A stretch of 64,000 nt of DNA from an uncultured Bacteroidales bacterium (GCA_964404735.1 CAYOLA010000041.1:1310-65309); one strand, 5' to 3'; counted from the stretch's first letter, positions 1-64,000 are shown. Notes: generated by a model not told the origin, from the letters alone. Numbers and translations: made by a program.

Positions 1-24
1 ATAACAATAAAAAATATCAGAAAA

Positions 25-261
25 ATGGAAACAAAATTTGATCAAACACTCGACTGCAAGGGGCTGAGTTGCCCGATGCCGATGATGAAGCTTTCGAAAG
101 CCATCAAGGGCATGAACCAGGGTGAAGTACTTGAGATGCTGGGCACTGATCCGGGCACCAAGTCGGACCTGCCTAAATGGTGTGAAAAAACCGGGAACGA
201 GATTCTTCATGAGGAAGCGCTTGACGGTGGAGTTTTCAGGTATTTAATAAAAAAGAACTAG
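25..261 (+). CDS. TusA/SirA-family sulfurtransferase (sulfur carrier protein)
   Basis: 78 aa. LDCKGLSCPMPMMKL carries the Cys-Pro-x-Pro active-site signature of the TusA family. The ORF stops 9 nt before the YeeE-like gene. Confidence 0.9.
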   Translation: METKFDQTLDCKGLSCPMPMMKLSKAIKGMNQGEVLEMLGTDPGTKSDLPKWCEKTGNEILHEEALDGGVFRYLIKKN

Positions 262-270
262 GAGGTCGTG

Positions 271-1485
271 ATGTCTGAAAAGGCTAAAGATCCGGGTATT
301 TTCGGTCAACTCTTCGGAACATTTTTCGCGAAGCACTGGCCCGTATGGGTAGGCGGCATCGTGCTGGGCCTGCTCAACATCCTTTTATTTGCCATTCACA
401 GTCCGTGGGGTGCCAGCGGCGGGATCAACAACTGGGGCGAAAACCTGTTCCAGACTTTTGGTGTTTTTGGGATCAACGGCACTACGCCGGTTTGGCTCAG
501 CCTGTTTGGCATGCTTTGTCTGATGCTGGTGATCGGCTCATTTATGGGAGCCCTGCTTTCAAAGGAATTTGCGCTCAGGGTGCCGCCCAGGGGTGAGATG
601 GTAAAAGGGTTGATTGGCGGCGGCCTGATGGCATTGGGTGCCACCATTGGCCTTGGTTGCACCATCGGCTCATTTTTCAGTGGCGTACCAGCCTTGAGTG
701 GCGGTGCCATCATCTTCACCATTGGCCTTTTTGCCGGTGTGATCATTGCCCTGAAGTACCTGATATGGGAAATGGAAAAACATCCCGGCTTCAGCTCAGG
801 CAAAAGCTACACCTTTTTTGCCGTGAAACCCGGAAAGGGTTCATGGCAGGTTTACCTTGGCTGGTCGGTGCTCGCACTGGTACTGCTCATTGCCTGGCTT
901 TATTCAGGAAGAAACCCTGTAATGACCTGGTTTATTATCATCGGTCTTTTCATGGGGATGATCTCTCAGCGTTCGCGCTTTTGCATTGTCAAGGCCTTCC
1001 GCGATCCATTCATGACCGGCGAATCGGATGGTTCTACGGGTGTAATGGCAGGCCTGATGGTCACCCTGGTTGGCTTCACGGCCATCAAGTTTTTCGGGAT
1101 TGGTTTTGATGACCCCTCCCTGCGCTTGCGGGAGATGACGTGGATATTTCCGCATTTCTGGGGCCGCGCACTCATTGGCGGGCTGATCTTCGGCCTGGGC
1201 ATGACTGTAGCCGGCGGATGTGCTGTCGGAACTTTATGGCGCGTAGGCGAGGGCCAGGTAAAACTCTGGTTTGCAGCACTGGGCTTTATCCTGATATCGC
1301 CGCTGTCGAACAGGTTCATCGTACCGCTGATCAACGACATTTTTCCGCAAAACATGCGTTTCAGGGCATTTCTACCAGACTATATCGGCTATGCCGGCGC
1401 CTTTGCACTGGTGGTAGCCCTTATATTATTATGGTATTGGTTTGTGAAATGGAATGAAAAAACCGGAAGATTTACCGCTTACTAA
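271..1485 (+). CDS. YeeE/YedE-family sulfur (thiosulfate) transport membrane protein
   Basis: About 404-aa polytopic Gly-rich membrane ORF with conserved Cys-containing segments GLGCTIGSF, SRFCIV and AGGCAVGTLW, typical of YeeE/TsuA-type transporters. An SD-like GGAGG lies at 261-265. GTG at 268 is an alternative start. Confidence 0.85.
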   Translation: MSEKAKDPGIFGQLFGTFFAKHWPVWVGGIVLGLLNILLFAIHSPWGASGGINNWGENLFQTFGVFGINGTTPVWLSLFGMLCLMLVIGSFMGALLSKEFALRVPPRGEMVKGLIGGGLMALGATIGLGCTIGSFFSGVPALSGGAIIFTIGLFAGVIIALKYLIWEMEKHPGFSSGKSYTFFAVKPGKGSWQVYLGWSVLALVLLIAWLYSGRNPVMTWFIIIGLFMGMISQRSRFCIVKAFRDPFMTGESDGSTGVMAGLMVTLVGFTAIKFFGIGFDDPSLRLREMTWIFPHFWGRALIGGLIFGLGMTVAGGCAVGTLWRVGEGQVKLWFAALGFILISPLSNRFIVPLINDIFPQNMRFRAFLPDYIGYAGAFALVVALILLWYWFVKWNEKTGRFTAY

Positions 1486-1498
1486 AATCATATCACCC

Positions 1499-1987
1499 AT
1501 GAAAGCAAAAACCTATTATCCAGCAATCATTTTTGCGGTCGCACTGCTCATCTCATCATGCAACGCCATTTATGAAGAAGGCGAAGAGCTTGCAATGGCA
1601 CATCAATCCCTGGTCACTGAAATTACAGCCGACGAGCTGAAGAGCAAGGTCGAAAACGGGGAAAACTTTCTCCTGCTCGACGTACGGCAGTCATCAGAAT
1701 ACGAACAAGCCTCCATCCCGGGCGCGTTGAACATCCCCCGCGGCCTGCTCGAATTCAGGATCCGCGATGATAATTTCTGGGAAGAGGAGTTCATGTACAC
1801 GCCCGAAAATGATGAAGAAATAATTGTTTACTGCAAGCTGGGATACCGTGGCATTTTATCGGCCATGGCACTGCGGCAACTCGGATTCACAAATGTCAGG
1901 AACCTGGCCGGCGGCATCGTCAGCTGGGATCCCGACATTGAACAGGTCACTCCCAAAAACAAAGGCGGCGGCGGATGTGGAGGCTGA
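1499..1987 (+). CDS. Exported single-domain rhodanese lipoprotein with C-terminal GGGGCGG tail
   Basis: Lipobox-like signal peptide (AVALLISSC) if the start is ATG 1499; the track start 1454 would overlap yeeE by 32 nt. The rhodanese fold has active-site loop YCKLGYRG. The protein ends ...KNKGGGGCGG-stop (1964-1984). Confidence 0.85.
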   Translation: MKAKTYYPAIIFAVALLISSCNAIYEEGEELAMAHQSLVTEITADELKSKVENGENFLLLDVRQSSEYEQASIPGALNIPRGLLEFRIRDDNFWEEEFMYTPENDEEIIVYCKLGYRGILSAMALRQLGFTNVRNLAGGIVSWDPDIEQVTPKNKGGGGCGG

Positions 1988-2044
1988 GAAAACTTAAAAA
2001 TGTATCAATCAATATATTCTATTAATAACTAAAACTAAGACGAA

Positions 2045-3013
2045 ATGAAAAAATTTGCAATTTACCTGCTCGCGCTGATGCTGATCCCGGCATTTGTTTT
2101 TACTGCCTGCAAAAAAAGCGATGACGACGAAGAAACCTTCAACGCACAAAAAGCCCTTACCGAATATCTGGTGGCACAGGACATGGACATCAACAAGATC
2201 CTCGAAGGATTTGTGATGATGCCCCCCGACGATGGCAATGTAAGTGACCGTCACGTGATCGATATCCGTTCGGCCGATGACTTTGGCGCCGGACATATTG
2301 AGGGTGCTGTGAATGTTCCTTTAAGCAATATCCTCACCGAGGCAGCCAATGCCACAAAACCCATACTGGTGGCTTGCTACACCGGACAAACAGCCACTTA
2401 TGCCGTTAGTCTGCTGCGCCTTTCGGGTTATGCCGATGCCAAAGCCCTGAAATGGGGAATGAGCTCATGGCATACAGACTTCGCCAACAATGCCAAGGGG
2501 TGGAATGGAAAAACCGGTGACATTGCCGAGGGACACGCCAACTGGACCTACAATGTGGCCCCTGCCAACCTTACCTACAACGCTCCCACGTTTACAAGTA
2601 CCAGCACCGACCCCGCCGAGATCCTTAATGCACGCATACAAACCGTTATTGCCGACGGATTCAAAACCGTTACGCCTGACGACGTACTGGCCAACCCCGG
2701 CGACTTCTTTATCAACAACTACTTTTCGGAAGCCGATTACCTGGGTTTCGGACACATCAACGGTGCCAAAAGGATACAGCCCATGCTTGTTGGCGAAGGA
2801 CAGGTCAACTACAATGATGCATCCACCAAAGTGGTTACCTACTGCTACACCGGGCAAACCTCCGCTGCCATTACCTCCTACATGAGGGTGATCGGTTATG
2901 ATGCCTACAGTATGGTGTTCGGGATGAATAAACTTTATCATTCAAATACCGCATGGGTACAGAATAAATGGGATGCCGCTATTTCGAAGGACCTTCCCTA
3001 TGTGACCAACTAA
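2045..3013 (+). CDS. Tandem-rhodanese lipoprotein (both domains retain the active-site Cys)
   Basis: Signal peptide with lipobox FVFTAC followed by KKSDDDEE. There are two rhodanese domains, each with an identical CYTGQT loop (2375-2392 and 2843-2860). Confidence 0.85.
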   Translation: MKKFAIYLLALMLIPAFVFTACKKSDDDEETFNAQKALTEYLVAQDMDINKILEGFVMMPPDDGNVSDRHVIDIRSADDFGAGHIEGAVNVPLSNILTEAANATKPILVACYTGQTATYAVSLLRLSGYADAKALKWGMSSWHTDFANNAKGWNGKTGDIAEGHANWTYNVAPANLTYNAPTFTSTSTDPAEILNARIQTVIADGFKTVTPDDVLANPGDFFINNYFSEADYLGFGHINGAKRIQPMLVGEGQVNYNDASTKVVTYCYTGQTSAAITSYMRVIGYDAYSMVFGMNKLYHSNTAWVQNKWDAAISKDLPYVTN

Positions 3014-3046
3014 TCAGACAAATATTTAACAACAAAAAGAACAAAA

Positions 3047-4060
3047 ATGAAAAGGTTTTTCATTATCACCTTGTCGGTACTGCTGCTAGCAGGAAACCAC
3101 ACTATAAAGGCCCAGGGGTGCGGCGACGGGCCCTCCGGAGAAGGAGTGGAAGTTTTCGGTTTCCTGCAGGGGCAGTATGAGGCATTGTTTGAAGACGAAA
3201 CCAAGAACAGTTTCACCTTCGAAAGGGCACGAATCGGTGTACAGGGAGCAATCCCCTATGACTTTTCCTATTACGTGGTTGTGGAACTCAGCCCGTTTAT
3301 TTCACCAAATCCCTATCTGCTCGATGCTTTTATCACGTATAGCCGTTTCGACTTTGCCAGGTTATCGGTGGGTTCTTTCAAAACCCCCTTCGGCCTCGAA
3401 GTAAACACCCCCTGCAACGGGATGATGACGGTATACCGTTCAACGGCAACCCTGCAGATGGTAGCTCCATTCAGAGACCTCGGTATGGTATTCATGGGTG
3501 GCAACAAGGACACCTGGTGGCAGTACCAGCTCGGCATCATGAATGGCAGCGGACTTGGCCGTTTCGACAACAACAAAAAGAAGGACATTGTCGGACGCGT
3601 GCTCGTAAAGCCTTTCGATTTCGTACAGGTGGGAGGCAGTTTCCGCTATGGTTATCCTTCCTACAACAACAATAAAGACTCACGCACCACCTACGGAGGC
3701 GAGCTGAAATTCAACTATAAGGGGATTACGCTCATGGGTGAGTACATCATGGACGAAGGCGACTATAACCGCGACCTCGGTGGCGGATGCGGCGGCGAAC
3801 TCCTTGCCCTTGGAAAAGAAAGAAGCGGCGGCTATGTTACGCTGGCATATCTCAGCAAATGGAACATCGAACCGGTGTTTAAATATGATTTCTTCGACTC
3901 GGGCAATGATCAGGATTATACCGAAAGCAATATGACCTTCGGGATAAACTACTATTTCAATGACTGGACCCGTTTGCAGGCCAATTACATTTACCGGGCC
4001 GAAGAACCGACCGACCTCGAAAACGACATGTTTGTCATTCAGGTCCAGGTCAAGTTTTAA
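3047..4060 (+). CDS. Outer-membrane beta-barrel porin (phosphate-selective porin O/P-like)
   Basis: Signal peptide ...HTIKA-QG. The sequence shows alternating amphipathic beta-strand pattern and is rich in aromatics and Gly, with a C-terminal ...VQVQVKF ending in Phe as in OMPs. FTFERARIGVQG resembles the porin O/P family N-terminus. An internal GGGCGG lies at 3779-3796. Confidence 0.7.
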   Translation: MKRFFIITLSVLLLAGNHTIKAQGCGDGPSGEGVEVFGFLQGQYEALFEDETKNSFTFERARIGVQGAIPYDFSYYVVVELSPFISPNPYLLDAFITYSRFDFARLSVGSFKTPFGLEVNTPCNGMMTVYRSTATLQMVAPFRDLGMVFMGGNKDTWWQYQLGIMNGSGLGRFDNNKKKDIVGRVLVKPFDFVQVGGSFRYGYPSYNNNKDSRTTYGGELKFNYKGITLMGEYIMDEGDYNRDLGGGCGGELLALGKERSGGYVTLAYLSKWNIEPVFKYDFFDSGNDQDYTESNMTFGINYYFNDWTRLQANYIYRAEEPTDLENDMFVIQVQVKF

Positions 4061-4072
4061 CCAATAAAAAGA

Positions 4073-4897
4073 ATGACCATGAAGTATCTATTGAAATCTA
4101 TCAGTTTCATCATGCTGGTGCTGCTTGCATCGGGCGTTCATGCGCAGTTCGATATCATTTCCGCCAAGGAAGCATCAAAAATGATCAAAAACGAAGGTGT
4201 GATCGTTGTTTCTACGCGCAATGCCGACGATTATGCAAAAGTCCACATTGATGGCGCCATCAACATCGAAATGAAATCGCTTTACAAGGAAGGCAGCATT
4301 GAGGGTTTGATCAAATCACCCGGGGATCTGACAAAGATCCTTGGAGAGAAAGGACTTGATCCTTCGGCAAGCATTATCATTTACGACAATGGCAAATATG
4401 TTAATGCCGGTTATCTTTACTGGATACTCGATTACCTGGGTTACCAGGATGTAAAGATCCTCGACGGGCATATGAGCGGTTGGCGCAATGCCCGCGGACC
4501 GGTTACCAAAACCCCTTACACCAGGCCGCCACTTGTCGTTACACCGAAGCTAAAACCGGAGATTTACGTCGACTACAACTACGTGAAAGGCAAGCTCAAC
4601 AATCCCGGAACCGTGCTGGTTGATGTACAGAGTCCCAAAGAATTCGGCGAAGGGCATATCAGCGGCGCGATTAATATGGAAAACAAAAACTTCTTTGACG
4701 AAGAAAGCAGCACCTTGAAATCGAAGGAAGAGATCGGAAAAGTGCTGGCCGAACATCAGATCGGCAAAGACAAGGAAGTGATCCTGTACTGCGCTTCCAG
4801 CGCCCGCGCGGGCACTGTTTACCTTGCCATGAAAGCGCTTGGCTACAGCAACCTCAAGCTTTATGAAGGAGGTTACAATGAATGGAAAACCAAATAA
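4073..4897 (+). CDS. Periplasmic two-domain rhodanese (thiosulfate sulfurtransferase-like)
   Basis: Type-I signal peptide (...SGVHA-QF). The N-terminal rhodanese domain lacks the Cys (IIIYDNGKY) and the C-terminal domain has the classical loop YCASSARAG. This is the classical inactive-plus-active tandem architecture. Confidence 0.85.
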   Translation: MTMKYLLKSISFIMLVLLASGVHAQFDIISAKEASKMIKNEGVIVVSTRNADDYAKVHIDGAINIEMKSLYKEGSIEGLIKSPGDLTKILGEKGLDPSASIIIYDNGKYVNAGYLYWILDYLGYQDVKILDGHMSGWRNARGPVTKTPYTRPPLVVTPKLKPEIYVDYNYVKGKLNNPGTVLVDVQSPKEFGEGHISGAINMENKNFFDEESSTLKSKEEIGKVLAEHQIGKDKEVILYCASSARAGTVYLAMKALGYSNLKLYEGGYNEWKTK

Positions 4898-4919
4898 ATT
4901 TAGCTAAACCCCGAAGAAA

Positions 4920-5423
4920 ATGAAAAAACTGAAGTATCTCTTATTTCTGCTTGCCCTGCCGGCATTGATGATCCGTTGCGGAAACAACGGACAGGAAACC
5001 TACGGGTCGGCCGATGAGCTGGTTACAAAGCAAAACAACGGATTTAAATACGTTTCGGCCGAAAAACTTCGGGAACTCATGAATGAACAGCTTCCCGGGA
5101 TTCGTGTGATCGATGTGCGGGAGCCTGAGGAATTTGAAAAAGGACACATTCCGGGAGCTGTTAACATTCCGCGGGGAGTATTGGAGTTCTCTGACCGGAT
5201 CAGCAACAGGCGCGAAAGTATCTTGCTATACTGTGATGATCAAAGCAGGTCGGTTTTGTCGGCCAATGCCCTGAAGATGCTCAAATACCGAAGGCTTGCC
5301 ATCCTTGAGGGTGGATTCGAGAAATGGGTCGGCAATTATCCCGGCATGATCGAGGAAGGCAATGGCGACCCGGTAGCTGAAGCCCCGGTAAAAAAAGAAA
5401 GTTCGGGCGGCTGCGGCGGTTGA
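4920..5423 (+). CDS. Exported single-domain rhodanese with C-terminal GGCGG tail
   Basis: N-terminal signal peptide (possible lipid-modified Cys20). The rhodanese domain (RVIDVREPEEFEKGHIPGAVNIP) has an unusually acidic loop YCDDQSRS. The protein ends ...KKESSGGCGG-stop (5406-5420). Confidence 0.85.
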   Translation: MKKLKYLLFLLALPALMIRCGNNGQETYGSADELVTKQNNGFKYVSAEKLRELMNEQLPGIRVIDVREPEEFEKGHIPGAVNIPRGVLEFSDRISNRRESILLYCDDQSRSVLSANALKMLKYRRLAILEGGFEKWVGNYPGMIEEGNGDPVAEAPVKKESSGGCGG

Positions 5424-5468
5424 TCGCAAAATTACAGAAGTATAAACAATTAAATAACAATTGGAATT

Positions 5469-5885
5469 ATGGCAGAAAAAATGTGTATCGGACTTTTTTC
5501 CGGTGGGGTTGACAAGCTCACTTATGCCGGTGTGGTGATCAGCGGCGCCGCCGCCGACGACATGGAAGTGGAAGTGTTTGTGCACCTTCAGGCCGCACAA
5601 TGGTTTGTAAAAGGCAACGAAAACAGGAAAGAATACCTGAGTGAGTCACCGGATAGCTTTGATGAATTTTCAAAAGCACTTGAAAGCACCAACAGTCCGT
5701 CATGGCTTGAATTTTTTGAAATGGCCAAAGAGATGACGGATGTGAAGGTATATGTATGCAGCCTTGCCGGAAAGATATGGGGCGGCAGCCGGGAAGAGGA
5801 CTTCATCGACATCGTCGACGGCATCATCGGCATCGGCGAATACATTGATGCTGCCAAGGATGCCGATGTACATTTTCTGATTTAA
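5469..5885 (+). CDS. DsrE/DsrF-like family sulfur-relay protein
   Basis: 138 aa with no signal peptide. The N-terminus CIGLFSGGVDKL..A.VISGAAA is of the DsrE-fold type, and a conserved Cys sits in VYVCSLAG. It is positioned between the rhodanese and TusA genes, as in known sulfur-relay clusters. Confidence 0.7.
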   Translation: MAEKMCIGLFSGGVDKLTYAGVVISGAAADDMEVEVFVHLQAAQWFVKGNENRKEYLSESPDSFDEFSKALESTNSPSWLEFFEMAKEMTDVKVYVCSLAGKIWGGSREEDFIDIVDGIIGIGEYIDAAKDADVHFLI

Positions 5886-5922
5886 CATTCACAAATTTTT
5901 AAATTAATAAGGAGAAATAAAA

Positions 5923-6174
5923 ATGACAACAGAAGAACTAAAAGCACTGGAAATAGCCAAGCAGGTTGATGCCAGGGGAACGGCATGTCCGGGTCCGCTG
6001 CTGGCTGCAAAAAAAGCCATCGGAGAGATCGGATCGGGTGATATTATGGAAGTATTATCGGCCGACGCCGGAACGAAAAGAGACATCCCCAAGTGGGCCG
6101 GAAAGAAAGGCCATGAATACCTTGGCGATCTTGAGGAAGACGGCTATTTTAAGTTGTATTTAAAGAAAAACTAG
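5923..6174 (+). CDS. TusA/SirA-family sulfurtransferase (second copy)
   Basis: 83 aa. VDARGTACPGPLLAAKKA carries the Cys-Pro-x-Pro TusA signature. An SD-like AAGGAG lies at 5909-5914. Confidence 0.9.
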   Translation: MTTEELKALEIAKQVDARGTACPGPLLAAKKAIGEIGSGDIMEVLSADAGTKRDIPKWAGKKGHEYLGDLEEDGYFKLYLKKN

Positions 6175-6178
6175 GAAA

Positions 6179-6589
6179 ATGTCAGAATCCAGGCAAAGCA
6201 CTGCTCCGAAGGTTCTGGTATTTTCAACCGAAAAGATCTCAGACCCCGCCATTGACATGGCGGGGCTGTTAAAACTGCATTATCCGCCAACAGTTTACGT
6301 GATCACTGTTCCATGTTCAAGCGCTGTGAAGCCCAAATGGATCATCCGCGCTTTCGAGAAGGGTTACGACGGGGTATTCATTGCCGCCGACGGCACCGAC
6401 TGCCCTTACAGCGAATCCTGTACCGAACGTACTTCCGATGTGATTGCGCAAACACATATCATTATGAAGGAAAAAGGAATAGACCCTTCGAAACTGAAAA
6501 TGGCGGCAATTTGCTCGGTATGCGCCGAACCTTTTGTCAAGCACATGAACAACTTTGTTGATGAGCTTGCCAGTAAAAAGAATAATTAA
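6179..6589 (+). CDS. MvhD/FlpD-like protein (hydrogenase iron-sulfur subunit family), stand-alone
   Basis: 136 aa. YVITVPCSSAVKPKWIIRAFEKGYDGVFIAADGTDCPY matches the core of the methyl-viologen-reducing hydrogenase delta-subunit fold. It lies 23 nt upstream of the HdrA-like genes. Confidence 0.7.
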   Translation: MSESRQSTAPKVLVFSTEKISDPAIDMAGLLKLHYPPTVYVITVPCSSAVKPKWIIRAFEKGYDGVFIAADGTDCPYSESCTERTSDVIAQTHIIMKEKGIDPSKLKMAAICSVCAEPFVKHMNNFVDELASKKNN

Positions 6590-6612
6590 ATCACCATTCC
6601 GAAAATACACCA

Positions 6613-7917
6613 ATGCCAGATACAACCGTAAACAACCATCAGTACGATGCACTCGTTATCGGAGGCGGTATTGCGGGAGAAGAGTCAGCACTGAACCTTG
6701 CCAATATGGGCTACCGTGTCGTGCTGGTGGAAAAAGACCTTTCGCTGGGCGGTAAGATGATACATCTCAGCAAGGTATTCCCCACCCTCGACTGTTCAGC
6801 CTGCATTACCACACCAAAAGTTTCAGAAACCGCCAGACATCCCAACATAAGGATATACACATACAGCGAGGTAAAAGACATCAGGAAAAACGGCAACGGC
6901 CATTTTACGGCCGATATTCACAAAAAACCGCGCTACGTTATCGAGGATGAATGCACGGGTTGTGAGGCCTGTGAAAAGGTTTGCCCGGTAATTGTGGAAG
7001 ACCAGTATCAGTATGACCTGGTTGGACGCAAAGCGGCTTATATTCCCTTCAGCATTGCCAATCCGAGGATTGCAGCCATCGACATTGAGAACTGCATCCT
7101 TTGCGGAGCCTGTGAAAAGGCCTGCATGGCCGAAGCCATTGATTTCGCGCAAAAGCCGGAAACGATACCCATCACCTTTAAGGCTGTGATCGTTGCTACA
7201 GGATATAACCTGGTTGAGGCCGGCAAACTGCCAAACTATGGCTTCGACCAATATAAAAACGTGGTAACGGCCATGCAAATGGAACGGCAACTGGTTCCCA
7301 CACGGCCCTTTAACACGGTTTTACGGCCCAAAGACGGGAAGATGCCCGACAATATTGCCTACGTGCTGTGCGCCGGATCGAGGGATGCCACCATCGGCAA
7401 TCCCATTTGCTCGCAGATCTGTTGTATGTATTCCATTAAGCAGGCCCAGTTGCTCATGGGAGCACTGCCAATGGCCGATGTTACCATATATTATTTACAC
7501 ATCAGGGCATTTGGCAAGGGTTTTAATGAATTTTACCAGCAGGCCCGCGGCATGGGTGTTGAATTTGTAAAAGGGAAGATTGCCAAAATCACCGAAAAGG
7601 AAAACGGGAACCTGATCCTCCGCTACGAGGATGTTTACAGCGGAAAAGTGAGCGAAGCCGAACACGACCTCGTGGTTTTGTCGACCGGCATCCTGCCGGG
7701 TGATGGCATTACAAATCTGTTTTCCGGTGAAAAACCGGAAACCGATGCCTTTGATTACGTAAAACAAGTGGATGAACTGGAAAACCCCTCACGGACGAGT
7801 ATACCCGGTGTTTTTGTAGCCGGCACGGCCGCGGGGCCAATGGACATCCCCGACTCCATCCTTTCCGCCGGGGCAGCCTCATCCGAAACAGCCAGTTATA
7901 TCAGGAACATGTCATGA
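6613..7917 (+). CDS. HdrA-family FAD/FeS flavoprotein, QmoA-like (CoB-CoM heterodisulfide reductase subunit A family)
   Basis: 434 aa. Features are the FAD dinucleotide motif ALVIGGGIAGEESA, FPTLDCSACI, an inserted 2x[4Fe-4S] ferredoxin (CTGCEACEKVCP and CILCGACEKAC) and CSQICC. Size and architecture match QmoA. The stop overlaps the next start (ATGA at 7914-7917). Confidence 0.8.
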   Translation: MPDTTVNNHQYDALVIGGGIAGEESALNLANMGYRVVLVEKDLSLGGKMIHLSKVFPTLDCSACITTPKVSETARHPNIRIYTYSEVKDIRKNGNGHFTADIHKKPRYVIEDECTGCEACEKVCPVIVEDQYQYDLVGRKAAYIPFSIANPRIAAIDIENCILCGACEKACMAEAIDFAQKPETIPITFKAVIVATGYNLVEAGKLPNYGFDQYKNVVTAMQMERQLVPTRPFNTVLRPKDGKMPDNIAYVLCAGSRDATIGNPICSQICCMYSIKQAQLLMGALPMADVTIYYLHIRAFGKGFNEFYQQARGMGVEFVKGKIAKITEKENGNLILRYEDVYSGKVSEAEHDLVVLSTGILPGDGITNLFSGEKPETDAFDYVKQVDELENPSRTSIPGVFVAGTAAGPMDIPDSILSAGAASSETASYIRNMS

Positions 7918-9839
7918 AACAAAAAATAGGAGTATATATTTGTCACTGCGGGTCGAACATCTCCGACCACATCGATGTAGAAAAGGTAAAGCAAAGTGTG
8001 GAAAAGCAGGAAGGCGTGTATGTGGCAGGCACCACCATGTTTGCCTGTTCCGACTCCGCCCAGAAAGACATCGAGGACGACATCAAAACCAAGGGGCTCG
8101 ATGCCATCGTAATCGCTTCATGTTCCCCGAAGCTGCATCTGCAAACCTTCAGGAATGTAGCCATTCGCGGCGGGTTAAACCCATACAACTATGTACAGGT
8201 AAATATCCGTGAACAGGGTTCGTGGGCCCATGGCGACAAGCCCGTGGAGGCAACCGAAAAGGCGATCCAGCTTGTGAAGGCGGGTATTGCCAGGGTAGCA
8301 GAGTCGAGCGAACTGGAAGCCGTGAAGATCCCTGCCGAAAACAAGGTAGCCGTTATTGGTGCAGGCGTGGCCGGGCTCAGGGCCGCCATCGAACTGGCCA
8401 ATATGGGCACCGAAGTGATCCTGGTCGAAAAGGAACATTTTATCGGCGGAAGGACTTCCCAGTGGGGCCAGCTCTTTACCTCAGAGCAAACAGGGGAGGA
8501 AATCGTGAGCAAAATGTTTGCCAAAGTCATGGCGCATCCAAAAATCACCCTGTACACCGGCACCACGGTAACGGGGAAGTCGGGCGGCGTTGGCAATTAC
8601 AAACTTCAACTAACGCTTAGCCCGCGCTTCATCACTCAAAAATGCGACCCCGAAGGATTCGACCGGGCCATTGAGGTTTGTCCGGTAGAAGTGGAAGACG
8701 AATTCAGCTTCGGACTTGGCAAGCGAAAGGCCATCTATAAAAATTATTCTTCTGAGTTTCCGCAGTTCCCTGCCATCGACAACGCAAACTGCACCCGATG
8801 CGGAAAGTGCCTTGAAGTTTGCAACAATATCGACCTTGAGCAGCAGGAGGAAAAGCTAGTGATCGAAGTCGGATCCATACTCCTGTGCACCGGCTTCGAC
8901 CCTTATGAGCCTCAGGAAGGCGAGTATGGTTACAAGACCATCGACTCCGTCATAACCTTGCCGCAATTCAAACGGCTGATCGCCACACAGCAGGAAAAGC
9001 TCGTATACAACGGCAATGAAATAAAAACCGCAGGGTTTATCTATTGTGTCGGGAGCATGCAAATAAATGGTGAAAACAAATATTGTTCCCGGTTTTGCTG
9101 CACCTCGGCCATTCATGCCGCCCTGGAAGTGAATCAGCATTTCGGCATAAAATCCTATCACCTGAACAGGGGGATACGCACCTACGGCAAACAGGAGATG
9201 CTGTATACACAATCATCGCTCAACGGCGACGTCTACATCGCCTTCGACCCGGAGGAGGAGCCCGTGATCAGCAAAAACGGAAAGGGAACCATGATCAAGG
9301 TAACCGACCTGCTCACTGCCGGCGAAGAACTTGACATACCCGTCGACCTGGTTGTGCTGGTTACGGGAATGGTTCCGCGTGCGGATCAGTCGATCGCGGA
9401 AATCCTGAAAGTTCCCGTAGGGCGTGATAAATTCTTCAACGAAATACATCCAAAACTGCGACCGGTAGAAACCGTTATCGACGGGGTGCAGATCGCCGGA
9501 GCATGCCAGTCGCCGAAAAATATTACCGAATCACTGAAATCATCGCTATCGGCTGCATCAAAGGCAAATTCCCTGGTAAGCAAGGGAGAGATCGAACTGG
9601 AACCCACCCTGGCCATGATACACAAAAATGTATGTACCTGGTGCGGAAAATGTGAGGAAGTATGCCCGTTTGGAGCCATTTTGAAACTTGATAATGATGG
9701 CAGGGAAGTTGCCGAGGTGAACAAGGCAAACTGTAAAGGTTGCGGCATTTGCCTGCCGGTTTGCCCTGTCGACGCCATTGACCTGATCGGCTACACCAAC
9801 CGGGAGATCGAAAGCATGATCGACGCACTGGTGGAATAA
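7914..9839 (+). CDS. HdrA-family FAD/FeS flavoprotein, QmoB-like but lacking the fused MvhD domain
   Basis: 641 aa. The N-terminal domain is HdrA/QmoB-type (IGVYICHCGSNISDHI...ASCSPKLH). It also has FAD motif VAVIGAGVAGLRAA, CSRFCC, and a C-terminal 2x[4Fe-4S] ferredoxin (CTWCGKCEEVCP and CKGCGICLPVCP). Confidence 0.8.
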   Translation: MKQKIGVYICHCGSNISDHIDVEKVKQSVEKQEGVYVAGTTMFACSDSAQKDIEDDIKTKGLDAIVIASCSPKLHLQTFRNVAIRGGLNPYNYVQVNIREQGSWAHGDKPVEATEKAIQLVKAGIARVAESSELEAVKIPAENKVAVIGAGVAGLRAAIELANMGTEVILVEKEHFIGGRTSQWGQLFTSEQTGEEIVSKMFAKVMAHPKITLYTGTTVTGKSGGVGNYKLQLTLSPRFITQKCDPEGFDRAIEVCPVEVEDEFSFGLGKRKAIYKNYSSEFPQFPAIDNANCTRCGKCLEVCNNIDLEQQEEKLVIEVGSILLCTGFDPYEPQEGEYGYKTIDSVITLPQFKRLIATQQEKLVYNGNEIKTAGFIYCVGSMQINGENKYCSRFCCTSAIHAALEVNQHFGIKSYHLNRGIRTYGKQEMLYTQSSLNGDVYIAFDPEEEPVISKNGKGTMIKVTDLLTAGEELDIPVDLVVLVTGMVPRADQSIAEILKVPVGRDKFFNEIHPKLRPVETVIDGVQIAGACQSPKNITESLKSSLSAASKANSLVSKGEIELEPTLAMIHKNVCTWCGKCEEVCPFGAILKLDNDGREVAEVNKANCKGCGICLPVCPVDAIDLIGYTNREIESMIDALVE

Positions 9840-9863
9840 TAAACAAAGCAAAAAAAACTGCAT

Positions 9864-10166
9864 ATGACCACTGCAAAAAAAAATACGATCAAGATCATCA
9901 AGGAACAACGCACAGTGAGCGAACAGGCCAAAGAAAGAAGAAAGACATACGCCGACATCCGGAAGCAATTGCTGAAGGCACTGGAAGAGAGGCCAATGAC
10001 CATCCCGGAACTGGCAGGAGAAACAGGCCTTTCCGCTCATGAGGTTACCTATTACCTTATGACACTTCGCAAATACGGAGAGGTGGTCACCGGCGAAGTT
10101 GATGATGATGACGAATACTATTATTACGAACTCAAAAACAAGCAATTGAATAATGGCAAAGATTAA
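9864..10166 (+). CDS. Small winged-helix-like protein with acidic/Tyr-rich tail (unknown function)
   Basis: 100 aa. A basic N-terminus is followed by RPMTIPELAGETGLSAHEVTYYLMTLRKYGEV (helix-turn-helix-like) and then DDDDEYYYYE (10101-10130). Its last 14 nt overlap the start of the QmoC-like gene. Confidence 0.5.
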   Translation: MTTAKKNTIKIIKEQRTVSEQAKERRKTYADIRKQLLKALEERPMTIPELAGETGLSAHEVTYYLMTLRKYGEVVTGEVDDDDEYYYYELKNKQLNNGKD

Positions 10167-11217
10167 TCCTGAATTTTTACCGGAATTAAAAAAATACGGC
10201 GGCATCGACTTCAGTGCGTGTTATAATTGCGGCAACTGCACGGCCATTTGTTCCCTGTCGACCAAAGACCATTCATTCCCCCGCATGATGGTAAGGGCAA
10301 GCGTTGTGGGGCTCGAAGACAAGGTAAGCAGCTCACTCGATCCATGGCTTTGCTATTATTGCGGTGATTGCAGCACTTATTGTCCGCGCGAAGCCAACCC
10401 CGGTGAACTCATGATGGCCCTGCGCCGCTGGCTCACGGCAAAGTACGACTGGACCGGCTTATCTGGCCTGCTGTACAAATACCTGCCGCTGACCATATTT
10501 GCCTTTGTTGCCACGGCACTGGCAGTGATCGGCATTGCTGCCGTTTATGATTTCAACATGGCTGAGATCATGCATTTCGGGCATCAGTTTGAATTCATTG
10601 CCATACTTGCCGTGTTTGCCATCATCCTACTGCCCAACATTGCACGGATGTGGTACTTTTTGATATACAAGCCCAGGAGGAAGGTTCCGGCCTCAAGCTA
10701 TCTGAAAAGCTTCGGGGCACTCTTCGTCCACATGTTCACACAAAAGAGGACCCTTGGCTGCGACGACAGCCGGCTGCGATGGTTTGAGCACCTGGTGCTG
10801 GTGATCGGCTACCTTACCCTTTTGTTCACCACAGTGGTGCTCGACTGGTTCCGCTCAGACAAGCTGTTTGTCATCATCCTCGGCTATGTGGTGAGTGCGG
10901 TTGTTTTTACCGTAACCTTCGATTTTGTAAAGGGGAGGATAAAAAGAAAAAGTGAGATCAGCAAACACTCCAGGCCTTCCGACTGGTTATTTGTCATATG
11001 GTTGTTCCTGCTGGGTGTTACGGCTTTCTTCACCCGCGTGTTCATTGACCTGGGCATATTGCATGCGCATTTCTGGATGTATCTTTTCCATATGATCATT
11101 TTGGTGCAATGGGCTGTATTGATCGTTCCTTTCGGGAAATGGACGCACTTCCTTTACAGGTCGTTTGCCATGTACTTCGAAGAGGTGCTGCAGCCTAAAG
11201 CTGTTGCAAAAAAGTAA
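10153..11217 (+). CDS. QmoC/HdrE-DsrM-like membrane subunit (N-terminal 2x[4Fe-4S] domain plus heme-b type membrane domain)
   Basis: 354 aa. CYNCGNCTAIC and CYYCGDCSTYCP form an HdrC-like dicluster domain. About 6 hydrophobic helices follow, with His residues placed as in NarI/HdrE-type cytochrome b. Confidence 0.75.
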   Translation: MAKINPEFLPELKKYGGIDFSACYNCGNCTAICSLSTKDHSFPRMMVRASVVGLEDKVSSSLDPWLCYYCGDCSTYCPREANPGELMMALRRWLTAKYDWTGLSGLLYKYLPLTIFAFVATALAVIGIAAVYDFNMAEIMHFGHQFEFIAILAVFAIILLPNIARMWYFLIYKPRRKVPASSYLKSFGALFVHMFTQKRTLGCDDSRLRWFEHLVLVIGYLTLLFTTVVLDWFRSDKLFVIILGYVVSAVVFTVTFDFVKGRIKRKSEISKHSRPSDWLFVIWLFLLGVTAFFTRVFIDLGILHAHFWMYLFHMIILVQWAVLIVPFGKWTHFLYRSFAMYFEEVLQPKAVAKK

Positions 11218-11326
11218 TATCCGGCCGAAGGCTTCACCTGCTTTTTAGCCCTGGAAAAAAGACCATATTCAGGGTTTAACACAAGCATTCCGTTTTAAAT
11301 ATTGTTAACGGAAGCGTGGATATTTT

Positions 11327-11334
11327 TATCTTTG
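11327..11334 (+). promoter_or_regulatory. Candidate Bacteroidota -7 box (TATCTTTG) upstream of mrpA
   Basis: It matches TAnnTTTG, but it lies only 7 nt from the ATG, which would imply a nearly leaderless mRNA. Confidence 0.3.
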
Positions 11335-11341
11335 GAACTCC

Positions 11342-13651
11342 ATGAAACTGCTGTACCTCTTATCGGTCCTTTTCGGGCTGGCCATTGCCGCGCCCTTTGT
11401 GAACCTGCACCTTCGCAGGTACAGCGGTTGGATACTGTCGGTTGTGCCCCTGCTCATTTTTGCCTATTTCATCACCCTGTTGCCTGATATTTCAGCGGGT
11501 GCCGTCATTATCGAAAAGTACAGCTGGATATTCTATCCGGATATCAGCCTGAGTTTCCGGCTCGATGGACTCAGCATGCTTTTCGCCCTGTTGGTGACCG
11601 GTATTGGCGGGCTTATTTTAATCTATGCAGGTTATTATATGCGTTCCTATGAGAAGACAAGCCGTTTTTTTGGTTACCTCGTCTTTTTCATGGCCGCCAT
11701 GCTGGGCCTGGTCCTTTCATCCAACCTCATCTGCCTTTTTGTCTTCTGGGAGCTCACCAGCATCAGTTCTTTTCTTTTGATCGGTTTCAAGTACGAAAAG
11801 GCGGCGGCAAGGGAAGCGGCCTTGCAGGCCCTGCTCATCACAGGCTTTGGAGGACTGGCGCTGCTGGCCGGTTTTGTTCTTTTATCCATTCCCTACGGTT
11901 CCTTCGAGCTGGAGGTGATCATGTCGAACCCACAGGTGCTGGCCAACAGTGACCTCTTTGTGCCGGTGCTGATCCTGATCCTGATCGGTGCTTTCACCAA
12001 ATCTGCCATCTTCCCCTTCCACTTCTGGCTACCCGGCGCCATGCAGGCCCCATCCCCGGTAAGTGCCTTCCTGCACTCAGCTACCATGGTGAAGGCCGGC
12101 ATATTCCTGCTTGCACGTTTGAATCCGCTCATGGACAGCTCAGAATTATGGTTCTATACCCTTTCGGTATTCGGTGCTGTTACCATGTTTGCCGGGGCCT
12201 GGCTTTCGATCTCACAAAACGATATCAAGAAGGTGCTTGCCTACACCACTGTCAGTGCCCTGGGCACCCTGGTATTGCTGATCGGTACAAACACCACCTA
12301 CTCCATGAAAGCCTTCATCATCTTTCTACTGGTGCACGCCCTTTACAAGGCCACCCTGTTCATGATGGCGGGCAATATCGAAAAAAAGACCGGCACCCGC
12401 GATATCAGGCAACTGGGACAGTTGCACCGATACATGCCGGTGGCTGCCCTGATCATGATCCTGGCGCTGCTGTCGATGGCCGGACTGCCACCCATGCTGG
12501 GCTTTATCGGAAAGGAACTCATATATGAAGCGAAGATCAATGCCCCGGGCGCTGCAAACATTGTTTTGTTGCTGGGCTTTTTTGCAAACATATTTATGGT
12601 TTTTGTATCGGTAAGGCTGGCCATTGATGTTTTTTGGGGCAAGAATGCCGTTTATGCCAGGAAACCTTACGAACCCGACATCTCGCTGCTCACCGGCCCG
12701 GCCGTACTGGTATTTCTGAGCCTCTTCCTGGGTCTTTTCCCCGACCTCATCGAAAACAGCCTTGCCACACCTGCCGTGCTGGCCATCAGCCCCGAAGCGG
12801 GTTCGGTCGACCTCAGAATATGGCATGGCTTCAACCTTGTATTGCTTTTGAGCGCATTCACCATCGCTATCGGCGTATTGCTCTATATTTATAAAGAATG
12901 GACACTGGCACTGGCAGGATACATCACACTTCGTTATTTCCGGACCCGGCTGTCGAAGGGATTCTTCAATATGATCAGGGGATTTATCTCCCTGACGAAG
13001 AAAAAGACCAGCTTTATTCAACATGGTTATCACCGTTTTTATCTGATGACCATTTTTATTGCTACCTCCATCCTGGTATGGTACATGCTGCTGCGTATTC
13101 CCTTCCATGATTTCCGGCATGAATCCCTTCAGGCGGTACCGTTCTTTTATTTTGCCATTGCAGGTCTTATTATCATTGCTGCAATTTTCACAGTCACGGC
13201 CCGTTCGCGGCTGATCGCACTGATCTCCATCGGCCTGGTCAGTTTCGGAATTTCAGTGATCTTTATCACCTTCAGCGGTGTTGACCTGGCCATTACCATG
13301 ATCATGGTTGAAACGCTGATGGTAATTCTGGGTGCGATGGTGGTATATCATCTGCCCAAATATTTGAACTTTTCAAAAAGGGGAAGCCGGGTGCGCGATG
13401 GCCTGGTTGCCCTTGTTTTCGGCGGATTCATGACACTGCTGGTGATCAAGGCAGGTGGTGTGGCGCCTGATGACAAGATCTCGGATTTTTTCAGTTCGAA
13501 CAGTTACGGACTGGCTTACGGTAAAAACATTGTTAATGTTATACTGGTTGATTTCAGGGCACTCGATACCATGGGAGAGATTTTGGTACTTTCTCTGGCG
13601 GCCATTGGCATATATGCATTATTAAAGGTAAAACTTAAACCGGGCGAATAG
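11342..13651 (+). CDS. mrpA: Na+/H+ (monovalent cation/H+) antiporter subunit A, Mrp/Mnh type
   Basis: 769-aa polytopic protein. FHFWLPGAMQAPSPVSAFLHSATMVKAG is a NuoL/MrpA-type motif, and the C-terminal extension is typical of MrpA. Confidence 0.9.
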   Translation: MKLLYLLSVLFGLAIAAPFVNLHLRRYSGWILSVVPLLIFAYFITLLPDISAGAVIIEKYSWIFYPDISLSFRLDGLSMLFALLVTGIGGLILIYAGYYMRSYEKTSRFFGYLVFFMAAMLGLVLSSNLICLFVFWELTSISSFLLIGFKYEKAAAREAALQALLITGFGGLALLAGFVLLSIPYGSFELEVIMSNPQVLANSDLFVPVLILILIGAFTKSAIFPFHFWLPGAMQAPSPVSAFLHSATMVKAGIFLLARLNPLMDSSELWFYTLSVFGAVTMFAGAWLSISQNDIKKVLAYTTVSALGTLVLLIGTNTTYSMKAFIIFLLVHALYKATLFMMAGNIEKKTGTRDIRQLGQLHRYMPVAALIMILALLSMAGLPPMLGFIGKELIYEAKINAPGAANIVLLLGFFANIFMVFVSVRLAIDVFWGKNAVYARKPYEPDISLLTGPAVLVFLSLFLGLFPDLIENSLATPAVLAISPEAGSVDLRIWHGFNLVLLLSAFTIAIGVLLYIYKEWTLALAGYITLRYFRTRLSKGFFNMIRGFISLTKKKTSFIQHGYHRFYLMTIFIATSILVWYMLLRIPFHDFRHESLQAVPFFYFAIAGLIIIAAIFTVTARSRLIALISIGLVSFGISVIFITFSGVDLAITMIMVETLMVILGAMVVYHLPKYLNFSKRGSRVRDGLVALVFGGFMTLLVIKAGGVAPDDKISDFFSSNSYGLAYGKNIVNVILVDFRALDTMGEILVLSLAAIGIYALLKVKLKPGE

Positions 13652-13652
13652 G

Positions 13653-14072
13653 ATGCGTTCAGAGATACTTAAAATAGCGGCCATTCACTTAAAGTACGTA
13701 TTGCTTGTGCTGAGCCTGATCGTGCTGGTCAGGGGGCATAATCATCCCGGGGGCGGTTTTATTGGGGGATTGCTGGCAGGATCCGCCTTTGTGCTTTACG
13801 GAATGGCCTTCGGTGCTGAACAGGCAAAGAAGCAAAGGCTTGTAAAGCCATTTTTCAGCATTGCCCTGGGTCTTTTACTCAGCCTGGGCAGCGGTCTGAT
13901 CTCCCTTATTTATAAGCCGGCCGCTTTCCTGCAGGGTGTTTGGGTAACGGTGCCCCTGCCATGGCAGGCATCGCTAAAGCTGGGGACGCCACTGCTTTTC
14001 GATGCAGGGATATTCCTTGTGGTGGCGGGAATGCTGGTATTGGTCATGCTTTCAATCATGGAGGAAGGATAA
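13653..14072 (+). CDS. mrpB: Na+/H+ antiporter subunit B
   Basis: 139 aa with 4 TM helices. It carries the RGHNHPGGGFIGGL motif of MnhB. Confidence 0.85.
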   Translation: MRSEILKIAAIHLKYVLLVLSLIVLVRGHNHPGGGFIGGLLAGSAFVLYGMAFGAEQAKKQRLVKPFFSIALGLLLSLGSGLISLIYKPAAFLQGVWVTVPLPWQASLKLGTPLLFDAGIFLVVAGMLVLVMLSIMEEG

Positions 14073-14073
14073 T

Positions 14074-14424
14074 ATGCTGACGTTGCTTGCTGTGATCATC
14101 GGTTTTCTGTATGCCGCGAGCATATACATGTTCCTGAGAAGGAGCATCGTAAAGCTGGTGCTTGGCATCATCTTCCTCAGCCATGCCACCAACCTGCTGC
14201 TGTTCGTAACGGGAGGGCTGCGCATTGGCCAGCCGGCATTTACGGATGCAGATGGTACGGTCGACCTTGCCACCATCTCCGACCCGCTTCCACAGGCACT
14301 CATACTCACGGCCATCGTCATTGGCCTGGGCATCACTGCTTTTTCCCTCGTGCTGGTATATCGTTTTTACAAGGAAACAGGCACTGTCGACCTCGACGAG
14401 CTTGCCGAAAATGATCAGTCATGA
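14074..14424 (+). CDS. mrpC: Na+/H+ antiporter subunit C (NuoK-like)
   Basis: ATG at 14074 lies directly after the mrpB stop. The product is a 116-aa, 3-TM, NuoK-like protein. The longer track ORF starting at 14002 overlaps mrpB and is an artefactual extension. Confidence 0.85.
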   Translation: MLTLLAVIIGFLYAASIYMFLRRSIVKLVLGIIFLSHATNLLLFVTGGLRIGQPAFTDADGTVDLATISDPLPQALILTAIVIGLGITAFSLVLVYRFYKETGTVDLDELAENDQS

Positions 14425-15899
14425 TATTGTTCACACCTGTCATATTGCCCTTTCTGGCCATTGTGCTCCTGTTGTTCAGTTACAGGCGTGAACGCCTGCA
14501 GCAAGCCATCAGCATTACCTCGATGGGCTTTCTCACCCTGCTGGCGGCATACATACTGTCGGTAGTGCTAAGCGACGGGCCTTTCGCGATGCAGGCAGGC
14601 GGCTGGCCTGCACCTTTCGGCATTAGCTTTGTGGCCGACCTGTTTTCGGCCATCATGCTACTCACAACCGCCGTGCTATCCCTGCTGGCAACCATCTATT
14701 CAACAGGTTTTCTGGACAGCACCCGCCGGAAGGCCGGTTTCTATATCCTCATCCACGGACTGGTCAGCGGGGTGAACGGATCTTTCCTCACAGGCGACAT
14801 CTTCAACCTCTATGTATGGTTCGAGGTGATGCTGATCTCCTCTTTTGTACTGATGACCCTGGGTGCGGAGAAAAAGCAGCTTCGCGGATCCATCAAATAC
14901 GTGGTCTTAAACCTGGTGGGTTCGGTAATCTTTCTTACGGCCATTGGCCTCATCTATGGCAAGACCGGCACACTCAACATGGCCGACCTGGCTTTGCGCT
15001 TGCGTGAATCTGAACACATCGAGCTGATAAACAGCTCCCTGATGCTCTTCTTTATTGCATTTGGCATCAAGGCTGCCCTGTTTCCCTTCTTTTTCTGGCT
15101 GCCTGCCTCCTACCCTACACCACCTGTGGCCATAACTGCATTTCTGGCCGGCACACTTACCAAAGTGGGGGTATATGTGATCATCCGTTTTTACTGTCTT
15201 TTTATCATTTCCGATATGAACGTCTGGTATTACCTTGTAATGGGTATTGCCGGCATTACCATGGTTTCGGGAGTCCTCATGGCCGCATCATCCTATGATA
15301 TCCGAAAAATCCTGTCGTTTCACATCATCAGCCAGATCGGATACATGATCATGGGATTGGGGCTGGCCACCGTGGCCGGGCTGGGGGGCGCCATCTATTT
15401 CATGGTGCACAATATGCTTTCGAAAACAGCTACCTTCATGGCCGGGGGGCTGATATACAAATACAGGGGCACCTACGACCTGCATGCGCTGGGATGGATT
15501 TACAAGGACTTTCCGCTGCTGGCCTTTCTCTTTTTGCTGCCGGCCCTATCGCTGGCAGGCATCCCTCCCCTGCCCGGATTCTTTGGCAAGCTGTTCCTGA
15601 TTTACGGGGGATTTACCGAAGGTGCCTGGATCATTACTTCCATCGCCATCATCGTCAGTATCATCACCCTCTTCTCCATGATCAAGATCTGGAATGAAGC
15701 AGTATGGAAAAACCCGCCGGTCGATAAAACAGCGATGCAAAAAAACAAATTGCCACGTTCAGCATTCTACGCCACCATTGCCATGGTTATCCTCATCGTC
15801 CTTTTTGGTTTGGCAACAGGTCATTTATCAGGCCATTTCTTTGAGGCGGGCAGGCAGGTAATGGATGCAGACTTATATATCAATACCGTTATAAAATAG
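14421..15899 (+). CDS. mrpD: Na+/H+ antiporter subunit D (NuoN/M-like)
   Basis: 492 aa. FFFWLPASYPTPPVAITAFLAGTLTKVG is an antiporter-like motif. An ATGA overlap joins it to mrpC. Confidence 0.9.
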   Translation: MILFTPVILPFLAIVLLLFSYRRERLQQAISITSMGFLTLLAAYILSVVLSDGPFAMQAGGWPAPFGISFVADLFSAIMLLTTAVLSLLATIYSTGFLDSTRRKAGFYILIHGLVSGVNGSFLTGDIFNLYVWFEVMLISSFVLMTLGAEKKQLRGSIKYVVLNLVGSVIFLTAIGLIYGKTGTLNMADLALRLRESEHIELINSSLMLFFIAFGIKAALFPFFFWLPASYPTPPVAITAFLAGTLTKVGVYVIIRFYCLFIISDMNVWYYLVMGIAGITMVSGVLMAASSYDIRKILSFHIISQIGYMIMGLGLATVAGLGGAIYFMVHNMLSKTATFMAGGLIYKYRGTYDLHALGWIYKDFPLLAFLFLLPALSLAGIPPLPGFFGKLFLIYGGFTEGAWIITSIAIIVSIITLFSMIKIWNEAVWKNPPVDKTAMQKNKLPRSAFYATIAMVILIVLFGLATGHLSGHFFEAGRQVMDADLYINTVIK

Positions 15900-15905
15900 A
15901 AGAAG

Positions 15906-16253
15906 ATGAAAAAGATTTTATTCATAAGCATACGCCTTTTCCGCCTGCTGCTTTTCATCATATTCTACTTTAAGGAATTGCTGCTTTCGGGGGTATTGCT
16001 GGCGCGTGACATCATCCGGCCGAAAAAAACCTTTACCCACGGCATCATCCGGATCGGGATTGACATCAGCAGCCCGACGGCACTGATGACCATGGTCAAC
16101 CTGGTTTCGATGACGCCAGGCAGCCTGATCATCGAACTCACGCCTGATCACAGGTACCTGTATGTGCATGTGATGTACCTGGAAGATCCTGAAAGGTTTG
16201 AAAGCGACTTAAAAAACAAATTTGAAAAAAAAATAAAACGTATATTCGAATGA
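15906..16253 (+). CDS. mrpE: Na+/H+ antiporter subunit E (short form)
   Basis: 115 aa. SMTPGSLIIELTPDHRYLYVHVM matches the conserved MnhE core. By my recollection it is shorter than typical MrpE of about 160 aa. Confidence 0.7.
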   Translation: MKKILFISIRLFRLLLFIIFYFKELLLSGVLLARDIIRPKKTFTHGIIRIGIDISSPTALMTMVNLVSMTPGSLIIELTPDHRYLYVHVMYLEDPERFESDLKNKFEKKIKRIFE

Positions 16254-16540
16254 TACCTGCTCCAAATACCGTTCTGAGCTTTGCGCTGAACTTTTCGCTG
16301 GGTTGCCTTTCGCTCGCTTACCTGGCCGCCCTGTACCGATTGATCAAAGGGCCAAGCATTCCCGACAGGATCATCGTGATCGACCTGGTGGCAAGCGCCA
16401 CCATTGGCATCGTTCTGACGCAGATCATTATAACGGGGGAAACCATATATATCAATGTGGCCCTGGTCATTGCACTGATCGTATTTATGGGTACCGTGGC
16501 ATTTGCAAAATATTTAAAAAAGACCGTAAAAAATGACTGA
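16250..16540 (+). CDS. mrpF: Monovalent cation/H+ antiporter subunit F
   Basis: 96 aa with 3 TM helices and the motif LIKGPSIPDRIIVIDL. A 4-nt overlap joins it to mrpE. Confidence 0.85.
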   Translation: MIPAPNTVLSFALNFSLGCLSLAYLAALYRLIKGPSIPDRIIVIDLVASATIGIVLTQIIITGETIYINVALVIALIVFMGTVAFAKYLKKTVKND

Positions 16541-16901
16541 ATGGATCGTATCGGCCATGATCATCCTTGGGTCGCTGTTCATGCTGGTGGCCGCCCTGGG
16601 CGTTATCCGGCTGCATGATGTTTACATGCGCATGCATGCCATTACGAAAGCTTCCTCGCTGGGGATCGTGTTTTATCTTTTAGCCGTTGTCATAAGCTGT
16701 TTTAGCTGGAACACCCTCATTGCCTCGGTGCTGGTCATGGTGTTTATTGTCGCCACCGCTCCCGTGGCCTCTCACATGATCGCCAGGGCAGCGCATATGA
16801 TGGGGATCCCCATGAGCAAGGGATATGTGATGGATCATCTCAAAAGGGATATGGAAAAGCAAAAAAAGGAGCCGGACAATGCCGGTGTATCAGGCAAATG
16901 A
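16533..16901 (+). CDS. mrpG: Na+/H+ antiporter subunit G
   Basis: 122 aa with the motif GVIRLHDVYMRMHAITKASSLG. It overlaps mrpF by 8 nt. Confidence 0.85.
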   Translation: MTEWIVSAMIILGSLFMLVAALGVIRLHDVYMRMHAITKASSLGIVFYLLAVVISCFSWNTLIASVLVMVFIVATAPVASHMIARAAHMMGIPMSKGYVMDHLKRDMEKQKKEPDNAGVSGK

Positions 16902-16906
16902 ACAGA

Positions 16907-17725
16907 CTAACCGGCATCTTCCCTTCCCGGTTGTTTCAGGATCAATTCAAAGGCTTCTTCTTTCAATGCAATACCGGAAGAGGGTAAAGTTATAAATTCA
17001 CCGGGGTGAAAGATGGCACACAGGGTATTGCGCACCGCATACAGTTTATGATGATGATCCTTCGGGATTGCATCGAGGATAGCCGCCATGGTTTCGTGCC
17101 GCACATTTCCGGGCTGCCATGCGTAATCATGCCAGACAATAACAGTTCCGCTGTGCATCAGATGGGCAAACACCTGTTCGGTATCATGCCTGATGGATGC
17201 ATAATGGTGATCGCCGTCGATAAAGATGAGGTCAAATTTTTCGCCCGGCACGGCAAAATCATAAGCTGCCGAGTCGGCTTCGATATGGGTAACATTGGGA
17301 ACCCCTTTCGAATACATGGCATGCTGGTTCACATAATCAGCATCGAGGCCCATGCCAAGCATTTGTGCGGGCGACAGGTTCATTGTGGTGCATTTCCCGG
17401 CAACTTCGGCCACATTGGCCACACTTTCGCCGCGCCAGGTACCGATTTCAAAATAGCGGCAATCTTTTACGGCGGTTGCCAGCGAACGCAGGAGCGCCAG
17501 ATCGGTTGGCAGCGAACCGCCTTCCAGAAAGGCATACGGATACACTCTCATTTCCGTTTTGCAAATATTTCCGAAGGCGATTTCAGGAAACGCAATCCTG
17601 CCATATCTTTTTTCAAGCTTTCGCTGCCATACCCCGTCATCATCGATCACCCTGTTGATCAGGTAAGGCCTTTTCGCAAGCAAGCCAATAGCGCTTATCA
17701 GTTTTCCCAGCTTTCCCATCCACAT
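16907..17725 (-). CDS. Class I SAM-dependent methyltransferase
   Basis: SAM motif I is YFEIGTWRGES, and LIFIDGDHHY is typical of the Methyltransf_24/CmcI-like group. Start 17725 avoids overlap with the upstream gene; the track start is 17749. Confidence 0.7.
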   Translation of the reverse strand: MWMGKLGKLISAIGLLAKRPYLINRVIDDDGVWQRKLEKRYGRIAFPEIAFGNICKTEMRVYPYAFLEGGSLPTDLALLRSLATAVKDCRYFEIGTWRGESVANVAEVAGKCTTMNLSPAQMLGMGLDADYVNQHAMYSKGVPNVTHIEADSAAYDFAVPGEKFDLIFIDGDHHYASIRHDTEQVFAHLMHSGTVIVWHDYAWQPGNVRHETMAAILDAIPKDHHHKLYAVRNTLCAIFHPGEFITLPSSGIALKEEAFELILKQPGREDAG

Positions 17726-17729
17726 CCCT

Positions 17730-19250
17730 TTAACCCGGCATCCTGTCATAGCCCGTTTTTAACACAACCTTGTACAGTACAAATTTATCGTTATTCCATT
17801 CGTAATCACAAATATAATCCTGCCGGTAAATAAAATCCTTTATTGCTTCATCAGACACTTCCTCATGCACCAGCACATAATTAACGCCGTATTCAAAAAT
17901 CAGATCAGCGATATCCCTTGCCGGCAATTCCTTATGATTCGCAATGCTTTGCCTTCCGGTGTATAGTGCCAGCACGCGTGGCTTGGCAAAGATGATCACT
18001 GCATTGGCAGCTGTGTGATCCCTGATATATGCGAAAGCTTCCTGCGACGACTTTTCCTGCGGACCGGGCAAGGTCTGATGGTGGATGTGGACGATATACC
18101 AGAACATGTTCAGGTACGACACCAGTACCAGCAGGCCCAGGAAAACTGTCTTCACCTGCTTACGGATGCCGGGGAACAGACTGACGGCTTCAAGCCCCCT
18201 CACCAGGTATACCATCAGGAAGGGTATCAGCGGAAAAAGAAAGCGAATGCCTGCATGCCTGTATGGATATACCAGCAATACCAGCAGGTACAGGATCACC
18301 ACCATATCGGCAAGTTCCCATTTCCGGCTGAAACTCCTGATCATCCCGAGCAGGGTAAATGTAAAGATTGCTGCCTTGAGCATGAGCGGTAGGAAATTCC
18401 ATGAGCCACCCCAGGGGGAAAAGAAATATTTGAATTGTTCGGTATAGTATGCAAGATTGTATAAAACCGTGGCATATAACGCCTCATCCCCCTCCCAGAT
18501 GCCGGTATAGGAACCCCCGTCGGCCTGCGGGACCGCGAAAACGAGCCTGTTAAGAATAAAATGAATCAATACTGCCCCCAAGGGGATCAGCAAAGCCAGC
18601 ATGCGCTTTCCTGCCATTCGGTTTTCCCGGTCGAAAAAGCGCCGCCTTATCAAATAGGCAAACAGGGCCAGCGGGAAAACAAATCCAATGGTTCTCACCG
18701 AGATAAGCAGTCCTCCGAGGAGTGCCAGCAACGCCCATATCCCGTAGGGACCATCTTCGTATTTCCCGTACAGCCAGACCAATAAAACCAGGAGCAGGGC
18801 AAACGGGAATTCAGACATGATCTCCAATTTCATGTTGAGGGTCCAGGGATTGTAAACGATAATGAGCACGAGAAAGATAGCGACCAGGTCGCCGAAATAT
18901 TTCCTGAGCCAGGCTGCGGTGACCAAACCAAATGCAAAAAGAAAAAAAGTGATCCAGTATGTAAAAGCTGCCACACTATTGCCAAAAATGGCATAAACCG
19001 GACTCAGGAGCAGTGGAAAACCAATGGGGTATGCCGGCGGGCCCAATACCGGGTTACCCGGATTGTAGATATAGGGTGTTTCTGCCTGCGGCAATCCCTT
19101 CACGATATTGCCTGCCTGCATGATATACATGGCAAAATCGCCCCCCCAGTCGTGTGAATCGCGATTATTAATAAAGAATACCGGCACAAGAAGAAGTGCA
19201 AGTATTAAAAAATTTTTATTGAATATCTTTTTAACCAGCCTTTTTGCCAT
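17730..19250 (-). CDS. GT-C fold membrane glycosyltransferase (family 39 / ArnT-PMT-like)
   Basis: About 506-aa polytopic protein with more than 10 TM helices and a soluble C-terminal domain. The architecture resembles ArnT and dolichyl-phosphate-mannose transferases. ATG 19250 is preferred over the TTG at 19271. Confidence 0.6.
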   Translation of the reverse strand: MAKRLVKKIFNKNFLILALLLVPVFFINNRDSHDWGGDFAMYIMQAGNIVKGLPQAETPYIYNPGNPVLGPPAYPIGFPLLLSPVYAIFGNSVAAFTYWITFFLFAFGLVTAAWLRKYFGDLVAIFLVLIIVYNPWTLNMKLEIMSEFPFALLLVLLVWLYGKYEDGPYGIWALLALLGGLLISVRTIGFVFPLALFAYLIRRRFFDRENRMAGKRMLALLIPLGAVLIHFILNRLVFAVPQADGGSYTGIWEGDEALYATVLYNLAYYTEQFKYFFSPWGGSWNFLPLMLKAAIFTFTLLGMIRSFSRKWELADMVVILYLLVLLVYPYRHAGIRFLFPLIPFLMVYLVRGLEAVSLFPGIRKQVKTVFLGLLVLVSYLNMFWYIVHIHHQTLPGPQEKSSQEAFAYIRDHTAANAVIIFAKPRVLALYTGRQSIANHKELPARDIADLIFEYGVNYVLVHEEVSDEAIKDFIYRQDYICDYEWNNDKFVLYKVVLKTGYDRMPG

Positions 19251-19433
19251 TTCTCTATAATTGCTGACCAAATTTATAAAAATGGATCAAGCAGACCAAA
19301 AATCCGGTCATAAATCCCGGAATCCAGTGCAAATAATATCAGCTGAGTGAAAAAAAAGCACCATAAATGGCAGACACACACGACCTAAAAAAATAAAATA
19401 TAAATATTTTGTATGATTTTTAATTAATATATG

Positions 19434-19441
19434 TACTTTTG
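19434..19441 (+). promoter_or_regulatory. Bacteroidota-type -7 box TACTTTTG (with TTTG at 19408-19411) for the cold-shock gene
   Basis: It matches TAnnTTTG 22 nt upstream of the ATG. An upstream TTTG element lies 22 nt before the box, and the surroundings are AT-rich. Confidence 0.55.
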
Positions 19442-19463
19442 CGGAAATTAATAATTTAATACA

Positions 19464-19655
19464 ATGAATAAAGGAACAGTAAAATTCTTTAATAACTCAA
19501 AAGGATATGGGTTCATTAAAGACGAAGAATCAGACAAAGAATACTTTGTCCATGCAACAGGCCTCATTGATGAGGTTAAGGAAAATGACGAAGTAACATT
19601 TGATCTTGCCGATGGCAAAAAAGGTCTCAATGCTGTGAATGTTAAACTCGCATAG
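19464..19655 (+). CDS. Cold-shock protein (CspA family)
   Basis: 63 aa. GTVKFFNNSKGYGFI is RNP1 and EYFVHAT is RNP2. Confidence 0.95.
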   Translation: MNKGTVKFFNNSKGYGFIKDEESDKEYFVHATGLIDEVKENDEVTFDLADGKKGLNAVNVKLA

Positions 19656-19685
19656 TTTAAGGTATATCAGATTAGAAGACTGAAG

Positions 19686-19714
19686 CCCTCCGCACAAGCG
19701 GGGGGTTTTTTTTT
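19686..19714 (+). terminator. Rho-independent terminator after the cold-shock gene
   Basis: CCCTCCGC-ACAA-GCGGGGGG is a hairpin with one G-U pair, followed by T9. Confidence 0.8.
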
Positions 19715-19738
19715 ATCTATATACCCGGGAGCCGCCAT

Positions 19739-21652
19739 TTACTCAGGAGATGGGAGTTCATCTTTCAGAACCTGCAGGGCCAGGCCTTTTATATATTCCT
19801 CTTCTACAGCAAATCCCAGTTTCCTGGCCATGAACGCATCCTGCAGGCCTTTGTCGAATTTTTCCTGCGACACCCTTGCCAGCGAGCGCCTGAACCACAT
19901 TTCAGCATCGGCGGGATTGAGGCCAATGGCACTTGTAAAGTCCTGCTCGGCCTTGTCGAACATCCGCATCCAAACGTATGCCTTGCCGCGTTCCTTATAA
20001 TACAATACCTTCCCGGGGTCAAGTTCAATGGCTTTACTGAAATCACTGACAGCATCAGGCAATGAATTTTTTCGCTGGAATACCAACGCCCGGTTAAAAT
20101 ATACGAGCGGTTCGGCAGGTTTTAGTGCCACAGCCCTGTTCATATCTTCAAGGGCAGGGTCATTTTTGCCCAGGCGCATGTATGCCACCCCCCTGTTCAG
20201 GTATGACTTGTAATAATTAACGTTCATTTCGACAGCCTTGCTGAATCCGGCAATGGCCAGGCGCAAATCCCCTTCTTCCATATATATAAGCCCGATGTTA
20301 TTGACGGCCATAAAGGCGTCGGGCTTCCTTTCGATACAGCGGGCATAATCGAACCTCGCCCTGACAAAATTGCCGTTAGCGGCATGATAATCGCCCCGCA
20401 TAAAAAAAGCATGGTGATGATCGGGATAGCTTTCGATGACCGAGGTCCATAAGCGTTCGCTGTTGTGCCAAATGCCAATTCGCTGAAACGACATCCACCC
20501 CAATAAAATGACGGTGGCGAACAGGGTCGCCGTTAAGGCAATTTGAATGGGTACAACAGGCAAAGACCTCCTGCTGAGGATGGATTTAAACCCCGCCGCT
20601 ACCAGTATAAACAATCCCATACATGGCAGGTAGGCCTGGCTCTCGCGAAATGATCCCGGCCCGTAGAAAGTGAATACAAGCGAAGCTGTCCCGGCCAGGA
20701 AAAAGAAAAGCAAGGAAGATATCAGCGCCCGCTGCCTTCTGAAAAATAATAATACCGCCAGCCACAGAACAAAGGGCAACAGCAAAACGAGGATAACAGC
20801 AGGAGAAAACACCTCCGGGAATGGGTGAAATGCCGACAAGCCTGCGGGCAGGATAAATTTTATCAGCAGCATGGCAAGGGCATAGATGCCCATGAGCAAA
20901 TTCACCGGAAAACCACGCTCGTCCGGCATGATATCCGCATTTATAACCGTTAGCGAATAAACAGAGATCAATGCGAAGACAAGGCTCATCAGGAACCAGA
21001 GCCGTTTTTCATATAGTGCAAGGCGAAGATCCCTGCGATACAGATAATCAATCAGTAAAAGTGCCGCAGGGAAGGCGATGGCCACGGGGTTCGACAGCAA
21101 TGCCAACAAAAATAAGAGCGTGATGAGTCCAAAATGGTATTTTTTCCTGAGATGAAGCCGGTACAGATAGGTGACCGTAGCTGCAAGAAAAAACAGGCTG
21201 CCCAACAACTGTCCGCGGGCCGAAATCCAGGCCACTGCTTCAGCATTCAGCGGGTGGACGGCAAACAGGAGAGCAGCCACTCCCGCCGCAAACACACTTC
21301 CTGTGAGCATCTGCGCCAACCTGAAAAGAAGGATAATATTTGCCAGATGCAGGAGGAGATTGAGCAAGTGAAGGGTACGCAATGGTATTTCGCCCGACAA
21401 AGCCATACCGGGTAAAAAAGAGGCAAGGGCCAGGGGCTGATAATTGCCAAAGACAGGCGACAGGAAAAGTTTTAGGACATTAGCGGCCGTTAAGCGCTGA
21501 AAAAGCGGGTTATCAACCAAAATAAACTGGTCGACTCCCGTAATCCATCCATGGTTTACAACAGGCATGTATATGCCAAAAGCAAGCAGGATGATCCCTG
21601 CCAGCCACCATGACGGCTGCTGATGAATATTTTTCAGTAAAACATGCTGCAT
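19739..21652 (-). CDS. Polytopic membrane protein with C-terminal TPR repeats (TMTC/PMT-like putative glycosyltransferase)
   Basis: 637 aa. The N-terminal roughly 400 aa are strongly hydrophobic with many TM helices. The C-terminal roughly 230 aa show repeated TPR-like A..Y....G.......A...F..A....P patterns. Confidence 0.6.
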   Translation of the reverse strand: MQHVLLKNIHQQPSWWLAGIILLAFGIYMPVVNHGWITGVDQFILVDNPLFQRLTAANVLKLFLSPVFGNYQPLALASFLPGMALSGEIPLRTLHLLNLLLHLANIILLFRLAQMLTGSVFAAGVAALLFAVHPLNAEAVAWISARGQLLGSLFFLAATVTYLYRLHLRKKYHFGLITLLFLLALLSNPVAIAFPAALLLIDYLYRRDLRLALYEKRLWFLMSLVFALISVYSLTVINADIMPDERGFPVNLLMGIYALAMLLIKFILPAGLSAFHPFPEVFSPAVILVLLLPFVLWLAVLLFFRRQRALISSLLFFFLAGTASLVFTFYGPGSFRESQAYLPCMGLFILVAAGFKSILSRRSLPVVPIQIALTATLFATVILLGWMSFQRIGIWHNSERLWTSVIESYPDHHHAFFMRGDYHAANGNFVRARFDYARCIERKPDAFMAVNNIGLIYMEEGDLRLAIAGFSKAVEMNVNYYKSYLNRGVAYMRLGKNDPALEDMNRAVALKPAEPLVYFNRALVFQRKNSLPDAVSDFSKAIELDPGKVLYYKERGKAYVWMRMFDKAEQDFTSAIGLNPADAEMWFRRSLARVSQEKFDKGLQDAFMARKLGFAVEEEYIKGLALQVLKDELPSPE

Positions 21653-21760
21653 ACCTGATGGCCTGCTGTTAAGACAGCCATGCCATTAGGTGCAAAGTTA
21701 AGAAAACAGGGCTGACCAGAAAATATTTCAGATAAGTAGTCAAACATCTTTCCCGATACG

Positions 21761-21768
21761 TAATTTTG
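21761..21768 (+). promoter_or_regulatory. Candidate -7 box TAATTTTG
   Basis: It matches TAnnTTTG 29 nt upstream of ATG 21798. Confidence 0.4.
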
Positions 21769-21797
21769 CAGCATCAATCATCTTAACAAAATAAGTC

Positions 21798-22394
21798 ATG
21801 GAAGAGTTTTTTGGATCATGGACAATGACATGGGTTCTCATTCCCTTAATGATCTTTACCGCAAGGGTACTGGATGTTTCGATTGGAACACTGCGGCTGA
21901 TCTATATTTCGAAAGGCTTCAGGATACTGGCACCGCTACTCGGATTTTTCGAGGTAATCATCTGGCTGATCGCCATCCGGCAGATCATGCAGCACCTCGA
22001 CAACTACATGTGTTATCTGGCCTACGGGCTGGGATTTGCAACCGGCAACTATGTGGGGATGCTGATCGACGACTGGCTTTCGGTGGGTCATGTGATCATC
22101 AGGGTCTTTGTCAAGCAGCAGGGCGATGCCGTAATACAGGCCCTCAGGAAGTCGTCATTTGGCGTAACCGTGTTGAATGCCGAAGGCATGACCGGTCCCA
22201 TACGCGTATTTTTGTCGATCATGAAACGCAAGAGCCTGAAGGCAGCCCTGCACACCATTCATCAGCATGACCCGCAAGCTTTTTACACCATTGAAGATCT
22301 GGGGATGGTTAAACAGGGTTATTTCAAGCCCCCTGTAAAAAAACCCTATTTTACCATGATCAACGCATTCTCGTTCGGCAGAAAGGGCAAATAG
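21798..22394 (+). CDS. UPF0316/DUF2179-family membrane protein
   Basis: 198 aa. The N-terminal 3 TM helices carry FTARVLDVSIGTLRLIYISKG, which is typical of UPF0316, and a soluble C-terminal domain follows. Confidence 0.6.
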   Translation: MEEFFGSWTMTWVLIPLMIFTARVLDVSIGTLRLIYISKGFRILAPLLGFFEVIIWLIAIRQIMQHLDNYMCYLAYGLGFATGNYVGMLIDDWLSVGHVIIRVFVKQQGDAVIQALRKSSFGVTVLNAEGMTGPIRVFLSIMKRKSLKAALHTIHQHDPQAFYTIEDLGMVKQGYFKPPVKKPYFTMINAFSFGRKGK

Positions 22395-22510
22395 CCTGTA
22401 TTTATGGTATAAGTCCGTGAACATCCGGCCCCCGCAATTGTTTAATAACTTATAGGGAATTATCAGTTTGACTTAATAAAAATTTAATCCCGCCACATCA
22501 GCGGAAAGAT

Positions 22511-22518
22511 TACCTTTG
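22511..22518 (+). promoter_or_regulatory. Candidate -7 box TACCTTTG upstream of the EF-G paralog
   Basis: It matches TAnnTTTG 70 nt upstream of the ATG. Confidence 0.4.
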
Positions 22519-22588
22519 CAGCCATTTTTGAGAGACGGGCTTTCCTCAGGTAAAGCCATGATGAACAATAATAACATTATACGAAAGA

Positions 22589-24664
22589 ATGTCACTAACG
22601 AAATTAAGAAATATAGGCATAGCAGCCCATATCGATGCCGGGAAGACCACCGTAACGGAAAGGATACTCTTTTTTACCGGAGTTTCGCGCAAAATGGGTG
22701 AAGTACATGACGGGCAGGCCACCATGGACTTTATGAAACAGGAGCAGGAAAGGGGCATCACCATTGCCTCTGCAGCCATCACGGCCAGATGGGGAGAACA
22801 CCAGATCAACATCATCGATACACCGGGTCACGTCGATTTCACCATTGAGGTGGAACGTTCGCTTCGCGTGATCGATGGTATGGTGGCAGTTTTTTGTGCT
22901 GTGGGGGGTGTTGAACCGCAAAGTGAAACCGTATGGAACCAGGCCGACCGCTACCGGGTGCCGCGCATTGCTTTTATCAACAAGATGGATCGTACCGGTG
23001 CCGATTTCCAGGAGGTTGTTACACAGATGAACAAATACCTTGATGCCAATGCCATTCCCTTCCAGTTACCCATGGGGGCGGAAGAAGATTTCCTGGGCAC
23101 CATCGACATCATCAGGCAAAAAGCCTACACCTTTACCGAAGAAGGGCGTGGAGAGATCGGCATTCCAGCCGAATATGCCGGACAGGCTGAGTCAGCCAGG
23201 CAGTTTTTGATAGAAAAGCTGGCAGATTTCGATGACGAATTGGCCAATCTCTACCTCGATGAGCAGGAAGTACCTGCCGAACTACTGATCAAAGTGGCAC
23301 GTAAGGCCACGCTGAAACTGATGATCACGCCGGTATTTTGCGGAGCCGCCTATAAGAACAAGGGCATTCAATTGCTGCTGGATGCGGTTGTTGACTACCT
23401 GCCCTCCCCCATCGACGTGGGTGCCGTGATCGGTTTGGACACGGTACAGGAGGATAAAACACATACCAGGAACCCTTCGGTACATGAGCCTTTTTCGGCA
23501 TTGGCCTTTAAACTGATCAACGATCCTTACGTAGGCCAGCAAACTTTTATCCGGATATTTTCGGGTGAATTGAAGAACGGCATGCAGATTTATAACTCGT
23601 CGAAGGGCAAACATGAGCGGATAGGCCGGATCATGCGCATCAGGGCGAAAGACAGGGAAGAGATCAGTTCGGCCGGGCCGGGTGAGATCGTGGCGCTTAT
23701 CGGCATGAAGCTGACCAAGACCGGCGACACCCTATGCGATCCCGCCAACGAATTGCTGCTCGAATCCATCCATGTGCCACCTACGGTGATAGAGCTGAAG
23801 ATCTCCCCCGAAAGCAGGAAAGACCAGAGCAAGCTGGGAGAAGCACTCTCTAAACTGGCCAATGAAGACCCCTCATTCAATGTGCGTTTTGATCATGAAA
23901 CGGAAGAAACCATCGTATCAGGCATGGGTGAGTTGCACCTCGAGATCATCATCGACCGGATCAAAGAAGAATTTGGTGTGAAGGTGGAAGTGGGTGAACC
24001 AGCAGTAGCATACAGGGAAACCATCTCTGCAGAGGTTGAATCCAACTATCGTCATGTAAAGCAAACAGGTGGCAAAGGACAATTTGCCCATACCGTAATG
24101 CGTATCGAGCCAAATCCCGGCCTGGGTTATGAATTTATTAACCAGATCAAGGGCGGGGTGATCCCGAACGAGTTCATCCCCTCGGTCGACAAAGGCATAA
24201 AAAAGGTATTGGAGTCAGGTATTATATCAGGCTTTCCGGTGATCGATGTCAAGGTGGTGCTGATCGACGGTGCCCATCACCCGGTCGACTCTTCCGACAT
24301 GGCCTTCCAGACTTGTGCCGCCATCGGTTTTAAACAGGGTTTTTTGAAGGCAGCGCCGCAATTACTCGAGCCCATCATGAAGATTGAGGTCAATACACCC
24401 GACGATTATATTGGCGAGGTGGTTGGCAACCTGAACCGCAAGCGCGGAAAGATCGAAGCCATGCGGAGGTACCGCAAAGGATCGCAAAAACTCAACGGCT
24501 TTGTCCCGCTGGCGGAGATGTTTGGATATGCCACCCAGTTAAGAAACCTTTCGAGCGGCCGGGCCAATTACTCCATGGAATTTTACCGCTACGAGCCGAT
24601 GCCTGCCTCACTCCAGGAGGATGTTTTGAAAAAGCTCAGGGAAAAGAAAGAATCGAAGAAATAA
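22589..24664 (+). CDS. fusA: Elongation factor G (stand-alone paralog, EF-G2-like)
   Basis: 691 aa. GTPase motifs are [14 protein letters not shown] and NKMD, and the full five-domain EF-G length is present. It is not flanked by rpsL/rpsG/tuf. Confidence 0.85.
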
Positions 24665-24727
24665 CATTTGTGCCGAAAGGGAACACATTATGGTGATCCC
24701 GGCACGGGCTGCTGTGCAGGCTTTTTA

Positions 24728-24735
24728 TATCTTTG
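24728..24735 (+). promoter_or_regulatory. Candidate -7 box TATCTTTG upstream of the DEAD-box helicase
   Basis: It matches TAnnTTTG and lies inside the ORF-track N-terminal extension, which supports ATG 24771 as the true start. Confidence 0.4.
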
Positions 24736-24770
24736 CCGTATTCAGCAGGCATTTTTTATACCATTTTTAC

Positions 24771-25976
24771 ATGAATTTTAACGAACTCGGATTAAACGAA
24801 CAACTGATCGAAGCCATTTCTTACATGGGCTTTGAGAAAACCACCCCCATACAGGAAATGGCCATTCCGCCGATCATGGAAGGGCGCGACCTGATCGGCT
24901 GCGCCCAAACCGGCACCGGAAAGACTGCCGCTTTCATCCTGCCCATATTACATAAGCTGATCGAAGAAAATACCGGCGGCACCAGGGTGCTGATACTGGT
25001 TCCAACCAGGGAGCTGGCCTTGCAGATCGACCAGCAGGTGAACGGATTTTCCTATTTTACGAACGTATCCTCCCTGCCTGTTTATGGCGGGGGCAACGGT
25101 GTTGACTGGGATCAGGAAAGGCGCTCACTCAGCCAGGGAGCCGATATCATCGTGGCCACACCCGGCAAGCTCATCTCACACCTGACGATGGGATATGTAA
25201 ATTTTGACACGATCACCCACCTGGTGCTTGACGAAGCCGACCGTATGCTCGACATCGGTTTTTACGACGACATTATGCGCATCATCAGTTACCTGCCAAA
25301 AAAACGGCAGACACTCATGTTCAGCGCCACCATGCCGAAAGCCATCAGGCAACTCACTGAGAAGATACTGAATAAGCCCCTCGAATTGAGCATGGAGGTG
25401 GCAAAACCTCCCGAAGGTGTGCTGCAGGCTGTTTACCTTGCACACGATGAACAAAAAACACCCCTGATCAATCTGCTGATCAGCAATAAGCCCGAATGCA
25501 GAAGCATTCTTATTTTCAGCTCAACGAAAAAGAAGGTTTCCGAGATCGTGAGGAGTATGAAAAAACAGGGATTCGATGCTGCCGGTATTTCTTCCGACTT
25601 GAACCAGAACGAAAGGGAAGAAGTGCTTGGCAGGTTCAGGGCCAGGCAACTGAGAATACTTGTGGCCACGGATGTGATGAGCCGCGGCATCGACGTTAAG
25701 GACATCAACCTGGTGATCAATTATGATGCGCCCGGCGATGCAGAAGATTATGTACACAGGGTGGGTCGCACAGCGAGGGCTGAAACGACAGGCATTGCCC
25801 TTACGCTTATAAACAGGGACGACCTGTATAAATTAAAGCGTATCGAAAGCCTCATTGGCAAAGAGATCATGAAAATACCACTTCCGGCGGAGCTGGGCGA
25901 AGGTCCGCAACCGGGCGACAAGCCGGCGGAAAACAGAAAACGTTACGGGGGCTCTCACAAGAACAGGAAGCGTTAA
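24771..25976 (+). CDS. DEAD-box ATP-dependent RNA helicase
   Basis: Motifs are the Q motif (F..T.IQ), AQTGTGKT, DEAD, SAT and HRVGRTAR, with a basic C-terminal tail. Confidence 0.95.
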   Translation: MNFNELGLNEQLIEAISYMGFEKTTPIQEMAIPPIMEGRDLIGCAQTGTGKTAAFILPILHKLIEENTGGTRVLILVPTRELALQIDQQVNGFSYFTNVSSLPVYGGGNGVDWDQERRSLSQGADIIVATPGKLISHLTMGYVNFDTITHLVLDEADRMLDIGFYDDIMRIISYLPKKRQTLMFSATMPKAIRQLTEKILNKPLELSMEVAKPPEGVLQAVYLAHDEQKTPLINLLISNKPECRSILIFSSTKKKVSEIVRSMKKQGFDAAGISSDLNQNEREEVLGRFRARQLRILVATDVMSRGIDVKDINLVINYDAPGDAEDYVHRVGRTARAETTGIALTLINRDDLYKLKRIESLIGKEIMKIPLPAELGEGPQPGDKPAENRKRYGGSHKNRKR

Positions 25977-26045
25977 TGATACTGTTGGGAAAAACAGTTT
26001 AACACGCATGCAAAATTTTTTTTAACACCCCTTATTTCATCTGAA

Positions 26046-26504
26046 ATGCAGCATTTTAACAATAATAAATTCATAGGTTTTGTGTCACGCTTCATCAATA
26101 TTGAGATGGGACTGGCCGGTGCCCTGGTGATGGGGATGATCGTATGGACCATCAATGCCTCATATGGCTGGTGGCCAGCCACAACAGCCGCCCTCAAACA
26201 GGCGGCCTACACTTTTCTGTTTGGCGGAATGCTGATCGGGATACTTTACGGCCTTGTACTTTCGATCAGGAACCGGCCCCTGGCCATTGCCACATCCACA
26301 CTTTCCGTTGCCATCCTCACCATTATCATGGTTTACATCGTTCACAGCATAAAAGGAACACCCCGCCCGTTCGAGTCAACCTTGCCAACCATCATCATGG
26401 CTCCTCCGGGCTTTATGGCCCTGGCGATGAGAAAACGCCGGGAAAATAAAAAAACAGGAAAATATCTGCCGGATGACTATCACGGCAGTGACGGTCAGCC
26501 GTAG
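26046..26504 (+). CDS. Hypothetical small membrane protein (4 predicted TM helices)
   Basis: 152-aa hydrophobic ORF with no recognisable family motif. Its 3' end overlaps the convergent acyl-CoA ligase by 10 nt. Confidence 0.4.
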   Translation: MQHFNNNKFIGFVSRFINIEMGLAGALVMGMIVWTINASYGWWPATTAALKQAAYTFLFGGMLIGILYGLVLSIRNRPLAIATSTLSVAILTIIMVYIVHSIKGTPRPFESTLPTIIMAPPGFMALAMRKRRENKKTGKYLPDDYHGSDGQP

Positions 26505-28120
26505 ATAAAACGTTTGATCTTTTGCGTAGCCGTTTTTTCAAATGGCTCAGCGTGTATGACGATCGCCTTGAGCTGTGCAAACTTGCTCACCCTTGCATTA
26601 ACATAGACATGCAACTCCTTTTGCAGTTCATCCAGTTTTGCCTCAATATGGTCGGTGATCTCATCTTTAAAATTGTGATAACGTTTTTCGATCTCTTCCC
26701 TGTTGAAGTGCACCAGGGCTACCAGCTTCCCTTTTTGCTGAATAACGACCGATTCGAGCACGAAGCGGAAATTGTTGATCAGTGATTCGATCTCTTCCGG
26801 ATATATGTTTTCGCCGCTGGCGCCAAGGATCATGTTTTTGAGGCGGCCTTTGATATAGAAATACCCGTTTTGATCCATCACCCCCAGGTCACCGGTTTTG
26901 AACCAGCCATCAGGCGTCATCACTTCTGCTGTCAGTTCCGGTTCATTATAATAGCCTTTCATGATGACCGGACCCCTGGCCCAGATCTCGCCTTCGCCCG
27001 TAACGGGGTCGGGATCGTGGATATTGAGTTCGATCCCGGTGATGGCCGGGCCCGTTGACTGAAGCCGTGTATTTTTGGCGTTGGCTCCTGCCAGCAAGGG
27101 TGAGGTTTCTGTAAGTCCGTAACCGATGGCATAAGGGAAACCTGCCTCTCTGAGAAATTCTTCAACCGTTTTATCGAGTTTGGCACCACCGATACCAAAG
27201 AAAATAAGTTTGCCGCCAAAGCTTTTCTTCAGCTTACGGCCTGCGGCACGATGCAGAACCTTCCTGATTGCCGGCACCCCGTATAATGTCCGCATAAACG
27301 GTGATTTTGTAAATTTCGGGAGCACCCTGAGTCTGAAAATCTTTTCGATGATGAGCGGGACCGAAAGCATGGCTGTTGGCCTGACTTCCTGCATGGCAGG
27401 CAGCAATACGGCCGGCGAGGGTACCTGGCGGAGGTAATAAACACAGGCACCGCCGATCATTGGCAGGATGAAGCCCAAGGTGTTTTCATAAGTATGTGAA
27501 AGGGGTAGTATCGACAGCATTTTGTCGCCGACCGATAAAGGCTGTAATTCCCTTCCCTTTATAGCGTTGAAGCATATATTTTTATGGGTCAGCATCACCC
27601 CTTTTGATTTTCCGGTTGTACCGCTGGTATAAATGATGGCGGCAAGATCATCTTCTTCCACCCGGGCTTCGTATTCGAGGGGTTCACAGTCATCCGCTTT
27701 AACAATCGCGAGTTCTTCCATGCCAACAACAAAACGAATTCCCCTGTAATCGGGTGCAGCGATTTTTTCCTGCTGTTTTTCCGACACCACGATCCCTTTT
27801 GCACCGCAATGTTCAAGAATATTATTGACCTCAACACGGCTGAAGTCAGGCAACAGCGGCACCACCACGGCCCCGAGGGAAGTAATGGCCAGGTAGGAAA
27901 TGCCCCAGTTGGGCATGTTGGCGCCCAGAATGGCTATCTTATCGCCACGCGCAACGCCCTGTTTCCTGAACAGGTCCATCAGTTCGTTTACCTTATCATG
28001 GGCAGCCGAATATGTAATGGGGGTTTCCCCGACAAAGGACAGGAAGCCGGCATCGCCGTATTTCCTAACCGATTCCTGGAAGAGTGCAGGAAAGGTCAGT
28101 TTGTTTTCATTTGACATGTT
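26495..28120 (-). CDS. Long-chain fatty acid-CoA ligase (AMP-binding enzyme)
   Basis: AMP-binding motifs are IIYTSGTTGKSKGV, GYGLTETS and FKTGD. Start ATG 28120 (MSNENK...) is preferred over the hydrophobic extension from 28180. Confidence 0.9.
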   Translation of the reverse strand, partial: NMSNENKLTFPALFQESVRKYGDAGFLSFVGETPITYSAAHDKVNELMDLFRKQGVARGDKIAILGANMPNWGISYLAITSLGAVVVPLLPDFSRVEVNNILEHCGAKGIVVSEKQQEKIAAPDYRGIRFVVGMEELAIVKADDCEPLEYEARVEEDDLAAIIYTSGTTGKSKGVMLTHKNICFNAIKGRELQPLSVGDKMLSILPLSHTYENTLGFILPMIGGACVYYLRQVPSPAVLLPAMQEVRPTAMLSVPLIIEKIFRLRVLPKFTKSPFMRTLYGVPAIRKVLHRAAGRKLKKSFGGKLIFFGIGGAKLDKTVEEFLREAGFPYAIGYGLTETSPLLAGANAKNTRLQSTGPAITGIELNIHDPDPVTGEGEIWARGPVIMKGYYNEPELTAEVMTPDGWFKTGDLGVMDQNGYFYIKGRLKNMILGASGENIYPEEIESLINNFRFVLESVVIQQKGKLVALVHFNREEIEKRYHNFKDEITDHIEAKLDELQKELHVYVNARVSKFAQLKAIVIHAEPFEKTATQKIKRFIYG

Positions 28121-28323
28121 ATCATCTTTATAAAGCAAAAGTAGTATTAAAAAATTTACATGTTTGATAAAAAAGAACAAATAGCACTTCCATTGATAAT
28201 AAAAATATTTTAAAACACTGAATAACTGACACTTATATTACAAATTAATTTCTTACCTTTAGCCTTTGCATGCATCTGTCATGTTGGCTTTTGACAGGTT
28301 AGGATAAGAAGCTTTACAGCATT

Positions 28324-28815
28324 ATGAAAAACAACTATTTCCCACCACAATTTGTTATCCTGGGCTACCTGCTGATCATTCTGGGAGTATATTTCCTTGC
28401 CAGGCATGATTGGGTCGGGTTTATCATGATCCCTGCCGGATTCGTTTTCTCCTTTACCTTCACCCGCAGGGTTTTCGACCTTAAAAACAGGAAATACCGG
28501 GAATACCTGACTTTTTTGGGTATTAAAGGCGGCCGCTGGAAGGACATCCCCCCGGTTGATTATGTCAGTGTTTATCCTGAGCGTATCATACAGGATCAAC
28601 ATGTTGCCAGCATCAGCAGCCGGCATGTGGAAAACGGGTTCAGGATCGCTTTGATCATCAGCAGTTCGAAAAGGATTGAATGCGAAAAGGAGCAGGACCG
28701 GGAAAAAGCCATTGAAAAAGGCAGAAAGTATGCAACAGCACTCAATTGCAAACTACTTGATTACAGAACGGGAAAGGCTGTTTGGACCGGAGCGGGTGAT
28801 GCCCGTGATTCATAA
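28324..28815 (+). CDS. Hypothetical protein (2 N-terminal TM helices plus a soluble domain)
   Basis: 163-aa ORF with a coding-like composition and no recognisable motif. Confidence 0.4.
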   Translation: MKNNYFPPQFVILGYLLIILGVYFLARHDWVGFIMIPAGFVFSFTFTRRVFDLKNRKYREYLTFLGIKGGRWKDIPPVDYVSVYPERIIQDQHVASISSRHVENGFRIALIISSSKRIECEKEQDREKAIEKGRKYATALNCKLLDYRTGKAVWTGAGDARDS

Positions 28816-28992
28816 ACGCTTATTGTTTCTGGCCGGATATATTTCCCGGCAAAAGACCATTCAAAATCCGGGCATCTTCACCTTCTGTACTGCTGAAAAA
28901 TCATGCTTATCTTCTTCCCGAAAATTTTACATTTATACGGAAAGATGTTAACAGCGCACGTTTGATAAGTTTCGAATATTTTTAACAGGGCA

Positions 28993-30885
28993 ATGTTGCC
29001 AATGAGTATTTTTGCGCCAATGGATATTAAAGGAGAAAAATATACTGAAGAAAATGTCCGCTCGCTTGATTGGAAAGAGCATATCAGGATGCGGCCGGGT
29101 ATGTATATTGGCAAATTGGGTGATGGAGCCTCGCAGGATGATGGCATTTATGTGCTCATTAAGGAGGTAATCGACAATTCCATAGACGAGTTCGTGATGG
29201 GCCATGGCAAAACCATTGAAGTGGAAGTAGATGAGGGTCAGGTCAGAATACGCGACTATGGCAGGGGAATCCCCCTGGGATCTGTCATCGACTGTGTTTC
29301 AAAGATCAACACAGGGGCCAAATACGATTCAAAAGTTTTTAAAAAAGCCGTCGGGCTGAACGGTGTCGGGAGCAAGGCCGTAAATGCCCTCTCCTCCCGG
29401 TTCATCATTCAGTCGATCCGTGAAGGAAAAACCAAGATCGTGGAGTTTGAAAGGGGCGAGATCATCCGGAACGAAAAAGTACAGAAGGAAACTGCCGAGG
29501 CCGACGGGACCATTGTTACGTTTATCCCCGACAGCGAAGTTTTTGGCAATTATCATTTCATCCACGAATACATTGAGATCATGTTGTGGAATTATGTATT
29601 CCTCAACAACGGGCTTTCAATAAAATACAACGGTCAGCGATTATTTGCCAAAAACGGGCTTCACGACCTGCTTGAAAAAAACATCAACGGAAACGGCGGG
29701 ATCCTTTATCCCATCATACATATCAGGGAAGACGATCTTGAATTTGCCTTCACACACAGCTCCAAACTCTATGGCGAGGAATACTATTCCTTTGTCAACG
29801 GCCAGCATACCAGTCAGGGCGGCACACATCTGGCGGCTTTCAAGGAAGCCATCGTAAAAACCATTCGCGAGTTTTTCAAAAAAGATTTCGATACCAGCGA
29901 TGTAAGGTCTTCCATTTTGGCTGCCGTGGCCATCAAGGTACAGGAACCCATCTTCGAATCGCAAACAAAGACCAAACTGGGTTCGCAACTCATCGAACCC
30001 GGTGGGATGACCATTCGCAATTATGTTGTGGATATCGTAAAACGAAACCTCGACAATTATCTCCACCGCAACCCGGAAGCTGCCGAAGCACTGCATAAAA
30101 AGATATTGCAGTCGGAAAAAGAAAGAAAAGAAATGGCAGGCATCAAAAAGCTGGCCCGTGAAAGCGTCAAGAAAGTCAGCCTGCACAATAAAAAGCTGCG
30201 CGATTGCCGTGTCCACTATAATACGAGCGATGAACGCGCATTCGACTCAACCCTTTTTATAACCGAAGGGGATTCGGCCAGCGGATCAATCACCAAAGCC
30301 AGGGATGTGGTGACCCAGGCGGTTTTCAGCCTGAAGGGCAAACCGCTTAACTGCTTCGGCCTGAGCAAAAAGATCGTATATCAAAATGAAGAGTTCAACC
30401 TCCTGCAATCGGCGCTGAATATCGATGAGGACCTCGAGAACCTCAGATACAACAATGTTGTGATCGCCACCGATGCCGATGTTGATGGAATGCATATCAG
30501 GTTGTTGCTGCTTACCTTTTTCCTGCAGTTCTACCCCGACCTGGTTAAAAAGGGACATGTTAAGATCCTTCAAACACCTCTGTTCAGGGTCCGGAATAAA
30601 AAGGAAACCATATACTGTTACAGCGAAGATGAGCGGCATGCTGCCATAAAAAAACTGGGGCCCAATCCGGAAATCACGCGCTTCAAAGGCCTGGGTGAAA
30701 TATCACCCGACGAGTTCAGGGAATTTATCGGTCCGAACATCCGGCTTGACCCGGTTCTGCTAAAAACCTCATCATCCATCAAGGAATTGCTCAATTTCTA
30801 CATGGGTAAAAACACACCCGACCGGCAACAATTCATTATTGAAAATCTGCGGGTTGAAGAAGATGTACTCGACAAAGTGGCGTAA
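28993..30885 (+). CDS. parE: DNA topoisomerase IV subunit B
   Basis: About 630 aa. It has a GHKL ATPase ([18 protein letters not shown]), Toprim ([18 protein letters not shown]) and a short C-terminus without the GyrB insertion. The exact start is uncertain; an alternative Met lies 9 codons in. Confidence 0.8.
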
Positions 30886-30926
30886 TGATCCCTGCCTGCA
30901 ACCCTGGCAGTGAATATTCAGGTATT

Positions 30927-32438
30927 TTATTGATGCAATAACTGATAGGCGTGGCCGATATGGCCGATGATATCGCTGGCCAGCGATGCTTCGTAACCAA
31001 GTTGCTCCGTTGCCAGATCGCCGGCAAGGCCGTGCAGGTATGTACCCAGGAGGCATGCATGCAATGAATGGTAGCCCTGTGCCAGCAAGCCCAGGATAAC
31101 ACCGGTTAATGCGTCACCGCTTCCCCCGGTGGCCATACCCGGATTTCCGGTGGAGTTGAAATAACAACTGCCGTCGGGACAAGTGATGGCGCTGGCATAA
31201 CCTTTCAGGATGACATAAGCCTGATATTTAACTGAAAAATTACGCTGAAGCTGATCCCTTTCAAAAGCATTCCTGGATTTTCCGGCCAGCCGCTCAAATT
31301 CCCTGGGATGTGGTGTAAAGACAGACCCCGGCGGGATGAAGGATAACCATGTTTTATTCTCGCCAAGGATGTTGATGGCATCTGCATCGAAAAGAATGGG
31401 CATCTCCGCATTTTGAATGAGCAGTTTGAGAGCTGTTTGGGTTTCTTTGGCCATCCCTATTCCGGGGCCCACACCAATGGCGTTATAGTTGTCAAGAGGC
31501 GGCACTTCCGTAAAGGCATATTCCGAATTGTCGATGCTCGTCATTACTTCCGGCACAGCCGTTTGAACGATATCGTAACCCCTGGAAGGGATATGCGTGG
31601 TAAGCAGGCCGGCACCCGCACGCATGCAGGCTTCTGATGCCAAAACAGCTGCGCCCATTTTCCCATAGCTGCCGGCAATCAGCAAGGCATGCCCAAAGCG
31701 TCCTTTATGATCAAACTTCCGCCTTTTCTGCAGCAATTTTACTACATCCGGCTTAAGCATAAAATAATCGGTTTGCTCAATCTGCTTGATAAAAACGGGG
31801 TGAAGGTTGATGGTCATGATCTCCCATTCCTTGACATAGGGCAGGTTCTCGGCAAACATAAACGCCTTTTTGGGAAATTCGAAGGTGAGCGTATAATCAG
31901 CCTGCACGATGGCTCCGCCGCTGTCGACACTCGACGCATCGGCAAAAAGGCCCGAAGGGATATCAATGGCGATGATCCCCGCTCCGGAATCGTTGATGTA
32001 ACGAATGATGTCGCCGGGAAAACCTGTCACAGGTTTAGATAAACCCGAACCAAAAATGGCATCAATGATCCAGTCGCAATCCAGTTTTTCGGGTAACTGA
32101 CTCATATTGTCAACCTCATTGATCTTTACCTTGCCCTGGTATTTCAGATTATCGAGGTTGGTGCTGAAATCATCAGAAAACCGATCGCCATAACGTACAA
32201 TAATAACCTCCACCCGGTAGTCCTTTTTCGCCAGCAACCTGGCGATGGCCAGTCCGTCGCCACCGTTATTGCCCAGCCCGCAGAAAATCCTGATACGGTC
32301 TTTCTGTGTGAGATTTTCGGTCATCCATTTTACGCAGGCCTTAGCGGCACGCTCCATCAGATCGATGGAATCAACCGGTTCGTTTTCGATGGTATAGGCA
32401 TCCGCTTCGCGGACTTTATCAATCGGAAGGATCTTCAT
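30927..32438 (-). CDS. nnr: Bifunctional NAD(P)H-hydrate repair enzyme (epimerase / ADP-dependent dehydratase)
   Basis: The N-terminal half is YjeF_N-type (GLGNNGGDG) and the C-terminal half is carbohydrate-kinase-like (GGSGDALTG). ATG 32438 (MKILPIDK) is preferred over 32519. Confidence 0.9.
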   Translation of the reverse strand: MKILPIDKVREADAYTIENEPVDSIDLMERAAKACVKWMTENLTQKDRIRIFCGLGNNGGDGLAIARLLAKKDYRVEVIIVRYGDRFSDDFSTNLDNLKYQGKVKINEVDNMSQLPEKLDCDWIIDAIFGSGLSKPVTGFPGDIIRYINDSGAGIIAIDIPSGLFADASSVDSGGAIVQADYTLTFEFPKKAFMFAENLPYVKEWEIMTINLHPVFIKQIEQTDYFMLKPDVVKLLQKRRKFDHKGRFGHALLIAGSYGKMGAAVLASEACMRAGAGLLTTHIPSRGYDIVQTAVPEVMTSIDNSEYAFTEVPPLDNYNAIGVGPGIGMAKETQTALKLLIQNAEMPILFDADAINILGENKTWLSFIPPGSVFTPHPREFERLAGKSRNAFERDQLQRNFSVKYQAYVILKGYASAITCPDGSCYFNSTGNPGMATGGSGDALTGVILGLLAQGYHSLHACLLGTYLHGLAGDLATEQLGYEASLASDIIGHIGHAYQLLHQ

Positions 32439-32592
32439 AGCAGAAAGTTTTATTAAGCAAAGATATGGATAAAATGCAGATCCGGCCGACGGGTTTATCA
32501 AACATAAAGACAGCAACAATCATGTCAAAAGCACCGGGAAAGCATGTGCATTATCATAGGAGAAAACGTACCTTTGCCGCAAAACATAAAGA

Positions 32593-34008
32593 ATGCGCAG
32601 AAAACAGCCATTACCCTTTTTCGAAAAAGTGGAGATCACTGATGCCGGTTCCGAAGGCAAGGCGGTTGCGAGAATTGACAATAAGGTGATATTCGTGCCA
32701 TTTGTAGTGCCGGGCGACGTGATCGACATCCAGGTAAACAGGAAGAAGAAAAGTTATTATGAAGGCAGGGCGGTAAAGGTGCATCATTATTCGGATGAGC
32801 GCGTGGAACCCGAATGCACGCATTTTGGACTATGCGGCGGATGCCGATGGCAAAACATGAGTTATGAACGGCAGTTGTACTATAAACAAAAACAGGTGGG
32901 CGACAACCTACAGCGGATCGGAAAGTTAGACACGCCGGAGATCATGCCCATCATACCCTGTGATCAGCCCTATTATTATCGCAATAAGCTGGAGTTTACC
33001 TTTTCATCAAGAAGGTGGTTTACCGAGAAGCCCGATCCTGACAGACAGAAGTTGCATAACAGCAACGGCCTCGGTTTTCATTTACCCGGTATTTTCGACC
33101 GCATTCTCGATATTGATCACTGTTACCTGCAGGCCGATCCATCCAATGCCATCAGGCTGGAAGTGCGGAAATTTGCGCTTGAGCATGCTTACGAATTTTA
33201 TGATGCCAGGAACTGGGATGGTTACCTGAGGAATCTGATCATCAGAAACACTACCGTCGGCGACCTGATGGTAATATTGGTTTTTCGATACGTTGACCAT
33301 ATCAAGGGGCCTGCATTGCTCGACCATCTGGCTGCTTTGTTCCCCGGCATCACTTCGCTGATGTATGTGATCAACGGAAAGCGCAATGATGACATATCCG
33401 ACCTGGAAGTGGTTCCTTATAAAGGGAATGCATATATTAGTGAGGATATGGACGGGCTGGGTTTCAGGATAGGACCGAAATCATTTTTCCAGACCAACAC
33501 ACGGCAGGCACTGAAACTATACAGGACGGTAAAGGATTTTGCAGCCTTATCGGGAAATGAAATTGTTTATGATCTGTATACCGGCACAGGCACTATTGCC
33601 TGTTATATTGCAGGTGCTGCCCGGAAGCTTGTTGGCATCGAGTTTAACGAACAGGCCATTATTGATGCCAGGGAGAATGCGGATTTGAACGCGATTGAAA
33701 ATATATCGTTTCATGCCGGAGACATGTTTAAAGTCTTTAATTCTTCGTTTGTTGACGAACACGGTAAGCCTGATGTGATCATTACCGACCCGCCCAGGGC
33801 AGGCATGCATGAAAAGGTCATCGGCCAGATCCTTGCCTGCCGGCCAAGCCGCATTGTATATGTAAGTTGTAATCCGGCCACGCAGGCGCGTGACCTGGCA
33901 ATATTAAGCGGGGAATATAAAATCAGCGCGGTTCAGCCTGTCGACATGTTTCCTCAGACCCATCATGTTGAAAATGTGGTGCTGCTGGAACGGCCGCAGG
34001 CGAAATAG
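32593..34008 (+). CDS. rlmD: 23S rRNA (uracil-5-)-methyltransferase RlmD/RumA family
   Basis: It has an N-terminal TRAM domain, an FeS Cys cluster (CTHFGLCGGCRWQ), SAM motif DLYTGTGT, and a catalytic Cys in VSCNPAT. Confidence 0.9.
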   Translation: MRRKQPLPFFEKVEITDAGSEGKAVARIDNKVIFVPFVVPGDVIDIQVNRKKKSYYEGRAVKVHHYSDERVEPECTHFGLCGGCRWQNMSYERQLYYKQKQVGDNLQRIGKLDTPEIMPIIPCDQPYYYRNKLEFTFSSRRWFTEKPDPDRQKLHNSNGLGFHLPGIFDRILDIDHCYLQADPSNAIRLEVRKFALEHAYEFYDARNWDGYLRNLIIRNTTVGDLMVILVFRYVDHIKGPALLDHLAALFPGITSLMYVINGKRNDDISDLEVVPYKGNAYISEDMDGLGFRIGPKSFFQTNTRQALKLYRTVKDFAALSGNEIVYDLYTGTGTIACYIAGAARKLVGIEFNEQAIIDARENADLNAIENISFHAGDMFKVFNSSFVDEHGKPDVIITDPPRAGMHEKVIGQILACRPSRIVYVSCNPATQARDLAILSGEYKISAVQPVDMFPQTHHVENVVLLERPQAK

Positions 34009-34031
34009 ATAAGTCGCATTGATACAGAAAG

Positions 34032-34574
34032 TTATGCATTTCGCCTCCAGCCGCTGGAAGCGGCTGGAGGCGAATTTTTCAAAACCTCCACCAACACATC
34101 CAAATCCACATCCTCCCCTTTCACAGTAATATCTGCCCGCTCATAAAACTCCTCACGAACAGCCAGTTGCTCCTCAACAAATGCTTGCATATCATCGTAA
34201 TGAACATCCCTGACCAATGGCCTGAGGCGACGCGCACTCCTCAAGCGCTTGGCCAACGAAGCAGGGTGCATCTTCAGATATATGCTTATCCCCGAAGCAT
34301 TCATGAGTGCCATGTTACCATGATGACAAGGCGTGCCGCCACCGGTAGAAATCACAGCACGCGCATTTTCCCTGATGATCCATTTCAGGCACTCATGTTC
34401 GAACTCACGAAATTTTTCTTCTCCAAAACGATCAAAAAAACTGGGAATACTGTAGCGGAATCTCTCCTCAAATGCATCATCCAGATCGATATGGGGCATA
34501 CCCGTCCTTCGGCCAAGCCTTTTACCTACGGTCGTCTTACCAGCTCCCATATAGCCAACAATGAAAACCCGCAT
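34032..34574 (-). CDS. aroK: Shikimate kinase
   Basis: 180 aa with P-loop GYMGAGKTTVGK and STGGGT. Confidence 0.85.
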   Translation of the reverse strand: MRVFIVGYMGAGKTTVGKRLGRRTGMPHIDLDDAFEERFRYSIPSFFDRFGEEKFREFEHECLKWIIRENARAVISTGGGTPCHHGNMALMNASGISIYLKMHPASLAKRLRSARRLRPLVRDVHYDDMQAFVEEQLAVREEFYERADITVKGEDVDLDVLVEVLKNSPPAASSGWRRNA

Positions 34575-34653
34575 ATGAAGGGATATTAATTATTCGTTTG
34601 CACGAATAAAAATAAAGAAAAACAACAGAAAACAATATAAAACCGGAAAAGAC

Positions 34654-35607
34654 TTATTTTCTCTTTAACGCCCTGACGGCAGCAGCAACCACATCTTTAC
34701 TCCCAAGCCCGTATTTTTCCAGCAACTCCATGGGTTTGCCACTCTCACCAAAAGTATCCATCACAGCCACCATTTCCACGGGCAAAGGATAATTACGGGC
34801 CAGACACTGAGCGATACTGTCGCCAAGTCCGCCATAAACAGAATGTTCTTCAGCAGTAACAACACATCTGGTTTTTTGAACGGATGAAATAACAAATTCT
34901 TCATCAAGCGGCTTGATGGTATGTATGTTCACAACTTCAGCATTGATCCCTTGTTCCGTAAGCACATCGGCAGCCTGAAGGGCAATCCAAACCATATGGC
35001 CGGTGGCAAAAATGCTCAGGTCGCTGCCTTCCCGCTGCAGTTCGGCCCTGCCAATCCTGAATTCCTGGTCGAAGCCGGTAAAATTCGGCCAGCCCGGCCT
35101 GCCAAAACGAAGATATACCGGGCCCTTTATTCCAGCCATAGCAATGGCTGCAGCCCTTGTCTGATTTGCATCACAAGGACAGATCACGGTCATGTTCGGA
35201 AGCATCTTCATCAATCCGATGTCTTCGAGTATCTGGTGGGTTGCACCATCCTCCCCGAGGGTGATCCCGGCATGTGAAGCACAGATCTTTACATTTTTTC
35301 CTGAATAGGCGATGGACTGTCTGATCTGATCATACACCCTGCCCGTCGAAAAATTGGCAAAAGTACCGGTATATGGAATCTTCCCGCCAATAGTCAAACC
35401 GGCCGCCAATCCCATCATGTTGGCTTCGGCAATACCAACCTGGTAAAACCGATCAGGAAATGCTGCCGCAAAAGCATTCATATTCAGTGAACCGGTAAGA
35501 TCGGCACAAAGTGCTACAACATCCGGGTTACTTCTGCCAAGCTCGAGCAATGCTTCGCCAAAACCCTCCCTGGTTGCTTTTTTCTCAACAGTAATTGTCT
35601 GGGCCAT
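34654..35607 (-). CDS. Transketolase, C-terminal subunit (split transketolase)
   Basis: 317 aa with pyrimidine-binding and C-terminal domains (GIAEANMMGLAAGL, EDGATHQ). Confidence 0.9.
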   Translation of the reverse strand: MAQTITVEKKATREGFGEALLELGRSNPDVVALCADLTGSLNMNAFAAAFPDRFYQVGIAEANMMGLAAGLTIGGKIPYTGTFANFSTGRVYDQIRQSIAYSGKNVKICASHAGITLGEDGATHQILEDIGLMKMLPNMTVICPCDANQTRAAAIAMAGIKGPVYLRFGRPGWPNFTGFDQEFRIGRAELQREGSDLSIFATGHMVWIALQAADVLTEQGINAEVVNIHTIKPLDEEFVISSVQKTRCVVTAEEHSVYGGLGDSIAQCLARNYPLPVEMVAVMDTFGESGKPMELLEKYGLGSKDVVAAAVRALKRK

Positions 35608-35615
35608 AAAATATG

Positions 35616-37010
35616 CTATTGATATATCTTAACATTTGTGGTTTTTCCTGAAATTACCCTGAACGACTTATCGATTGAATACACAGCCCTGTCGGCATAT
35701 TTTGCGCGATAAATCACCCTGTAATTGCCCGGCTGCAGGATCAGCGATTCCTGCAGGGGGTTATCCCTGAAATTATACACCCAGATCAATTCGTTCTCCT
35801 GTTCCAGATAAAGGCTGCCATATCCCTGGGCGGATTTATTGATGACGGCTATACCGGGCACCGGGATCTCAACCGTGGTGGTGGAGCTCTGGGCGATATT
35901 AACTTCGTCAATATATATGCGGGGCAAGCTCAGTATTTCGAGGCTGTAATCGCCGATGATATAACTTTCTGACTGTCCAAACTGTTGAACATTGATGGTT
36001 TCGAAATGATCTTTCCTCCTTATGATGGCCTGTAGGTTTCGGGCCGGCAAACCTGTACCCTCCATTTTCAGGCGCAGCTGTCCCTGTGGCGCACTGATGG
36101 GAATAATGGTATGCTGCCCGGGATTGATGATGATGCTATCGGCCCGCACAGGAGGCAGTGTATGAACAACAACATCATATGCGATCAGGTGGTCGATGAC
36201 CAATGTATCAGGCAGGCCCTTACTGTTCAGGGTCTGGATAAAATTGTAAACGATCTTGCCTGACACCCTGTCGTAAAATGTCATGTTAACATTGGTTTCC
36301 GTTGGTTTGTTATATGAATCCAGAAGGTTCACCTGCACGGTTGTTGAATTCAATGCCTGGTAGATGACCAGATCCAGTGCTTTATTGAACTGTTCTTCGC
36401 TGGAAGCATCGAAATAGGTACCCACGCAGTCGAAGGCCTCCCTGAAATCCCTTCCGATACCAATGATAAAAGGTTTGAGGATAACTCCTTCTTTCTGCAG
36501 GAACTGCGAAACGGTGCATGGGTCTCCGCCACATTCTTCCATTCCGTCGGTAATCAAAATAATGATATTGCGGCAATCGTCGCAGGGCGGAAAATCACCT
36601 GCTGCCTGCTGAAGCGAATAGGCAATGGGAGTCGTGCCCCGGGGTTTGATATAGCGCAACATATTTTTTATCCGCATGGCGTTATTATCGCCAAACGGGA
36701 CTTCGAGCCGGGAATCATCGCAATCCTGGGGGGGGAAGTTCTTCTGATGTCCGTATACCCGCAAGGCAAGCTGAATATTTTCAACATTTTTAAGACTGTC
36801 GAGCAGGCCCGACAGAATATTCTGCGCAATATTGATCTTTATATCGCTCTGCCAGCGCCCATACATACTCTGTGATGCGTCGAAAACGAAAAGGATCCGT
36901 GTGAGGGGGGGCGGTTTCTCTTTTTCCTCCCTGATATTGGATTGCGCCTGCACACCAAAATAGCCGAGGAACATCAGTAAGCAGATAAAATATTTCAGTG
37001 CATTTACCAA
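35616..37010 (-). CDS. Secreted von Willebrand factor A (VWA) domain protein
   Basis: It has a signal peptide (...FGVQA-QS), MIDAS motif VFDASQSM and ILITDGME. The C-terminal half is beta-rich. The apparent start codon is TTG. Confidence 0.7.
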   Translation of the reverse strand: MVNALKYFICLLMFLGYFGVQAQSNIREEKEKPPPLTRILFVFDASQSMYGRWQSDIKINIAQNILSGLLDSLKNVENIQLALRVYGHQKNFPPQDCDDSRLEVPFGDNNAMRIKNMLRYIKPRGTTPIAYSLQQAAGDFPPCDDCRNIIILITDGMEECGGDPCTVSQFLQKEGVILKPFIIGIGRDFREAFDCVGTYFDASSEEQFNKALDLVIYQALNSTTVQVNLLDSYNKPTETNVNMTFYDRVSGKIVYNFIQTLNSKGLPDTLVIDHLIAYDVVVHTLPPVRADSIIINPGQHTIIPISAPQGQLRLKMEGTGLPARNLQAIIRRKDHFETINVQQFGQSESYIIGDYSLEILSLPRIYIDEVNIAQSSTTTVEIPVPGIAVINKSAQGYGSLYLEQENELIWVYNFRDNPLQESLILQPGNYRVIYRAKYADRAVYSIDKSFRVISGKTTNVKIYQ

Positions 37011-37022
37011 TTTTATTTGAAT

Positions 37023-37889
37023 TTAACGGTAATCACCGATCGTTTCTTTCAGTTGTCCAAGCGCCCTGGCGGCTTGTTCATCGTTGGGTGCCTTGCCATG
37101 CCATTGATGCGTTCCCATCATGAAATCGACACCGAAACCCATTTCGGTGTGCAACAGAATAACGACGGGTCTGGCCTTTCTGGTATACGCCATGGCATTT
37201 TGCAACGACTGAACAACATCATCCATGTCATTCCCGTGCGCTTCGAGCACATGCCAGCCAAAAGCTTCCAATCTTGCACGCAGGTCTCCCGGCGGCAATA
37301 CATCCTCGAGTGAACCGTCAATTTGCTTGCCATTGAAATCCACTGCAGCAATGATGTTGTCAACTTTATTTCCGGCTGCAAACATGATGGCTTCCCATGG
37401 CTGTCCTTCCTGCAATTCACCATCGCCCATGAGGCAATAAACCGTTTTCGGATCATTGTTCTGCTTTTTTGCCAGGGCGGCGCCGATGGCCACCGACAAT
37501 CCCTGCCCCAGCGATCCGCTTGCCACCCTGATACCCGGCAACCCCTTGTCGGTACTGGGATGCCCCTGCAAACGGGAACCGATCTTCCGGAAAGTAGATA
37601 ACTCATCAATGGGAAAATAACCGGACCTGGCAAGGACGCTGTACCATGCCGGGGAGATGTGCCCATTCGACAATAGGAAAATATCCTGCCCCGTGCCATC
37701 CATTGTAAAGCCGGCAGGATCATGGTCCATCACCTCAAAATAAAGGGCTACAAGGTAATCGGCCGCTCCCAGTGATCCGCCGGGATGCCCGGAAGAAGCG
37801 CCATGCACCATCCGGATAACATCGCGCCTGACCTGGGACGCCATTGATTTCAGGTATGCTATATCAGCCATTGGAATTTCTTTGCCCAA
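37023..37889 (-). CDS. Transketolase, N-terminal (thiamine-diphosphate-binding) subunit
   Basis: 288 aa with motifs SGHPGGSLG, GSLGQGLS and GDGELQEGQ. Confidence 0.9.
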   Translation of the reverse strand: MGKEIPMADIAYLKSMASQVRRDVIRMVHGASSGHPGGSLGAADYLVALYFEVMDHDPAGFTMDGTGQDIFLLSNGHISPAWYSVLARSGYFPIDELSTFRKIGSRLQGHPSTDKGLPGIRVASGSLGQGLSVAIGAALAKKQNNDPKTVYCLMGDGELQEGQPWEAIMFAAGNKVDNIIAAVDFNGKQIDGSLEDVLPPGDLRARLEAFGWHVLEAHGNDMDDVVQSLQNAMAYTRKARPVVILLHTEMGFGVDFMMGTHQWHGKAPNDEQAARALGQLKETIGDYR

Positions 37890-38050
37890 ATCTAAATACT
37901 TTTTTTACAGAGGAGGGAAAGAAATATCAACAATTCCACACAACTTATCAAAAACCGTGATATTCCGGTTATGCAAACCGCAGGTTTTACCAACAGTTGT
38001 TTACAGGCAAACGCAAATATTTTCTAATTTTACAGGCCAATTTAAGCCTG

Positions 38051-40975
38051 ATGAAAAGAATTTTGTTTCTTGTTCTTGCTGCCTTTACTTTCTGTCCTCT
38101 ATACACGGCCGGTCAATCGGTAAGTCCCGAAGATTTCTGGGTCGACTCGGTATACCACTCGCTAAGCCCGGAAGAGCGTATCGCCCAACTCATCATTGTC
38201 AGGGCCAATGATCCGGGCAAAAACTATTTCAATAATATCAACAAATACATTCAGGAATATAATATCGGGGGGGTCTGCTTTTTCAGAAACCACCCGCAAC
38301 AACAACTGACCGCAACAAGGCGGTGGCAGGACATGGCCAAAACTCCCTTGCTGGTCAGCATCGATGCTGAGTGGGGCCTCGGCATGCGGCTCGACAGCAC
38401 CATACGTTTTCCTTTCCAGATGACCCTGGGTGCTATCCGCAACAACGGCCTGATCTACCTGATGGGACAAAGCATTGCCATGCAATGCAGGCGTATGGGC
38501 ATACACATGAACTTCGCCCCCGTTGTCGACATCAATTCCAACCCGGCCAATCCCGTGATCGGAATGCGTTCATTCGGACAGGACCGCGAGCAGGTCATGC
38601 TTAAAGGACTAGCCTATATGCAGGGTTTGCAGGAAAATGGCATCATCGCAACAGCAAAGCATTTTCCGGGCCATGGCGACACCGACACCGACTCGCACAA
38701 AACCCTGCCACTGATATTCCACTCAAGGGAAAGGCTCGACAGCGTTGAGCTCTATCCTTTCAGGCAACTGATCAAGATGGGGCTTGAAGGCATCATGATC
38801 GCCCACCTTTACATTCCGGCCCTGGAAGCAGAAACGGGACTGGCCTCCACCCTTTCGCCTCTCATCGTTTCGGGTCTGCTGAAAGATGAACTCGGATTTG
38901 AGGGTCTCATCGTTACGGACGCCCTCGACATGAAAGGTGTTACAAAACATCACAAATCCGGTGATATTGAAGTGAAAGCCCTGTTGGCAGGCAATGACAT
39001 CCTGCTGCTCCCCTCCGATGTGCCAAAAGCCATCCGGGCAATTGTAAAGGCCGTTAAAGATGGGATCATTGGCCGGGAAATTATCGACACCCGCTGCCGT
39101 AAAGTGCTGCGTTATAAATACCGGGCCGGCCTGGCTGAAAGAAAAAATCCAAATATAAAGGGGTTGATCAGCGATCTGAACGCCCCCACATATCAAGCCC
39201 TGAACCGGGAGCTATTCAAGGCTTCGGCCACGCTGCTCAGAAATGATGACAATCTTATCCCCCTTCAACGGCCTGATACGATACGCATGGCCTGTGTCAT
39301 CGTAAACGATGAGGGATGGATTGATAACGACTTTGCCAACACCATCGCACTCTACGGAAAAGCCGATTTCTTTGGATTGAAAACAAAAACAGGACAAAGT
39401 GAAACCGACAGGCTGCTGGATGAACTTGATCCATATAACCTGGTGGTAACAGCCATTCAAGGTACGAATATCCATCCTGCTGACGATTATGGCATCAGCA
39501 GCCAAACCTGGCATTTCATCAGGGAGTTGTCGAAAGGGAAAAAACACATCCTTAATATTTTTGCAAGCCCATATGCCCTGCAATCGCTTGGGACAGCTAA
39601 CCTTCCCGACGCCATCATCCTTTCCTTCCAGGATAGCCCCCTTGCTGCGCAGGCAGGAGCCAGACTGATATTCGGAGGTGTGCCGGCAGAAGGAAAATTG
39701 CCCGTTGACATCGGAGGGCTGTTTGTATGTGGCGACGGCATAGAAACAGAAGCCAGCCGTTTAGAATTCGTTGATGCTGACTGGCTTGGGATTGATGAGA
39801 AGATGTTAAGAAAAGCCGATTCGATCGCCTTGTCGGGGATCATCCTGAAAGCCTATCCGGGCTGCCAGGTAATTGCCGCAAAGGACGGGAAGATATTTTA
39901 CCACAAAACCTTTGGCTATCACACTTATGATAATAAAATGCCCGTAAAACATACCGACCTTTACGACCTGGCCTCACTGACCAAGATCGCCGCCACCACT
40001 TTATCGGTCATGAAGCTTTCGGAAGAAGGGTGGATGGATATCGACAGGCGTTTATCATACTATCTTCCTTATTTGAGATCCACCAACAAAAAAGACATCA
40101 TCATCCGTGAACTGATGGCGCACCAGTCGGCCCTGCGCGGATGGATCCCTTACTACAGGTATACCCTCGACGGGCAAAAACCCGATTTGAAAATATTTGC
40201 CGGCAATGCAGATGAGGAGCACAGCATCCGCGTTGCGGATGGATTGTATATCAGGAATGACTATGCCATTGCGATCATCGACAGCATCCGTTTTTCGAAA
40301 CTAAACAACAAACAGGATTACAGGTACAGCGACCTGGGATTCTACCTTTTGAAGGAAGCCATAGAGAACATAACCAATATACCTTTCGGGAATTATACCG
40401 ACAAATACTTTTACAGCCGGATGGGTTTACCCAATATGGGATATAATCCATTAAAAACATTTGGAAGAGAGCGGATCGTGCCCACTGAATATGACAGTGA
40501 ATTCAGACAACAATTGCTTTGGGGTGATGTTCATGATCAGGGGGCTGCCCTTCTGGGCGGGGTAAGCGGACATGCCGGCCTGTTCTCCAATGCATTTGAT
40601 ATGGCTGCCATCATGCAAATGCTGCTGAATGGCGGGATATACGGTGGAATTCGCTACTTTGATCCCGGCATTGTGAAGGAATTCACCAGCATGCAATTCC
40701 CATTAAGCAACAACCGCCGCGGCATCGGCTTCGACAAGCCCCTGCCCGAATATGATGAAGATGGCCCATGCTGTAAGTCGGCCTCTCCCTCCAGCTTCGG
40801 ACATTCGGGCTTTACCGGGACATATGCCTGGGCAGATCCCGAAAACGGGCTCGTCTACGTCTTCCTGTCAAACCGCATCCATCCCGATGCCGGGAATAAC
40901 CGGATTGCGGAATATAACATCCGGACAAACCTGCACCAGGTATTTTACGATGCCCTTAAGCAGATCGAAAAATGA
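38051..40975 (+). CDS. Fusion protein: GH3 beta-N-acetylhexosaminidase (NagZ-like) plus beta-lactamase-fold serine hydrolase
   Basis: Signal peptide from ATG 38051. The GH3 motif is KHFPGHGDTDTDSH. The C-terminal roughly 380 aa carry S-x-x-K (LASLTKI), YSDLG and HSGFTG, typical of class C beta-lactamase/PBP4*-like hydrolases. Confidence 0.85.
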   Translation: MKRILFLVLAAFTFCPLYTAGQSVSPEDFWVDSVYHSLSPEERIAQLIIVRANDPGKNYFNNINKYIQEYNIGGVCFFRNHPQQQLTATRRWQDMAKTPLLVSIDAEWGLGMRLDSTIRFPFQMTLGAIRNNGLIYLMGQSIAMQCRRMGIHMNFAPVVDINSNPANPVIGMRSFGQDREQVMLKGLAYMQGLQENGIIATAKHFPGHGDTDTDSHKTLPLIFHSRERLDSVELYPFRQLIKMGLEGIMIAHLYIPALEAETGLASTLSPLIVSGLLKDELGFEGLIVTDALDMKGVTKHHKSGDIEVKALLAGNDILLLPSDVPKAIRAIVKAVKDGIIGREIIDTRCRKVLRYKYRAGLAERKNPNIKGLISDLNAPTYQALNRELFKASATLLRNDDNLIPLQRPDTIRMACVIVNDEGWIDNDFANTIALYGKADFFGLKTKTGQSETDRLLDELDPYNLVVTAIQGTNIHPADDYGISSQTWHFIRELSKGKKHILNIFASPYALQSLGTANLPDAIILSFQDSPLAAQAGARLIFGGVPAEGKLPVDIGGLFVCGDGIETEASRLEFVDADWLGIDEKMLRKADSIALSGIILKAYPGCQVIAAKDGKIFYHKTFGYHTYDNKMPVKHTDLYDLASLTKIAATTLSVMKLSEEGWMDIDRRLSYYLPYLRSTNKKDIIIRELMAHQSALRGWIPYYRYTLDGQKPDLKIFAGNADEEHSIRVADGLYIRNDYAIAIIDSIRFSKLNNKQDYRYSDLGFYLLKEAIENITNIPFGNYTDKYFYSRMGLPNMGYNPLKTFGRERIVPTEYDSEFRQQLLWGDVHDQGAALLGGVSGHAGLFSNAFDMAAIMQMLLNGGIYGGIRYFDPGIVKEFTSMQFPLSNNRRGIGFDKPLPEYDEDGPCCKSASPSSFGHSGFTGTYAWADPENGLVYVFLSNRIHPDAGNNRIAEYNIRTNLHQVFYDALKQIEK

Positions 40976-41067
40976 TCAGAAAAACAAATGAAACATAAAC
41001 CCTTGAACCTTACTGCCCGGAGCGTGTTTATCATCGAAAACGCAACCTTACCAGCTAAAAAATCCAA

Positions 41068-41910
41068 ATGTGCATGAAACTTGTTTCCAATATTTTTGTC
41101 TGGCTTTTTGCCATCCTTCTTACCGGCACGGTACTGATCTACCAGCGAATGACAGGCCCCACCTACCCGAAGCGCGGGCAGATCGAAATTGCCGGCCGCC
41201 AGTTGTCCTACCAGCTTCCCAGATCATGGGAAAATGAAAAGGAAGCGGTCAACCGGAAAGGAGCGCGTATTGCCATTAGCGTTCCCGACACCCTTATCAG
41301 TGGTGTTTGCATGTTCAAAAGGCTGGGTACTGACGATGAATGGACTATAATACAGATGCAGCACCATGAAAATGCCCTGACAGCCATGCTGCCTTCCCAG
41401 CCCGAAGCAGGGAAACTTCTCTACATGGTATACCTGCAACAGGCCGACGAATCATACAGCCTTACCGCCGACCCGGTGGTGATCCGCTTCAAGGGCTGGA
41501 TACCGGGCTGGATACCATTTCCACATGTACTGCTGATCTTTCTGGCACTGTTGTTTTCAACCATGGCTGCGGTGGAAGCCCTGCGCAAGGGAAAAAACGT
41601 GATGACCTACACCATAATAACCATTGTTAGCATGCTTATTGGCGGATTGATAATGGGGCCCGTCATGCAAAAGTATGCCTTTGGGGACTACTGGACCGGC
41701 TGGCCCATCGGGCAGGATATGACCGACAATAAAACGCTGGTTGCTTTCATGGTATGGATGCTCGCCTATCTTTTTTTGAGAAAAAACCCAAAAAACCGGT
41801 TCTGGCCAGTTTTTGCCGCAATTATTACCCTGGCGGCATTTGTGATCCCGCACAGCATGTTTGGATCCGAATTTGACTATGCAAGCGGGCAGGTCGTGAC
41901 CGGACGTTAA
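41068..41910 (+). CDS. Hypothetical membrane protein (N-terminal TM, extracytoplasmic domain, about 4 C-terminal TM helices)
   Basis: 280-aa ORF with a coding-like composition and no recognisable motif. It ends 3 nt before the rhomboid gene. Confidence 0.45.
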   Translation: MCMKLVSNIFVWLFAILLTGTVLIYQRMTGPTYPKRGQIEIAGRQLSYQLPRSWENEKEAVNRKGARIAISVPDTLISGVCMFKRLGTDDEWTIIQMQHHENALTAMLPSQPEAGKLLYMVYLQQADESYSLTADPVVIRFKGWIPGWIPFPHVLLIFLALLFSTMAAVEALRKGKNVMTYTIITIVSMLIGGLIMGPVMQKYAFGDYWTGWPIGQDMTDNKTLVAFMVWMLAYLFLRKNPKNRFWPVFAAIITLAAFVIPHSMFGSEFDYASGQVVTGR

Positions 41911-41913
41911 GAT

Positions 41914-42525
41914 ATGATTCTTGCTATTATCATCATCACCAGCCTGATTTCCATCCTGGCATTCGGTAATCCCGACCTGCTGAATAAGCTCCAATTCAAT
42001 GCTTATGATATCAGGCACCGCAGGCAGGGATGGCGTTTTTTCACCTACGGCTTTGTCCATGCAGGCTGGGCGCACCTTGCCATCAACATGTTTGTTTTAT
42101 GGTCGTTCGGCGACGTAACGCTTACATTTTACGCCTATCACTTCGGCACTGCCGGATTTCTCTATTTTTTCCTGCTTTACGCAGGCGGCATCATGTTTTC
42201 CGTGCTCTTTGATTACGGCAGGCATAAAAACGATCCCATGTATAATGCCGTGGGCGCTTCGGGTGCGGTGGCTGCCGTGGTATTTGCCAGCATTATCCTG
42301 TACCCTGCCGGCGGCGTATACCTTTTCTTTATTCCCATTCGTATTCCATCACCCGTTTTCGGCTTACTTTACCTGCTCTATTCAGCCTATATGGCCAGGC
42401 GTGGGCGCGACAATATAGGGCATGATGCACATTTCTGGGGTTCGGTTTTCGGGATCATTTTGACCATCGCCCTGAAACCATCTTTGTTTACAACATTTAT
42501 CGGGCAGATTAAAGATATATTCTGA
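41914..42525 (+). CDS. Rhomboid-family intramembrane serine protease
   Basis: 203 aa with 6 TM helices. It has WAHLAINM (H-x4-N), the catalytic Ser in GASGAV, and a downstream His in a TM helix. Confidence 0.85.
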   Translation: MILAIIIITSLISILAFGNPDLLNKLQFNAYDIRHRRQGWRFFTYGFVHAGWAHLAINMFVLWSFGDVTLTFYAYHFGTAGFLYFFLLYAGGIMFSVLFDYGRHKNDPMYNAVGASGAVAAVVFASIILYPAGGVYLFFIPIRIPSPVFGLLYLLYSAYMARRGRDNIGHDAHFWGSVFGIILTIALKPSLFTTFIGQIKDIF

Positions 42526-42592
42526 TCCGTGAAATTCCGGATATCAGCTGCAGACCAGAATAGGGCCGGCAACAAAAAGATCAGCCGGGATC

Positions 42593-43930
42593 CTAATCAA
42601 TATCCTTTATACAACGGACACTAAAGCCATAGTTCCATGTTGAAACAGACTTATAAACTTTCGGTGAGCCATGTGAAAGCATGTGAAACAATGCCGAAAG
42701 CCCCCCGCCTGAAGATGTCCACCAGTAAGCGGAAGAACCGATTTCTGCAATATCACCGGAAGGAGTGCGGAATCCTGATGGTATAGCAGAAAACCCGAAC
42801 AAGTCACTGCCATTGCCACTATAATTCCACCCTATGGTGCTCTTCAGCTTCGTCCCTGCATCAAATCCACGCCAGTCTTCAACAATATCCCATTCCGGAT
42901 CACCAATTCCATAATAACCGTCAACCGAACCTTCCAGCACATTCCATTCCTCGTCATCCGGCAGGTGCCATCCCGGCGGACAAATACCCTGTACACGGGG
43001 CTGCACAGTATACTGCATCATTTCATCCCACTGGTATAAAGCGCCATACATTTCACAACCCAATTCAAGGTTGCCGGCACAATATTTCTCCAGCACACCA
43101 TTGTCCCACATCTCCTGACCCACGGGGATCATATCCCCAACATTCAGGTTTTCCGTTAACCAGCACTGACTGAATATCTGTATGGTGCTGTAGATTTTCC
43201 CTTCATATTCAACCGTCGGGGTTCCCGGACAAGGAATGTTTGTGGCAAACTGAAAGGTATAAGTACTGTTTTGCAGCGGGTAGTCGGAAATGCCGGAAGC
43301 TCTGGGGTTACCATTTGCAGCACTTCCCTCATCTTTTAAGGAAAACACCTGTCCGGAGCTACCAGCGTACTCGAGTTTACAGTCTACCCCGGTTCCGGGA
43401 CCATTTGCCAGCATTTTAATGCCGTGTGTTGTACCCTCATAACGGGCGGTCAGGAAATAGAGCATACCACCGCCGGGCACAAAACGGAATGTATGATGGC
43501 CTTGCTCCAGGAAAGGTGAGGCACTAAACAATACACGCCCCGACATATCACTGACCATCAGATCAATTGTACCTCTTTTGGGAATATAAACAGGAACCAT
43601 TGATTGTGTATTGAACGGATTCGGATGGTTTTGCAACAACTGAAATGACTGCTGATCATCAATCATTTCACCTGTTCCTGTCGGCGAAAAAGTTGTATAA
43701 CCGACATAAAGCAGCAAATCGCCCGGATCGATGTCGACCGTAATGGTCGTATCCGGCCAATAGATCATTTCCTGCTCCCCCTGTGAACGGTTCATTACCT
43801 TAACACTATCGAGCCTGACATAAGACATACTGTCAACAGCAGTGAATGTCAGGTCAATAGATGATCTTTGGGAATACAATCCCAGGGTGAGGATTGCACA
43901 AACTAAAATGGTAAAAGATTTCTTATACAT
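42593..43930 (-). CDS. Secreted protein with a Fibrobacter-succinogenes-major-paralogous (FISH) domain and an internal T9SS-CTD-like beta-sandwich
   Basis: It has a signal peptide. Residues ~96-175, LLQNHPNPFN...IDLMVSDMSGRVL, resemble a T9SS type-A sorting domain. The C-terminal CWLTENLN...LYQW...CPPGWHLP...WN.L...GFSAIPSGFR...YWWTSS...SVRCIKD is the Fib_succ_major signature. Confidence 0.75.
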   Translation of the reverse strand: MYKKSFTILVCAILTLGLYSQRSSIDLTFTAVDSMSYVRLDSVKVMNRSQGEQEMIYWPDTTITVDIDPGDLLLYVGYTTFSPTGTGEMIDDQQSFQLLQNHPNPFNTQSMVPVYIPKRGTIDLMVSDMSGRVLFSASPFLEQGHHTFRFVPGGGMLYFLTARYEGTTHGIKMLANGPGTGVDCKLEYAGSSGQVFSLKDEGSAANGNPRASGISDYPLQNSTYTFQFATNIPCPGTPTVEYEGKIYSTIQIFSQCWLTENLNVGDMIPVGQEMWDNGVLEKYCAGNLELGCEMYGALYQWDEMMQYTVQPRVQGICPPGWHLPDDEEWNVLEGSVDGYYGIGDPEWDIVEDWRGFDAGTKLKSTIGWNYSGNGSDLFGFSAIPSGFRTPSGDIAEIGSSAYWWTSSGGGLSALFHMLSHGSPKVYKSVSTWNYGFSVRCIKDID

Positions 43931-44197
43931 ATCATTTAATTTTATATAATAATGATAAAAGTATAAAATTCATTTTTAAAAATCAAGTATAATAAGCATC
44001 TTTTAAAGATAAATGCATAATTAAGGTCATTAAAAAGGTTCATTTTGTTAGTATTTCATATAATTATTATAATTTATTTATATATTTATAATTATCGCAT
44101 TTTTTAACATGAAAGGAGGCAAGGGCTGTTTGGCCTACTTGTATTCTCTGAAAAAAAAAACAAGTTTGAGTCCGTTTTTTTTTTATAACTTTCCAGC

Positions 44198-44962
44198 ATG
44201 GAAACTAATCTTCATGAAACCACTGTACTGGTAAGCGGTGCCTCAAGGGGTATCGGCAGAGCCATTGCCCTGGCATTTGCATCGGCAGGCGCCAGGGTCA
44301 TCATCCATTACCATAAAAACCTGGTAGCTGCCGAGGAGACGCTGGCGCAGCTCGAAGGTGACGGGCATATGCTGGTGCAGGCCGACATTTCCGATCCGGA
44401 ATCGGTAGCCGAGATGGTTGAAAAACTATCGGCGGATGCACCCGGCATCAACATTTTGGTGAATAACGCGGGGATATATGAAGAAGCCGACCTTTTTGAG
44501 CTGAGCTACGAAGAATTCAGGGAATATTTCAGCAATACCCTTAACACCAATCTGGTTGGAATGGCCAACCTCAGTTTCCTGATGATCCGTGAGATGGCCT
44601 CCCGCGAAGGGGGAAAGATCATCAATATATCTTCCCGCGGTGCATTCAGAGGGGAACCCTTTGCACTGGCATACGGAGCCTCCAAAGCAGGCATGAACGC
44701 ATTCGGACAATCGCTGGCCATCGCCCTTGCATCCAAAAAGATCTTTGTTTACACCATCGCCCCCGGATTTGTTGAAACCGACATGACCACGGATATTCTC
44801 AACAGCACCCGCGGGGATTCCATCCGCAACCAAAGCCCGCTGCAGCGTATTGCCAAACCCGAAGAGATTGCCCGTACAGCCGTATTCCTCGCCTCCCCCG
44901 GCACCGAATACATGACCGGCTGTATCATCGATATCAACGGGGCTTCTTACCTGCGATCATAA
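44198..44962 (+). CDS. SDR-family oxidoreductase (3-oxoacyl-ACP reductase-like)
   Basis: 254 aa. Cofactor motif SGASRGIGRA, NNAG, and the catalytic Y-x3-K in YGASKAG. Confidence 0.85.
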   Translation: METNLHETTVLVSGASRGIGRAIALAFASAGARVIIHYHKNLVAAEETLAQLEGDGHMLVQADISDPESVAEMVEKLSADAPGINILVNNAGIYEEADLFELSYEEFREYFSNTLNTNLVGMANLSFLMIREMASREGGKIINISSRGAFRGEPFALAYGASKAGMNAFGQSLAIALASKKIFVYTIAPGFVETDMTTDILNSTRGDSIRNQSPLQRIAKPEEIARTAVFLASPGTEYMTGCIIDINGASYLRS

Positions 44963-45139
44963 ATACACCGCACGCCATGCACCTTCCAAAAGCAGCTTGA
45001 ATAAAAGAAAAAAAAAGAATCAAGCCATATCTGAGCATGAGCAGGGAACCATTCATATTTCGAATTGCTTTATAATTATGTTAATGATCATCCTTCCACA
45101 AAAAAACAAGTATTTTGATTGTTATCAAGTACTAATTGG

Positions 45140-45147
45140 TAATTTTG
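45140..45147 (+). promoter_or_regulatory. Candidate -7 box TAATTTTG
   Basis: It matches TAnnTTTG 34 nt upstream of ATG 45182. Confidence 0.4.
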
Positions 45148-45181
45148 CAACATTATTCACATACACCAAACACGCATAACC

Positions 45182-46384
45182 ATGATATTTGATCCTGCCA
45201 GCAACATTCAAAAACTCAAACAATTCGGTGAGTTTGGCGATGTAAATCCATCCATCACCGATTCCTCTACCTACACTTTTATGACTGCCCAGAAGATGGT
45301 AGAAACCTTCAGTGGTGATGAAGAAGGTTGTTTTCTGTATTCCAGGCACTGGAATCCTTCCAACAAATACCTGTCGGATGCCATGGCGGCCATGGAAGAT
45401 ACCGAGGCAGCCTGGGTTACGGCCTCAGGCATGGCTGCGATCACCACAAGCATCCTTCAGCTCTGCAATGCCGGCGACCACATCATCACCAGTGTAACCA
45501 CCTACGGCGGAACCTTTGCCTTCCTGAAGAATTATCTGCCCAAATTCAATATCGACGTAACTTTTGTAAATATTTGCGATCTGGAATCGGTAAAGCGCGC
45601 CATCAAACCCAATACACGCCTGGTATATACCGAAACCATGACCAACCCCTTGCTGCAGATATCCGATATCCCCGCCCTTGCCGAAATATGCCGGTCGAAG
45701 GGCCTGAAGCTGGTTGTGGACAATACCTTTACGCCCATGATCGTCAGTCCGGCCAGACTTGGTGCCGACATAGTAGTCTACAGCATGACCAAATTTGTAA
45801 ATGGAAAAAATGATTGTGTTGCGGGGGCGATCTGTGCCGATAAAGACTTTATTGATGCCATCAGCAGCGTGAACGACGGCACGGCCATGTTACTGGGTCC
45901 CGTGCTCGACCCCCTGCGTTCCAGCAGCATCCTCAAAAACCTGCACACCCTGCACATCAGGATGCGGCAGCACAGCAGCAACGCGCGCTATCTTGCCGGC
46001 AGGCTCAGGGAGGATGGCATTCCCCTTATTTATCCGGGATTGCCGGAGCATCCCGGGCACGCGCTTCTCAACAGCATGATGAACCCCGGCTTTGGTTATG
46101 GGGGGATGCTGGCCATTGATACGGCCAGCAGCGAAAAAGCCAACACCCTGATGGAAAAAATGGAAGCGGAAGGAGTAGGCTATCTGGCCGTGAGCCTTGG
46201 GTATTTTAAAACCCTCTTCAGTAACTCGGGAAAAAGCACCTCCTCCGAAGTGCCGAAGGAAACACAGGATGAAATGGGCCTCAGCGAAGGACTGATCCGT
46301 TTTTCAGTCGGCCTCGACAACAACATCGAACATATTTATGAGCTGATCAGAAAATGCATGGATGAGACCGGGATCGGGCAATAA
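45182..46384 (+). CDS. PLP-dependent Cys/Met-metabolism (trans-sulfuration family) enzyme, methionine gamma-lyase or cystathionine lyase/synthase-like
   Basis: 400 aa. YSRHWNPS is a Y-x-R-x-x-N-P-type motif, SMTKFVNG holds the PLP-binding Lys, and IRFSVGLD lies near the C-terminus. Confidence 0.75.
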   Translation: MIFDPASNIQKLKQFGEFGDVNPSITDSSTYTFMTAQKMVETFSGDEEGCFLYSRHWNPSNKYLSDAMAAMEDTEAAWVTASGMAAITTSILQLCNAGDHIITSVTTYGGTFAFLKNYLPKFNIDVTFVNICDLESVKRAIKPNTRLVYTETMTNPLLQISDIPALAEICRSKGLKLVVDNTFTPMIVSPARLGADIVVYSMTKFVNGKNDCVAGAICADKDFIDAISSVNDGTAMLLGPVLDPLRSSSILKNLHTLHIRMRQHSSNARYLAGRLREDGIPLIYPGLPEHPGHALLNSMMNPGFGYGGMLAIDTASSEKANTLMEKMEAEGVGYLAVSLGYFKTLFSNSGKSTSSEVPKETQDEMGLSEGLIRFSVGLDNNIEHIYELIRKCMDETGIGQ

Positions 46385-46461
46385 GGCATTTTTAACCAAG
46401 ACGTTATCGCCCGGCCATCTGTAAATGCAATAAAACACAAAGGCAATTCACGCCATCCCGC

Positions 46462-49329
46462 TTAAGCATCAGCATAGTCGTCGGGGCTGCCGCATGTACA
46501 AACCAGGTTACGGTCGCCATAGGCATCGTCGATCCTGGTAACATCCGGCCAGTACTTATCGCGTTCGGGCACACCGTTGGGAAATGCTGCTTCTTTTTTA
46601 CTGTATGGAAAGGCCCATCCGTCATCCATGACCATGGCCAGTGTATGCGGTGCGTTTTTAATCACATTATCCTGTTTGGGGCACCGTCCTTCTTCTATGC
46701 AGCGAATCTCGCTCCGGATAGCCAGCATGGCCTCTACAAAACGCTCGAGTTCAGACAGGGGTTCGCTTTCGGTAGGCTCCACCATAAGGGTGCCCGTAAC
46801 CGGGAATGCCACGGTAGGAGCATGAAAGCCATAGTCCATCAGTCGTTTGGCAATGTCAACCACCGTAAGGTCGGCTGTTTTCAAAAACTGGTTGCAGTCG
46901 ATGATCATTTCGTGCGCCACCCAGCCGTTTTTACCGGTATAGAGTATCTTATAGTTTCCCTCTAATTTCTTTTTTAAATAGTTGGCATTCAGGATGGCAT
47001 ACTGTGTAGCCATTTTCAATCCGTCTTTTCCCAGCATTTTAATATAGCCATATGAGATGGGCAGGATCATGGCGCTGCCGAAAGGCGTGGCGGCCACGGG
47101 GCCGATGGCATTTTCGCCACCGGTGGCGACCACGGGATGTCCGGGAAGGAATGCGGCCAGGTGGGCAGCCACGCCAATGGGGCCTACGCCGGGGCCGCCG
47201 CCACCATGCGGGATGGCAAAGGTCTTATGAAGGTTCAGATGACAAACGTCGGCACCGATCAGCCCGGGGCTGGTAAGCCCAACCTGGGCATTCATATTGG
47301 CACCGTCCATGTATACCTGTCCGCCGTTCTCATGAACAATATCAATGATCCCGAGTATCGATTCTTCAAAGACCCCATGTGTCGAGGGGTAGGTGACCAT
47401 CAATGCCGCCAGCTTATCGTGGTGTTCCACAGCTTTGGCTTTCAGATCTTCAAGATCGATATTGCCCTGTTCATCACACTTCACGATAACCACTTTCATC
47501 CCGGCCATCACGGCACTTGCCGGGTTGGTGCCATGTGCCGAAGAAGGGATAAGGCAAACGTTCCGGTGCCCCTCCCCCCTGCTCTGATGGTAGGCGCTGA
47601 TCACGAGCAGCCCGGTATACTCACCGGAAGCACCCGAGTTAGGCTGAAAGGAGATGGCCTCGAAACCGGTGATCACACAGAGGTCGCGTTCCAGGTTTTC
47701 GATAAGTTCGGCATAGCCACCGGCCTGACCGGCAGGCACAAAGGGATGGATGGCACCAAATTCGGGCCAGCTGAGTGAGAAAAGTTCGGCGGCGGCATTC
47801 AGTTTCATGGTGCATGAGCCCAGCGGGATCATGCTGCGGTTCAGGGCCAGGTCGCGGTTTTCAAGTTTCCTGATATAGCGCATCATCTCTGTTTCGGAAT
47901 GGTAGCTGTTGAAAACCGGCTGTTCCATAAATAAAGATGTGCGCTGCATCCAATCCGGCAAGCTTTCGTTGCAGGCGGTATCGGTTGAAAACTTAAATTC
48001 GGCCCGCTTCACAAAGACCGACAGTATTTCCTGAACATCTTCACCCGAGGTGGTTTCATCCAGGCTGATCCCGATACGCCCGTCGTCGAAGTACCGAAAG
48101 TTTATCTCCCTTTGCAGGGCCTCCTCCATTACTATTTCCAGTTTGATATTGTCTGGCAATGAAAACACGATGGTATCGAAGAAATGCCTGGTATGCAATT
48201 TCATTCCCAGGTCCTTCAATGCTGAAGCCAGGATACATGCATAGTCATTGATGTCGCGCGCAATGGCTATCAGTCCATCCGGCCCGTGGTAAGCTGCGTA
48301 CATGCCGGCCATGGAAGCCAGCAGGGCCTGTGCCGTGCAGATATTTGAGGTAGCCCGCTCTCTTTTAATATGTTGTTCGCGTGTTTGCAGGGCCATGCGC
48401 AGTGCCGGGTTGCCGGCCGCATCTACCGAAAGGCCGATGATCCTGCCGGGAATGCTGCGTTTGTAGTGTTCCCGGGTGGCAAAGTAAGCCGCATGCGGAC
48501 CGCCAAAGCCCATCGGGATGCCAAAGCGCTGGGTGGTGCCAACCACCACGTCGGCTCCCCATTCTCCGGGAGGCGTTAATAGTGCCAGGCTCAGCAGGTC
48601 GGCTGCCACGGCCACGGCAACACCTTTATCATGAGCAGCAGCAACAAGTTTACGATAATCCCTGATCTCGCCAAACTGATCGGGATATTGCAGCAGCATA
48701 CCAAAAAAGCCATCGCCCGGCACAAAGTCTTCGTCGCGGCCTGTTACAACCTCAATACCGAGGGGCAAGGCCCTGGCCTTTACCACAGCAGCGGTTTGCG
48801 GAAACATGCCATTGGAAATAAAGAACTTGTTGACGTTGCCTTTAACCTGATCGCGGCTACGCGAATGGTATAGCATGATCATGGCTTCGGCAGCGGCAGT
48901 TGCCTCATCCAGCAGGGAAGCGTTGGCCAGGGGCATGGCGGTAAGGTCGGCCACCATGGTCTGAAAGTTCAGGAGGGCCTCAAGGCGCCCCTGACTGATC
49001 TCGGCCTGGTAAGGCGTATAGGAAGTATACCAGCCCGGATTTTCCAGGATATTGCGCTGGATCACACCGGGAGTGATGGTATTATAAAAACCCATTCCGA
49101 TATAGGTTTTAAATATTTTATTCCGTGAAGCGATCTCCCGCAAATGCTGAAGATATTCGTATTCGTTCATGCCCGGGGGAAGCGTCAGCTCGCCGTTCAT
49201 CCTGATGGATGCCGGCAAGGTTTCATCCATCAGTTGTTCGAGTGAATGAAGCCCCATGGCCTCCAGCATTGCGGGCACTTCCGCTTCGCGGGGTCCATTA
49301 TGTCTGTTGATGAAATTGTTACTAAGCAT
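46462..49329 (-). CDS. gcvP: Glycine dehydrogenase (decarboxylating), glycine cleavage system P protein
   Basis: About 955-aa single-chain P protein. FINRHNGP sits at the N-terminus and HLNLHKTF holds the PLP Lys. ATG 49329 is preferred; the track start is 49368. Confidence 0.95.
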   Translation of the reverse strand: MLSNNFINRHNGPREAEVPAMLEAMGLHSLEQLMDETLPASIRMNGELTLPPGMNEYEYLQHLREIASRNKIFKTYIGMGFYNTITPGVIQRNILENPGWYTSYTPYQAEISQGRLEALLNFQTMVADLTAMPLANASLLDEATAAAEAMIMLYHSRSRDQVKGNVNKFFISNGMFPQTAAVVKARALPLGIEVVTGRDEDFVPGDGFFGMLLQYPDQFGEIRDYRKLVAAAHDKGVAVAVAADLLSLALLTPPGEWGADVVVGTTQRFGIPMGFGGPHAAYFATREHYKRSIPGRIIGLSVDAAGNPALRMALQTREQHIKRERATSNICTAQALLASMAGMYAAYHGPDGLIAIARDINDYACILASALKDLGMKLHTRHFFDTIVFSLPDNIKLEIVMEEALQREINFRYFDDGRIGISLDETTSGEDVQEILSVFVKRAEFKFSTDTACNESLPDWMQRTSLFMEQPVFNSYHSETEMMRYIRKLENRDLALNRSMIPLGSCTMKLNAAAELFSLSWPEFGAIHPFVPAGQAGGYAELIENLERDLCVITGFEAISFQPNSGASGEYTGLLVISAYHQSRGEGHRNVCLIPSSAHGTNPASAVMAGMKVVIVKCDEQGNIDLEDLKAKAVEHHDKLAALMVTYPSTHGVFEESILGIIDIVHENGGQVYMDGANMNAQVGLTSPGLIGADVCHLNLHKTFAIPHGGGGPGVGPIGVAAHLAAFLPGHPVVATGGENAIGPVAATPFGSAMILPISYGYIKMLGKDGLKMATQYAILNANYLKKKLEGNYKILYTGKNGWVAHEMIIDCNQFLKTADLTVVDIAKRLMDYGFHAPTVAFPVTGTLMVEPTESEPLSELERFVEAMLAIRSEIRCIEEGRCPKQDNVIKNAPHTLAMVMDDGWAFPYSKKEAAFPNGVPERDKYWPDVTRIDDAYGDRNLVCTCGSPDDYADA

Positions 49330-49390
49330 ACATGCTGATTTTAGTGTTTTTAGCCAGGAAGCAACCATTTCCCGGATGGTCCTTCATTAA

Positions 49391-49427
49391 AAAATTTTAA
49401 AAAAAATTGCCGGTCAACGGCGACCGG
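49391..49427 (-). terminator. Terminator-like hairpin plus T-tract in the gcvP 5' leader (possible attenuator)
   Basis: The minus strand reads CCGGTCG-CCGT-TGACCGG followed by CAATTTTTTTTAAAATTTTTT. It lies between a TATTTTTG box and the gcvP start. Confidence 0.35.
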
Positions 49428-49461
49428 AAAGTGTGTGTTAAGGGTTCGGCGTTTGTAATCG

Positions 49462-49469
49462 CAAAAATA
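49462..49469 (-). promoter_or_regulatory. Candidate -7 box TATTTTTG (minus strand) for gcvP
   Basis: The reverse complement of 49462-49469 matches TAnnTTTG. Confidence 0.4.
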
Positions 49470-49731
49470 ATAATCTTAAACATAAAAACCCGAATGCAGT
49501 TCAATATTTGTGAAAAAGTTAACAATCGTAAAAGTTTGCTCTCAGAAATGCCTGATACACAGTTCAGGCAAAAAGAATACTACCAAAATCCAAATGCTTT
49601 ACAGGAATTTACAAAATGGTGGTCGGGCATTCTTGTAAATGCAGTAAAAAGATTGGCCGGCCTTTCGGCCTGTTGTGAAAAAAATTTTTAATACTTTTAT
49701 CAATTCAAAGAGGAGCACGATCAGTAAAGGC

Positions 49732-50319
49732 ATGAAAAAAATAAGGTTAGAGATAATTGCGATGAGTTACAGCCAGTCGCAAACCGGTGCATATGCCCTG
49801 ATACTGGGTGAATACAAGGGGGTAAGGAGGCTGCCGATCATTATCGGGGGGTTTGAGGCACAGGCCATTGCGATGGAACTTGAAAAAATGAAGCCCTCGC
49901 GTCCGCTCACACATGATCTTTTTAAAAACTTCGCTGAACATTACAACATTCATTTGAAAGAAGTGATCATCGACCAGTTTGCTGAAGGCGTATTCTTTGC
50001 CAAGCTTCATTGCCTGCAGGGTGACGAAGAAAGCGAAATTGATGCAAGAACCTCCGATGCTGTCGCCCTCGCGCTCCGCTTTCGATGTCCTATTTATACT
50101 TACGAAAATATTTTAATGGAGGCTGGTGTGGGAGAAGGTGATAAAATTGAAGGAATACAGGAACCCAAAAAAGATGACAAGCCTGAACCCCATGAAAAAG
50201 GGGAGTTTTCAAAATATTCAATTGAACAACTGAACGAAATTCTTGAAAAATCAATTGAAAAGGAAGAGTACGAAAAAGCCTCCAGGATCAGGGATGAAAT
50301 CAACAGGCGCAAAAAATAA
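49732..50319 (+). CDS. Bifunctional nuclease (BFN/DUF151) family protein with C-terminal UVR motif
   Basis: It has RLPIIIGGFEAQAI, RPLTHDL and DARTSDAVALALR, with a C-terminal EEYEKASRIRDEI (UvrB/C-like). ATG 49732 is preferred over GTG 49675. Confidence 0.8.
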   Translation: MKKIRLEIIAMSYSQSQTGAYALILGEYKGVRRLPIIIGGFEAQAIAMELEKMKPSRPLTHDLFKNFAEHYNIHLKEVIIDQFAEGVFFAKLHCLQGDEESEIDARTSDAVALALRFRCPIYTYENILMEAGVGEGDKIEGIQEPKKDDKPEPHEKGEFSKYSIEQLNEILEKSIEKEEYEKASRIRDEINRRKK

Positions 50320-50392
50320 TAAAAGCGGACTTCATGCCCGGACCTTGTCACCGCTGCCTAAGTAGCGATGGCAATTTTTATTCTGTCACAAT

Positions 50393-51790
50393 ATGATAAA
50401 AAAAACATTAATGTCGGGCATGTTCTGCCTGTTTCCCCTGGCCGGACTGCTGGCACAGGAAGTTAACACAGCCGCTTCACCCAGCCTTGGATTCTCATAT
50501 GTTTCATTGCTGCGCGGTATTCTGGGGATTTGCATCCTGCTCGGCCTCGGATACCTGGCCAGCAGCAGGCGAAGGGCCATCGCCTGGAAGGTGATCGGCA
50601 TGGGGCTGGCCGTTCAGTTCGTCATCGCCATTATTGTGCTAAAGGTACCCTTGTTTCAGCATGTGATCGAATTTTTGGGCAAGGTATTCCTCAAAATTTT
50701 GGACTTTACCCAGGAAGGCACTTCCTTCCTGCTCTCTTCATTCATCTCCGGTGAGGTCGAATCGCCCCTGATCAATTTTGCCTTCTGGATCCTACCCACC
50801 ATCATCTTTTTCTCAGCCATTACGAGCATCCTTTTCTATTACGGCATCATACAAAAAGTAGTTTACGGGCTGGCCTGGCTGCTAAAAAAAGCCCTGGGCA
50901 TCAGCGGGGCCGAAAGCCTGTCGGCCACGGCCAACATCTTTCTCGGACAAACCGAATCGCCCCTGATGATCAAGGAGTACCTTAAAAAGATGAACCGTTC
51001 GGAGATCATGCTGGTGATGACCGGCGGGATGGCAACCATTGCCGGCGGCGTCCTGGCCATATACATTGGCATGCTGGGCGGTAACGACCCCGTAAGCCAG
51101 CTCCTGTTTGCCAAACACCTGATCACGGCCTCGGTGATGGCTGCACCGGGCGCGGTGGTGGCAGCCAAGCTGCTGGTACCACAGACCGAAGCCATCGAAA
51201 GCGAGATCAGTATTACAAAAGACAGTATCGGCTCCAACCTCCTCGATGCCATCTCCAACGGAACACAACAGGGCATCAAACTGGCAATTAACGTTGCAGC
51301 CATGTTGCTGGTGTTTATCGCCCTCATTGCCCTGGTCAACTTCTCACTGATGAAGATCGGCGACTGGACCAACCTGAACGATATGATCGTAGCACTCACC
51401 GGCGGGCAATACGACGGGCTGAGCATGCAGTTTATCCTGGGCTATGCCCTGGCACCCCTGACATGGGCCATTGGTGTCAGCCCGGAGGACATGGCCCTGG
51501 TCGGACAACTTTTTGGCGAAAAGATCATCCTGAATGAACTCATTGCCTATAAGAGCATGAGAGACCTTATTGTTGTGGGGGCATTCGCAAGCGAAAAATC
51601 CATGATCATGGCCACATACATTCTCTGCGGTTTTGCCAACTTTTCGTCCATCGGCATCCTTATCGGCGGCATCGGAGCCCTGGCACCCAACCGCAGGGTG
51701 ATGCTTTCACAACTGGGCCTGCGCGCCATGGTCGGCGGGGCACTCGCATCACTCTTTTCTGCCACCATGGTAGGCATGATACTCGGCTAA
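50393..51790 (+). CDS. NupC/CNT-family Na+/H+-dependent nucleoside transporter
   Basis: 465-aa polytopic protein. NIFLGQTESPL and GGMATIAGGVL are motifs typical of concentrative nucleoside transporters. Confidence 0.8.
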   Translation: MIKKTLMSGMFCLFPLAGLLAQEVNTAASPSLGFSYVSLLRGILGICILLGLGYLASSRRRAIAWKVIGMGLAVQFVIAIIVLKVPLFQHVIEFLGKVFLKILDFTQEGTSFLLSSFISGEVESPLINFAFWILPTIIFFSAITSILFYYGIIQKVVYGLAWLLKKALGISGAESLSATANIFLGQTESPLMIKEYLKKMNRSEIMLVMTGGMATIAGGVLAIYIGMLGGNDPVSQLLFAKHLITASVMAAPGAVVAAKLLVPQTEAIESEISITKDSIGSNLLDAISNGTQQGIKLAINVAAMLLVFIALIALVNFSLMKIGDWTNLNDMIVALTGGQYDGLSMQFILGYALAPLTWAIGVSPEDMALVGQLFGEKIILNELIAYKSMRDLIVVGAFASEKSMIMATYILCGFANFSSIGILIGGIGALAPNRRVMLSQLGLRAMVGGALASLFSATMVGMILG

Positions 51791-51809
51791 CATTAATGGA
51801 AATTATTTC

Positions 51810-53072
51810 ATGAAAACAATAAACCTGACCAAACAATTATGCATATTCGCAGCGGCCATTAGCTTTAGCCTCCTCACATCCTGCACGACATCGCCTGGTC
51901 ACCAGGCCACACTATCCGACAGGGCAGCGGATCTACACGCCAGGATCGTCAGCATCGACTCTCATACCGATACCCCCCTTTGGATGAGCAGGGAGGGCTT
52001 TGATATCGGTGTGGACAACAGCGAAGCCTTTCCGGGCAGCAAGGTCGACCTGGTCCGCATGGAAAAGGGTAGCCTCGACGCCTGTTTTTTTGCCGTTTTC
52101 GTAGGACAGGGAAAACGCGATGCGGATGCCTATGAAACTGTCCGCAAACGTGCCACGGCCATGTTCGACACCATCCACCAGGCCATTGGCAGGTATCCCG
52201 AAAAGGCCGCCATAGCCCTGAAGGCAGACGATGCACGCAGGCTCAAGGAAGAAGGGAAAAGAGCCATTTTTATTGGCATGGAGAACGGTTATCCCATCGG
52301 CATGGATATCAGTATGATCGAAAACTATTATGGCTTAGGGGCCAGGTATATTACCCTTTGTCATACAAAAAACAACGACATCTGCGATTCCTCCACCGAC
52401 GATGAAGGTCCCGAACACGGCGGCCTGAGCGCATTCGGTGCCGAAGTGGTCAGGGAGATGAACCGCCTGGGCATCATGGTGGACCTTTCACATGCCTCTG
52501 ACGAAACCTTTTATGATGTGCTTGACATTTCGGCTACGCCGGTCATCGCCTCGCATTCATGTGCCAGGGCCATTTGTGACAATCCCCGCAACCTCAACGA
52601 CAGGATGCTGAAAGCGCTGGCCCGCAATAACGGGGTGATACAGATGTGCATCCTCAGTTCCTACGTTGAAATGCCGGCACCAAACCCCGCACGCGACAGC
52701 GCCATGCAGGCCCTGCGCGAAAAATACAACAACTGGCAGGACCTTAGCGATGAGGAACTGAAGGCAGCCCGACAGGAATGGCAGGAGGTGAACATCAACT
52801 TTCCGCGTATCCTCAGCACAGTAGAAAAAGTGGTTGACCATATCGACCACATCGTTGATATAGCGGGCATCGACCATGTCGGCATCGGCACCGACTTCGA
52901 CGGCGGCGGCGGCGTGAATGGCTGTATGGATGCAGGTGAATTGAAGAATATTACCCTGGAATTGCTCAGCAGGGGATACAGCGACCAGGATATTGAAAAG
53001 ATTTGGGGCGGTAATTTGCTGCGTGTAATGAAACAGGCTGAGGACTATGCCACCGGAATGAGCAGCCATTAA
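51810..53072 (+). CDS. Membrane dipeptidase (peptidase family M19), lipoprotein
   Basis: Lipobox LLTSC. It has IDSHTDTP, LCHTKNN, DLSHASD and GIGTDFDGGG metal-ligand motifs. Confidence 0.85.
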   Translation: MKTINLTKQLCIFAAAISFSLLTSCTTSPGHQATLSDRAADLHARIVSIDSHTDTPLWMSREGFDIGVDNSEAFPGSKVDLVRMEKGSLDACFFAVFVGQGKRDADAYETVRKRATAMFDTIHQAIGRYPEKAAIALKADDARRLKEEGKRAIFIGMENGYPIGMDISMIENYYGLGARYITLCHTKNNDICDSSTDDEGPEHGGLSAFGAEVVREMNRLGIMVDLSHASDETFYDVLDISATPVIASHSCARAICDNPRNLNDRMLKALARNNGVIQMCILSSYVEMPAPNPARDSAMQALREKYNNWQDLSDEELKAARQEWQEVNINFPRILSTVEKVVDHIDHIVDIAGIDHVGIGTDFDGGGGVNGCMDAGELKNITLELLSRGYSDQDIEKIWGGNLLRVMKQAEDYATGMSSH

Positions 53073-53141
53073 TAAATTTTACCGGGGTATCCGGACTGTA
53101 AACACCGGAACTGAAGAATAACATTTTTGTAAAGCATTATC

Positions 53142-53936
53142 ATGAAACAATACCTTGACCTCCTCGATCATGTCATGACCCATGGCGTCAGGAAAAATGA
53201 CCGTACCGGCACCGGCACCATCAGCACCTTCGGGTACCAGATGCGTTTTGATCTTCAACAGGGCTTTCCGGTGCTGACCACCAAAAAACTCCATTTGCGT
53301 TCAATCATCTATGAATTATTATGGTTTTTGCGGGGCGATACCAATATCCGGTTCCTGAACGATCACGGAGTGACCATCTGGGACGAATGGGCCGATGCAA
53401 ACGGAGAACTGGGGCACATATACGGTTACCAGTGGCGTTCGTGGCCTGCAGCCGACGGCAGCCATATCGACCAGGTGGCGGGGCTGATCAGGAGCATCAG
53501 GGAAGACCCGGATTCGCGGCGACACATCCTCAGTGCATGGAATGTGGGTGAGCTCGACCAAATGGCCCTTCCACCCTGCCATGTGCTCTTTCAGTTCTAT
53601 GTGAGCGAAGGAAAACTCTCGTGCCAGCTATACCAGCGCAGTTGCGACATATTCCTGGGAGTCCCTTTCAACATCGCCTCCTATGCCCTGCTCACCATGA
53701 TGATGGCACGCACAACCGGACTTGAGCCCGGCGAATTCATCCATACCCTGGGCGATGCGCACATCTACCTGAACCATGTGGAGCAGGTAAAACTGCAACT
53801 TACGCGCAAGCCTTACCCCCTGCCACAGATGAAGTTAAACCCGGCCGTGATGAATATATTCGATTTCAGCTATGAAGACTTTGTGCTAACCGGATACCAG
53901 TCGCATCCCCACATCAAAGGAGAAATTTCCGTTTAA
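53142..53936 (+). CDS. thyA: Thymidylate synthase
   Basis: 264 aa with DRTGTGT, ALPPCH (catalytic Cys) and QRSCD. Confidence 0.97.
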
Positions 53937-53948
53937 ACAGACTAAGGG

Positions 53949-53972
53949 CAACGGAGCTTGCAAGCCCCGTTG
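53949..53972. terminator. Hairpin between convergent thyA and hppA (possible bidirectional terminator)
   Basis: CAACGGAG-CTTGCAAG-CCCCGTTG forms a 6-7 bp stem. There is no clear U-tract on either side. Confidence 0.3.
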
Positions 53973-53974
53973 GC

Positions 53975-56170
53975 TTAAAACACCAATCCTGCCATGGTAA
54001 GCGCGATGATCGAGATCAGCTTAAGCAGGATATTGAGCGAGGGGCCGGAAGTATCTTTCAACGGGTCACCGACGGTATCGCCGACAACGGCAGCCTTATG
54101 GGCATCTGAGCCTTTACCGTACTTTTTACCCTGATAGTTAAATCCGCTTTCGATCAGCTTTTTGGCATTATCCCATGCACTGCCGGTATTCGACTGGAAG
54201 ATGGCAAACAGCACGCCCGAAACGGTTACACCGGCCAATAAGCCTCCCAGGGCCTCGGCGCCCAGTGTCAGCCCGATCACGATGGGGAACAACACGGCAA
54301 TGGCACCCGGAAGCACCATATGGCGAATGGCTGCCGTGGTTGATATCTTCACGCATTTGGCATATTCGGCCTTGCCATCGGCAGCTTCAAAAACGGCCTG
54401 ATCTTCTTTCGACCATTCACTATGCGGCTTATCCCCATTCTTCCGCATCATTTCCAATGCATTTTTAAGGGGAAGAATCTCGGCAAACTGCCTTCTCACC
54501 TCCTGTATCATCGATTTGGCAGCCTTGCTCACCGCATTGATGGTCAAGGCTGAAAAGATATATGGAAGCATGGCACCCAGGAAGAGGCAGGCCATCACCA
54601 CCGAATTGGAGACATCTATGAAAGTGATCTTTGCTGCTGTCATATAGGCACCGAACAGGGCCAGGGCGGTGAGCGCAGCGGAGCCGATGGCAAAGCCCCT
54701 GCCAATTGCAGCGGTGGTATTGCCAACAGCATCGAGCCTGTCAGTCCTTTCTCTCACTTCACCGGGCAGTTCAGACATTTCGGCGATCCCGCCTGCATTG
54801 TCGGATATGGGACCGTATGCATCGACCGATAACTGCATCCCGAGATTTGAAAGCATACCCACTGCAGCAATGGCGATGCCGTAAAGGCCAGCCAACTCGA
54901 ACACCAGGATGATGGTAATGGCGAGGACGATCACGGGAATCACGGTAGAGAACATTCCCATGGCCAGTCCGGAAATAATATTGGTGGCTGTTCCGGTGGT
55001 TGACTGCCTTGCGATATCACGCACAGGGAGGTAATTCACGCCGGTAAAATATTCTGTGGCATAGCCGATGGCGATCCCTGCCACCAGCCCCACTACCGTA
55101 GAAATAAACACATTGATGGAAGACATTTCCCTGAGCACACCACCGTACAGTGTATCGTGGAATGACCATGTTGCAGGGAGCACCCAGGTTATGATAAGGT
55201 ATGAAAATGCAACCATGATAAGGGCTGATATGATCTGCCCCTTGTTAAGCGCGTTTTGCGGGTTTCCTCCTTCTTTCACATTGATGAAGAAAGTACCGAC
55301 AATTGATGCCACCACACCTGCACCGGCCAGAAAGAGCGGCAGCAGCACTGCCGACATGCCGTTGAATGCATCAGCAAAGGTGCCCGTCATGAAAACAGCG
55401 CCCAGCACCATGGCAGCAATGATGGATCCAACATACGACTCGAAGAGGTCGGCGCCCATGCCGGCCACATCGCCTACGTTGTCGCCCACATTATCAGCAA
55501 CGGTAGCCGGATTCAAGGGATGATCCTCGGGAATGCCGGCCTCAACCTTGCCAACCAGGTCGGCGCCAACATCGGCAGCCTTGGTATAGATACCCCCGCC
55601 CACCCTTGCAAAAAGGGCAATGGTGGAAGCTCCGAATGAAAAACCGGTAAGGATGCCGATGACCCGCGACAATTCCATATAGGTTTCTGTTCCAAAAAGG
55701 TGGCTGTACAAAATGAACAACAGGCTCAATCCAAGGATTCCCAGTCCCACAACGCTCAACCCCATGACACTGCCGCCCATAAAAGCGACTTTCAACGCAC
55801 GGTTGAGGCCGGTACGGGCGGCATGGGCCGTCCGGACATTGGCCTTGGTGGCAATACGCATGCCCAGAAAACCGGCCAGGCCTGAACAGATGGCACCGAC
55901 CACAAACGAAAGGGCGATAAGCGGCGAAGTTGTTTCACCCTTGGCCGTGATGAAGAGGACAACAGCCAGTGAAAGAACAAATACCGACAATACTTTATAC
56001 TCAGACTTAAGGAAGGCAAGTGCACCCTGCACAATGTATGAAGATATCTTCTTCATCTTGTCGGTGCCGGCATCCTGCCTCGAAATCCAACTCGACTTCA
56101 ATACCGTGTACAACATGGCCAGAAGTCCGAAAACCGGAATTAAATAAATGAGCAGTAATGTGTTTTCCAT
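53975..56170 (-). CDS. hppA: Membrane-bound ion-translocating pyrophosphatase
   Basis: 731 aa with about 16 TM helices. It has [17 protein letters not shown] and DNVGDNVGD motifs. Confidence 0.95.
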
Positions 56171-56383
56171 GAGGTTGATTTTTTTAATTTGAAATAAAAA
56201 AATTTTCCTGCGAATCTATAAAATTAATTTTATATAGAAAACTTTATATCAGATTTTGAAGCCGGGTTGCCAAAAAAAAAGGACTAAGCAGGCAAACCTT
56301 TGCAGGAATGGCATTTCAGAACAATGAAGCTTGCCGGGAATGAACCGTATCCTGAAATTACGGGGGCCACTTAAAAACTTTCC

Positions 56384-56391
56384 TATTTTTG
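56384..56391 (+). promoter_or_regulatory. Candidate -7 box TATTTTTG upstream of folA
   Basis: It matches TAnnTTTG and overlaps the ORF-track start 56389, which supports ATG 56416 as the true start. Confidence 0.45.
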
Positions 56392-56415
56392 CATATCAAT
56401 AAAACCATATATAAG

Positions 56416-56910
56416 ATGCCTATCTCTATTATTGTTGCTGTTGCCGAAAACCATGCCATTGGCAAGGACAACGAGTTGTTGTGGCATATATCCGATGACC
56501 TGAAACGGTTTAAGAAAATCACTTCGGGGCACCCCGTGATCATGGGCAGGAACACTTTTCTCTCGCTTCCGCTAAGGCCGCTGCCCGGGCGCACGAATAT
56601 CGTGATCACCGACAACAAAGCCGAACAATTTGATGGTTGTATCATGGCCTTCTCCATTGAGGATGCACTTGCAAAATGCCCTTTGGGCGAAGAGTGTTTT
56701 ATCATAGGAGGGGGATCGGTGTACAGGCAGTTTTTGCCCCTGGCCGACAAGCTTTACATAACCCGCGTAAAGCGAAGTTACGAAGCCGATACATTTTTCC
56801 CGGAAATCGATGAAAAGGAATGGAAGCTCATTGAGCAGGAAGACCATGTTGACGCACAAAATAATTCACTGCCATACTCGTTCGAAACATATACGAGAAA
56901 AAACAGCTGA
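56416..56910 (+). CDS. folA: Dihydrofolate reductase
   Basis: 164 aa with IIVAVAENHAIGKDNELLWH, LKRFKKIT.GHPVIMGRNTF and IIGGGSVY. Confidence 0.95.
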   Translation: MPISIIVAVAENHAIGKDNELLWHISDDLKRFKKITSGHPVIMGRNTFLSLPLRPLPGRTNIVITDNKAEQFDGCIMAFSIEDALAKCPLGEECFIIGGGSVYRQFLPLADKLYITRVKRSYEADTFFPEIDEKEWKLIEQEDHVDAQNNSLPYSFETYTRKNS

Positions 56911-57749
56911 TGAAAAAAACACTGACCCTTTCCGGCCTTGCACTTCTGCTTGCATGTGCATTTTCGTGCAAGAAAGGGAGCATAGAGACAAATTACAATC
57001 CCAGTCTGATCGTGGCCAACAATCAGGTGATCGCCGAACGTGCCTATTCACAGGTTTTCAACATCTTTTTCATGGTAGTGAATGATTCGACGCTCAAAGC
57101 TGATGGCAGCAATGAAATTTACGGAGCCCACTGCAGTTACGAAGCTTCACCCGTAATACGCTACATGATTGATTACCTCCCATGGTACAGTCCCTGTCCC
57201 GACGGCAAGGTACGAAAGGGGATAATCACTGCCACGCTTGATAAAGACTTTGCTTTGCCCGGGGCTTCGGCAGTACTGACATTTTCGGGTTATACCGTTG
57301 ACGGCCTGCTCCTGGAAGGCAATAATATCATCGTTAACGATGGGCTTAACGAAGCCTTGCAACCCGTATACAGCCACCTGGTGCCATCCGGGGTGGTCAA
57401 CCTTGTTGATTCACTCTCACAAAGTTCTTTTCGCTGGGAGTCGGAAAAGACCTTTACTTTGGTAGACGGAAATGCAAGCCCGGAGAATTACGACGATGAC
57501 ATTTTCATGATCAGCGGCAGCGCCACCGGCACAGCGGTAAACAATGCCGTTTTCGGGGCTTCCACAACGGAAGCGCTGGGCAATTATCTCGATTGCCGGT
57601 GGATCAGGACGGGCATCACCCTGCTCAGCATGCCCGGGCTTGACGTAAACAGCGGAAGCATTCATTATACGGGTACCGACAGTTGTCACAATCTGGTGAC
57701 CTATTATTTTAATGAAAATCCCTTTTTCGAAAGGTTTGAAAGACATTAA
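56910..57749 (+). CDS. Hypothetical lipoprotein
   Basis: It has a signal peptide with lipobox (LLLAC/AFSC) and no recognisable domain. The start ATG shares one nucleotide with the folA stop (TGATG). Confidence 0.5.
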   Translation: MKKTLTLSGLALLLACAFSCKKGSIETNYNPSLIVANNQVIAERAYSQVFNIFFMVVNDSTLKADGSNEIYGAHCSYEASPVIRYMIDYLPWYSPCPDGKVRKGIITATLDKDFALPGASAVLTFSGYTVDGLLLEGNNIIVNDGLNEALQPVYSHLVPSGVVNLVDSLSQSSFRWESEKTFTLVDGNASPENYDDDIFMISGSATGTAVNNAVFGASTTEALGNYLDCRWIRTGITLLSMPGLDVNSGSIHYTGTDSCHNLVTYYFNENPFFERFERH

Positions 57750-57802
57750 AAGCAGACCCGCCATTATTCCTGCAATATTTAACGTCCTCTGAAAACCTCC
57801 CC

Positions 57803-57825
57803 TTCCGGCTTCGCCGGGGTATTTT
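57803..57825 (+). terminator. Weak terminator-like hairpin after the lipoprotein gene
   Basis: TTCCGG-CTTCG-CCGGGG (4 GC pairs plus 2 G-U pairs) followed by TATTTT. Confidence 0.3.
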
Positions 57826-57878
57826 AAACTTTACATTGGGTTTTTTTGTATTTTTCAAGCCGCAAGGGAAAAAACGAT

Positions 57879-58457
57879 ATGCACAGAGTAAAAAACACCA
57901 AAGCACTTTCACCGGTATTAAAATTCATTTTTATACGTCTCTTCCCGCTGTTATTCATCGCCGCCGGGGCGGGTGTCGTCTATTATGGCATTGATGAGTT
58001 TATGCGCGCGAAGGAGAGCACAGACTGGCCGGTTACCGAAGGCAGGGTGATCGCGTCATCCGTCACACTGCACCGGGACGACATCCGGCACAAGGACAGG
58101 GTGGGCAACACCTATCACGCCAAAATACTGTATGAGTTCTCTGTCAAGGATATACTCTACCAGGGAAACAGGATCGCAGCCGTCGATTATGGCATGAACG
58201 ACCCGGCCCATGCCAGGCGGCTGGTGCAACATTACCCCGAGGGGAAGGTTGTTAAAGTGCATTATAAGCCCGGTAATCCGGAAGTATGTTTGCTGGAGCC
58301 CGGCATACAAAAGTTGTCGTGGCTGATGCCGGGGGCGGGACTGGCTTTTTTCCTGGCAGGTATCATTATGGCGGTCTTCCTTCCGATACTGGTGCGAAAA
58401 CAGGGACAGGCATCGCAGGATGAACATGGCGATGGTTGGCCGTATTCTGAAGCGTAA
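57879..58457 (+). CDS. DUF3592-like membrane protein
   Basis: An N-terminal TM helix is followed by WPVTEGRVIASSV....Y...ILYEFSV......G.RI and then a C-terminal TM helix, which is the DUF3592 layout. The start is uncertain (57846 or 57879). Confidence 0.5.
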   Translation: MHRVKNTKALSPVLKFIFIRLFPLLFIAAGAGVVYYGIDEFMRAKESTDWPVTEGRVIASSVTLHRDDIRHKDRVGNTYHAKILYEFSVKDILYQGNRIAAVDYGMNDPAHARRLVQHYPEGKVVKVHYKPGNPEVCLLEPGIQKLSWLMPGAGLAFFLAGIIMAVFLPILVRKQGQASQDEHGDGWPYSEA

Positions 58458-58477
58458 GCCGGGGGAACAGGGGTAGC

Positions 58478-59758
58478 CTAGCGCCCGATGACCTGCCGGC
58501 TGATATTCCCGCCAGGGGTTTTCACCGCCAGAAAATACAAACCTGCCGGAAAATGCCAGCGTATTGAATAACTGCCATCGCTCCGCGGCATAGCGGAATA
58601 AACAAGCATCCCGTTTGCATCATAAATCCTGAGCACACGATTGCTGGACCCGTCACCCGTATACTGAACATGGAATTCCTGTCCCTGATCCACCGGGTTC
58701 GGGTATGCCCTTAAATCCCCGGGAAAAGCCTCCTGTTCCTGCACGGCAGTCAACAGGTCTTCATCAAACAATTGCATGGTGATGCAATGCAATGCTCCTT
58801 CCCATCCGATGATCTTATTGCAGTTAATGCCAACGATCTCATGGCCGGGCATCAATTGCTGATAGGTATCAATGGCCACAGAATCCAGTGGATGGTTGTA
58901 GACAGGAACCAGCACTTTATCGTTGAGGATAAGGCTATTTGTATATGTTTTCCAGTTCTCAGCCATCGGAAGCCTTTCAATCCTGTATGACTTCCCATTG
59001 GGTGCCGTAAGCGCAGCAATACGGGCATAATTATTTTCAAGGGTGTCGTAATTCGGGCCCGACCAGGAATCGACGCTGGAAATGACAATCGTGGTATCGT
59101 CGAGCAATTTCATCTGCATGTCAATATGGCCCCAGTAATCGTTATGCTGCGCCGATACGGTAACAATGTTATTTATTCCGAAATAGGATGAAAAATCTGC
59201 ATCGATGGTTGCCGGCGGATAAGCCGGGTTATTGGAATAGAGCCTTGTTGTGGTAAAGAGTGTATGATGGCCATCGACCATAAAATTACCACCGCAAAAA
59301 ACATATGGCAGGCCATAGGAATCCAACCCCCATGCATTTGCAAGCTTCACAGGGAGGTCTTCACTGAGACCGCTGTTGGCCAGATCATCCAAATCGATAT
59401 AAACGGCCGCATCGCCTGAAAAGACGGCCAGTGGCCCGTGGTCGCGTATCCATATGCGCGGCTCGCACGACACATGGACAAATTCGATATTCTCCATGGG
59501 CACACTGTCGCCGATGAGTTGCTGACTGATCATCATTTCCTCATCCTGTCCGTTTACGACCATGATCACCGTGGCAGCTTCGCTGCATTCCATGATGAGC
59601 GTGGAGTAAAGGTCCCAGGTGTACTGGTTGAAATCCCATTCGATAAGCACTGCCTTTGCAGGAGCGTATTCAGGGGGGGTAAACGGGTTTAACGGCTGGG
59701 AAAGGGAAAAGCCTGCCATCAGGAAACCCAGCATGAAGGTGGTAAAACTTTTTAGCAT
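58478..59758 (-). CDS. Secreted agmatine deiminase / Porphyromonas-type peptidyl-arginine deiminase family protein with T9SS C-terminal sorting domain
   Basis: It has a signal peptide. The deiminase core ends in GWEGALHCITMQ (catalytic Cys). The C-terminal roughly 80 aa, AYPNPVDQGQEFHVQY...LRIYDANGMLVYS...GLYFLAV, form a T9SS type-A CTD. Confidence 0.75.
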   Translation of the reverse strand: MLKSFTTFMLGFLMAGFSLSQPLNPFTPPEYAPAKAVLIEWDFNQYTWDLYSTLIMECSEAATVIMVVNGQDEEMMISQQLIGDSVPMENIEFVHVSCEPRIWIRDHGPLAVFSGDAAVYIDLDDLANSGLSEDLPVKLANAWGLDSYGLPYVFCGGNFMVDGHHTLFTTTRLYSNNPAYPPATIDADFSSYFGINNIVTVSAQHNDYWGHIDMQMKLLDDTTIVISSVDSWSGPNYDTLENNYARIAALTAPNGKSYRIERLPMAENWKTYTNSLILNDKVLVPVYNHPLDSVAIDTYQQLMPGHEIVGINCNKIIGWEGALHCITMQLFDEDLLTAVQEQEAFPGDLRAYPNPVDQGQEFHVQYTGDGSSNRVLRIYDANGMLVYSAMPRSDGSYSIRWHFPAGLYFLAVKTPGGNISRQVIGR

Positions 59759-59794
59759 AAAAATTATCTCAGCGCATTAAAACTTATATGATTC

Positions 59795-61057
59795 TCAGGT
59801 TTTCTGTTTTTGTTTTTTGGCCGCCGGGAATAGAATATTATTCAGGATCAGCCGGTATCCCGGCGAATTCGGATAGAGTTCCAGTTCCGTAGGCGGGTCG
59901 CCCACCAGGTGCTGGTAATCTTCGGGATCATGTCCGCTGTAAAATGTCCAGGTGCCGTTTCCAAACTCACCGTGGATATAACGGGCTACGTTCAATGCCT
60001 TGTTATCTCCCATGATCAGCACTTCGGGCTTGATATAGTCTTTCACAAAGCCCGTGGTCTGCCCCATAAAGCCCCTGATCACCTGCGTATGGTTCTGGCA
60101 AAGCATGGTTGGTACGGGGTCCCATTTAGCCGAAAACTCGAACAGGGTAAAAAAGTCGTTCTGTTCCCTTACCGAACGCGACACCTTTTGTGTAGCGTCG
60201 ATGCTCGAGATCTCATACTCATAAGGATTGGTGCTGATGATAAAATCTGTAAATGCAAAACATTGCGAATAATCGAGTTTCGACTGGGCATCGGGATCCA
60301 TGGGGTCGCCGTCGAACATCACATCGCAAATATCAACGCCATCGGCGGCCAGCGCCACGTCGTAGCTGTCGGGAGCCGAGCACATAGCAAAAAGATATCC
60401 GCCGCCAGCCACATATTCCCTGATCATTTTAACCACGGCCAGCTTGCATTGCGACACCTTTTCAAAACCCAGTTCCCTGGCCATGGCTTCCGAGGTTCGC
60501 TGTTCCTCTTTATACCACTGATAGTCCTTGTATCTGGCCCAGAACTTGCCATACTGCCCGGTAAAGTCTTCATGATGAAGGTGCAGCCAGTCATAGAGGG
60601 GGAGCACGCCCTGCAGGATTTCAGGATCATAGATCACATCGTAGGGGATCTCGGCATAGGTGAGCACCAGGGTCACGGCATCGTCCCAGGGAAGTTTATT
60701 CTTGGGTGTATAAACCGCAATTTTCGGAGCCACATGCAATTTGATCTCATCCATGTTGACCTCCGGCTGCGCTATTTCCTGCAGAATGGCAGCAGCCTGC
60801 ACATCGGCGATGACCTGGTAGTTTACCCCGCGGATCACACATTCATTCTCGATAAGCTGGTGATGGGCGCACATGAAACTGCCGCCGCGGTAATTCAACA
60901 ACCAGCTCACCTCCACATCCTGCTCCAGCACCCAGTAAGCGATGCCGTATGCTTTCAGGTGCTCACGCTGTGTATCGTCCATGGGGATGAGAATATATGC
61001 AGCGCGTACCTGGAATAAAACGGTCATCAGAAGGATGATCAGTAAGAATCTTTTCAT
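59795..61057 (-). CDS. Secreted hypothetical protein (possibly class-I glutamine-amidotransferase/DJ-1-like fold)
   Basis: 420 aa with signal peptide ...FQVRA-AY. The GGYLFAMCSAPDS segment is reminiscent of a nucleophile-elbow Cys. No confident family assignment is possible. Confidence 0.4.
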   Translation of the reverse strand: MKRFLLIILLMTVLFQVRAAYILIPMDDTQREHLKAYGIAYWVLEQDVEVSWLLNYRGGSFMCAHHQLIENECVIRGVNYQVIADVQAAAILQEIAQPEVNMDEIKLHVAPKIAVYTPKNKLPWDDAVTLVLTYAEIPYDVIYDPEILQGVLPLYDWLHLHHEDFTGQYGKFWARYKDYQWYKEEQRTSEAMARELGFEKVSQCKLAVVKMIREYVAGGGYLFAMCSAPDSYDVALAADGVDICDVMFDGDPMDPDAQSKLDYSQCFAFTDFIISTNPYEYEISSIDATQKVSRSVREQNDFFTLFEFSAKWDPVPTMLCQNHTQVIRGFMGQTTGFVKDYIKPEVLIMGDNKALNVARYIHGEFGNGTWTFYSGHDPEDYQHLVGDPPTELELYPNSPGYRLILNNILFPAAKKQKQKT

Positions 61058-61198
61058 GGTGTCAAGAATAATTTAAGATGATAAACAAAATGTCAAAGCC
61101 GGTGTTCATCCGGCGGAGCCGATAAAAACAAGAACAGCGGCATATGGTATTTATGTCGCGACCGGCATTCACAAAGATAAAACGAAAAACACAAATGC

Positions 61199-63079
61199 TT
61201 ATTCTCCGCCATCCAGCCTTTCGAATACCGAATTCCTGCTTTTGAATTCGGGCACGATGGCCTTCATCATTTTCACGATGCCGAATCCATCCATGCTGTC
61301 GCGAAAACCGGTAAGCTCATCCACCATTTTGCTGATTGCGGGCAGATCGAAAGTTTCTTCGCGGGCGATCATGATCAAAGGATGATGCGTGGGTAGTGTA
61401 TTTTCCCGGTCGTTGAGGAGCTCTTCGTAGAGCTTTTCGCCCGGGCGCAGTCCGGTAAATTTGATCTGTATGTCGCTGCCGAGGGTAAGGCCCGAGAGCA
61501 TGATCATTTTTTTGGCGAGGTCGACGATACGGATCGACTTCCCCATGTCGAAGATGTAAATTTCGCCTCCTTTTCCCATGGCTCCGGCTTCGAGCACGAG
61601 CTGGCAGGCTTCGGGGATCGTCATAAAGTAGCGGGTGATCTCAGGATGCGTTACGGTTACCGGACCGCCCTTACTGATCTGTTCCCTGAACAGTGGTATT
61701 ACGGAGCCGTTCGATCCAAGAACATTGCCAAACCGCGTGGTGATAAAACGTGTGCCATTCCTGCTGTTCATTGCCTGTGTGTACATCTCGGCAATACGTT
61801 TTGAAGCGCCCATCACGCTGGTAGGCTTCACAGCCTTGTCGGTAGAGATTAGAATAAATTTCTCAGCCCTGTAACGCACGGCCAGGTCGGCCAGAATGCG
61901 TGTGCCGTGGACATTGGTATGCACGGCCTCCGACGGGTTGGTCTCCATCATGGGCACATGCTTGTATGCTGCGGCATGGTATACCAGCTGGGGTTCGAAA
62001 TCCCTGAAGATATTCTCCATCCGCTGCCGGTCGCAAATGTCGGCTACAATGATCTCAATATCTTTGGTCCCGAATTTTTCGGCACATTCCAGTTCAAGGT
62101 GAAAGAGTGGGCTTTCGGCCTGATCGACCAGGATCAGTTTTCCGACCGAATAGCCGGCTACCTGCCGGGTAATCTCGCTCCCGATCGAGCCACTGGCGCC
62201 GGTAATGAGCACCCTGCGACCGGCCAGGTCTTTGCTCACCTGTTCATTATTGAGGCTGATCACATCGCGCCCGAGCAGATCCTCGATCTTCACCTGCCTG
62301 ATCTGTCTGAAGCTCAGCTCTCCATTGATCCACTGCGATACAGGAGGAACATTCAGTACCCGGGCATTATACTCCAGGCAGGTTTCGATGATCTCCTGTT
62401 TTTTTGACTGGCTGAGGTTTTGCGGACTGATGATCACCTGTGCACCCGGCCATCGCTGCAGTAGGCCGGCCAGCTTGCGCATGGGATAAATGCTCACTCC
62501 TTCCATCTTCTTGCCCACTTTGCCGGGAAGGTCATCAATAAACGCCACCACGCGGTAGTTGATGCTTGCATCCTTGTCGAGGGTGCGCTTGGCGATGAGG
62601 CCGGCCTCACCGGCACCAAAAACAATGACCTCCGAACGCTTGCCCGAAGGCGTTGCCATCTCCATGTATGCTACCTTCACAACCATCCTGAAGGCTGTCA
62701 TGATTAGGATGGTGCTGATAAAATCAATAATGATGATAGAGAAAGGAATGAAGAACAAGCCGTTCACAAAATAATAGGTAACCAGGTTGGTCATCACAAA
62801 GAGGATACTCCCGCTGACCACTACAAGGAAAATGCGAACCACGTCATCAGTACTGGTATATTTGATGATACCCACAAAAGTGCGCCCGATGAGAAAACCA
62901 AGCAGTCGCACTGCCGCGATATAGGAAAGTACGCGGGGGAAGGCCTCCATTTCAACGGCCGGAATATCAAAATTGAACCTCAGCAGGTAAGCCAGCACCA
63001 CGGAAGCCACCACGATAAACATATCGACGATAAGGATGGCAACACGCGGGATATTTTTTATGGGCCCGAGCGTCATCAT
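61199..63079 (-). CDS. Polysaccharide biosynthesis protein, CapD/PglF/WbpM-type membrane-anchored NDP-sugar 4,6-dehydratase
   Basis: 626 aa. Four N-terminal TM helices are followed by two Rossmann motifs (VIVFGAGEAG and VLITGASGSIGSE) and YKHVPMME. Confidence 0.9.
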   Translation of the reverse strand: MMTLGPIKNIPRVAILIVDMFIVVASVVLAYLLRFNFDIPAVEMEAFPRVLSYIAAVRLLGFLIGRTFVGIIKYTSTDDVVRIFLVVVSGSILFVMTNLVTYYFVNGLFFIPFSIIIIDFISTILIMTAFRMVVKVAYMEMATPSGKRSEVIVFGAGEAGLIAKRTLDKDASINYRVVAFIDDLPGKVGKKMEGVSIYPMRKLAGLLQRWPGAQVIISPQNLSQSKKQEIIETCLEYNARVLNVPPVSQWINGELSFRQIRQVKIEDLLGRDVISLNNEQVSKDLAGRRVLITGASGSIGSEITRQVAGYSVGKLILVDQAESPLFHLELECAEKFGTKDIEIIVADICDRQRMENIFRDFEPQLVYHAAAYKHVPMMETNPSEAVHTNVHGTRILADLAVRYRAEKFILISTDKAVKPTSVMGASKRIAEMYTQAMNSRNGTRFITTRFGNVLGSNGSVIPLFREQISKGGPVTVTHPEITRYFMTIPEACQLVLEAGAMGKGGEIYIFDMGKSIRIVDLAKKMIMLSGLTLGSDIQIKFTGLRPGEKLYEELLNDRENTLPTHHPLIMIAREETFDLPAISKMVDELTGFRDSMDGFGIVKMMKAIVPEFKSRNSVFERLDGGE

Positions 63080-63141
63080 AATTCAGCATTCAAAAGTACA
63101 TAAAAACAATTTGAGGCCATGACACATTGAAGACTATTTCA

Positions 63142-63149
63142 TACTTTTG
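63142..63149 (+). promoter_or_regulatory. Candidate -7 box TACTTTTG upstream of gcvT
   Basis: It matches TAnnTTTG 34 nt upstream of ATG 63184. Confidence 0.45.
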
Positions 63150-63183
63150 TGCCTTCGGTCAAAAATAAAAAATTCCTTATATT

Positions 63184-64000
63184 ATGAAAAAAACAGCATT
63201 ATCAGGTATTCACGAAGAAATGGGTGCCAGGATGGTACCATTCGCAGGATTTCTCATGCCGGTGACCTTCGAAGGCATCAATGTTGAACACCAAACGGTT
63301 CGCAAGGGTGTGGGCGTTTTTGATGTTTCACACATGGGCGAATTCTGGGTGAAGGGCCCGAAGGCCTTTGAATTCGTTCAAAAGGTGACCAGCAACGACG
63401 TGGCAAACCTGACAGACGGCAAGGTACAGTACAGTTGTTTCCCGAACGGACGGGGCGGCATCGTCGACGACCTGCTGGTATACCGAATCAACACTGAGAC
63501 ATACCTCCTGGTGGTGAATGCGGCCAACATCAGCAAAGACTGGCAGTGGTGCCTTGAACAAAACAGTATGGGTGCCGTATTGTATAATGCTTCCGATGAA
63601 ATATCGCAGCTTGCCGTTCAGGGCCCCAAAGCCCTGGAAGCCATGCAGCAACTTAGCAGTGAACCCATCACCGGGATGGAGTATTACACCTTCAAAAAAC
63701 TCAATTTTGCAGGGGTAAACGATGTTATTCTATCCACAACAGGATATACCGGTTCCGGTGGTTGCGAAATTTACATGGCCAATGCCGATGCCGAAAAGAT
63801 ATACCGTGCCGTATTGGAGGCCGGCAAAGAATACGGCATCAAACCCATCGGCCTCGCCGCCAGGGATACACTCAGGCTCGAAATGGGGTTCTGCCTTTAT
63901 GGCAACGACATTACCGACAGCACCTCCCCTATCGAAGCCGGGCTGGGCTGGATCACAAAGTTTACCGACGGCAACGACTTTATTGACAGGCCTTTCCTTG
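63184..64000 (+). CDS. gcvT: Glycine cleavage system T protein (aminomethyltransferase), 3'-truncated by the window end
   Basis: This ORF is not in the ORF track because no stop codon falls in the window. My translation from ATG 63184 reads [59 protein letters not shown]..., a canonical GcvT N-terminus. The frame stays open to position 64000. Confidence 0.9.

Follow-up and report, generated by a model that had tools for sequence, protein, structure and literature searches.

In methanogens, MvhD is an adaptor between HdrA and a separate enzyme. The QmoABC complex, for which confurcation was earlier proposed together with APS reductase, is built on similar parts. Its type I is found in sulfate reducers and green sulfur bacteria and a "type II" in Ammonifex, Vulcanisaeta and Desulfofundulus; type II occurs in organisms without Apr or Dsr, and its role was given as unknown (PMC10504309). 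The sHdr-LbpA system is soluble and comprises a CCG-containing sHdrB, LbpA and an sHdrA that is short and does not bifurcate; its Hdr-like complex receives sulfur through a cascade of TusA, DsrE-family and rhodanese proteins (PMC11094781). The GGCGG arm of SoxY is an established sulfur carrier (PMC6067878). Other systems to compare are the YeeE/YeeD (TsuA/TsuB) and YTD (YedE, TusA, DsrE-like) clusters, ExtH/ExtI of Geobacter, a rhodanese-like lipoprotein and a porin, and Sud, the periplasmic polysulfide-sulfur transferase of Wolinella. Here we describe a block of genes whose electron-transfer complex resembles those of methanogens and sulfate reducers, and appears to be fed by a sulfur relay from the cell surface.

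The window analysed is a stretch of 64,000 nt from an uncultured Bacteroidales bacterium (GCA_964404735.1 CAYOLA010000041.1:1310-65309). The original prediction of fourteen co-directional genes separated by at most 57 nt was borne out: the open reading frames were re-derived at the same positions, from 25 to 11217 on the + strand, and Pfam upheld the domain assignment of each (Table 1). With the likeliest starts, the successive gaps are 9, 13, 57, 33, 12, 22, 45, 37, 4, 23, -4, 24 and -14 nt, the two overlaps being an ATGA at 7914-7917 and positions 10153-10166; the next gene follows 124 nt beyond 11217. The start of yeeE was corrected to the ATG at 271, because the exact product from 271 is on record and that from 268 is not. 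For the first rhodanese, the likeliest start is 1499 (an alternative lies at 1454); its product, a lipoprotein precursor of 162 aa, agrees with the gene call on other contigs. Independent genomes whose proteins are 35-80% identical have the genes in the same order, thus the arrangement is not due to chance.

Table 1. Features of the fourteen-gene block and its upstream edge (window coordinates).
Feature	Position	Strand	Evidence
Regulatory region, end part	1..24	+	Bases 2-6 (TAACA) are the right half of TGTTA-N6-TAACA
TusA-family sulfur carrier, 78 aa, CPxP cysteine	25..261	+	PF01206, 3.5e-25
YeeE/YedE-family inner-membrane sulfur transporter, 404 aa	271..1485	+	PF04143 (Sulf_transp), 9.5e-51
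Single-domain rhodanese lipoprotein, active-site CKLGYR loop, C-terminal GGCGG tail	1499..1987	+	PF00581, 1.3e-21
Tandem rhodanese lipoprotein, two CYTGQT loops	2045..3013	+	PF00581, two stretches
Outer-membrane porin, OprO/P type	3047..4060	+	PF07396 (Porin_O_P), 6.2e-14
Periplasmic tandem rhodanese, signal-peptidase-I signal	4073..4897	+	PF00581, 1.7e-39
Rhodanese-fold lipoprotein, flexible (predicted) C-terminal GGCGG tail	4920..5423	+	PF00581, 1.9e-20
DsrE-family protein, 138 aa, conserved Cys97, first core gene	5469..5885	+	PF13686 (DrsE_2), 3.2e-9; PF02635, 1.5e-7
Second TusA-family carrier, 83 aa, invariant Cys22	5923..6174	+	PF01206, 2e-21; synteny
MvhD/FlpD-type iron-sulfur adaptor, 136 aa, five conserved cysteines	6179..6589	+	PF02662, 2.1e-28
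Short HdrA-type flavoprotein, 434 aa	6613..7917	+	Methanogen HdrA residues 145-561, 1.7e-110, 372 bits
Full-length HdrA-type flavoprotein, 641 aa, four domains	7914..9839	+	5odc_A, 4.9e-131, residues 3-627, 441 bits
Small winged-helix protein, 100 aa	9864..10166	+	PF01022, 1.3e-5 (weak ArsR-type wHTH)
QmoC-like membrane subunit	10153..11217	+	NF038018 qmoC, 1.8e-43, full length, 149 bits (cutoff 300)

The 4.9 kb upstream of position 1 were taken from other contigs of the same organism (L001). Beyond a divergent Crp/Fnr regulator, they encode an FGE-sulfatase-domain and a Fib_succ_major protein; aprBA and sat are not there. Indeed, as predicted, no Apr, Sat, Dsr, CCG protein, LbpA or molybdoenzyme was found in the block, in the upstream DNA or in the remaining 53 kb, every ORF of at least 120 aa between 11.3 and 64 kb being a housekeeping gene or a Mrp antiporter. 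A Crp-type palindrome, TGTTA-N6-TAACA, lies directly upstream of the first gene; part of it, like the Crp/Fnr gene, falls beyond the window edge. In 48 regulator-operon intergenic regions, TGTGA-N6-TCACA occurs in 27 and TGTTA-N6-TAACA in 9; none is present inside the fourteen-gene block. The palindrome and divergent regulator precede the first gene here and precede the DsrE gene in core-only loci. Promoter and terminator scans gave results no better than chance. Because the gaps are short, two genes overlap their neighbours and the sole operator and regulator stand ahead of the block, with none within, the block is likely to be one Crp-controlled unit made of two layers.

These layers are a conserved core and an accessory uptake module of seven genes. 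The fourteen genes had been predicted to form one system; the gene set held, but the block proved composite, only the core being conserved. The core unit reads, after the divergent Crp gene, DsrE-TusA-MvhD-HdrA-HdrA-wHTH-QmoC. Its TusA-MvhD-HdrA-HdrA-wHTH-QmoC portion was present in all of the 80 related Bacteroidales loci with room for it, a DsrE-family gene in 62 of them and the Crp regulator in 52. The order of this portion was repeated in four Chloroflexota/Anaerolineae-type loci (proteins 39-58% identical), with DsrE and either a rhodanese or TusA-YeeE encoded after it, and the core is common among Bacteroidales and Anaerolineae of anoxic habitats. The uptake module was found in about 10 of some 60 informative related loci, always with its first TusA paired with YeeE. 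Uptake genes are collinear with the core in 10 loci and divergent in L030, L050 and L087. As judged from these comparisons, they appear to have joined the core repeatedly and independently, in differing arrangements and in two phyla.

This distribution bears on whether the layers belong together at all. Unrelated units could have become neighbours by chance, an assimilatory or cofactor sulfur uptake system standing next to a ferredoxin or NAD(P)H:menaquinone oxidoreductase, with the TusA and DsrE neighbours serving cluster or cofactor maturation or regulation. Most core-bearing loci lack the uptake module, and no sulfur-reducing site is recognisable in the core. In 10 loci, the short HdrA contains an inserted GltD/NfnB-type NAD(P)H module, as would suit an enzyme of general redox balancing. 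However, the repeated joining of uptake genes to the core, the position of TusA immediately before mvhD in every locus, the frequency of the DsrE gene and the single regulator and operator ahead of the whole block make such a coincidence quite improbable. TusA and DsrE are the sole constant partners of the electron module here.

Within the core, the second TusA always lies directly upstream of the flavoprotein-complex genes and is 58% identical to its Anaerolineae counterpart. The two HdrA-type subunits differ: the short one has the FAD domain and the inserted ferredoxin domain, misses the N- and C-terminal domains (NCBIfam HdrA2 positions 139-559) and keeps the cysteines of an FPTLDCSAC motif, a pair that the full-length subunit (positions 1-641) has lost. 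In the QmoC-like protein, the N-terminal, HdrC-like part has two [4Fe-4S] sites with eight cysteines invariant in 80 sequences (PDB HdrC match, 1.5e-14). The membrane part has six helices and, in the same 80 sequences, invariant His 144, 193, 213 and 332, which would fit two haems b. Cys203 is invariant as well. Fold matches of the structure model to EtfD and NarI were weak. Since these cysteines and histidines are invariant, the MvhD cysteines are conserved and the full-length HdrA aligns over four domains, the cofactor sites are predicted to be intact. The small winged-helix protein, which has no cysteine and a Lys-rich N-terminus, is encoded in all loci with room (Anaerolineae versions 39% identical) and could be a subunit, an adaptor or a regulator.

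The electron module had been termed Qmo-like. The term is apt for the architecture but not for membership, because the flavoproteins resemble methanogen HdrA (372 and 441 bits) more than QmoA and QmoB of a sulfate reducer (35% and 27%), and MvhD is encoded on its own. Relatives of the QmoC-like gene stand beside sat-aprBA-qmoAB, formate dehydrogenase or NiFe hydrogenase, and the module thus has the appearance of a hub with exchangeable partners. The catalytic partner was expected not to be evident and, indeed, no known persulfide- or disulfide-reducing site was found among the proteins of the block, be it a CCG domain, a molybdopterin site or a CxxC flavoprotein of the CoA-disulfide-reductase type. 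The same route and hub could operate with S-S cleavage taking place on a protein whose gene lies elsewhere in the genome, for instance an HdrB/HdrC-like CCG protein or a different reductase such as an anaerobic sulfite reductase; the HdrA/MvhD/QmoC complex would then be only the electron supplier. An HdrC-like (227 aa) and an HdrB-like gene (355 aa; PF02754, 1.5e-8) are found no more than 10 kb from the core in 7 of the 80 loci (L024, L056, L061, L063, L069, L086 and L089), immediately 3' of QmoC in L024. In two relatives, that of Desulfofundulus (L093) and the one linked to formate dehydrogenase (L090), a CCG protein gene stands right before QmoC. Such a partner may therefore be required for the chemistry, and the adaptor role of MvhD in methanogens points the same way. 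However, some 90% of the related loci lack a CCG gene within 10 kb, none is found in the 64-kb window or the 4.9 kb upstream, the Anaerolineae versions also have none nearby, and the universally linked partners are limited to TusA and DsrE. We regard a partner encoded elsewhere as rather unlikely, but worth serious attention.

In the uptake module, conserved cysteines of YeeE sit in GLGC, SRFC and AGGC motifs. Four of the proteins are rhodaneses, two of them tandem. The first keeps its lipobox, catalytic Cys and tail in 10 of 10 orthologues. The first tandem rhodanese has a lysine and an acidic run after its lipobox Cys (CKKSDDDEE), an N-terminal motif kept in nine orthologues. A lipoprotein export signal for the cell surface is known in Bacteroidota; by analogy, this protein is probably surface-exposed. 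An alignment of 10 porin orthologues has three invariant cysteines: Cys25 (mature N-terminus, QGC), Cys123 (NTPC) and Cys248, within a Gly-rich loop (GGGCGG). In the periplasmic tandem rhodanese, the motifs suggest an inactive N-domain, where Asp replaces Cys, and an active C-domain (CASSAR). The last lipoprotein belongs to a small family restricted to Bacteroidales/Marinilabiliales. In 18 of 22 orthologues, Ser replaces its catalytic Cys, while tail Cys165 and lipobox Cys20 are invariant, thus the catalytic Cys seems dispensable in this tailed rhodanese. The protein is predicted to be carrier-like, with the tail as its conserved feature. Its AlphaFold model (core pLDDT about 90, residues 152-167 below 50) predicts that the tail is flexible. 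Among the tailed rhodaneses, GGCG[GD] is invariant in 18 locus orthologues and present in 23 of the 25 closest database relatives.

Some profile matches of these proteins raise the possibility of another substrate: the system might handle oxyanions of selenium or tellurium, or supply selenium to cofactors and tRNA. In that case, the porin and rhodaneses would be akin to the Geobacter ExtH/ExtI selenite/tellurite system, and YeeE-TusA to YedE-YedF. Top NCBIfam matches are ExtI for the porin (7.6e-10), ExtH for the periplasmic tandem rhodanese (4.8e-13) and YedE/FdhT for YeeE (3.8e-39), and the TusA proteins match YedF secondarily. These scores are far under the curated cutoffs, however (38 against 150, 49 against 200 and 135 against 350 bits, respectively), as are under their cutoffs the matches of the same tandem rhodanese to a 3-mercaptopyruvate sulfurtransferase-like family (1.6e-23) and of YeeE to TsuA (96 bits). 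Moreover, selD, selA and other selenium-utilisation genes are absent from the 64-kb window, four rhodaneses and a dedicated porin suggest a bulk substrate, and the GGCGG arm and DsrE proteins are sulfur-carrier features. We give very little credence to a substrate other than sulfur.

The best reading of the block, which we hold tentatively, is a cysteine-persulfide relay at whose end carrier-bound sulfane sulfur is reduced in a step linked to quinone and ferredoxin. The relay would serve S0, polysulfide or the sulfane atom of thiosulfate. Sulfur would be picked up by the putatively surface-exposed tandem rhodanese, pass through the porin or be handed over by its invariant cysteines, one of them in the GGGCGG loop, and be carried across the periplasm by three rhodanese-type proteins, including the two lipoproteins with SoxY-arm-like tails. 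Through YeeE, it would cross the inner membrane and reach the first TusA; as a protein persulfide on DsrE and the second TusA, it would be presented to a membrane complex of MvhD, the short and full-length HdrA, the winged-helix protein and the dihaem, iron-sulfur QmoC-like subunit. This complex would reduce the sulfane sulfur to sulfide by flavin-based confurcation. Menaquinol would donate electrons via QmoC and reduced ferredoxin via the full-length HdrA, with NAD(P)H as a further donor in the variants with a GltD-type insert. If so, the block would be an electron sink for a fermenting anaerobe. The predicted route from the outer membrane to the quinone pool thus gains support from the SoxY-like tails, the porin cysteines, the probable surface lipoprotein and a core conserved in two phyla, but it may not be self-contained, given the CCG genes near a few cores.

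The direction of electron flow is unreadable from sequence, and the same proteins might work oxidatively. Sulfide or carrier-bound sulfane sulfur would then be oxidised, electrons passing to menaquinone via QmoC and possibly to ferredoxin by bifurcation, and the resulting sulfane sulfur would be exported via YeeE, the tailed rhodaneses and the porin, for detoxification or energy gain in sulfidic habitats. In line with this, the known GGCGG arm belongs to the oxidative Sox pathway, full-length HdrA of methanogens is a bifurcating flavoprotein, and TusA/DsrE/rhodanese sets are best known in sulfur oxidisers (PMC11094781). In addition, the upstream regulators of two Anaerolineae loci are of the ArsR type, a family with sulfane-sulfur-responsive repressors of sulfur oxidation among its members (PMC12423496); these two proteins, however, have no clearly conserved cysteine pair. 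Also against oxidation, no enzyme that adds oxygen to sulfur (Soe, Sor, Apr, sHdr-LbpA, rDsr) is present, so it could not go past the S0 level, a step that a single SQR enzyme already performs. The carriers of the block are, moreover, presumably fermentative anaerobes. All together, we consider the oxidative direction unlikely.

In the literature searched, no description or test of this cluster was found. The combination had been presumed unreported, which applies to the cluster itself but not to Qmo without Apr, on record since 2023 as "type II" (PMC10504309). Not part of the original prediction are the invariant GGCGG tails on two lipoprotein rhodaneses, the three invariant porin cysteines and what looks like a surface-exposed tandem rhodanese; GGCGG tails on rhodaneses in this carrier sense were not found in the literature searched.

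How the block relates to described systems can be followed along the proposed route. At the outer membrane, it shares with ExtH/ExtI a barrel beside exported rhodanese-type proteins, and with Sud a periplasmic rhodanese feeding a quinone-linked reductase; the matches are weak and under cutoff, and here there are no cytochromes and no molybdopterin polysulfide reductase. To our knowledge, neither system has cysteine-bearing porin loops or GGCGG tails. As in SoxYZ, a periplasmic C-terminal GGCGG peptide with a single cysteine would form a flexible arm, but on a lipid-anchored rhodanese fold instead of the SoxY fold, and SoxZ, SoxAX, SoxB and SoxCD are all missing. As in YeeE/YeeD and the YTD clusters, a Cys-bearing Sulf_transp protein adjoins TusA, with a DsrE-family gene in the same cluster. 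The scores are, however, under all three cutoffs (TsuA, TsuB, YedE), the two extra conserved proteins of YTD clusters (DsrEFH type II) are missing, and here exported rhodaneses, a porin and a quinone-linked flavoprotein complex accompany the set.

The carrier cascade recalls that of sHdr-LbpA, but sHdrB, LbpA and lipoate ligases are all absent, and the matches to sHdrA (6tjr) are partial (1.6e-25 and 2.1e-37), the HdrA proteins of the window being far nearer to methanogen HdrA. With MvhADG-HdrABC, the block shares a full-length subunit aligning with HdrA (5odc_A) over four domains, the MvhD adaptor and an HdrC-like cluster domain. It has neither an HdrB (CCG) catalytic subunit nor a hydrogenase; an unequal pair takes the place of the HdrA dimer, the cysteines of the Cys/Sec-197 region being kept in the short subunit alone, and the complex would be membrane-anchored via its haem b domain. 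As in QmoABC, two HdrA-derived flavoproteins, one without terminal domains, are combined with an MvhD module and with a membrane subunit that fuses an HdrC-like part with two [4Fe-4S] clusters to a dihaem b part leading to the quinone pool, and the window QmoC is 37% identical to the QmoC-like protein of a sat-aprBA-qmoAB cluster. In contrast to QmoABC, the block has no linked aprBA or sat, MvhD is separate and encoded first instead of fused to QmoB, QmoC scores half of the NCBIfam cutoff, the winged-helix gene occupies the slot of the relatives' CCG protein, and TusA and DsrE are the constant neighbours.

The original prediction described fourteen co-directional genes as a sulfur route from the outer membrane to the quinone pool, with no known catalytic partner. 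All fourteen plus-strand genes are present in the ORF list, with the ATGA overlap between the two HdrA genes, the 14-nt overlap between the small winged-helix (wHTH) and QmoC-like genes, and successive gaps of 9, 13, 57, 33, 12, 22, 45, 37, 4, 23, -4, 24 and -14 nt. Pfam and NCBIfam bore out each of the predicted domain assignments. For YeeE, the gene call stands but the proposed start at 268 (a GTG one codon upstream of 271) does not, as public assemblies record the 271 product only.

Features of the block and of the DNA that follows it
Feature	Position	Strand	Remark
TusA (first)	25-261	+	SCPMP motif
YeeE	271-1485	+	Sulf_transp, PF04143, 9.5e-51
Rhodanese, single-domain (first)	1454 or 1499 to 1987	+	Rhodanese sole Pfam domain
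Tandem rhodanese (first)	2045-3013	+	
Porin	3047-4060	+	
Tandem rhodanese (second)	4073-4897	+	
Rhodanese, single-domain (second)	4920-5423	+	Rhodanese sole Pfam domain
DsrE-like	5469-5885	+	
TusA (second)	5923-6174	+	
MvhD-like (FlpD)	6179-6589	+	separate gene, 136 aa
Short HdrA	6613-7917	+	
Long HdrA	7914-9839	+	641 aa
Small wHTH	9864-10166	+	
QmoC-like	10153-11217	+	
Mrp-type antiporter operon	11342-16901		124-nt gap after block
ORF, no Pfam match	17730-19271	-	
ORF, no Pfam match	26046-26504	+	
ORF, no Pfam match	28324-28815	+	
ORF, no Pfam match	41068-41910	+	
Fib_succ_major-domain protein	42593-43930	-	
ORF, no Pfam match	56910-57749	+	
ORF, no Pfam match	59795-61057	-	

Using the QmoC-like protein as a query against species-representative genomes, we found at least 574 loci, kept the best 80, mapped the 14 window proteins onto them and clustered all neighbouring ORFs. 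These best 80 loci are all from Bacteroidota, including Prolixibacteraceae, Tenuifilaceae, Lentimicrobiaceae, Paludibacter and Rikenellaceae. The order TusA-MvhD-HdrA(short)-HdrA(long)-wHTH-QmoC is kept in every one of the 80 with enough sequence. A DsrE-family gene lies upstream of this core in 62 loci and a divergent Crp/Fnr regulator is found in 52. The DsrE proteins are of two types, one of about 138 aa (that of the window) and one of about 185 aa (full DrsE_2, 1.2e-50), and both occur together in many loci. The uptake genes are collinear with the core in only nine of the 80 loci (L010, L013, L014, L025, L026, L029, L033, L034 and L036), and three further loci (L030, L050 and L087) carry part of them upstream in divergent orientation. 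Adjacency of uptake genes and core by chance is a rival explanation that we rate as a weaker one. The block of the uncultured Bacteroidales contig L010 encodes proteins 86-98% identical to those of the window, which places the window in Bacteroidales. Since the core is found in every locus with room for it and the uptake genes are collinear in few, the fourteen genes hold as a contiguous arrangement but not as a single unit of conservation: they consist of a conserved core and an accessory uptake module that is inserted between this core and the regulator. HdrC-like (~227 aa) and HdrB-like (~355 aa, with the cysteine-rich CCG domain) genes were also observed near some cores (L024 1795-3585; L069 11774-13563; also L056, L061, L063, L086 and L089), often within larger groups that also include DUF134, NifX-like (PF02579) and methyltransferase genes and further small redox genes.

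Proteins identical to the first TusA and YeeE are encoded on 21-24 other contigs, which cover as much as 4.9 kb ahead of window position 1. The original prediction hinged on the absence of aprBA and sat directly upstream. The genes found there are instead, in order, a divergent Crp/Fnr-family regulator (231 aa), an 885-aa FGE-sulfatase-domain protein and a Fib_succ_major protein, a content that rules out a canonical Qmo system with aprBA/sat just upstream. As predicted, no Apr, Sat, Dsr, CCG protein, LbpA, Sox or molybdoenzyme was detected in the window when all ORFs of at least 120 aa between 11.3 and 64 kb were scanned. Among the genes within the 10-kb flanks of the 80 loci, no aprBA/sat cluster is recurrent either. 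The other window ORFs encode EF-G, a DEAD helicase, an acyl-CoA ligase, a type II topoisomerase subunit, a transketolase, a GH3/beta-lactamase fusion, a cystathionine-type lyase, a glycine dehydrogenase, an H+-pyrophosphatase, thymidylate synthase and DHFR, and a few have no match. Six ORFs of 152-513 aa lack a Pfam match at the thresholds used. Fib_succ_major-domain proteins occur in the window and also upstream of the block on other contigs (L005 422-1180). A complete-looking Mrp-type cation/proton antiporter operon follows the block, encoding a fused MrpA/B-like protein (769 aa), MnhB, a 4L-like protein, an MrpD-like protein and MnhG. A functional tie to the block, on the model of the membrane-bound sulfane reductase in Pyrococcus, was considered and dropped because the Mrp genes are not conserved beside the core elsewhere.

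The intergenic regions between regulator and operon carry Crp-type palindromes: TGTGA-N6-TCACA was present in 27 of 48 regions and TGTTA-N6-TAACA in 9 of 48, often with two palindromes per region (the 48 include L001 1335-1603). In the window's organism, TGTTA-ATAAAA-TAACA directly precedes the first TusA gene, its right half being window bases 2-6. A TTTG element beside the proximal palindrome resembles the Bacteroidota -7 promoter box. No Crp-type palindrome was found inside the block. A putative operator located only ahead of the block fits one regulated unit, which is not proof of co-transcription. Scans of positions 1-11800 for sigma-70 promoters and terminators performed no better than on shuffled sequence, such scans being uninformative for Bacteroidota. 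In two Anaerolineae-type loci, the upstream regulator is of the ArsR type (HTH_5/HTH_20) in place of Crp (L094 4227-4511, L095 4114-4419). The ArsR family includes sulfane-sulfur-responsive repressors (PMC12423496). A search for persulfide-sensing cysteines found none in the window wHTH, which has zero Cys, and no clearly conserved Cys pair in the upstream ArsR-type proteins of Anaerolineae.

Proteins of the uptake module carry conserved cysteines. The first single-domain rhodanese has a lipobox, a catalytic CxxGxR loop and a C-terminal GGCGG in all 10 orthologues. In the second, the C-terminus reads GGCG[GD], and both the tail Cys and the lipobox Cys are invariant among 22 orthologues, 18 of which have Ser at the catalytic Cys position. 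Its AlphaFold model is of high confidence in the rhodanese core and of low confidence in the tail (residues 152-167), which is predicted to be flexible. What characterises the carrier arm of SoxY is a C-terminal GGCGG with a sulfur-binding Cys (PMC6067878). This tailed-rhodanese architecture was seen in only the 25 closest of the 120 best database relatives, all from Bacteroidales/Marinilabiliales-type sources, and we found no literature tying the GGCGG motif to rhodaneses in the carrier-arm sense. The first tandem rhodanese contains two CYTGQT loops and, in all nine orthologues, a Lys and an acidic run after the lipobox Cys. We take this run to resemble the Bacteroidota lipoprotein export signal, and the protein may therefore be on the cell surface. 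The second tandem rhodanese has a type I signal peptide and, judged by motifs, an inactive first and an active second domain. Outer-membrane barrels rarely contain cysteines; the porin has three that are invariant in ten orthologues, at residues 25 (mature N-terminus QGC), 123 (NTPC) and 248 (in a Gly-rich loop, GGGC[GD]G). YeeE carries Cys130, Cys238 and Cys317 in three conserved motifs. Together, these sequence features suggest a covalent Cys-to-Cys hand-over of sulfane sulfur across the envelope, in which we infer the order of the relay.

The electron module is built on two unequal HdrA proteins. Residues 3-627 (of 641) of the long HdrA align with residues 4-637 of methanogen HdrA (5odc_A, 4.9e-131), covering all four domains: N-terminal, FAD, inserted ferredoxin and C-terminal ferredoxin. 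The short HdrA matches residues 145-561 (1.7e-110), the terminal domains being missing. At the Cys/Sec region of methanogen HdrA, the short protein keeps FPTLDCSAC and the long one reads LFTSEQTGEE, with both cysteines lost; the same asymmetry is found in the Anaerolineae proteins. In methanogen HdrA, a cysteine of this region ligates a cluster of the partner protomer. Should that ligation hold in the unequal pair, one cluster would be one ligand short, which is only a lead. Two irregularities in the tblastn matches were followed up. In five loci (L022, L039, L052, L056 and L066) the long HdrA gave matches in separate pieces, and selenocysteine was rejected: there is no in-frame stop, and the inserted ferredoxin domain is simply missing. 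Matches to the short HdrA were split by ~1.4 kb in ten loci (L013 5070-7778, L072 4865-7666, L017, L038, L046, L047, L050, L068, L082 and L083); an intron or intein was likewise rejected, as the gene is a single open frame of ~930 aa. Its ~460-aa insert, with Fer4_20 and Pyr_redox_2 domains, is an NAD(P)H module of the GltD/NfnB/SudA type and suggests that these ten variants exchange electrons directly with NAD(P)H. In the QmoC-like protein, 8 Cys, 4 His (144, 193, 213 and 332) and Cys203 are invariant in 80 sequences. Its N-terminus matches HdrC (1.5e-14) and its predicted model has six long confident helices. A fold search with this model gave weak matches only (mycobacterial EtfD, E 0.28; NarI, E ~2), consistent with the family and not decisive.

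Clustering at 50% leaves a single representative for the entire Bacteroidales QmoC clade. Beyond it, full-length relatives come next at 33-42% identity, and none of these attains the curated QmoC score. We inspected the genomic contexts of seven distant relatives. Four, from Chloroflexota, Anaerolineae or Anaerolineales (L092, L094, L095 and L096), share the order regulator (Crp or ArsR-type), TusA, FlpD, HdrA (~445 aa), HdrA (~686 aa), a small ~100-aa protein, QmoC-like and DsrE-like, with an extra rhodanese gene in L092 and extra TusA and YeeE genes in L096. Between the window and L094, identity is 55% for the short HdrA, 42% for the long HdrA, 39% for QmoC, 58% for TusA, 39% for the small protein and 31% for MvhD. 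In Desulfofundulus thermobenzoicus (L093) the genes are sat, aprB, aprA, qmoA, qmoB with fused FlpD, a CCG protein and QmoC-like. The sixth locus (L090) has a CCG protein, QmoC-like, two HdrA, two FlpD, FrhB/FdhB and a molybdopterin enzyme, and an Aminicenantes locus (L091) has HdrA-like, QmoC-like, FlpD and a NiFe hydrogenase. Since the contexts include TusA/DsrE, Apr, a formate dehydrogenase-type enzyme and a NiFe hydrogenase, the HdrA/MvhD/QmoC set is a quinone-linked electron hub that has been paired in evolution with differing partner enzymes. In the window's type, TusA and DsrE are its only constant partners, which is the strongest argument for carrier-bound sulfur as the substrate of the complex. 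As a separate observation, the formate-dehydrogenase-type and NiFe hydrogenase loci would encode bacterial quinone-anchored Fdh-Hdr and Mvh-Hdr complexes.

Our best reading is that sulfane sulfur would be taken up by the envelope relay and passed to TusA and DsrE, and that the membrane complex would reduce this carrier-bound sulfur to sulfide. Menaquinol and reduced ferredoxin would supply the electrons, joined by NAD(P)H in the ten loci with the GltD/NfnB-type insert. By textbook potentials, menaquinol by itself does not have enough reducing power for sulfur; the full-length HdrA would offer a confurcating route. Electron flow in the oxidative direction is a weaker rival. The main weakness of the reductive reading is that no subunit of the complex contains a recognised site for S-S bond cleavage. 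A serious rival is therefore that cleavage takes place on a partner, such as a CCG protein, encoded elsewhere in the genome, because HdrC-like and HdrB-like (CCG) genes lie near the core in 7 of the 80 loci and, in two distant relatives (L090 and L093), a CCG gene directly precedes QmoC, in the position of the window's wHTH gene.

The most far-reaching reading is tentative and, in our judgement, rather improbable: HdrA/HdrA/MvhD/wHTH/QmoC would be a new type of sulfur reductase or oxidoreductase that acts on a TusA or DsrE protein persulfide and has no CCG, molybdopterin or sirohaem site. The reaction would perhaps occur at the Fe-S cluster that is one ligand short in the unequal HdrA pair, with flavin-based bifurcation or confurcation coupling it to the quinone pool and ferredoxin. 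The complex would, in some lineages, be fed by a covalent Cys relay across the outer membrane, via the cysteine-bearing porin and the SoxY-armed rhodanese lipoproteins. If the complex is such a sulfur reductase or oxidoreductase, Bacteroidales and Anaerolineae, which rank with the most common fermenters in anoxic sediments and digesters, would have an unrecognised role in the cycling of zero-valent sulfur.

Both groups are generally seen as fermenters and nothing more. Turnover of elemental sulfur, polysulfide and thiosulfate, which are key intermediates in the anoxic sulfur cycle, is credited mostly to organisms with psr/phs, dsr, sox or shdr genes. Handling of sulfane sulfur by the core with quinone and ferredoxin coupling would be a new enzyme type in sulfur metabolism, would explain sulfide formation or sulfur tolerance in both groups, and would provide a function for the "type II Qmo without Apr" left open by a 2023 survey (PMC10504309). 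The cysteine porin and lipid-anchored SoxY-armed rhodaneses would be a new way for an insoluble or reactive substrate to cross the Gram-negative envelope.

With type I QmoABC, the window shares an architecture in which an N-terminal 2x[4Fe-4S] HdrC-like part is fused to a dihaem b membrane part. Its QmoC scores 149.4 bits over the full length of the curated model NF038018, below the equivalog cutoff of 300, and the scores of the ten nearest representatives from clustering at 50% are 141-201 bits. MvhD is a separate gene in the window, whereas it is fused C-terminally to QmoB in Desulfofundulus, and the block has no aprBA/sat linkage in the window, the upstream DNA or the flanks of the 80 loci. 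By pairwise score, the short and long HdrA are closer to methanogen HdrA (372 and 441 bits) than to Desulfofundulus QmoA and QmoB (226 and 112 bits). According to the 2023 survey, type II qmoAB resemble typical hdrA more closely than they do bacterial type I qmoAB, and type II Qmo occurs with or without Apr or Dsr (Neukirchen et al. 2023, PMC10504309); the pairwise scores fit this description. Qmo without Apr is thus already on record there; Bacteroidota are not mentioned in that paper, nor is this cluster in its passages on Qmo.

The window shares the full-length, four-domain HdrA with HdrABC but lacks the HdrB/CCG catalytic subunit (no PF02754 match in the 14 proteins or the other window ORFs). 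Compared with sHdr-LbpA, it lacks the sHdrB1/B2 (CCG) subunits and the lipoate-binding LbpA; that TusA, DsrE and rhodanese proteins feed an Hdr-like complex is a known idea from sHdr (PMC11094781). As in YeeE/YeeD (TsuA/TsuB), a Sulf_transp protein with conserved cysteines lies next to a CPxP TusA-like protein. The window YeeE scores below the cutoffs of two TsuA models (95.6 versus 400 and 73.5 versus 645), and of the two TusA proteins only the second matches TsuB (27.6 versus 147.5). The SoxY-type GGCGG arm stands at the C-terminus of both single-domain rhodaneses and is conserved in their orthologues, but the tailed proteins lack the SoxY fold and the window contains no SoxZ or other Sox protein. 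Selenium or tellurium as the substrate is a weaker rival: the proteins of the ExtH/ExtI selenite/tellurite system do find matches, at scores well below their cutoffs (ExtI 38.1 versus 150, ExtH 48.9 versus 200). The YTD cluster is defined by a yedE-related gene, tusA, a dsrE-like gene and two or three conserved proteins forming DsrEFH type II (PMC13490349); the block has YeeE, TusA and DsrE-family genes but no extra small conserved proteins beside DsrE. Literature searches combining Qmo/HdrA/MvhD with TusA/DsrE/YeeE/rhodanese, in Bacteroid*/Anaerolineae or with GGCGG, returned no description of the cluster. The component families are already known, and there is a real chance of a new enzyme type. 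Measured against the literature searched, four features look new: a Qmo-like, membrane-anchored complex of the HdrA type whose only constant partners are TusA and DsrE, the broad occurrence of its core in Bacteroidales and Anaerolineae, its small winged-helix component, and an envelope relay that has SoxY-type tails and a porin bearing cysteines.

Follow-up and report, generated by a model that had tools for sequence, protein, structure and literature searches.

Two rhodanese-domain proteins, RhdA and RhdB, encoded in a conserved 14-gene operon of an uncultured Bacteroidales bacterium, end in a glycine-flanked cysteine that is near-invariant among their relatives and is predicted to lie on a disordered arm. 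At this site in some RhdA genes, and at a second Gly-flanked site in the porin encoded between the two rhodaneses, the Cys codon is exchanged for TGA. We think the chances somewhat better than even that the tails of RhdA and RhdB act as mobile arms carrying persulfide in a relay of S0 or polysulfide across the envelope, a system of which we found no earlier description in the literature.

The window, which is the whole 64,000-nucleotide stretch of DNA analysed, contains both ORFs as the earlier note had described them, with export signals, a single rhodanese domain, a loop Cys and a GGCGG C-terminus (Table 1). The RhdA tail reads GGGGCGG (codons 1964-1984), with Cys160 encoded by TGT at 1976-1978 and a TGA stop at 1985-1987, and the RhdB tail reads SSGGCGG, with GGCGG specified by codons 5406-5420, Cys165 by TGC at 5412-5414 and the stop at 5421-5423. 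The rhodanese loops are YCKLGYRG in RhdA (Cys112, TGC, 1832-1834) and YCDDQSRS in RhdB (Cys105, TGT, 5232-5234), and Rhodanese is the sole Pfam match in each protein. We place the RhdA start at 1499 rather than at the longer 1454, in agreement with the 161-162 aa orthologs. Both signal peptides run to a Cys, which follows MKAKTYYPAIIFAVALLISS in RhdA and MKKLKYLLFLLALPALMIR in RhdB; lipidation of the window's RhdB is uncertain because the Arg at lipobox position -1 is atypical. In the AF2 model of RhdA, residues 146-162 have a pLDDT of about 50 as against more than 94 in the core, so that the tail is predicted to be disordered, and the linker length is kept among relatives (median 16 aa for RhdA, 28 aa for RhdB), in keeping with the suggestion that the tails form mobile arms.

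Table 1. Features of the operon in the window.
Feature	Coordinates	Strand	Evidence
TusA1, TusA-like sulfur carrier	25..261	+	Pfam TusA E = 3.5e-25
YeeE/YedE-family inner-membrane sulfur transporter	268..1485	+	Pfam Sulf_transp E = 9.5e-51
RhdA, lipoprotein single-domain rhodanese	1499..1987	+	Pfam Rhodanese PF00581 E = 1e-21
Rhd2L, two-domain rhodanese lipoprotein	2045..3013	+	Pfam Rhodanese x2
Porin, 16-stranded OprO/P-type	3047..4060	+	Pfam Porin_O_P
Rhd2P, periplasmic two-domain rhodanese	4073..4897	+	Pfam Rhodanese x2, E = 1.7e-39
RhdB, lipoprotein-type rhodanese	4920..5423	+	Pfam Rhodanese PF00581 E = 1.9e-20
DsrE-like cytoplasmic sulfurtransferase	5469..5885	+	Pfam DsrE/DrsE_2
TusA2, second TusA-like carrier	5923..6174	+	Pfam TusA E = 2e-21
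Cytoplasmic/membrane redox module	6179..11217	+	Pfam FlpD, Pyr_redox_2, Fer4, HTH_5; syntenic in most loci
MvhD-like	6179-6589	+	Part of redox module
HdrA/QmoA/B-like flavoproteins, two	6613-7917, 7914-9839	+	Part of redox module
Small winged-helix ORF	9864-10166	+	Part of redox module
QmoC-like membrane Fe-S protein	10153-11217	+	Part of redox module

The tail Cys is present in 75 of 82 RhdA-type sequences, with one more ending in GGCGGSI (76/82) and three others carrying TGA at this position, and in 46 of 48 RhdB-type sequences, the remaining two being cut by contig ends. The prediction that the tail is conserved in orthologs is therefore borne out, but the motif is not strictly GGCGG; in about 80 FCB-group genomes the endings in both families are GGCGG, GGCG[DE], GGCG and GGC, with GGCGD the most frequent among close relatives in protein-database searches, and what is kept is the Gly-flanked terminal Cys. 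The tail is also found on other rhodanese architectures, namely an RhdA-RhdB fusion and tandem and triple rhodaneses. The idea that one chain combines a catalytic with a carrier Cys is upheld for RhdA, in which the loop Cys is kept in 76 of 82 sequences (and the lipobox Cys in 81), but not in general for RhdB, whose loop position among the 48 relatives is C15/G15/S11/N3/A2/D2; because only 15 retain the loop Cys, RhdB appears to be mainly a scaffold for the arm. The unusually acidic YCDDQSRS loop is peculiar to this ortholog.

Gly-rich low-complexity tails are common, and because RhdA and RhdB are paralogs their two tails are not independent occurrences, raising the question as to whether they have no function, being either chance endings or artefacts of annotating a G+C-rich stretch. 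That they are unlikely to have arisen by chance is shown less by composition (our own estimate, about fG^4 x fC, is roughly 3e-7 per C-terminus) than by conservation: the Cys is kept in about 130 sequences, with identity falling to about 30-40%, while the linker preceding it diverges, TGA substitutes at exactly the tail Cys codon, and the motif recurs in an unrelated porin fold. We give a chance origin practically no credence, and the conservation data effectively refute it.

The motif is thus not limited to the two paralogs, in which the earlier note had pointed it out: the porin encoded between them contains a third GG-C-GG, which the note had overlooked and which behaves similarly. Porin Cys248 (3788-3790) lies in a GGGCGG motif of loop L6, which is predicted to be extracellular, and this position is Cys in 56 of 65 relatives and an in-frame TGA in the other nine, which derive from eight loci and whose reading frame stays open over some 95 further codons, as far as the conserved ...LQ(V/A)KF end. 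The three TGA-containing RhdA genes (in loci L080, L081 and L082) have G, GG or D followed by TAG after the TGA, giving the putative Sec variants GG-U-G, GG-U-GG and GG-U-D. Hairpins resembling bSECIS elements are found at all three of these RhdA tails, with the hairpin loop beginning 19-24 nt past the UGA, and at seven of the nine TGA porins compared with 9 of 54 Cys porins (Fisher p = 5.5e-4); two TGA porins have no hairpin by the criteria used, and TGA and Cys genes cannot be told apart by plain folding energy downstream of the codon (p = 0.61). In three of these loci, L075, L076 and L081, the MvhD gene also has a TGA, placed ahead of the motif HPGDCH, which fits with use of Sec by those organisms. 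An in-frame TGA with a SECIS-like hairpin is a sign of selenocysteine, and this in turn suggests a tail residue that is reactive and functional, as either a SoxY-like carrier or a nucleophile would be. Rhodanese-fold, MtrB/PioB-type beta-barrel and TonB-dependent receptor selenoproteins have been predicted (PMC13188914), so that there are precedents both for a rhodanese fold with Sec and for outer-membrane selenoproteins, but in all the listed forms of rhodanese selenoprotein (forms 1-5) Sec is in the active-site loop (UxxS, UxxG, CxU or UxxxxU; PMC13188914), whereas the putative Sec of RhdA is C-terminal. Neither a Porin_O_P-family selenoprotein nor a GG-U-GG motif is included in the 2026 selenoprotein review (PMC13188914).

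The AF2 model of the porin has 16 strands and a pLDDT of 86.6, with Cys248 in the low-confidence L6, and Foldseek matches it to Omp32, OprP, OprO and OmpF with TM values of 0.6-0.72. Two further cysteines, Cys25 (3119-3121), on the periplasmic extension at the N-terminus, and Cys123 (3413-3415), on the constriction loop L3, are kept in 65 of 65 relatives, and all three are present across the top 120 database homologs except for two truncated sequences; Cys25 and Cys123 could form a plain structural disulfide. Since these conserved cysteines could also be partners for the tail Cys, and the proteins are co-encoded and probably in one complex, the tail might be structural and take no part in chemistry, its role being either that of a disulfide tether to the porin (to Cys25, for example) or that of a signal for sorting or processing. 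We regard this as very improbable: it is hard to explain why a structural Cys would be replaced by Sec, which needs a SECIS and dedicated machinery, the RhdA tail is kept despite different partners (YeeE or an octaheme cytochrome), and periplasmic disulfides are unlikely to be stable in anaerobes of presumably sulfidic settings.

A different possibility is that the Cys or Sec of the tail has a redox or resolving role, moving electrons or resolving intermediates rather than carrying cargo, the arm swinging to the rhodanese persulfide, or to a disulfide or polysulfide on a partner, and cleaving it so as to free sulfide or regenerate the active site. Mammalian thioredoxin reductase has a flexible C-terminal Gly-Cys-Sec-Gly arm that moves back and forth between the buried active site and substrates outside, and the Gly-flanked terminal position in RhdA resembles it; that enzyme, however, has an adjacent Cys-Sec pair, whereas RhdA has a single chalcogen, is periplasmic and has no flavin/NADPH domain. 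The two RhdA cysteines could form a transient di- or trisulfide, and the change of the tail Cys to Sec in some lineages would fit, since Sec is typical of redox-active sites (PMC13188914). We nonetheless judge such a role unlikely, as the periplasm has no obvious reductant, the conserved operon has no thioredoxin-fold or DsbD-type gene, and RhdB usually lacks a second conserved Cys in its loop. The distinction from a carrier is in any case partly semantic, because persulfide transfer is a thiol/persulfide exchange.

The description of the tail as a SoxY-type arm is apt for the terminal pentapeptide, with which SoxY, likewise a periplasmic protein, also ends, but not for ancestry; the RhdA and RhdB fold is that of rhodanese, their only Pfam match is Rhodanese rather than SoxY, and because there is no homology the resemblance is a short convergent motif. 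The SoxY arm sits directly on the SoxY domain, whereas those of RhdA and RhdB are borne on disordered linkers of 16-28 aa; unlike SoxY, the last tail residue is variable (G, D, E or absent), and RhdA has a catalytic rhodanese Cys in the same chain as the arm. The operon encodes none of SoxZ, SoxAX, SoxB and SoxCD, and the hosts are anaerobic FCB-group bacteria in which reduction is likely, as opposed to Sox oxidation. In SoxY the Cys of the C-terminal swinging arm carries all sulfur intermediates (PMC6067878), and because it has been proposed to hand sulfur to the three cysteines of the YeeE-like SoxT (PMC11582611), a similar hand-off from the rhodanese arm to YeeE is a reasonable analogy. The YeeE/TsuA-YeeD/TsuB and SoxT systems have in common with this one the transporter family, three channel cysteines (Cys131, Cys239 and Cys318 here, invariant in 63/63) and an adjoining TusA-like cytoplasmic partner (PMC11582611), but they are without a cognate porin or a dedicated rhodanese donor in the periplasm that bears a carrier arm, and YeeE here is longer (405 aa) than known YeeE/TsuA proteins and matches the NCBIfam YedE and TsuA models below their cut-offs.

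The tail is not restricted to the YeeE gene context. In a sister subfamily ending in GGC, whose clusters include that of the cultured Carboxylicivirga marina, its neighbours are an octaheme cytochrome of the tetrathionate-reductase family (TIGR04315, 573 bits; cut-off 375) and a cytochrome b resembling PhsC, with no adjacent YeeE. The porin and rhodaneses also weakly match the NCBIfam models of Geobacter ExtI and ExtH; these are the only specific matches of the porin and good matches of Rhd2P, but the scores are far under the equivalog cut-offs (38 vs 150 bits and 49 vs 200 bits). In Geobacter, extH and extI flank the polysulfide reductase MccSep (ExtKL), which is essential for S0 respiration (PMC13510729; PMC5877670), and a rhodanese lipoprotein gene stands, as here, beside an OprO/P-like porin gene in a chalcogen-reducing respiratory operon. 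MccSep is a polysulfide-reducing selenoprotein, and the outer-membrane route of the sulfur is stated to be unknown (PMC13510729). The terminal acceptors differ, being the pentaheme MccSep in Geobacter and here YeeE with a cytoplasmic Hdr/Qmo-like complex or, in the sister loci, the octaheme Otr-family cytochrome.

ExtI and ExtH belong to a 'selenite/tellurite reduction operon', an extI mutant is impaired in both reductions (PMC5877670), and ExtI was originally associated with the uptake of selenite, so it might be asked whether the cargo is selenium, reduced from selenite or Se0 to selenide, or else a different chalcogen or a metalloid, with the arms bearing a selenotrisulfide or perselenide to YedE-type transporters. 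The best NCBIfam match of YeeE is the selenium-associated YedE/FdhT model (135 bits, below the cut-off of 350), TusA1 and TusA2 match the YedF model, also below cut-off, and an entry in the reference list of PMC5877670 indicates that rhodanese can carry selenium. However, 14 genes with two TusA proteins, DsrE, four rhodaneses and a quinone-linked Hdr/Qmo-like complex suggest dissimilatory flux rather than trace-element supply, most carriers have Cys, not Sec, and many perhaps use no selenium, and the sister clusters encode a tetrathionate-reductase-family cytochrome. Geobacter ExtKL itself favours polysulfide over selenite, and S0 respiration depends on it (PMC13510729); we consider a selenium cargo decidedly unlikely.

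The persulfide relay that we favour draws on the whole operon, since known or candidate sulfur-binding cysteines are kept in every component in our census of relatives. These include TusA1 Cys24 (57/57), the two loop cysteines of Rhd2L, Cys111 (64/66) and Cys267 (66/66), DsrE-like Cys97 (51/51), TusA2 Cys22 (39/39), and Cys240 (60/61) in the CASSARAG loop of the Rhd2P C-domain, the N-domain of Rhd2P being inactive and its signal peptide ending in VHA ahead of QFD. A surface-export signal is established for Bacteroidota lipoproteins, and the acidic run following the lipid Cys of Rhd2L (CKKSDDDEE), with a mean D/E count at positions +2 to +7 of 3.0 vs 1.4 in RhdA and 0.9 in RhdB, suggests that Rhd2L is likely surface-exposed. 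TusA1, whose gene is always the upstream neighbour of YeeE, is likely its cytoplasmic partner. The redox-module proteins score 460 and 568 bits with the NCBIfam HdrA2 model and 149 bits with the qmoC model, all below curated cut-offs.

From these features we infer the sulfur cargo, the order of hand-off, the reductive direction and the anchoring membrane of RhdA and RhdB. Zero-valent sulfur (S0 or polysulfide) would cross the envelope as protein-bound sulfane sulfur, entering by way of surface Rhd2L and the porin, whose thiols would act in series from the L6 GG-C-GG outside through the L3 constriction to the periplasmic N-terminus. It would then pass through the periplasmic rhodaneses to the three YeeE cysteines and on to cytoplasmic TusA and DsrE, with the HdrA/MvhD/QmoC-like complex finally reducing the persulfide to sulfide. 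The catalytic loop Cys of RhdA may load the arm of the same chain or be loaded from it, and this arm would insert into a partner, either YeeE or, in the sister subfamily, the periplasmic octaheme reductase; RhdB, usually without a loop Cys, would be a pure carrier loaded by other proteins. Gly-flanked cysteines in two lipoprotein tails and a porin loop thus suggest a chain of mobile thiols from the outside to the cytoplasm.

Comparison of 80 species-level FCB-group genomes (Bacteroidota, Cloacimonadota, Marinimicrobia, Delongbacteria, Calditrichota, Zixibacteria and Chlorobiota) resolves the operon into three syntenic modules, TusA1-YeeE-RhdA, with RhdA directly after YeeE in most loci, Rhd2L-porin-Rhd2P, and RhdB-DsrE-TusA2 with the Mvh/Hdr/Qmo-like genes. 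RhdB, although periplasmic, co-occurs with the cytoplasmic DsrE and TusA2, an association that sits awkwardly with the relay.

RhdA and RhdB, the two lipoprotein-type rhodaneses of the operon, are both present as the earlier note described, ending in ...KNKGGGGCGG and ...KKESSGGCGG respectively and carrying the loop motifs YCKLGYRG and YCDDQSRS. A longer RhdA reading frame beginning at position 1454 was rejected, as it overlaps the 3′ end of yeeE and the orthologs (161-162 residues) start at the equivalent of 1499. Both proteins are members of the rhodanese superfamily: each has a single match to the Pfam Rhodanese domain (PF00581; E = 1e-21 for RhdA and 1.9e-20 for RhdB), the AlphaFold2 core is modelled at pLDDT >94 (residues 30-145 in RhdA), and Foldseek and phmmer searches match 6mxv, TSTD1 and the MOCS3/Uba4 rhodanese domains. 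The best scores are with the rhodanese domains of MoeB/MoeZ, MOCS3 and Uba4, which is a lead and not a test; the natural acceptors of these domains are the flexible Gly-Gly C-termini of carrier proteins. The RhdA signal peptide ends in a normal lipobox (LISS↓C), and that of RhdB (MIR↓C) has an atypical Arg at -1, where its orthologs carry S, G, A, N or Q. Directly after the lipidated Cys, RhdA and its orthologs share a strongly conserved C-x-[AG]-I-Y-E-[DN]-G motif; this is far above the conservation usual for a lipoprotein tether, and the motif may be a docking element.

Positions of the genes, codons and side features discussed, in the window or in related loci from other genomes (L-numbers)
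Feature	Locus	Position	Remarks
Operon	window	25-11217	gene order as in the rows below
TusA1	window	25-261	
YeeE	window	268-1485	
RhdA	window	1499-1987	162 aa, ATG start
RhdA motif after lipid Cys	window	1562-1585	residues 22-29
RhdA tail Cys	window	1976-1978	TGT
RhdA stop	window	1985-1987	
Rhd2L	window	2045-3013	two-domain rhodanese lipoprotein
Porin	window	3047-4060	Porin_O_P, OprO/P-type
Porin Cys25	window	3119-3121	
Porin Cys123	window	3413-3415	
Porin Cys248	window	3788-3790	TGC
Rhd2P	window	4073-4897	periplasmic two-domain rhodanese
RhdB	window	4920-5423	167 aa
RhdB Val66	window	about 5115-5117	in D-V-R-E
RhdB tail Cys	window	5412-5414	TGC
DsrE	window	5469-5885	
TusA2	window	5923-6174	
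Redox module	window	6179-11217	MvhD-like; two HdrA/Qmo-like flavoproteins; small winged-helix ORF; QmoC-like membrane Fe-S protein
Winged-helix ORF	window	9864-10166	100 aa
Antiporter genes	window	11342-15899	directly after the operon
Sister locus	L062	7162-13679	
Sister locus, Carboxylicivirga marina	L086	6094-11878	
Unlinked rhodanese	L001	20027-20485 (-)	ends ...VEGGC
Unlinked rhodanese	L020	18094-18702 (-)	ends ...IAGGC
MvhD-like frame with TGA	L075	~3531	frame start
MvhD-like frame with TGA	L076	~2605	frame start
MvhD-like frames with TGA	L081	~1136, ~4666	frame starts
TusA1 with TGA at Gly position	L039	~8487	
YeeE with TGA at Gly position	L039	~8757	
YeeE with TGA at Gly position	L005	1089-2300	

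The earlier note had proposed examining whether the tail is conserved in orthologs, and it is: protein-database searches recovered 20 close relatives of RhdA and about 25 of RhdB, and every complete one ends in a Gly-flanked Cys, most commonly GGCGD, with GGCGG, GGCGE, GGCG and SGCG also represented. A scan of GTDB with the RhdA alignment, using one genome per species, found 239 relatives, and the best 80 loci among them were studied. These 80 are all from MAGs and all within the FCB group, including Bacteroidota (Bacteroidales, Marinilabiliales, Lentimicrobiaceae, Paludibacter and Tenuifilaceae) as well as Cloacimonadota, Marinimicrobia, Delongbacteria, Calditrichota, Zixibacteria and Chlorobiota. 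The 82 distinct RhdA-type sequences end in GGCGG (35), GGC (14), GGCG (9), SGCGG (7), GGCGD (3), AGCGG (3), GGCGE (2) or one of a few others, three having no tail Cys; the tail Cys is scored in 76/82. Endings among the 48 distinct RhdB-type sequences are GGCGG (31), GGCGD (5), SGCGG (3), GGCG (3) and a few others, and the two that have no tail Cys are both cut by contig ends. Conservation thus lies in a Gly-Gly-Cys placed at the carboxy terminus or beside it, and not in the strict pentapeptide proposed previously; the endings range over G-G-C-G-[GDE], GGCG and GGC. That the tails are there by chance has, in our estimation, next to no probability.

Between the last rhodanese helix and the Cys runs a linker of weakly conserved sequence, abundant in G, E, P, D, S, A and K, whose length holds steady at a median of 16 residues in RhdA and 28 in RhdB. 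The AlphaFold2 model of RhdA places residues 146-162 at a pLDDT of about 50 and without secondary structure; none of the solved structures spans the tail, their alignments all ending at about residue 145. Because the Cys is kept while the linker diverges at stable length and is modelled as disordered, the tail is a flexible arm with one conserved functional atom. Such an arm could instead act in a redox or resolving role, like the tail of thioredoxin reductase, which we think unlikely. A search of 1.84 billion representatives with a combined RhdA and RhdB profile gives a family size of 443 clusters at E ≤ 1e-30; its top 150 matches are dominated by multi-domain rhodanese repeats with additive scores, so that tails beyond the FCB group could not be counted cleanly. 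The search also yielded a few new tailed architectures. In the set of database proteins P0290, P0276, P0301, P0345 and P0329 there are a natural 312-residue RhdA-RhdB fusion ending ...EEVGGCG, a triple rhodanese ending ...SSGGCGG, and tandem rhodanese lipoproteins ending ...STGGCG, ...DDEGCG and ...VEEGC. Because the tail recurs on fused, tandem and triple rhodaneses, the Gly-flanked Cys arm behaves as a portable module.

The earlier note envisaged a catalytic Cys and a carrier Cys cooperating in one protein. In the window both proteins have the loop Cys (Cys112 in RhdA, Cys105 in RhdB), but across the family the idea stands for RhdA and not for RhdB. In RhdA the two residues are near-invariant, the loop Cys being present in 76/82, the same count as the tail Cys. 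The tail Cys of RhdB is universal, but its loop varies: of the 48 sequences, 15 have Cys, 15 Gly, 11 Ser and 7 some other residue at the loop position, and because the loop Cys is retained in only 15/48, most RhdB orthologs are predicted to be catalytically inactive. RhdB is best regarded as a rhodanese fold serving as scaffold for its arm, and RhdA as a catalytic Cys plus an arm. The loop that had been singled out as unusually acidic in RhdB is not a family trait, and the RhdB in the window is one of those that happen to have the loop Cys. The D-V-R-E segment of this RhdB is D-C-R-E in 36/48 relatives, placing an extra Cys near the active-site region that is no simple compensation for the lost loop Cys. 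Two further rhodanese genes, lying near the operon but unlinked to it in loci L001 and L020, have Gly-Gly-Cys ends and no loop Cys (LLFSGREAQS in L001), suggesting that they are additional tail-only carriers.

The sharing of a C-terminal GGCGG with an invariant Cys invites comparison with SoxY, and the window proteins have this motif, but they share nothing else with SoxY, having neither its fold nor its partners. Only rhodanese models match them, with no SoxY Pfam or NCBIfam match at E ≤ 0.01, and no SoxZ, SoxAX, SoxB or SoxCD is found in the 14-gene operon or the 80 related loci. Because fold and partners are missing they are not SoxY-family members, although by analogy they may work like SoxY; the Gly-flanked terminal Cys, as judged from the sequences, shows the SoxY solution to have arisen independently on a rhodanese scaffold. 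According to a published proposal, the Cys of the SoxY arm might hand sulfur on through the three cysteines of the YeeE-like SoxT (PMC11582611), and no other precedent comes as close to the last periplasmic step considered here.

A third GG-C-GG occurs between RhdA and RhdB, in the porin (DLGGGCGGELL). Members of this porin family have exactly three cysteines. Cys25 lies two or three residues past the predicted signal-peptidase site (..A↓QGC..) and Cys123 lies in N-T-x-C, both in 65/65; Cys248, in GG-C-[GDSA]-[GDS], is present in 56/65, and the remaining nine have an in-frame TGA at exactly that codon. The porin model (pLDDT 86.6, 16 strands) has Omp32, OprP, OprO and OmpF as its nearest solved structures. 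As modelled, Cys248 would be in L6, a long loop of low confidence that joins strands 11 and 12 and by porin convention is extracellular; Cys123 would be in a helix-bearing L3, the constriction loop of classical porins, and Cys25 in a disordered periplasmic N-terminal extension.

The nine TGA porins are in L034, L041, L044, L075, L076 (two genes), L080, L081 and L082. Their frames stay open for about 95 more conserved codons to a C-terminal ...LQ(V/A)KF, and we therefore rejected the possibility that they are pseudogenes or truncations, the frame being conserved through the canonical C-terminal Phe. In three of the same loci the RhdA tail Cys is replaced too: L080 reads ...GG-TGA-GGT-TAG, L081 ...GG-TGA-GGC-GGG-TAG and L082 ...GG-TGA-GAT-TAG, giving GG-U-G, GG-U-GG and GG-U-D before a real stop. 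In both families the in-frame UGA thus aligns with the Cys of the homologs and is followed by a conserved frame, as in selenoproteins. Plain minimum free energy, taken over the 63 nt that follow the Cys or TGA codon, does not separate the TGA and Cys genes (Mann-Whitney p = 0.61), and an explicit scan of hairpin geometry took the place of this folding-energy SECIS test. Following the description of bacterial SECIS elements quoted in PMC13188914, it asked for a stem of 5 bp or more that includes two or more G-C pairs and carries an apical loop of 3-8 nt, with G within the first two loop positions and the loop beginning 16-37 nt past the UGA. Of the TGA porins, 7/9 have a SECIS-like hairpin, two failing the strict criteria, whereas Cys porins have one in 9/54 (Fisher p = 5.5e-4); all three TGA RhdA tails have one as well, always 19-24 nt downstream.

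From these gene comparisons we conclude that the Gly-flanked Cys, both in the RhdA tail and in porin L6, is exchangeable with selenocysteine. In reviewed families Sec is almost always at reactive sites (PMC13188914), and because Sec is also costly, the exchange argues strongly, if indirectly, that these residues take part in chemistry; it is an independent, sequence-only argument for a chemically active arm. It is hard to reconcile with a tail Cys that forms a structural disulfide or is part of a sorting signal, either of which we regard as very improbable. A 2026 review of selenoproteomes describes five rhodanese selenoprotein forms, with Sec always in the active-site loop, and has no Porin_O_P selenoprotein in its lists (PMC13188914); the TGA porins would be selenoproteins of the Porin_O_P family. 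In-frame TGA codons are also present in MvhD-like genes of Cloacimonadota and Delongbacteria, within G-x-x-V-x-G-U-HPGDCH; this is probably a selenocysteine site, and is consistent with Sec use in the organisms carrying L075, L076 and L081. TGA codons also appear at conserved Gly positions in YeeE of L005 and in TusA1 and YeeE of L039 (e.g. ETLDCK-TGA-LSCPMP). These look less like recoding than like G-to-T changes introduced in assembly or sequencing, which they probably are; the L004 (JGI) copy of the L005 gene is intact and called as one 403-residue product. Two of them in adjacent genes of one MAG (L039) is nonetheless odd.

In the window, the genes from TusA1 to the QmoC-like gene form one operon with intergenic gaps of ≤57 nt, and comparison of the 80 loci identifies three synteny modules: TusA1-YeeE-RhdA, Rhd2L-porin-Rhd2P, and RhdB-DsrE-TusA2 with the redox complex. 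The second moves and inverts as one unit, and Cloacimonadota, Marinimicrobia and Delongbacteria are without the RhdB-DsrE-TusA2 part. Rhd2L begins C-K-(K/D)-D-D-D-D after the lipid Cys, with a mean of 3.0 D/E residues at +2 to +7 versus 1.4 in RhdA and 0.9 in RhdB; this matches the lipoprotein export signal of Bacteroidota, and on that basis the acidic stretch suggests that Rhd2L is surface-exposed. The classical sulfur-binding cysteines are kept throughout YeeE (three), TusA, DsrE and the remaining rhodaneses. YeeE (Sulf_transp, Pfam E = 9.5e-51) has its three Cys in 63/63 and TusA1 upstream in nearly all loci, the arrangement of a YeeE/TsuA-type transporter with a TusA-like partner, though the curated TsuA and YedE cut-offs are missed. 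The redox module also falls short of curated Qmo/Hdr matches (qmoC 149 bits vs 300; HdrA2 460 and 568 bits vs 1100), and from its similar domain content (FAD, Fe-S, MvhD, a membrane Fe-S subunit) may be called only Qmo/Hdr-like. Its second HdrA-like gene and its QmoC-like gene are separated by an ORF that encodes an ArsR-type winged helix (HTH_5, E = 1.3e-5), overlaps the QmoC-like gene start and is syntenic in most loci; the product may be a regulator or a subunit of the complex. Mrp/Mbh-type antiporter genes (Proton_antipo_M, MbhD, MbhE) follow the operon; because they do not do so in L001, they are probably outside the conserved system.

Sister loci have a different arrangement, in the order octaheme cytochrome c, cytochrome b, RhdA, Rhd2L, porin and Rhd2P, with RhdA ending ...GGEVGGC or ...DDGGGC and no adjacent YeeE. 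The cytochrome c scores 573 bits with TIGR04315, the model of the tetrathionate reductase family, whose cut-off is 375, and the cytochrome b is PhsC-like; in the cultured Carboxylicivirga marina this version lies behind a Crp-family regulator. The gene contents of the two types of loci therefore indicate that the outer-membrane module and tailed RhdA can feed either YeeE or a periplasmic reductase of S-S-bonded sulfur compounds. The sister loci parallel Geobacter, in which extH (a rhodanese lipoprotein) and extI (a porin) precede extKL (PMC5877670, PMC13510729). ExtKL has been shown to be MccSep, a selenoprotein that reduces polysulfide and is indispensable to S0 respiration, and the authors of that 2026 study noted that the outer-membrane route of sulfur is unclear (PMC13510729). 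The context here is of the ExtH/ExtI type, the Rhd2L-porin-Rhd2P unit adjoining YeeE/Hdr-like genes or an Otr-family cytochrome, and ExtI (NF040900) and ExtH (NF040901) are the only specific NCBIfam matches; equivalog scores are not reached (porin 38.1 vs 150 bits; Rhd2P 48.9 vs 200 bits), and the porin and Rhd2P would be at most distant relatives.

Alongside these observations of anatomy, conservation, Cys/Sec exchange and synteny, we infer that zero-valent sulfur is taken up as protein-bound sulfane sulfur. We suggest, tentatively and with rather less than even confidence, a covalent 'bucket brigade' spanning the entire Gram-negative envelope, from the porin L6 Cys/Sec through lumenal cysteines to the armed lipoprotein rhodaneses and the YeeE cysteine ladder. 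The L6 Cys/Sec and Rhd2L, predicted to be on the surface, would attack S8 or polysulfide, and the sulfur would pass to Cys123 in L3, to the N-terminal Cys25 and so into the periplasm. There Rhd2P and RhdA would load the arms of the predicted periplasmic RhdA and RhdB, and the arms would reach into partners, with RhdA, encoded directly after YeeE, serving the YeeE funnel. TusA1, DsrE and TusA2 would be the cytoplasmic receivers, and the Hdr/Qmo-like complex would convert the sulfur to sulfide in a reaction linked to the quinone pool. The YedE-like and ExtI-like matches would also fit a system whose cargo is selenium instead of sulfur; the size of the operon, the parallels with the Otr family and MccSep, and the DsrE/TusA/Hdr-like module point to dissimilatory sulfur flux, and a selenium cargo seems to us quite unlikely.

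We found no description of armed rhodaneses, this operon or the porin Cys/Sec triad in open-access papers and preprints, an absence that is not proof. The field has yet to settle how insoluble elemental sulfur or polysulfide gets past the outer membrane. An old hypothesis holds that outer-membrane thiols activate elemental sulfur (PMC3440390, PMC10045233), and a 2023 paper notes that the true membrane proteins involved lack experimental confirmation (PMC10045233). If the porin relay is true, the porin would be the long-postulated 'outer-membrane thiol protein' activating elemental sulfur, a Porin_O_P-family member would join the predicted outer-membrane selenoproteins, and C-terminal-Sec rhodaneses would be a new form. 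Were the system confirmed, two types of selenoprotein would be gained, and abundant uncultured lineages would be credited with a new route for respiring sulfur or for fermentation assisted by it. The compact operon is widespread in anaerobic Bacteroidota and related phyla from sediments, digesters and sulfidic waters. The locus offers concrete candidates for mutation in its three porin cysteines, two carrier arms, four rhodaneses and YeeE, and the sister cluster is carried by cultured relatives such as C. marina.
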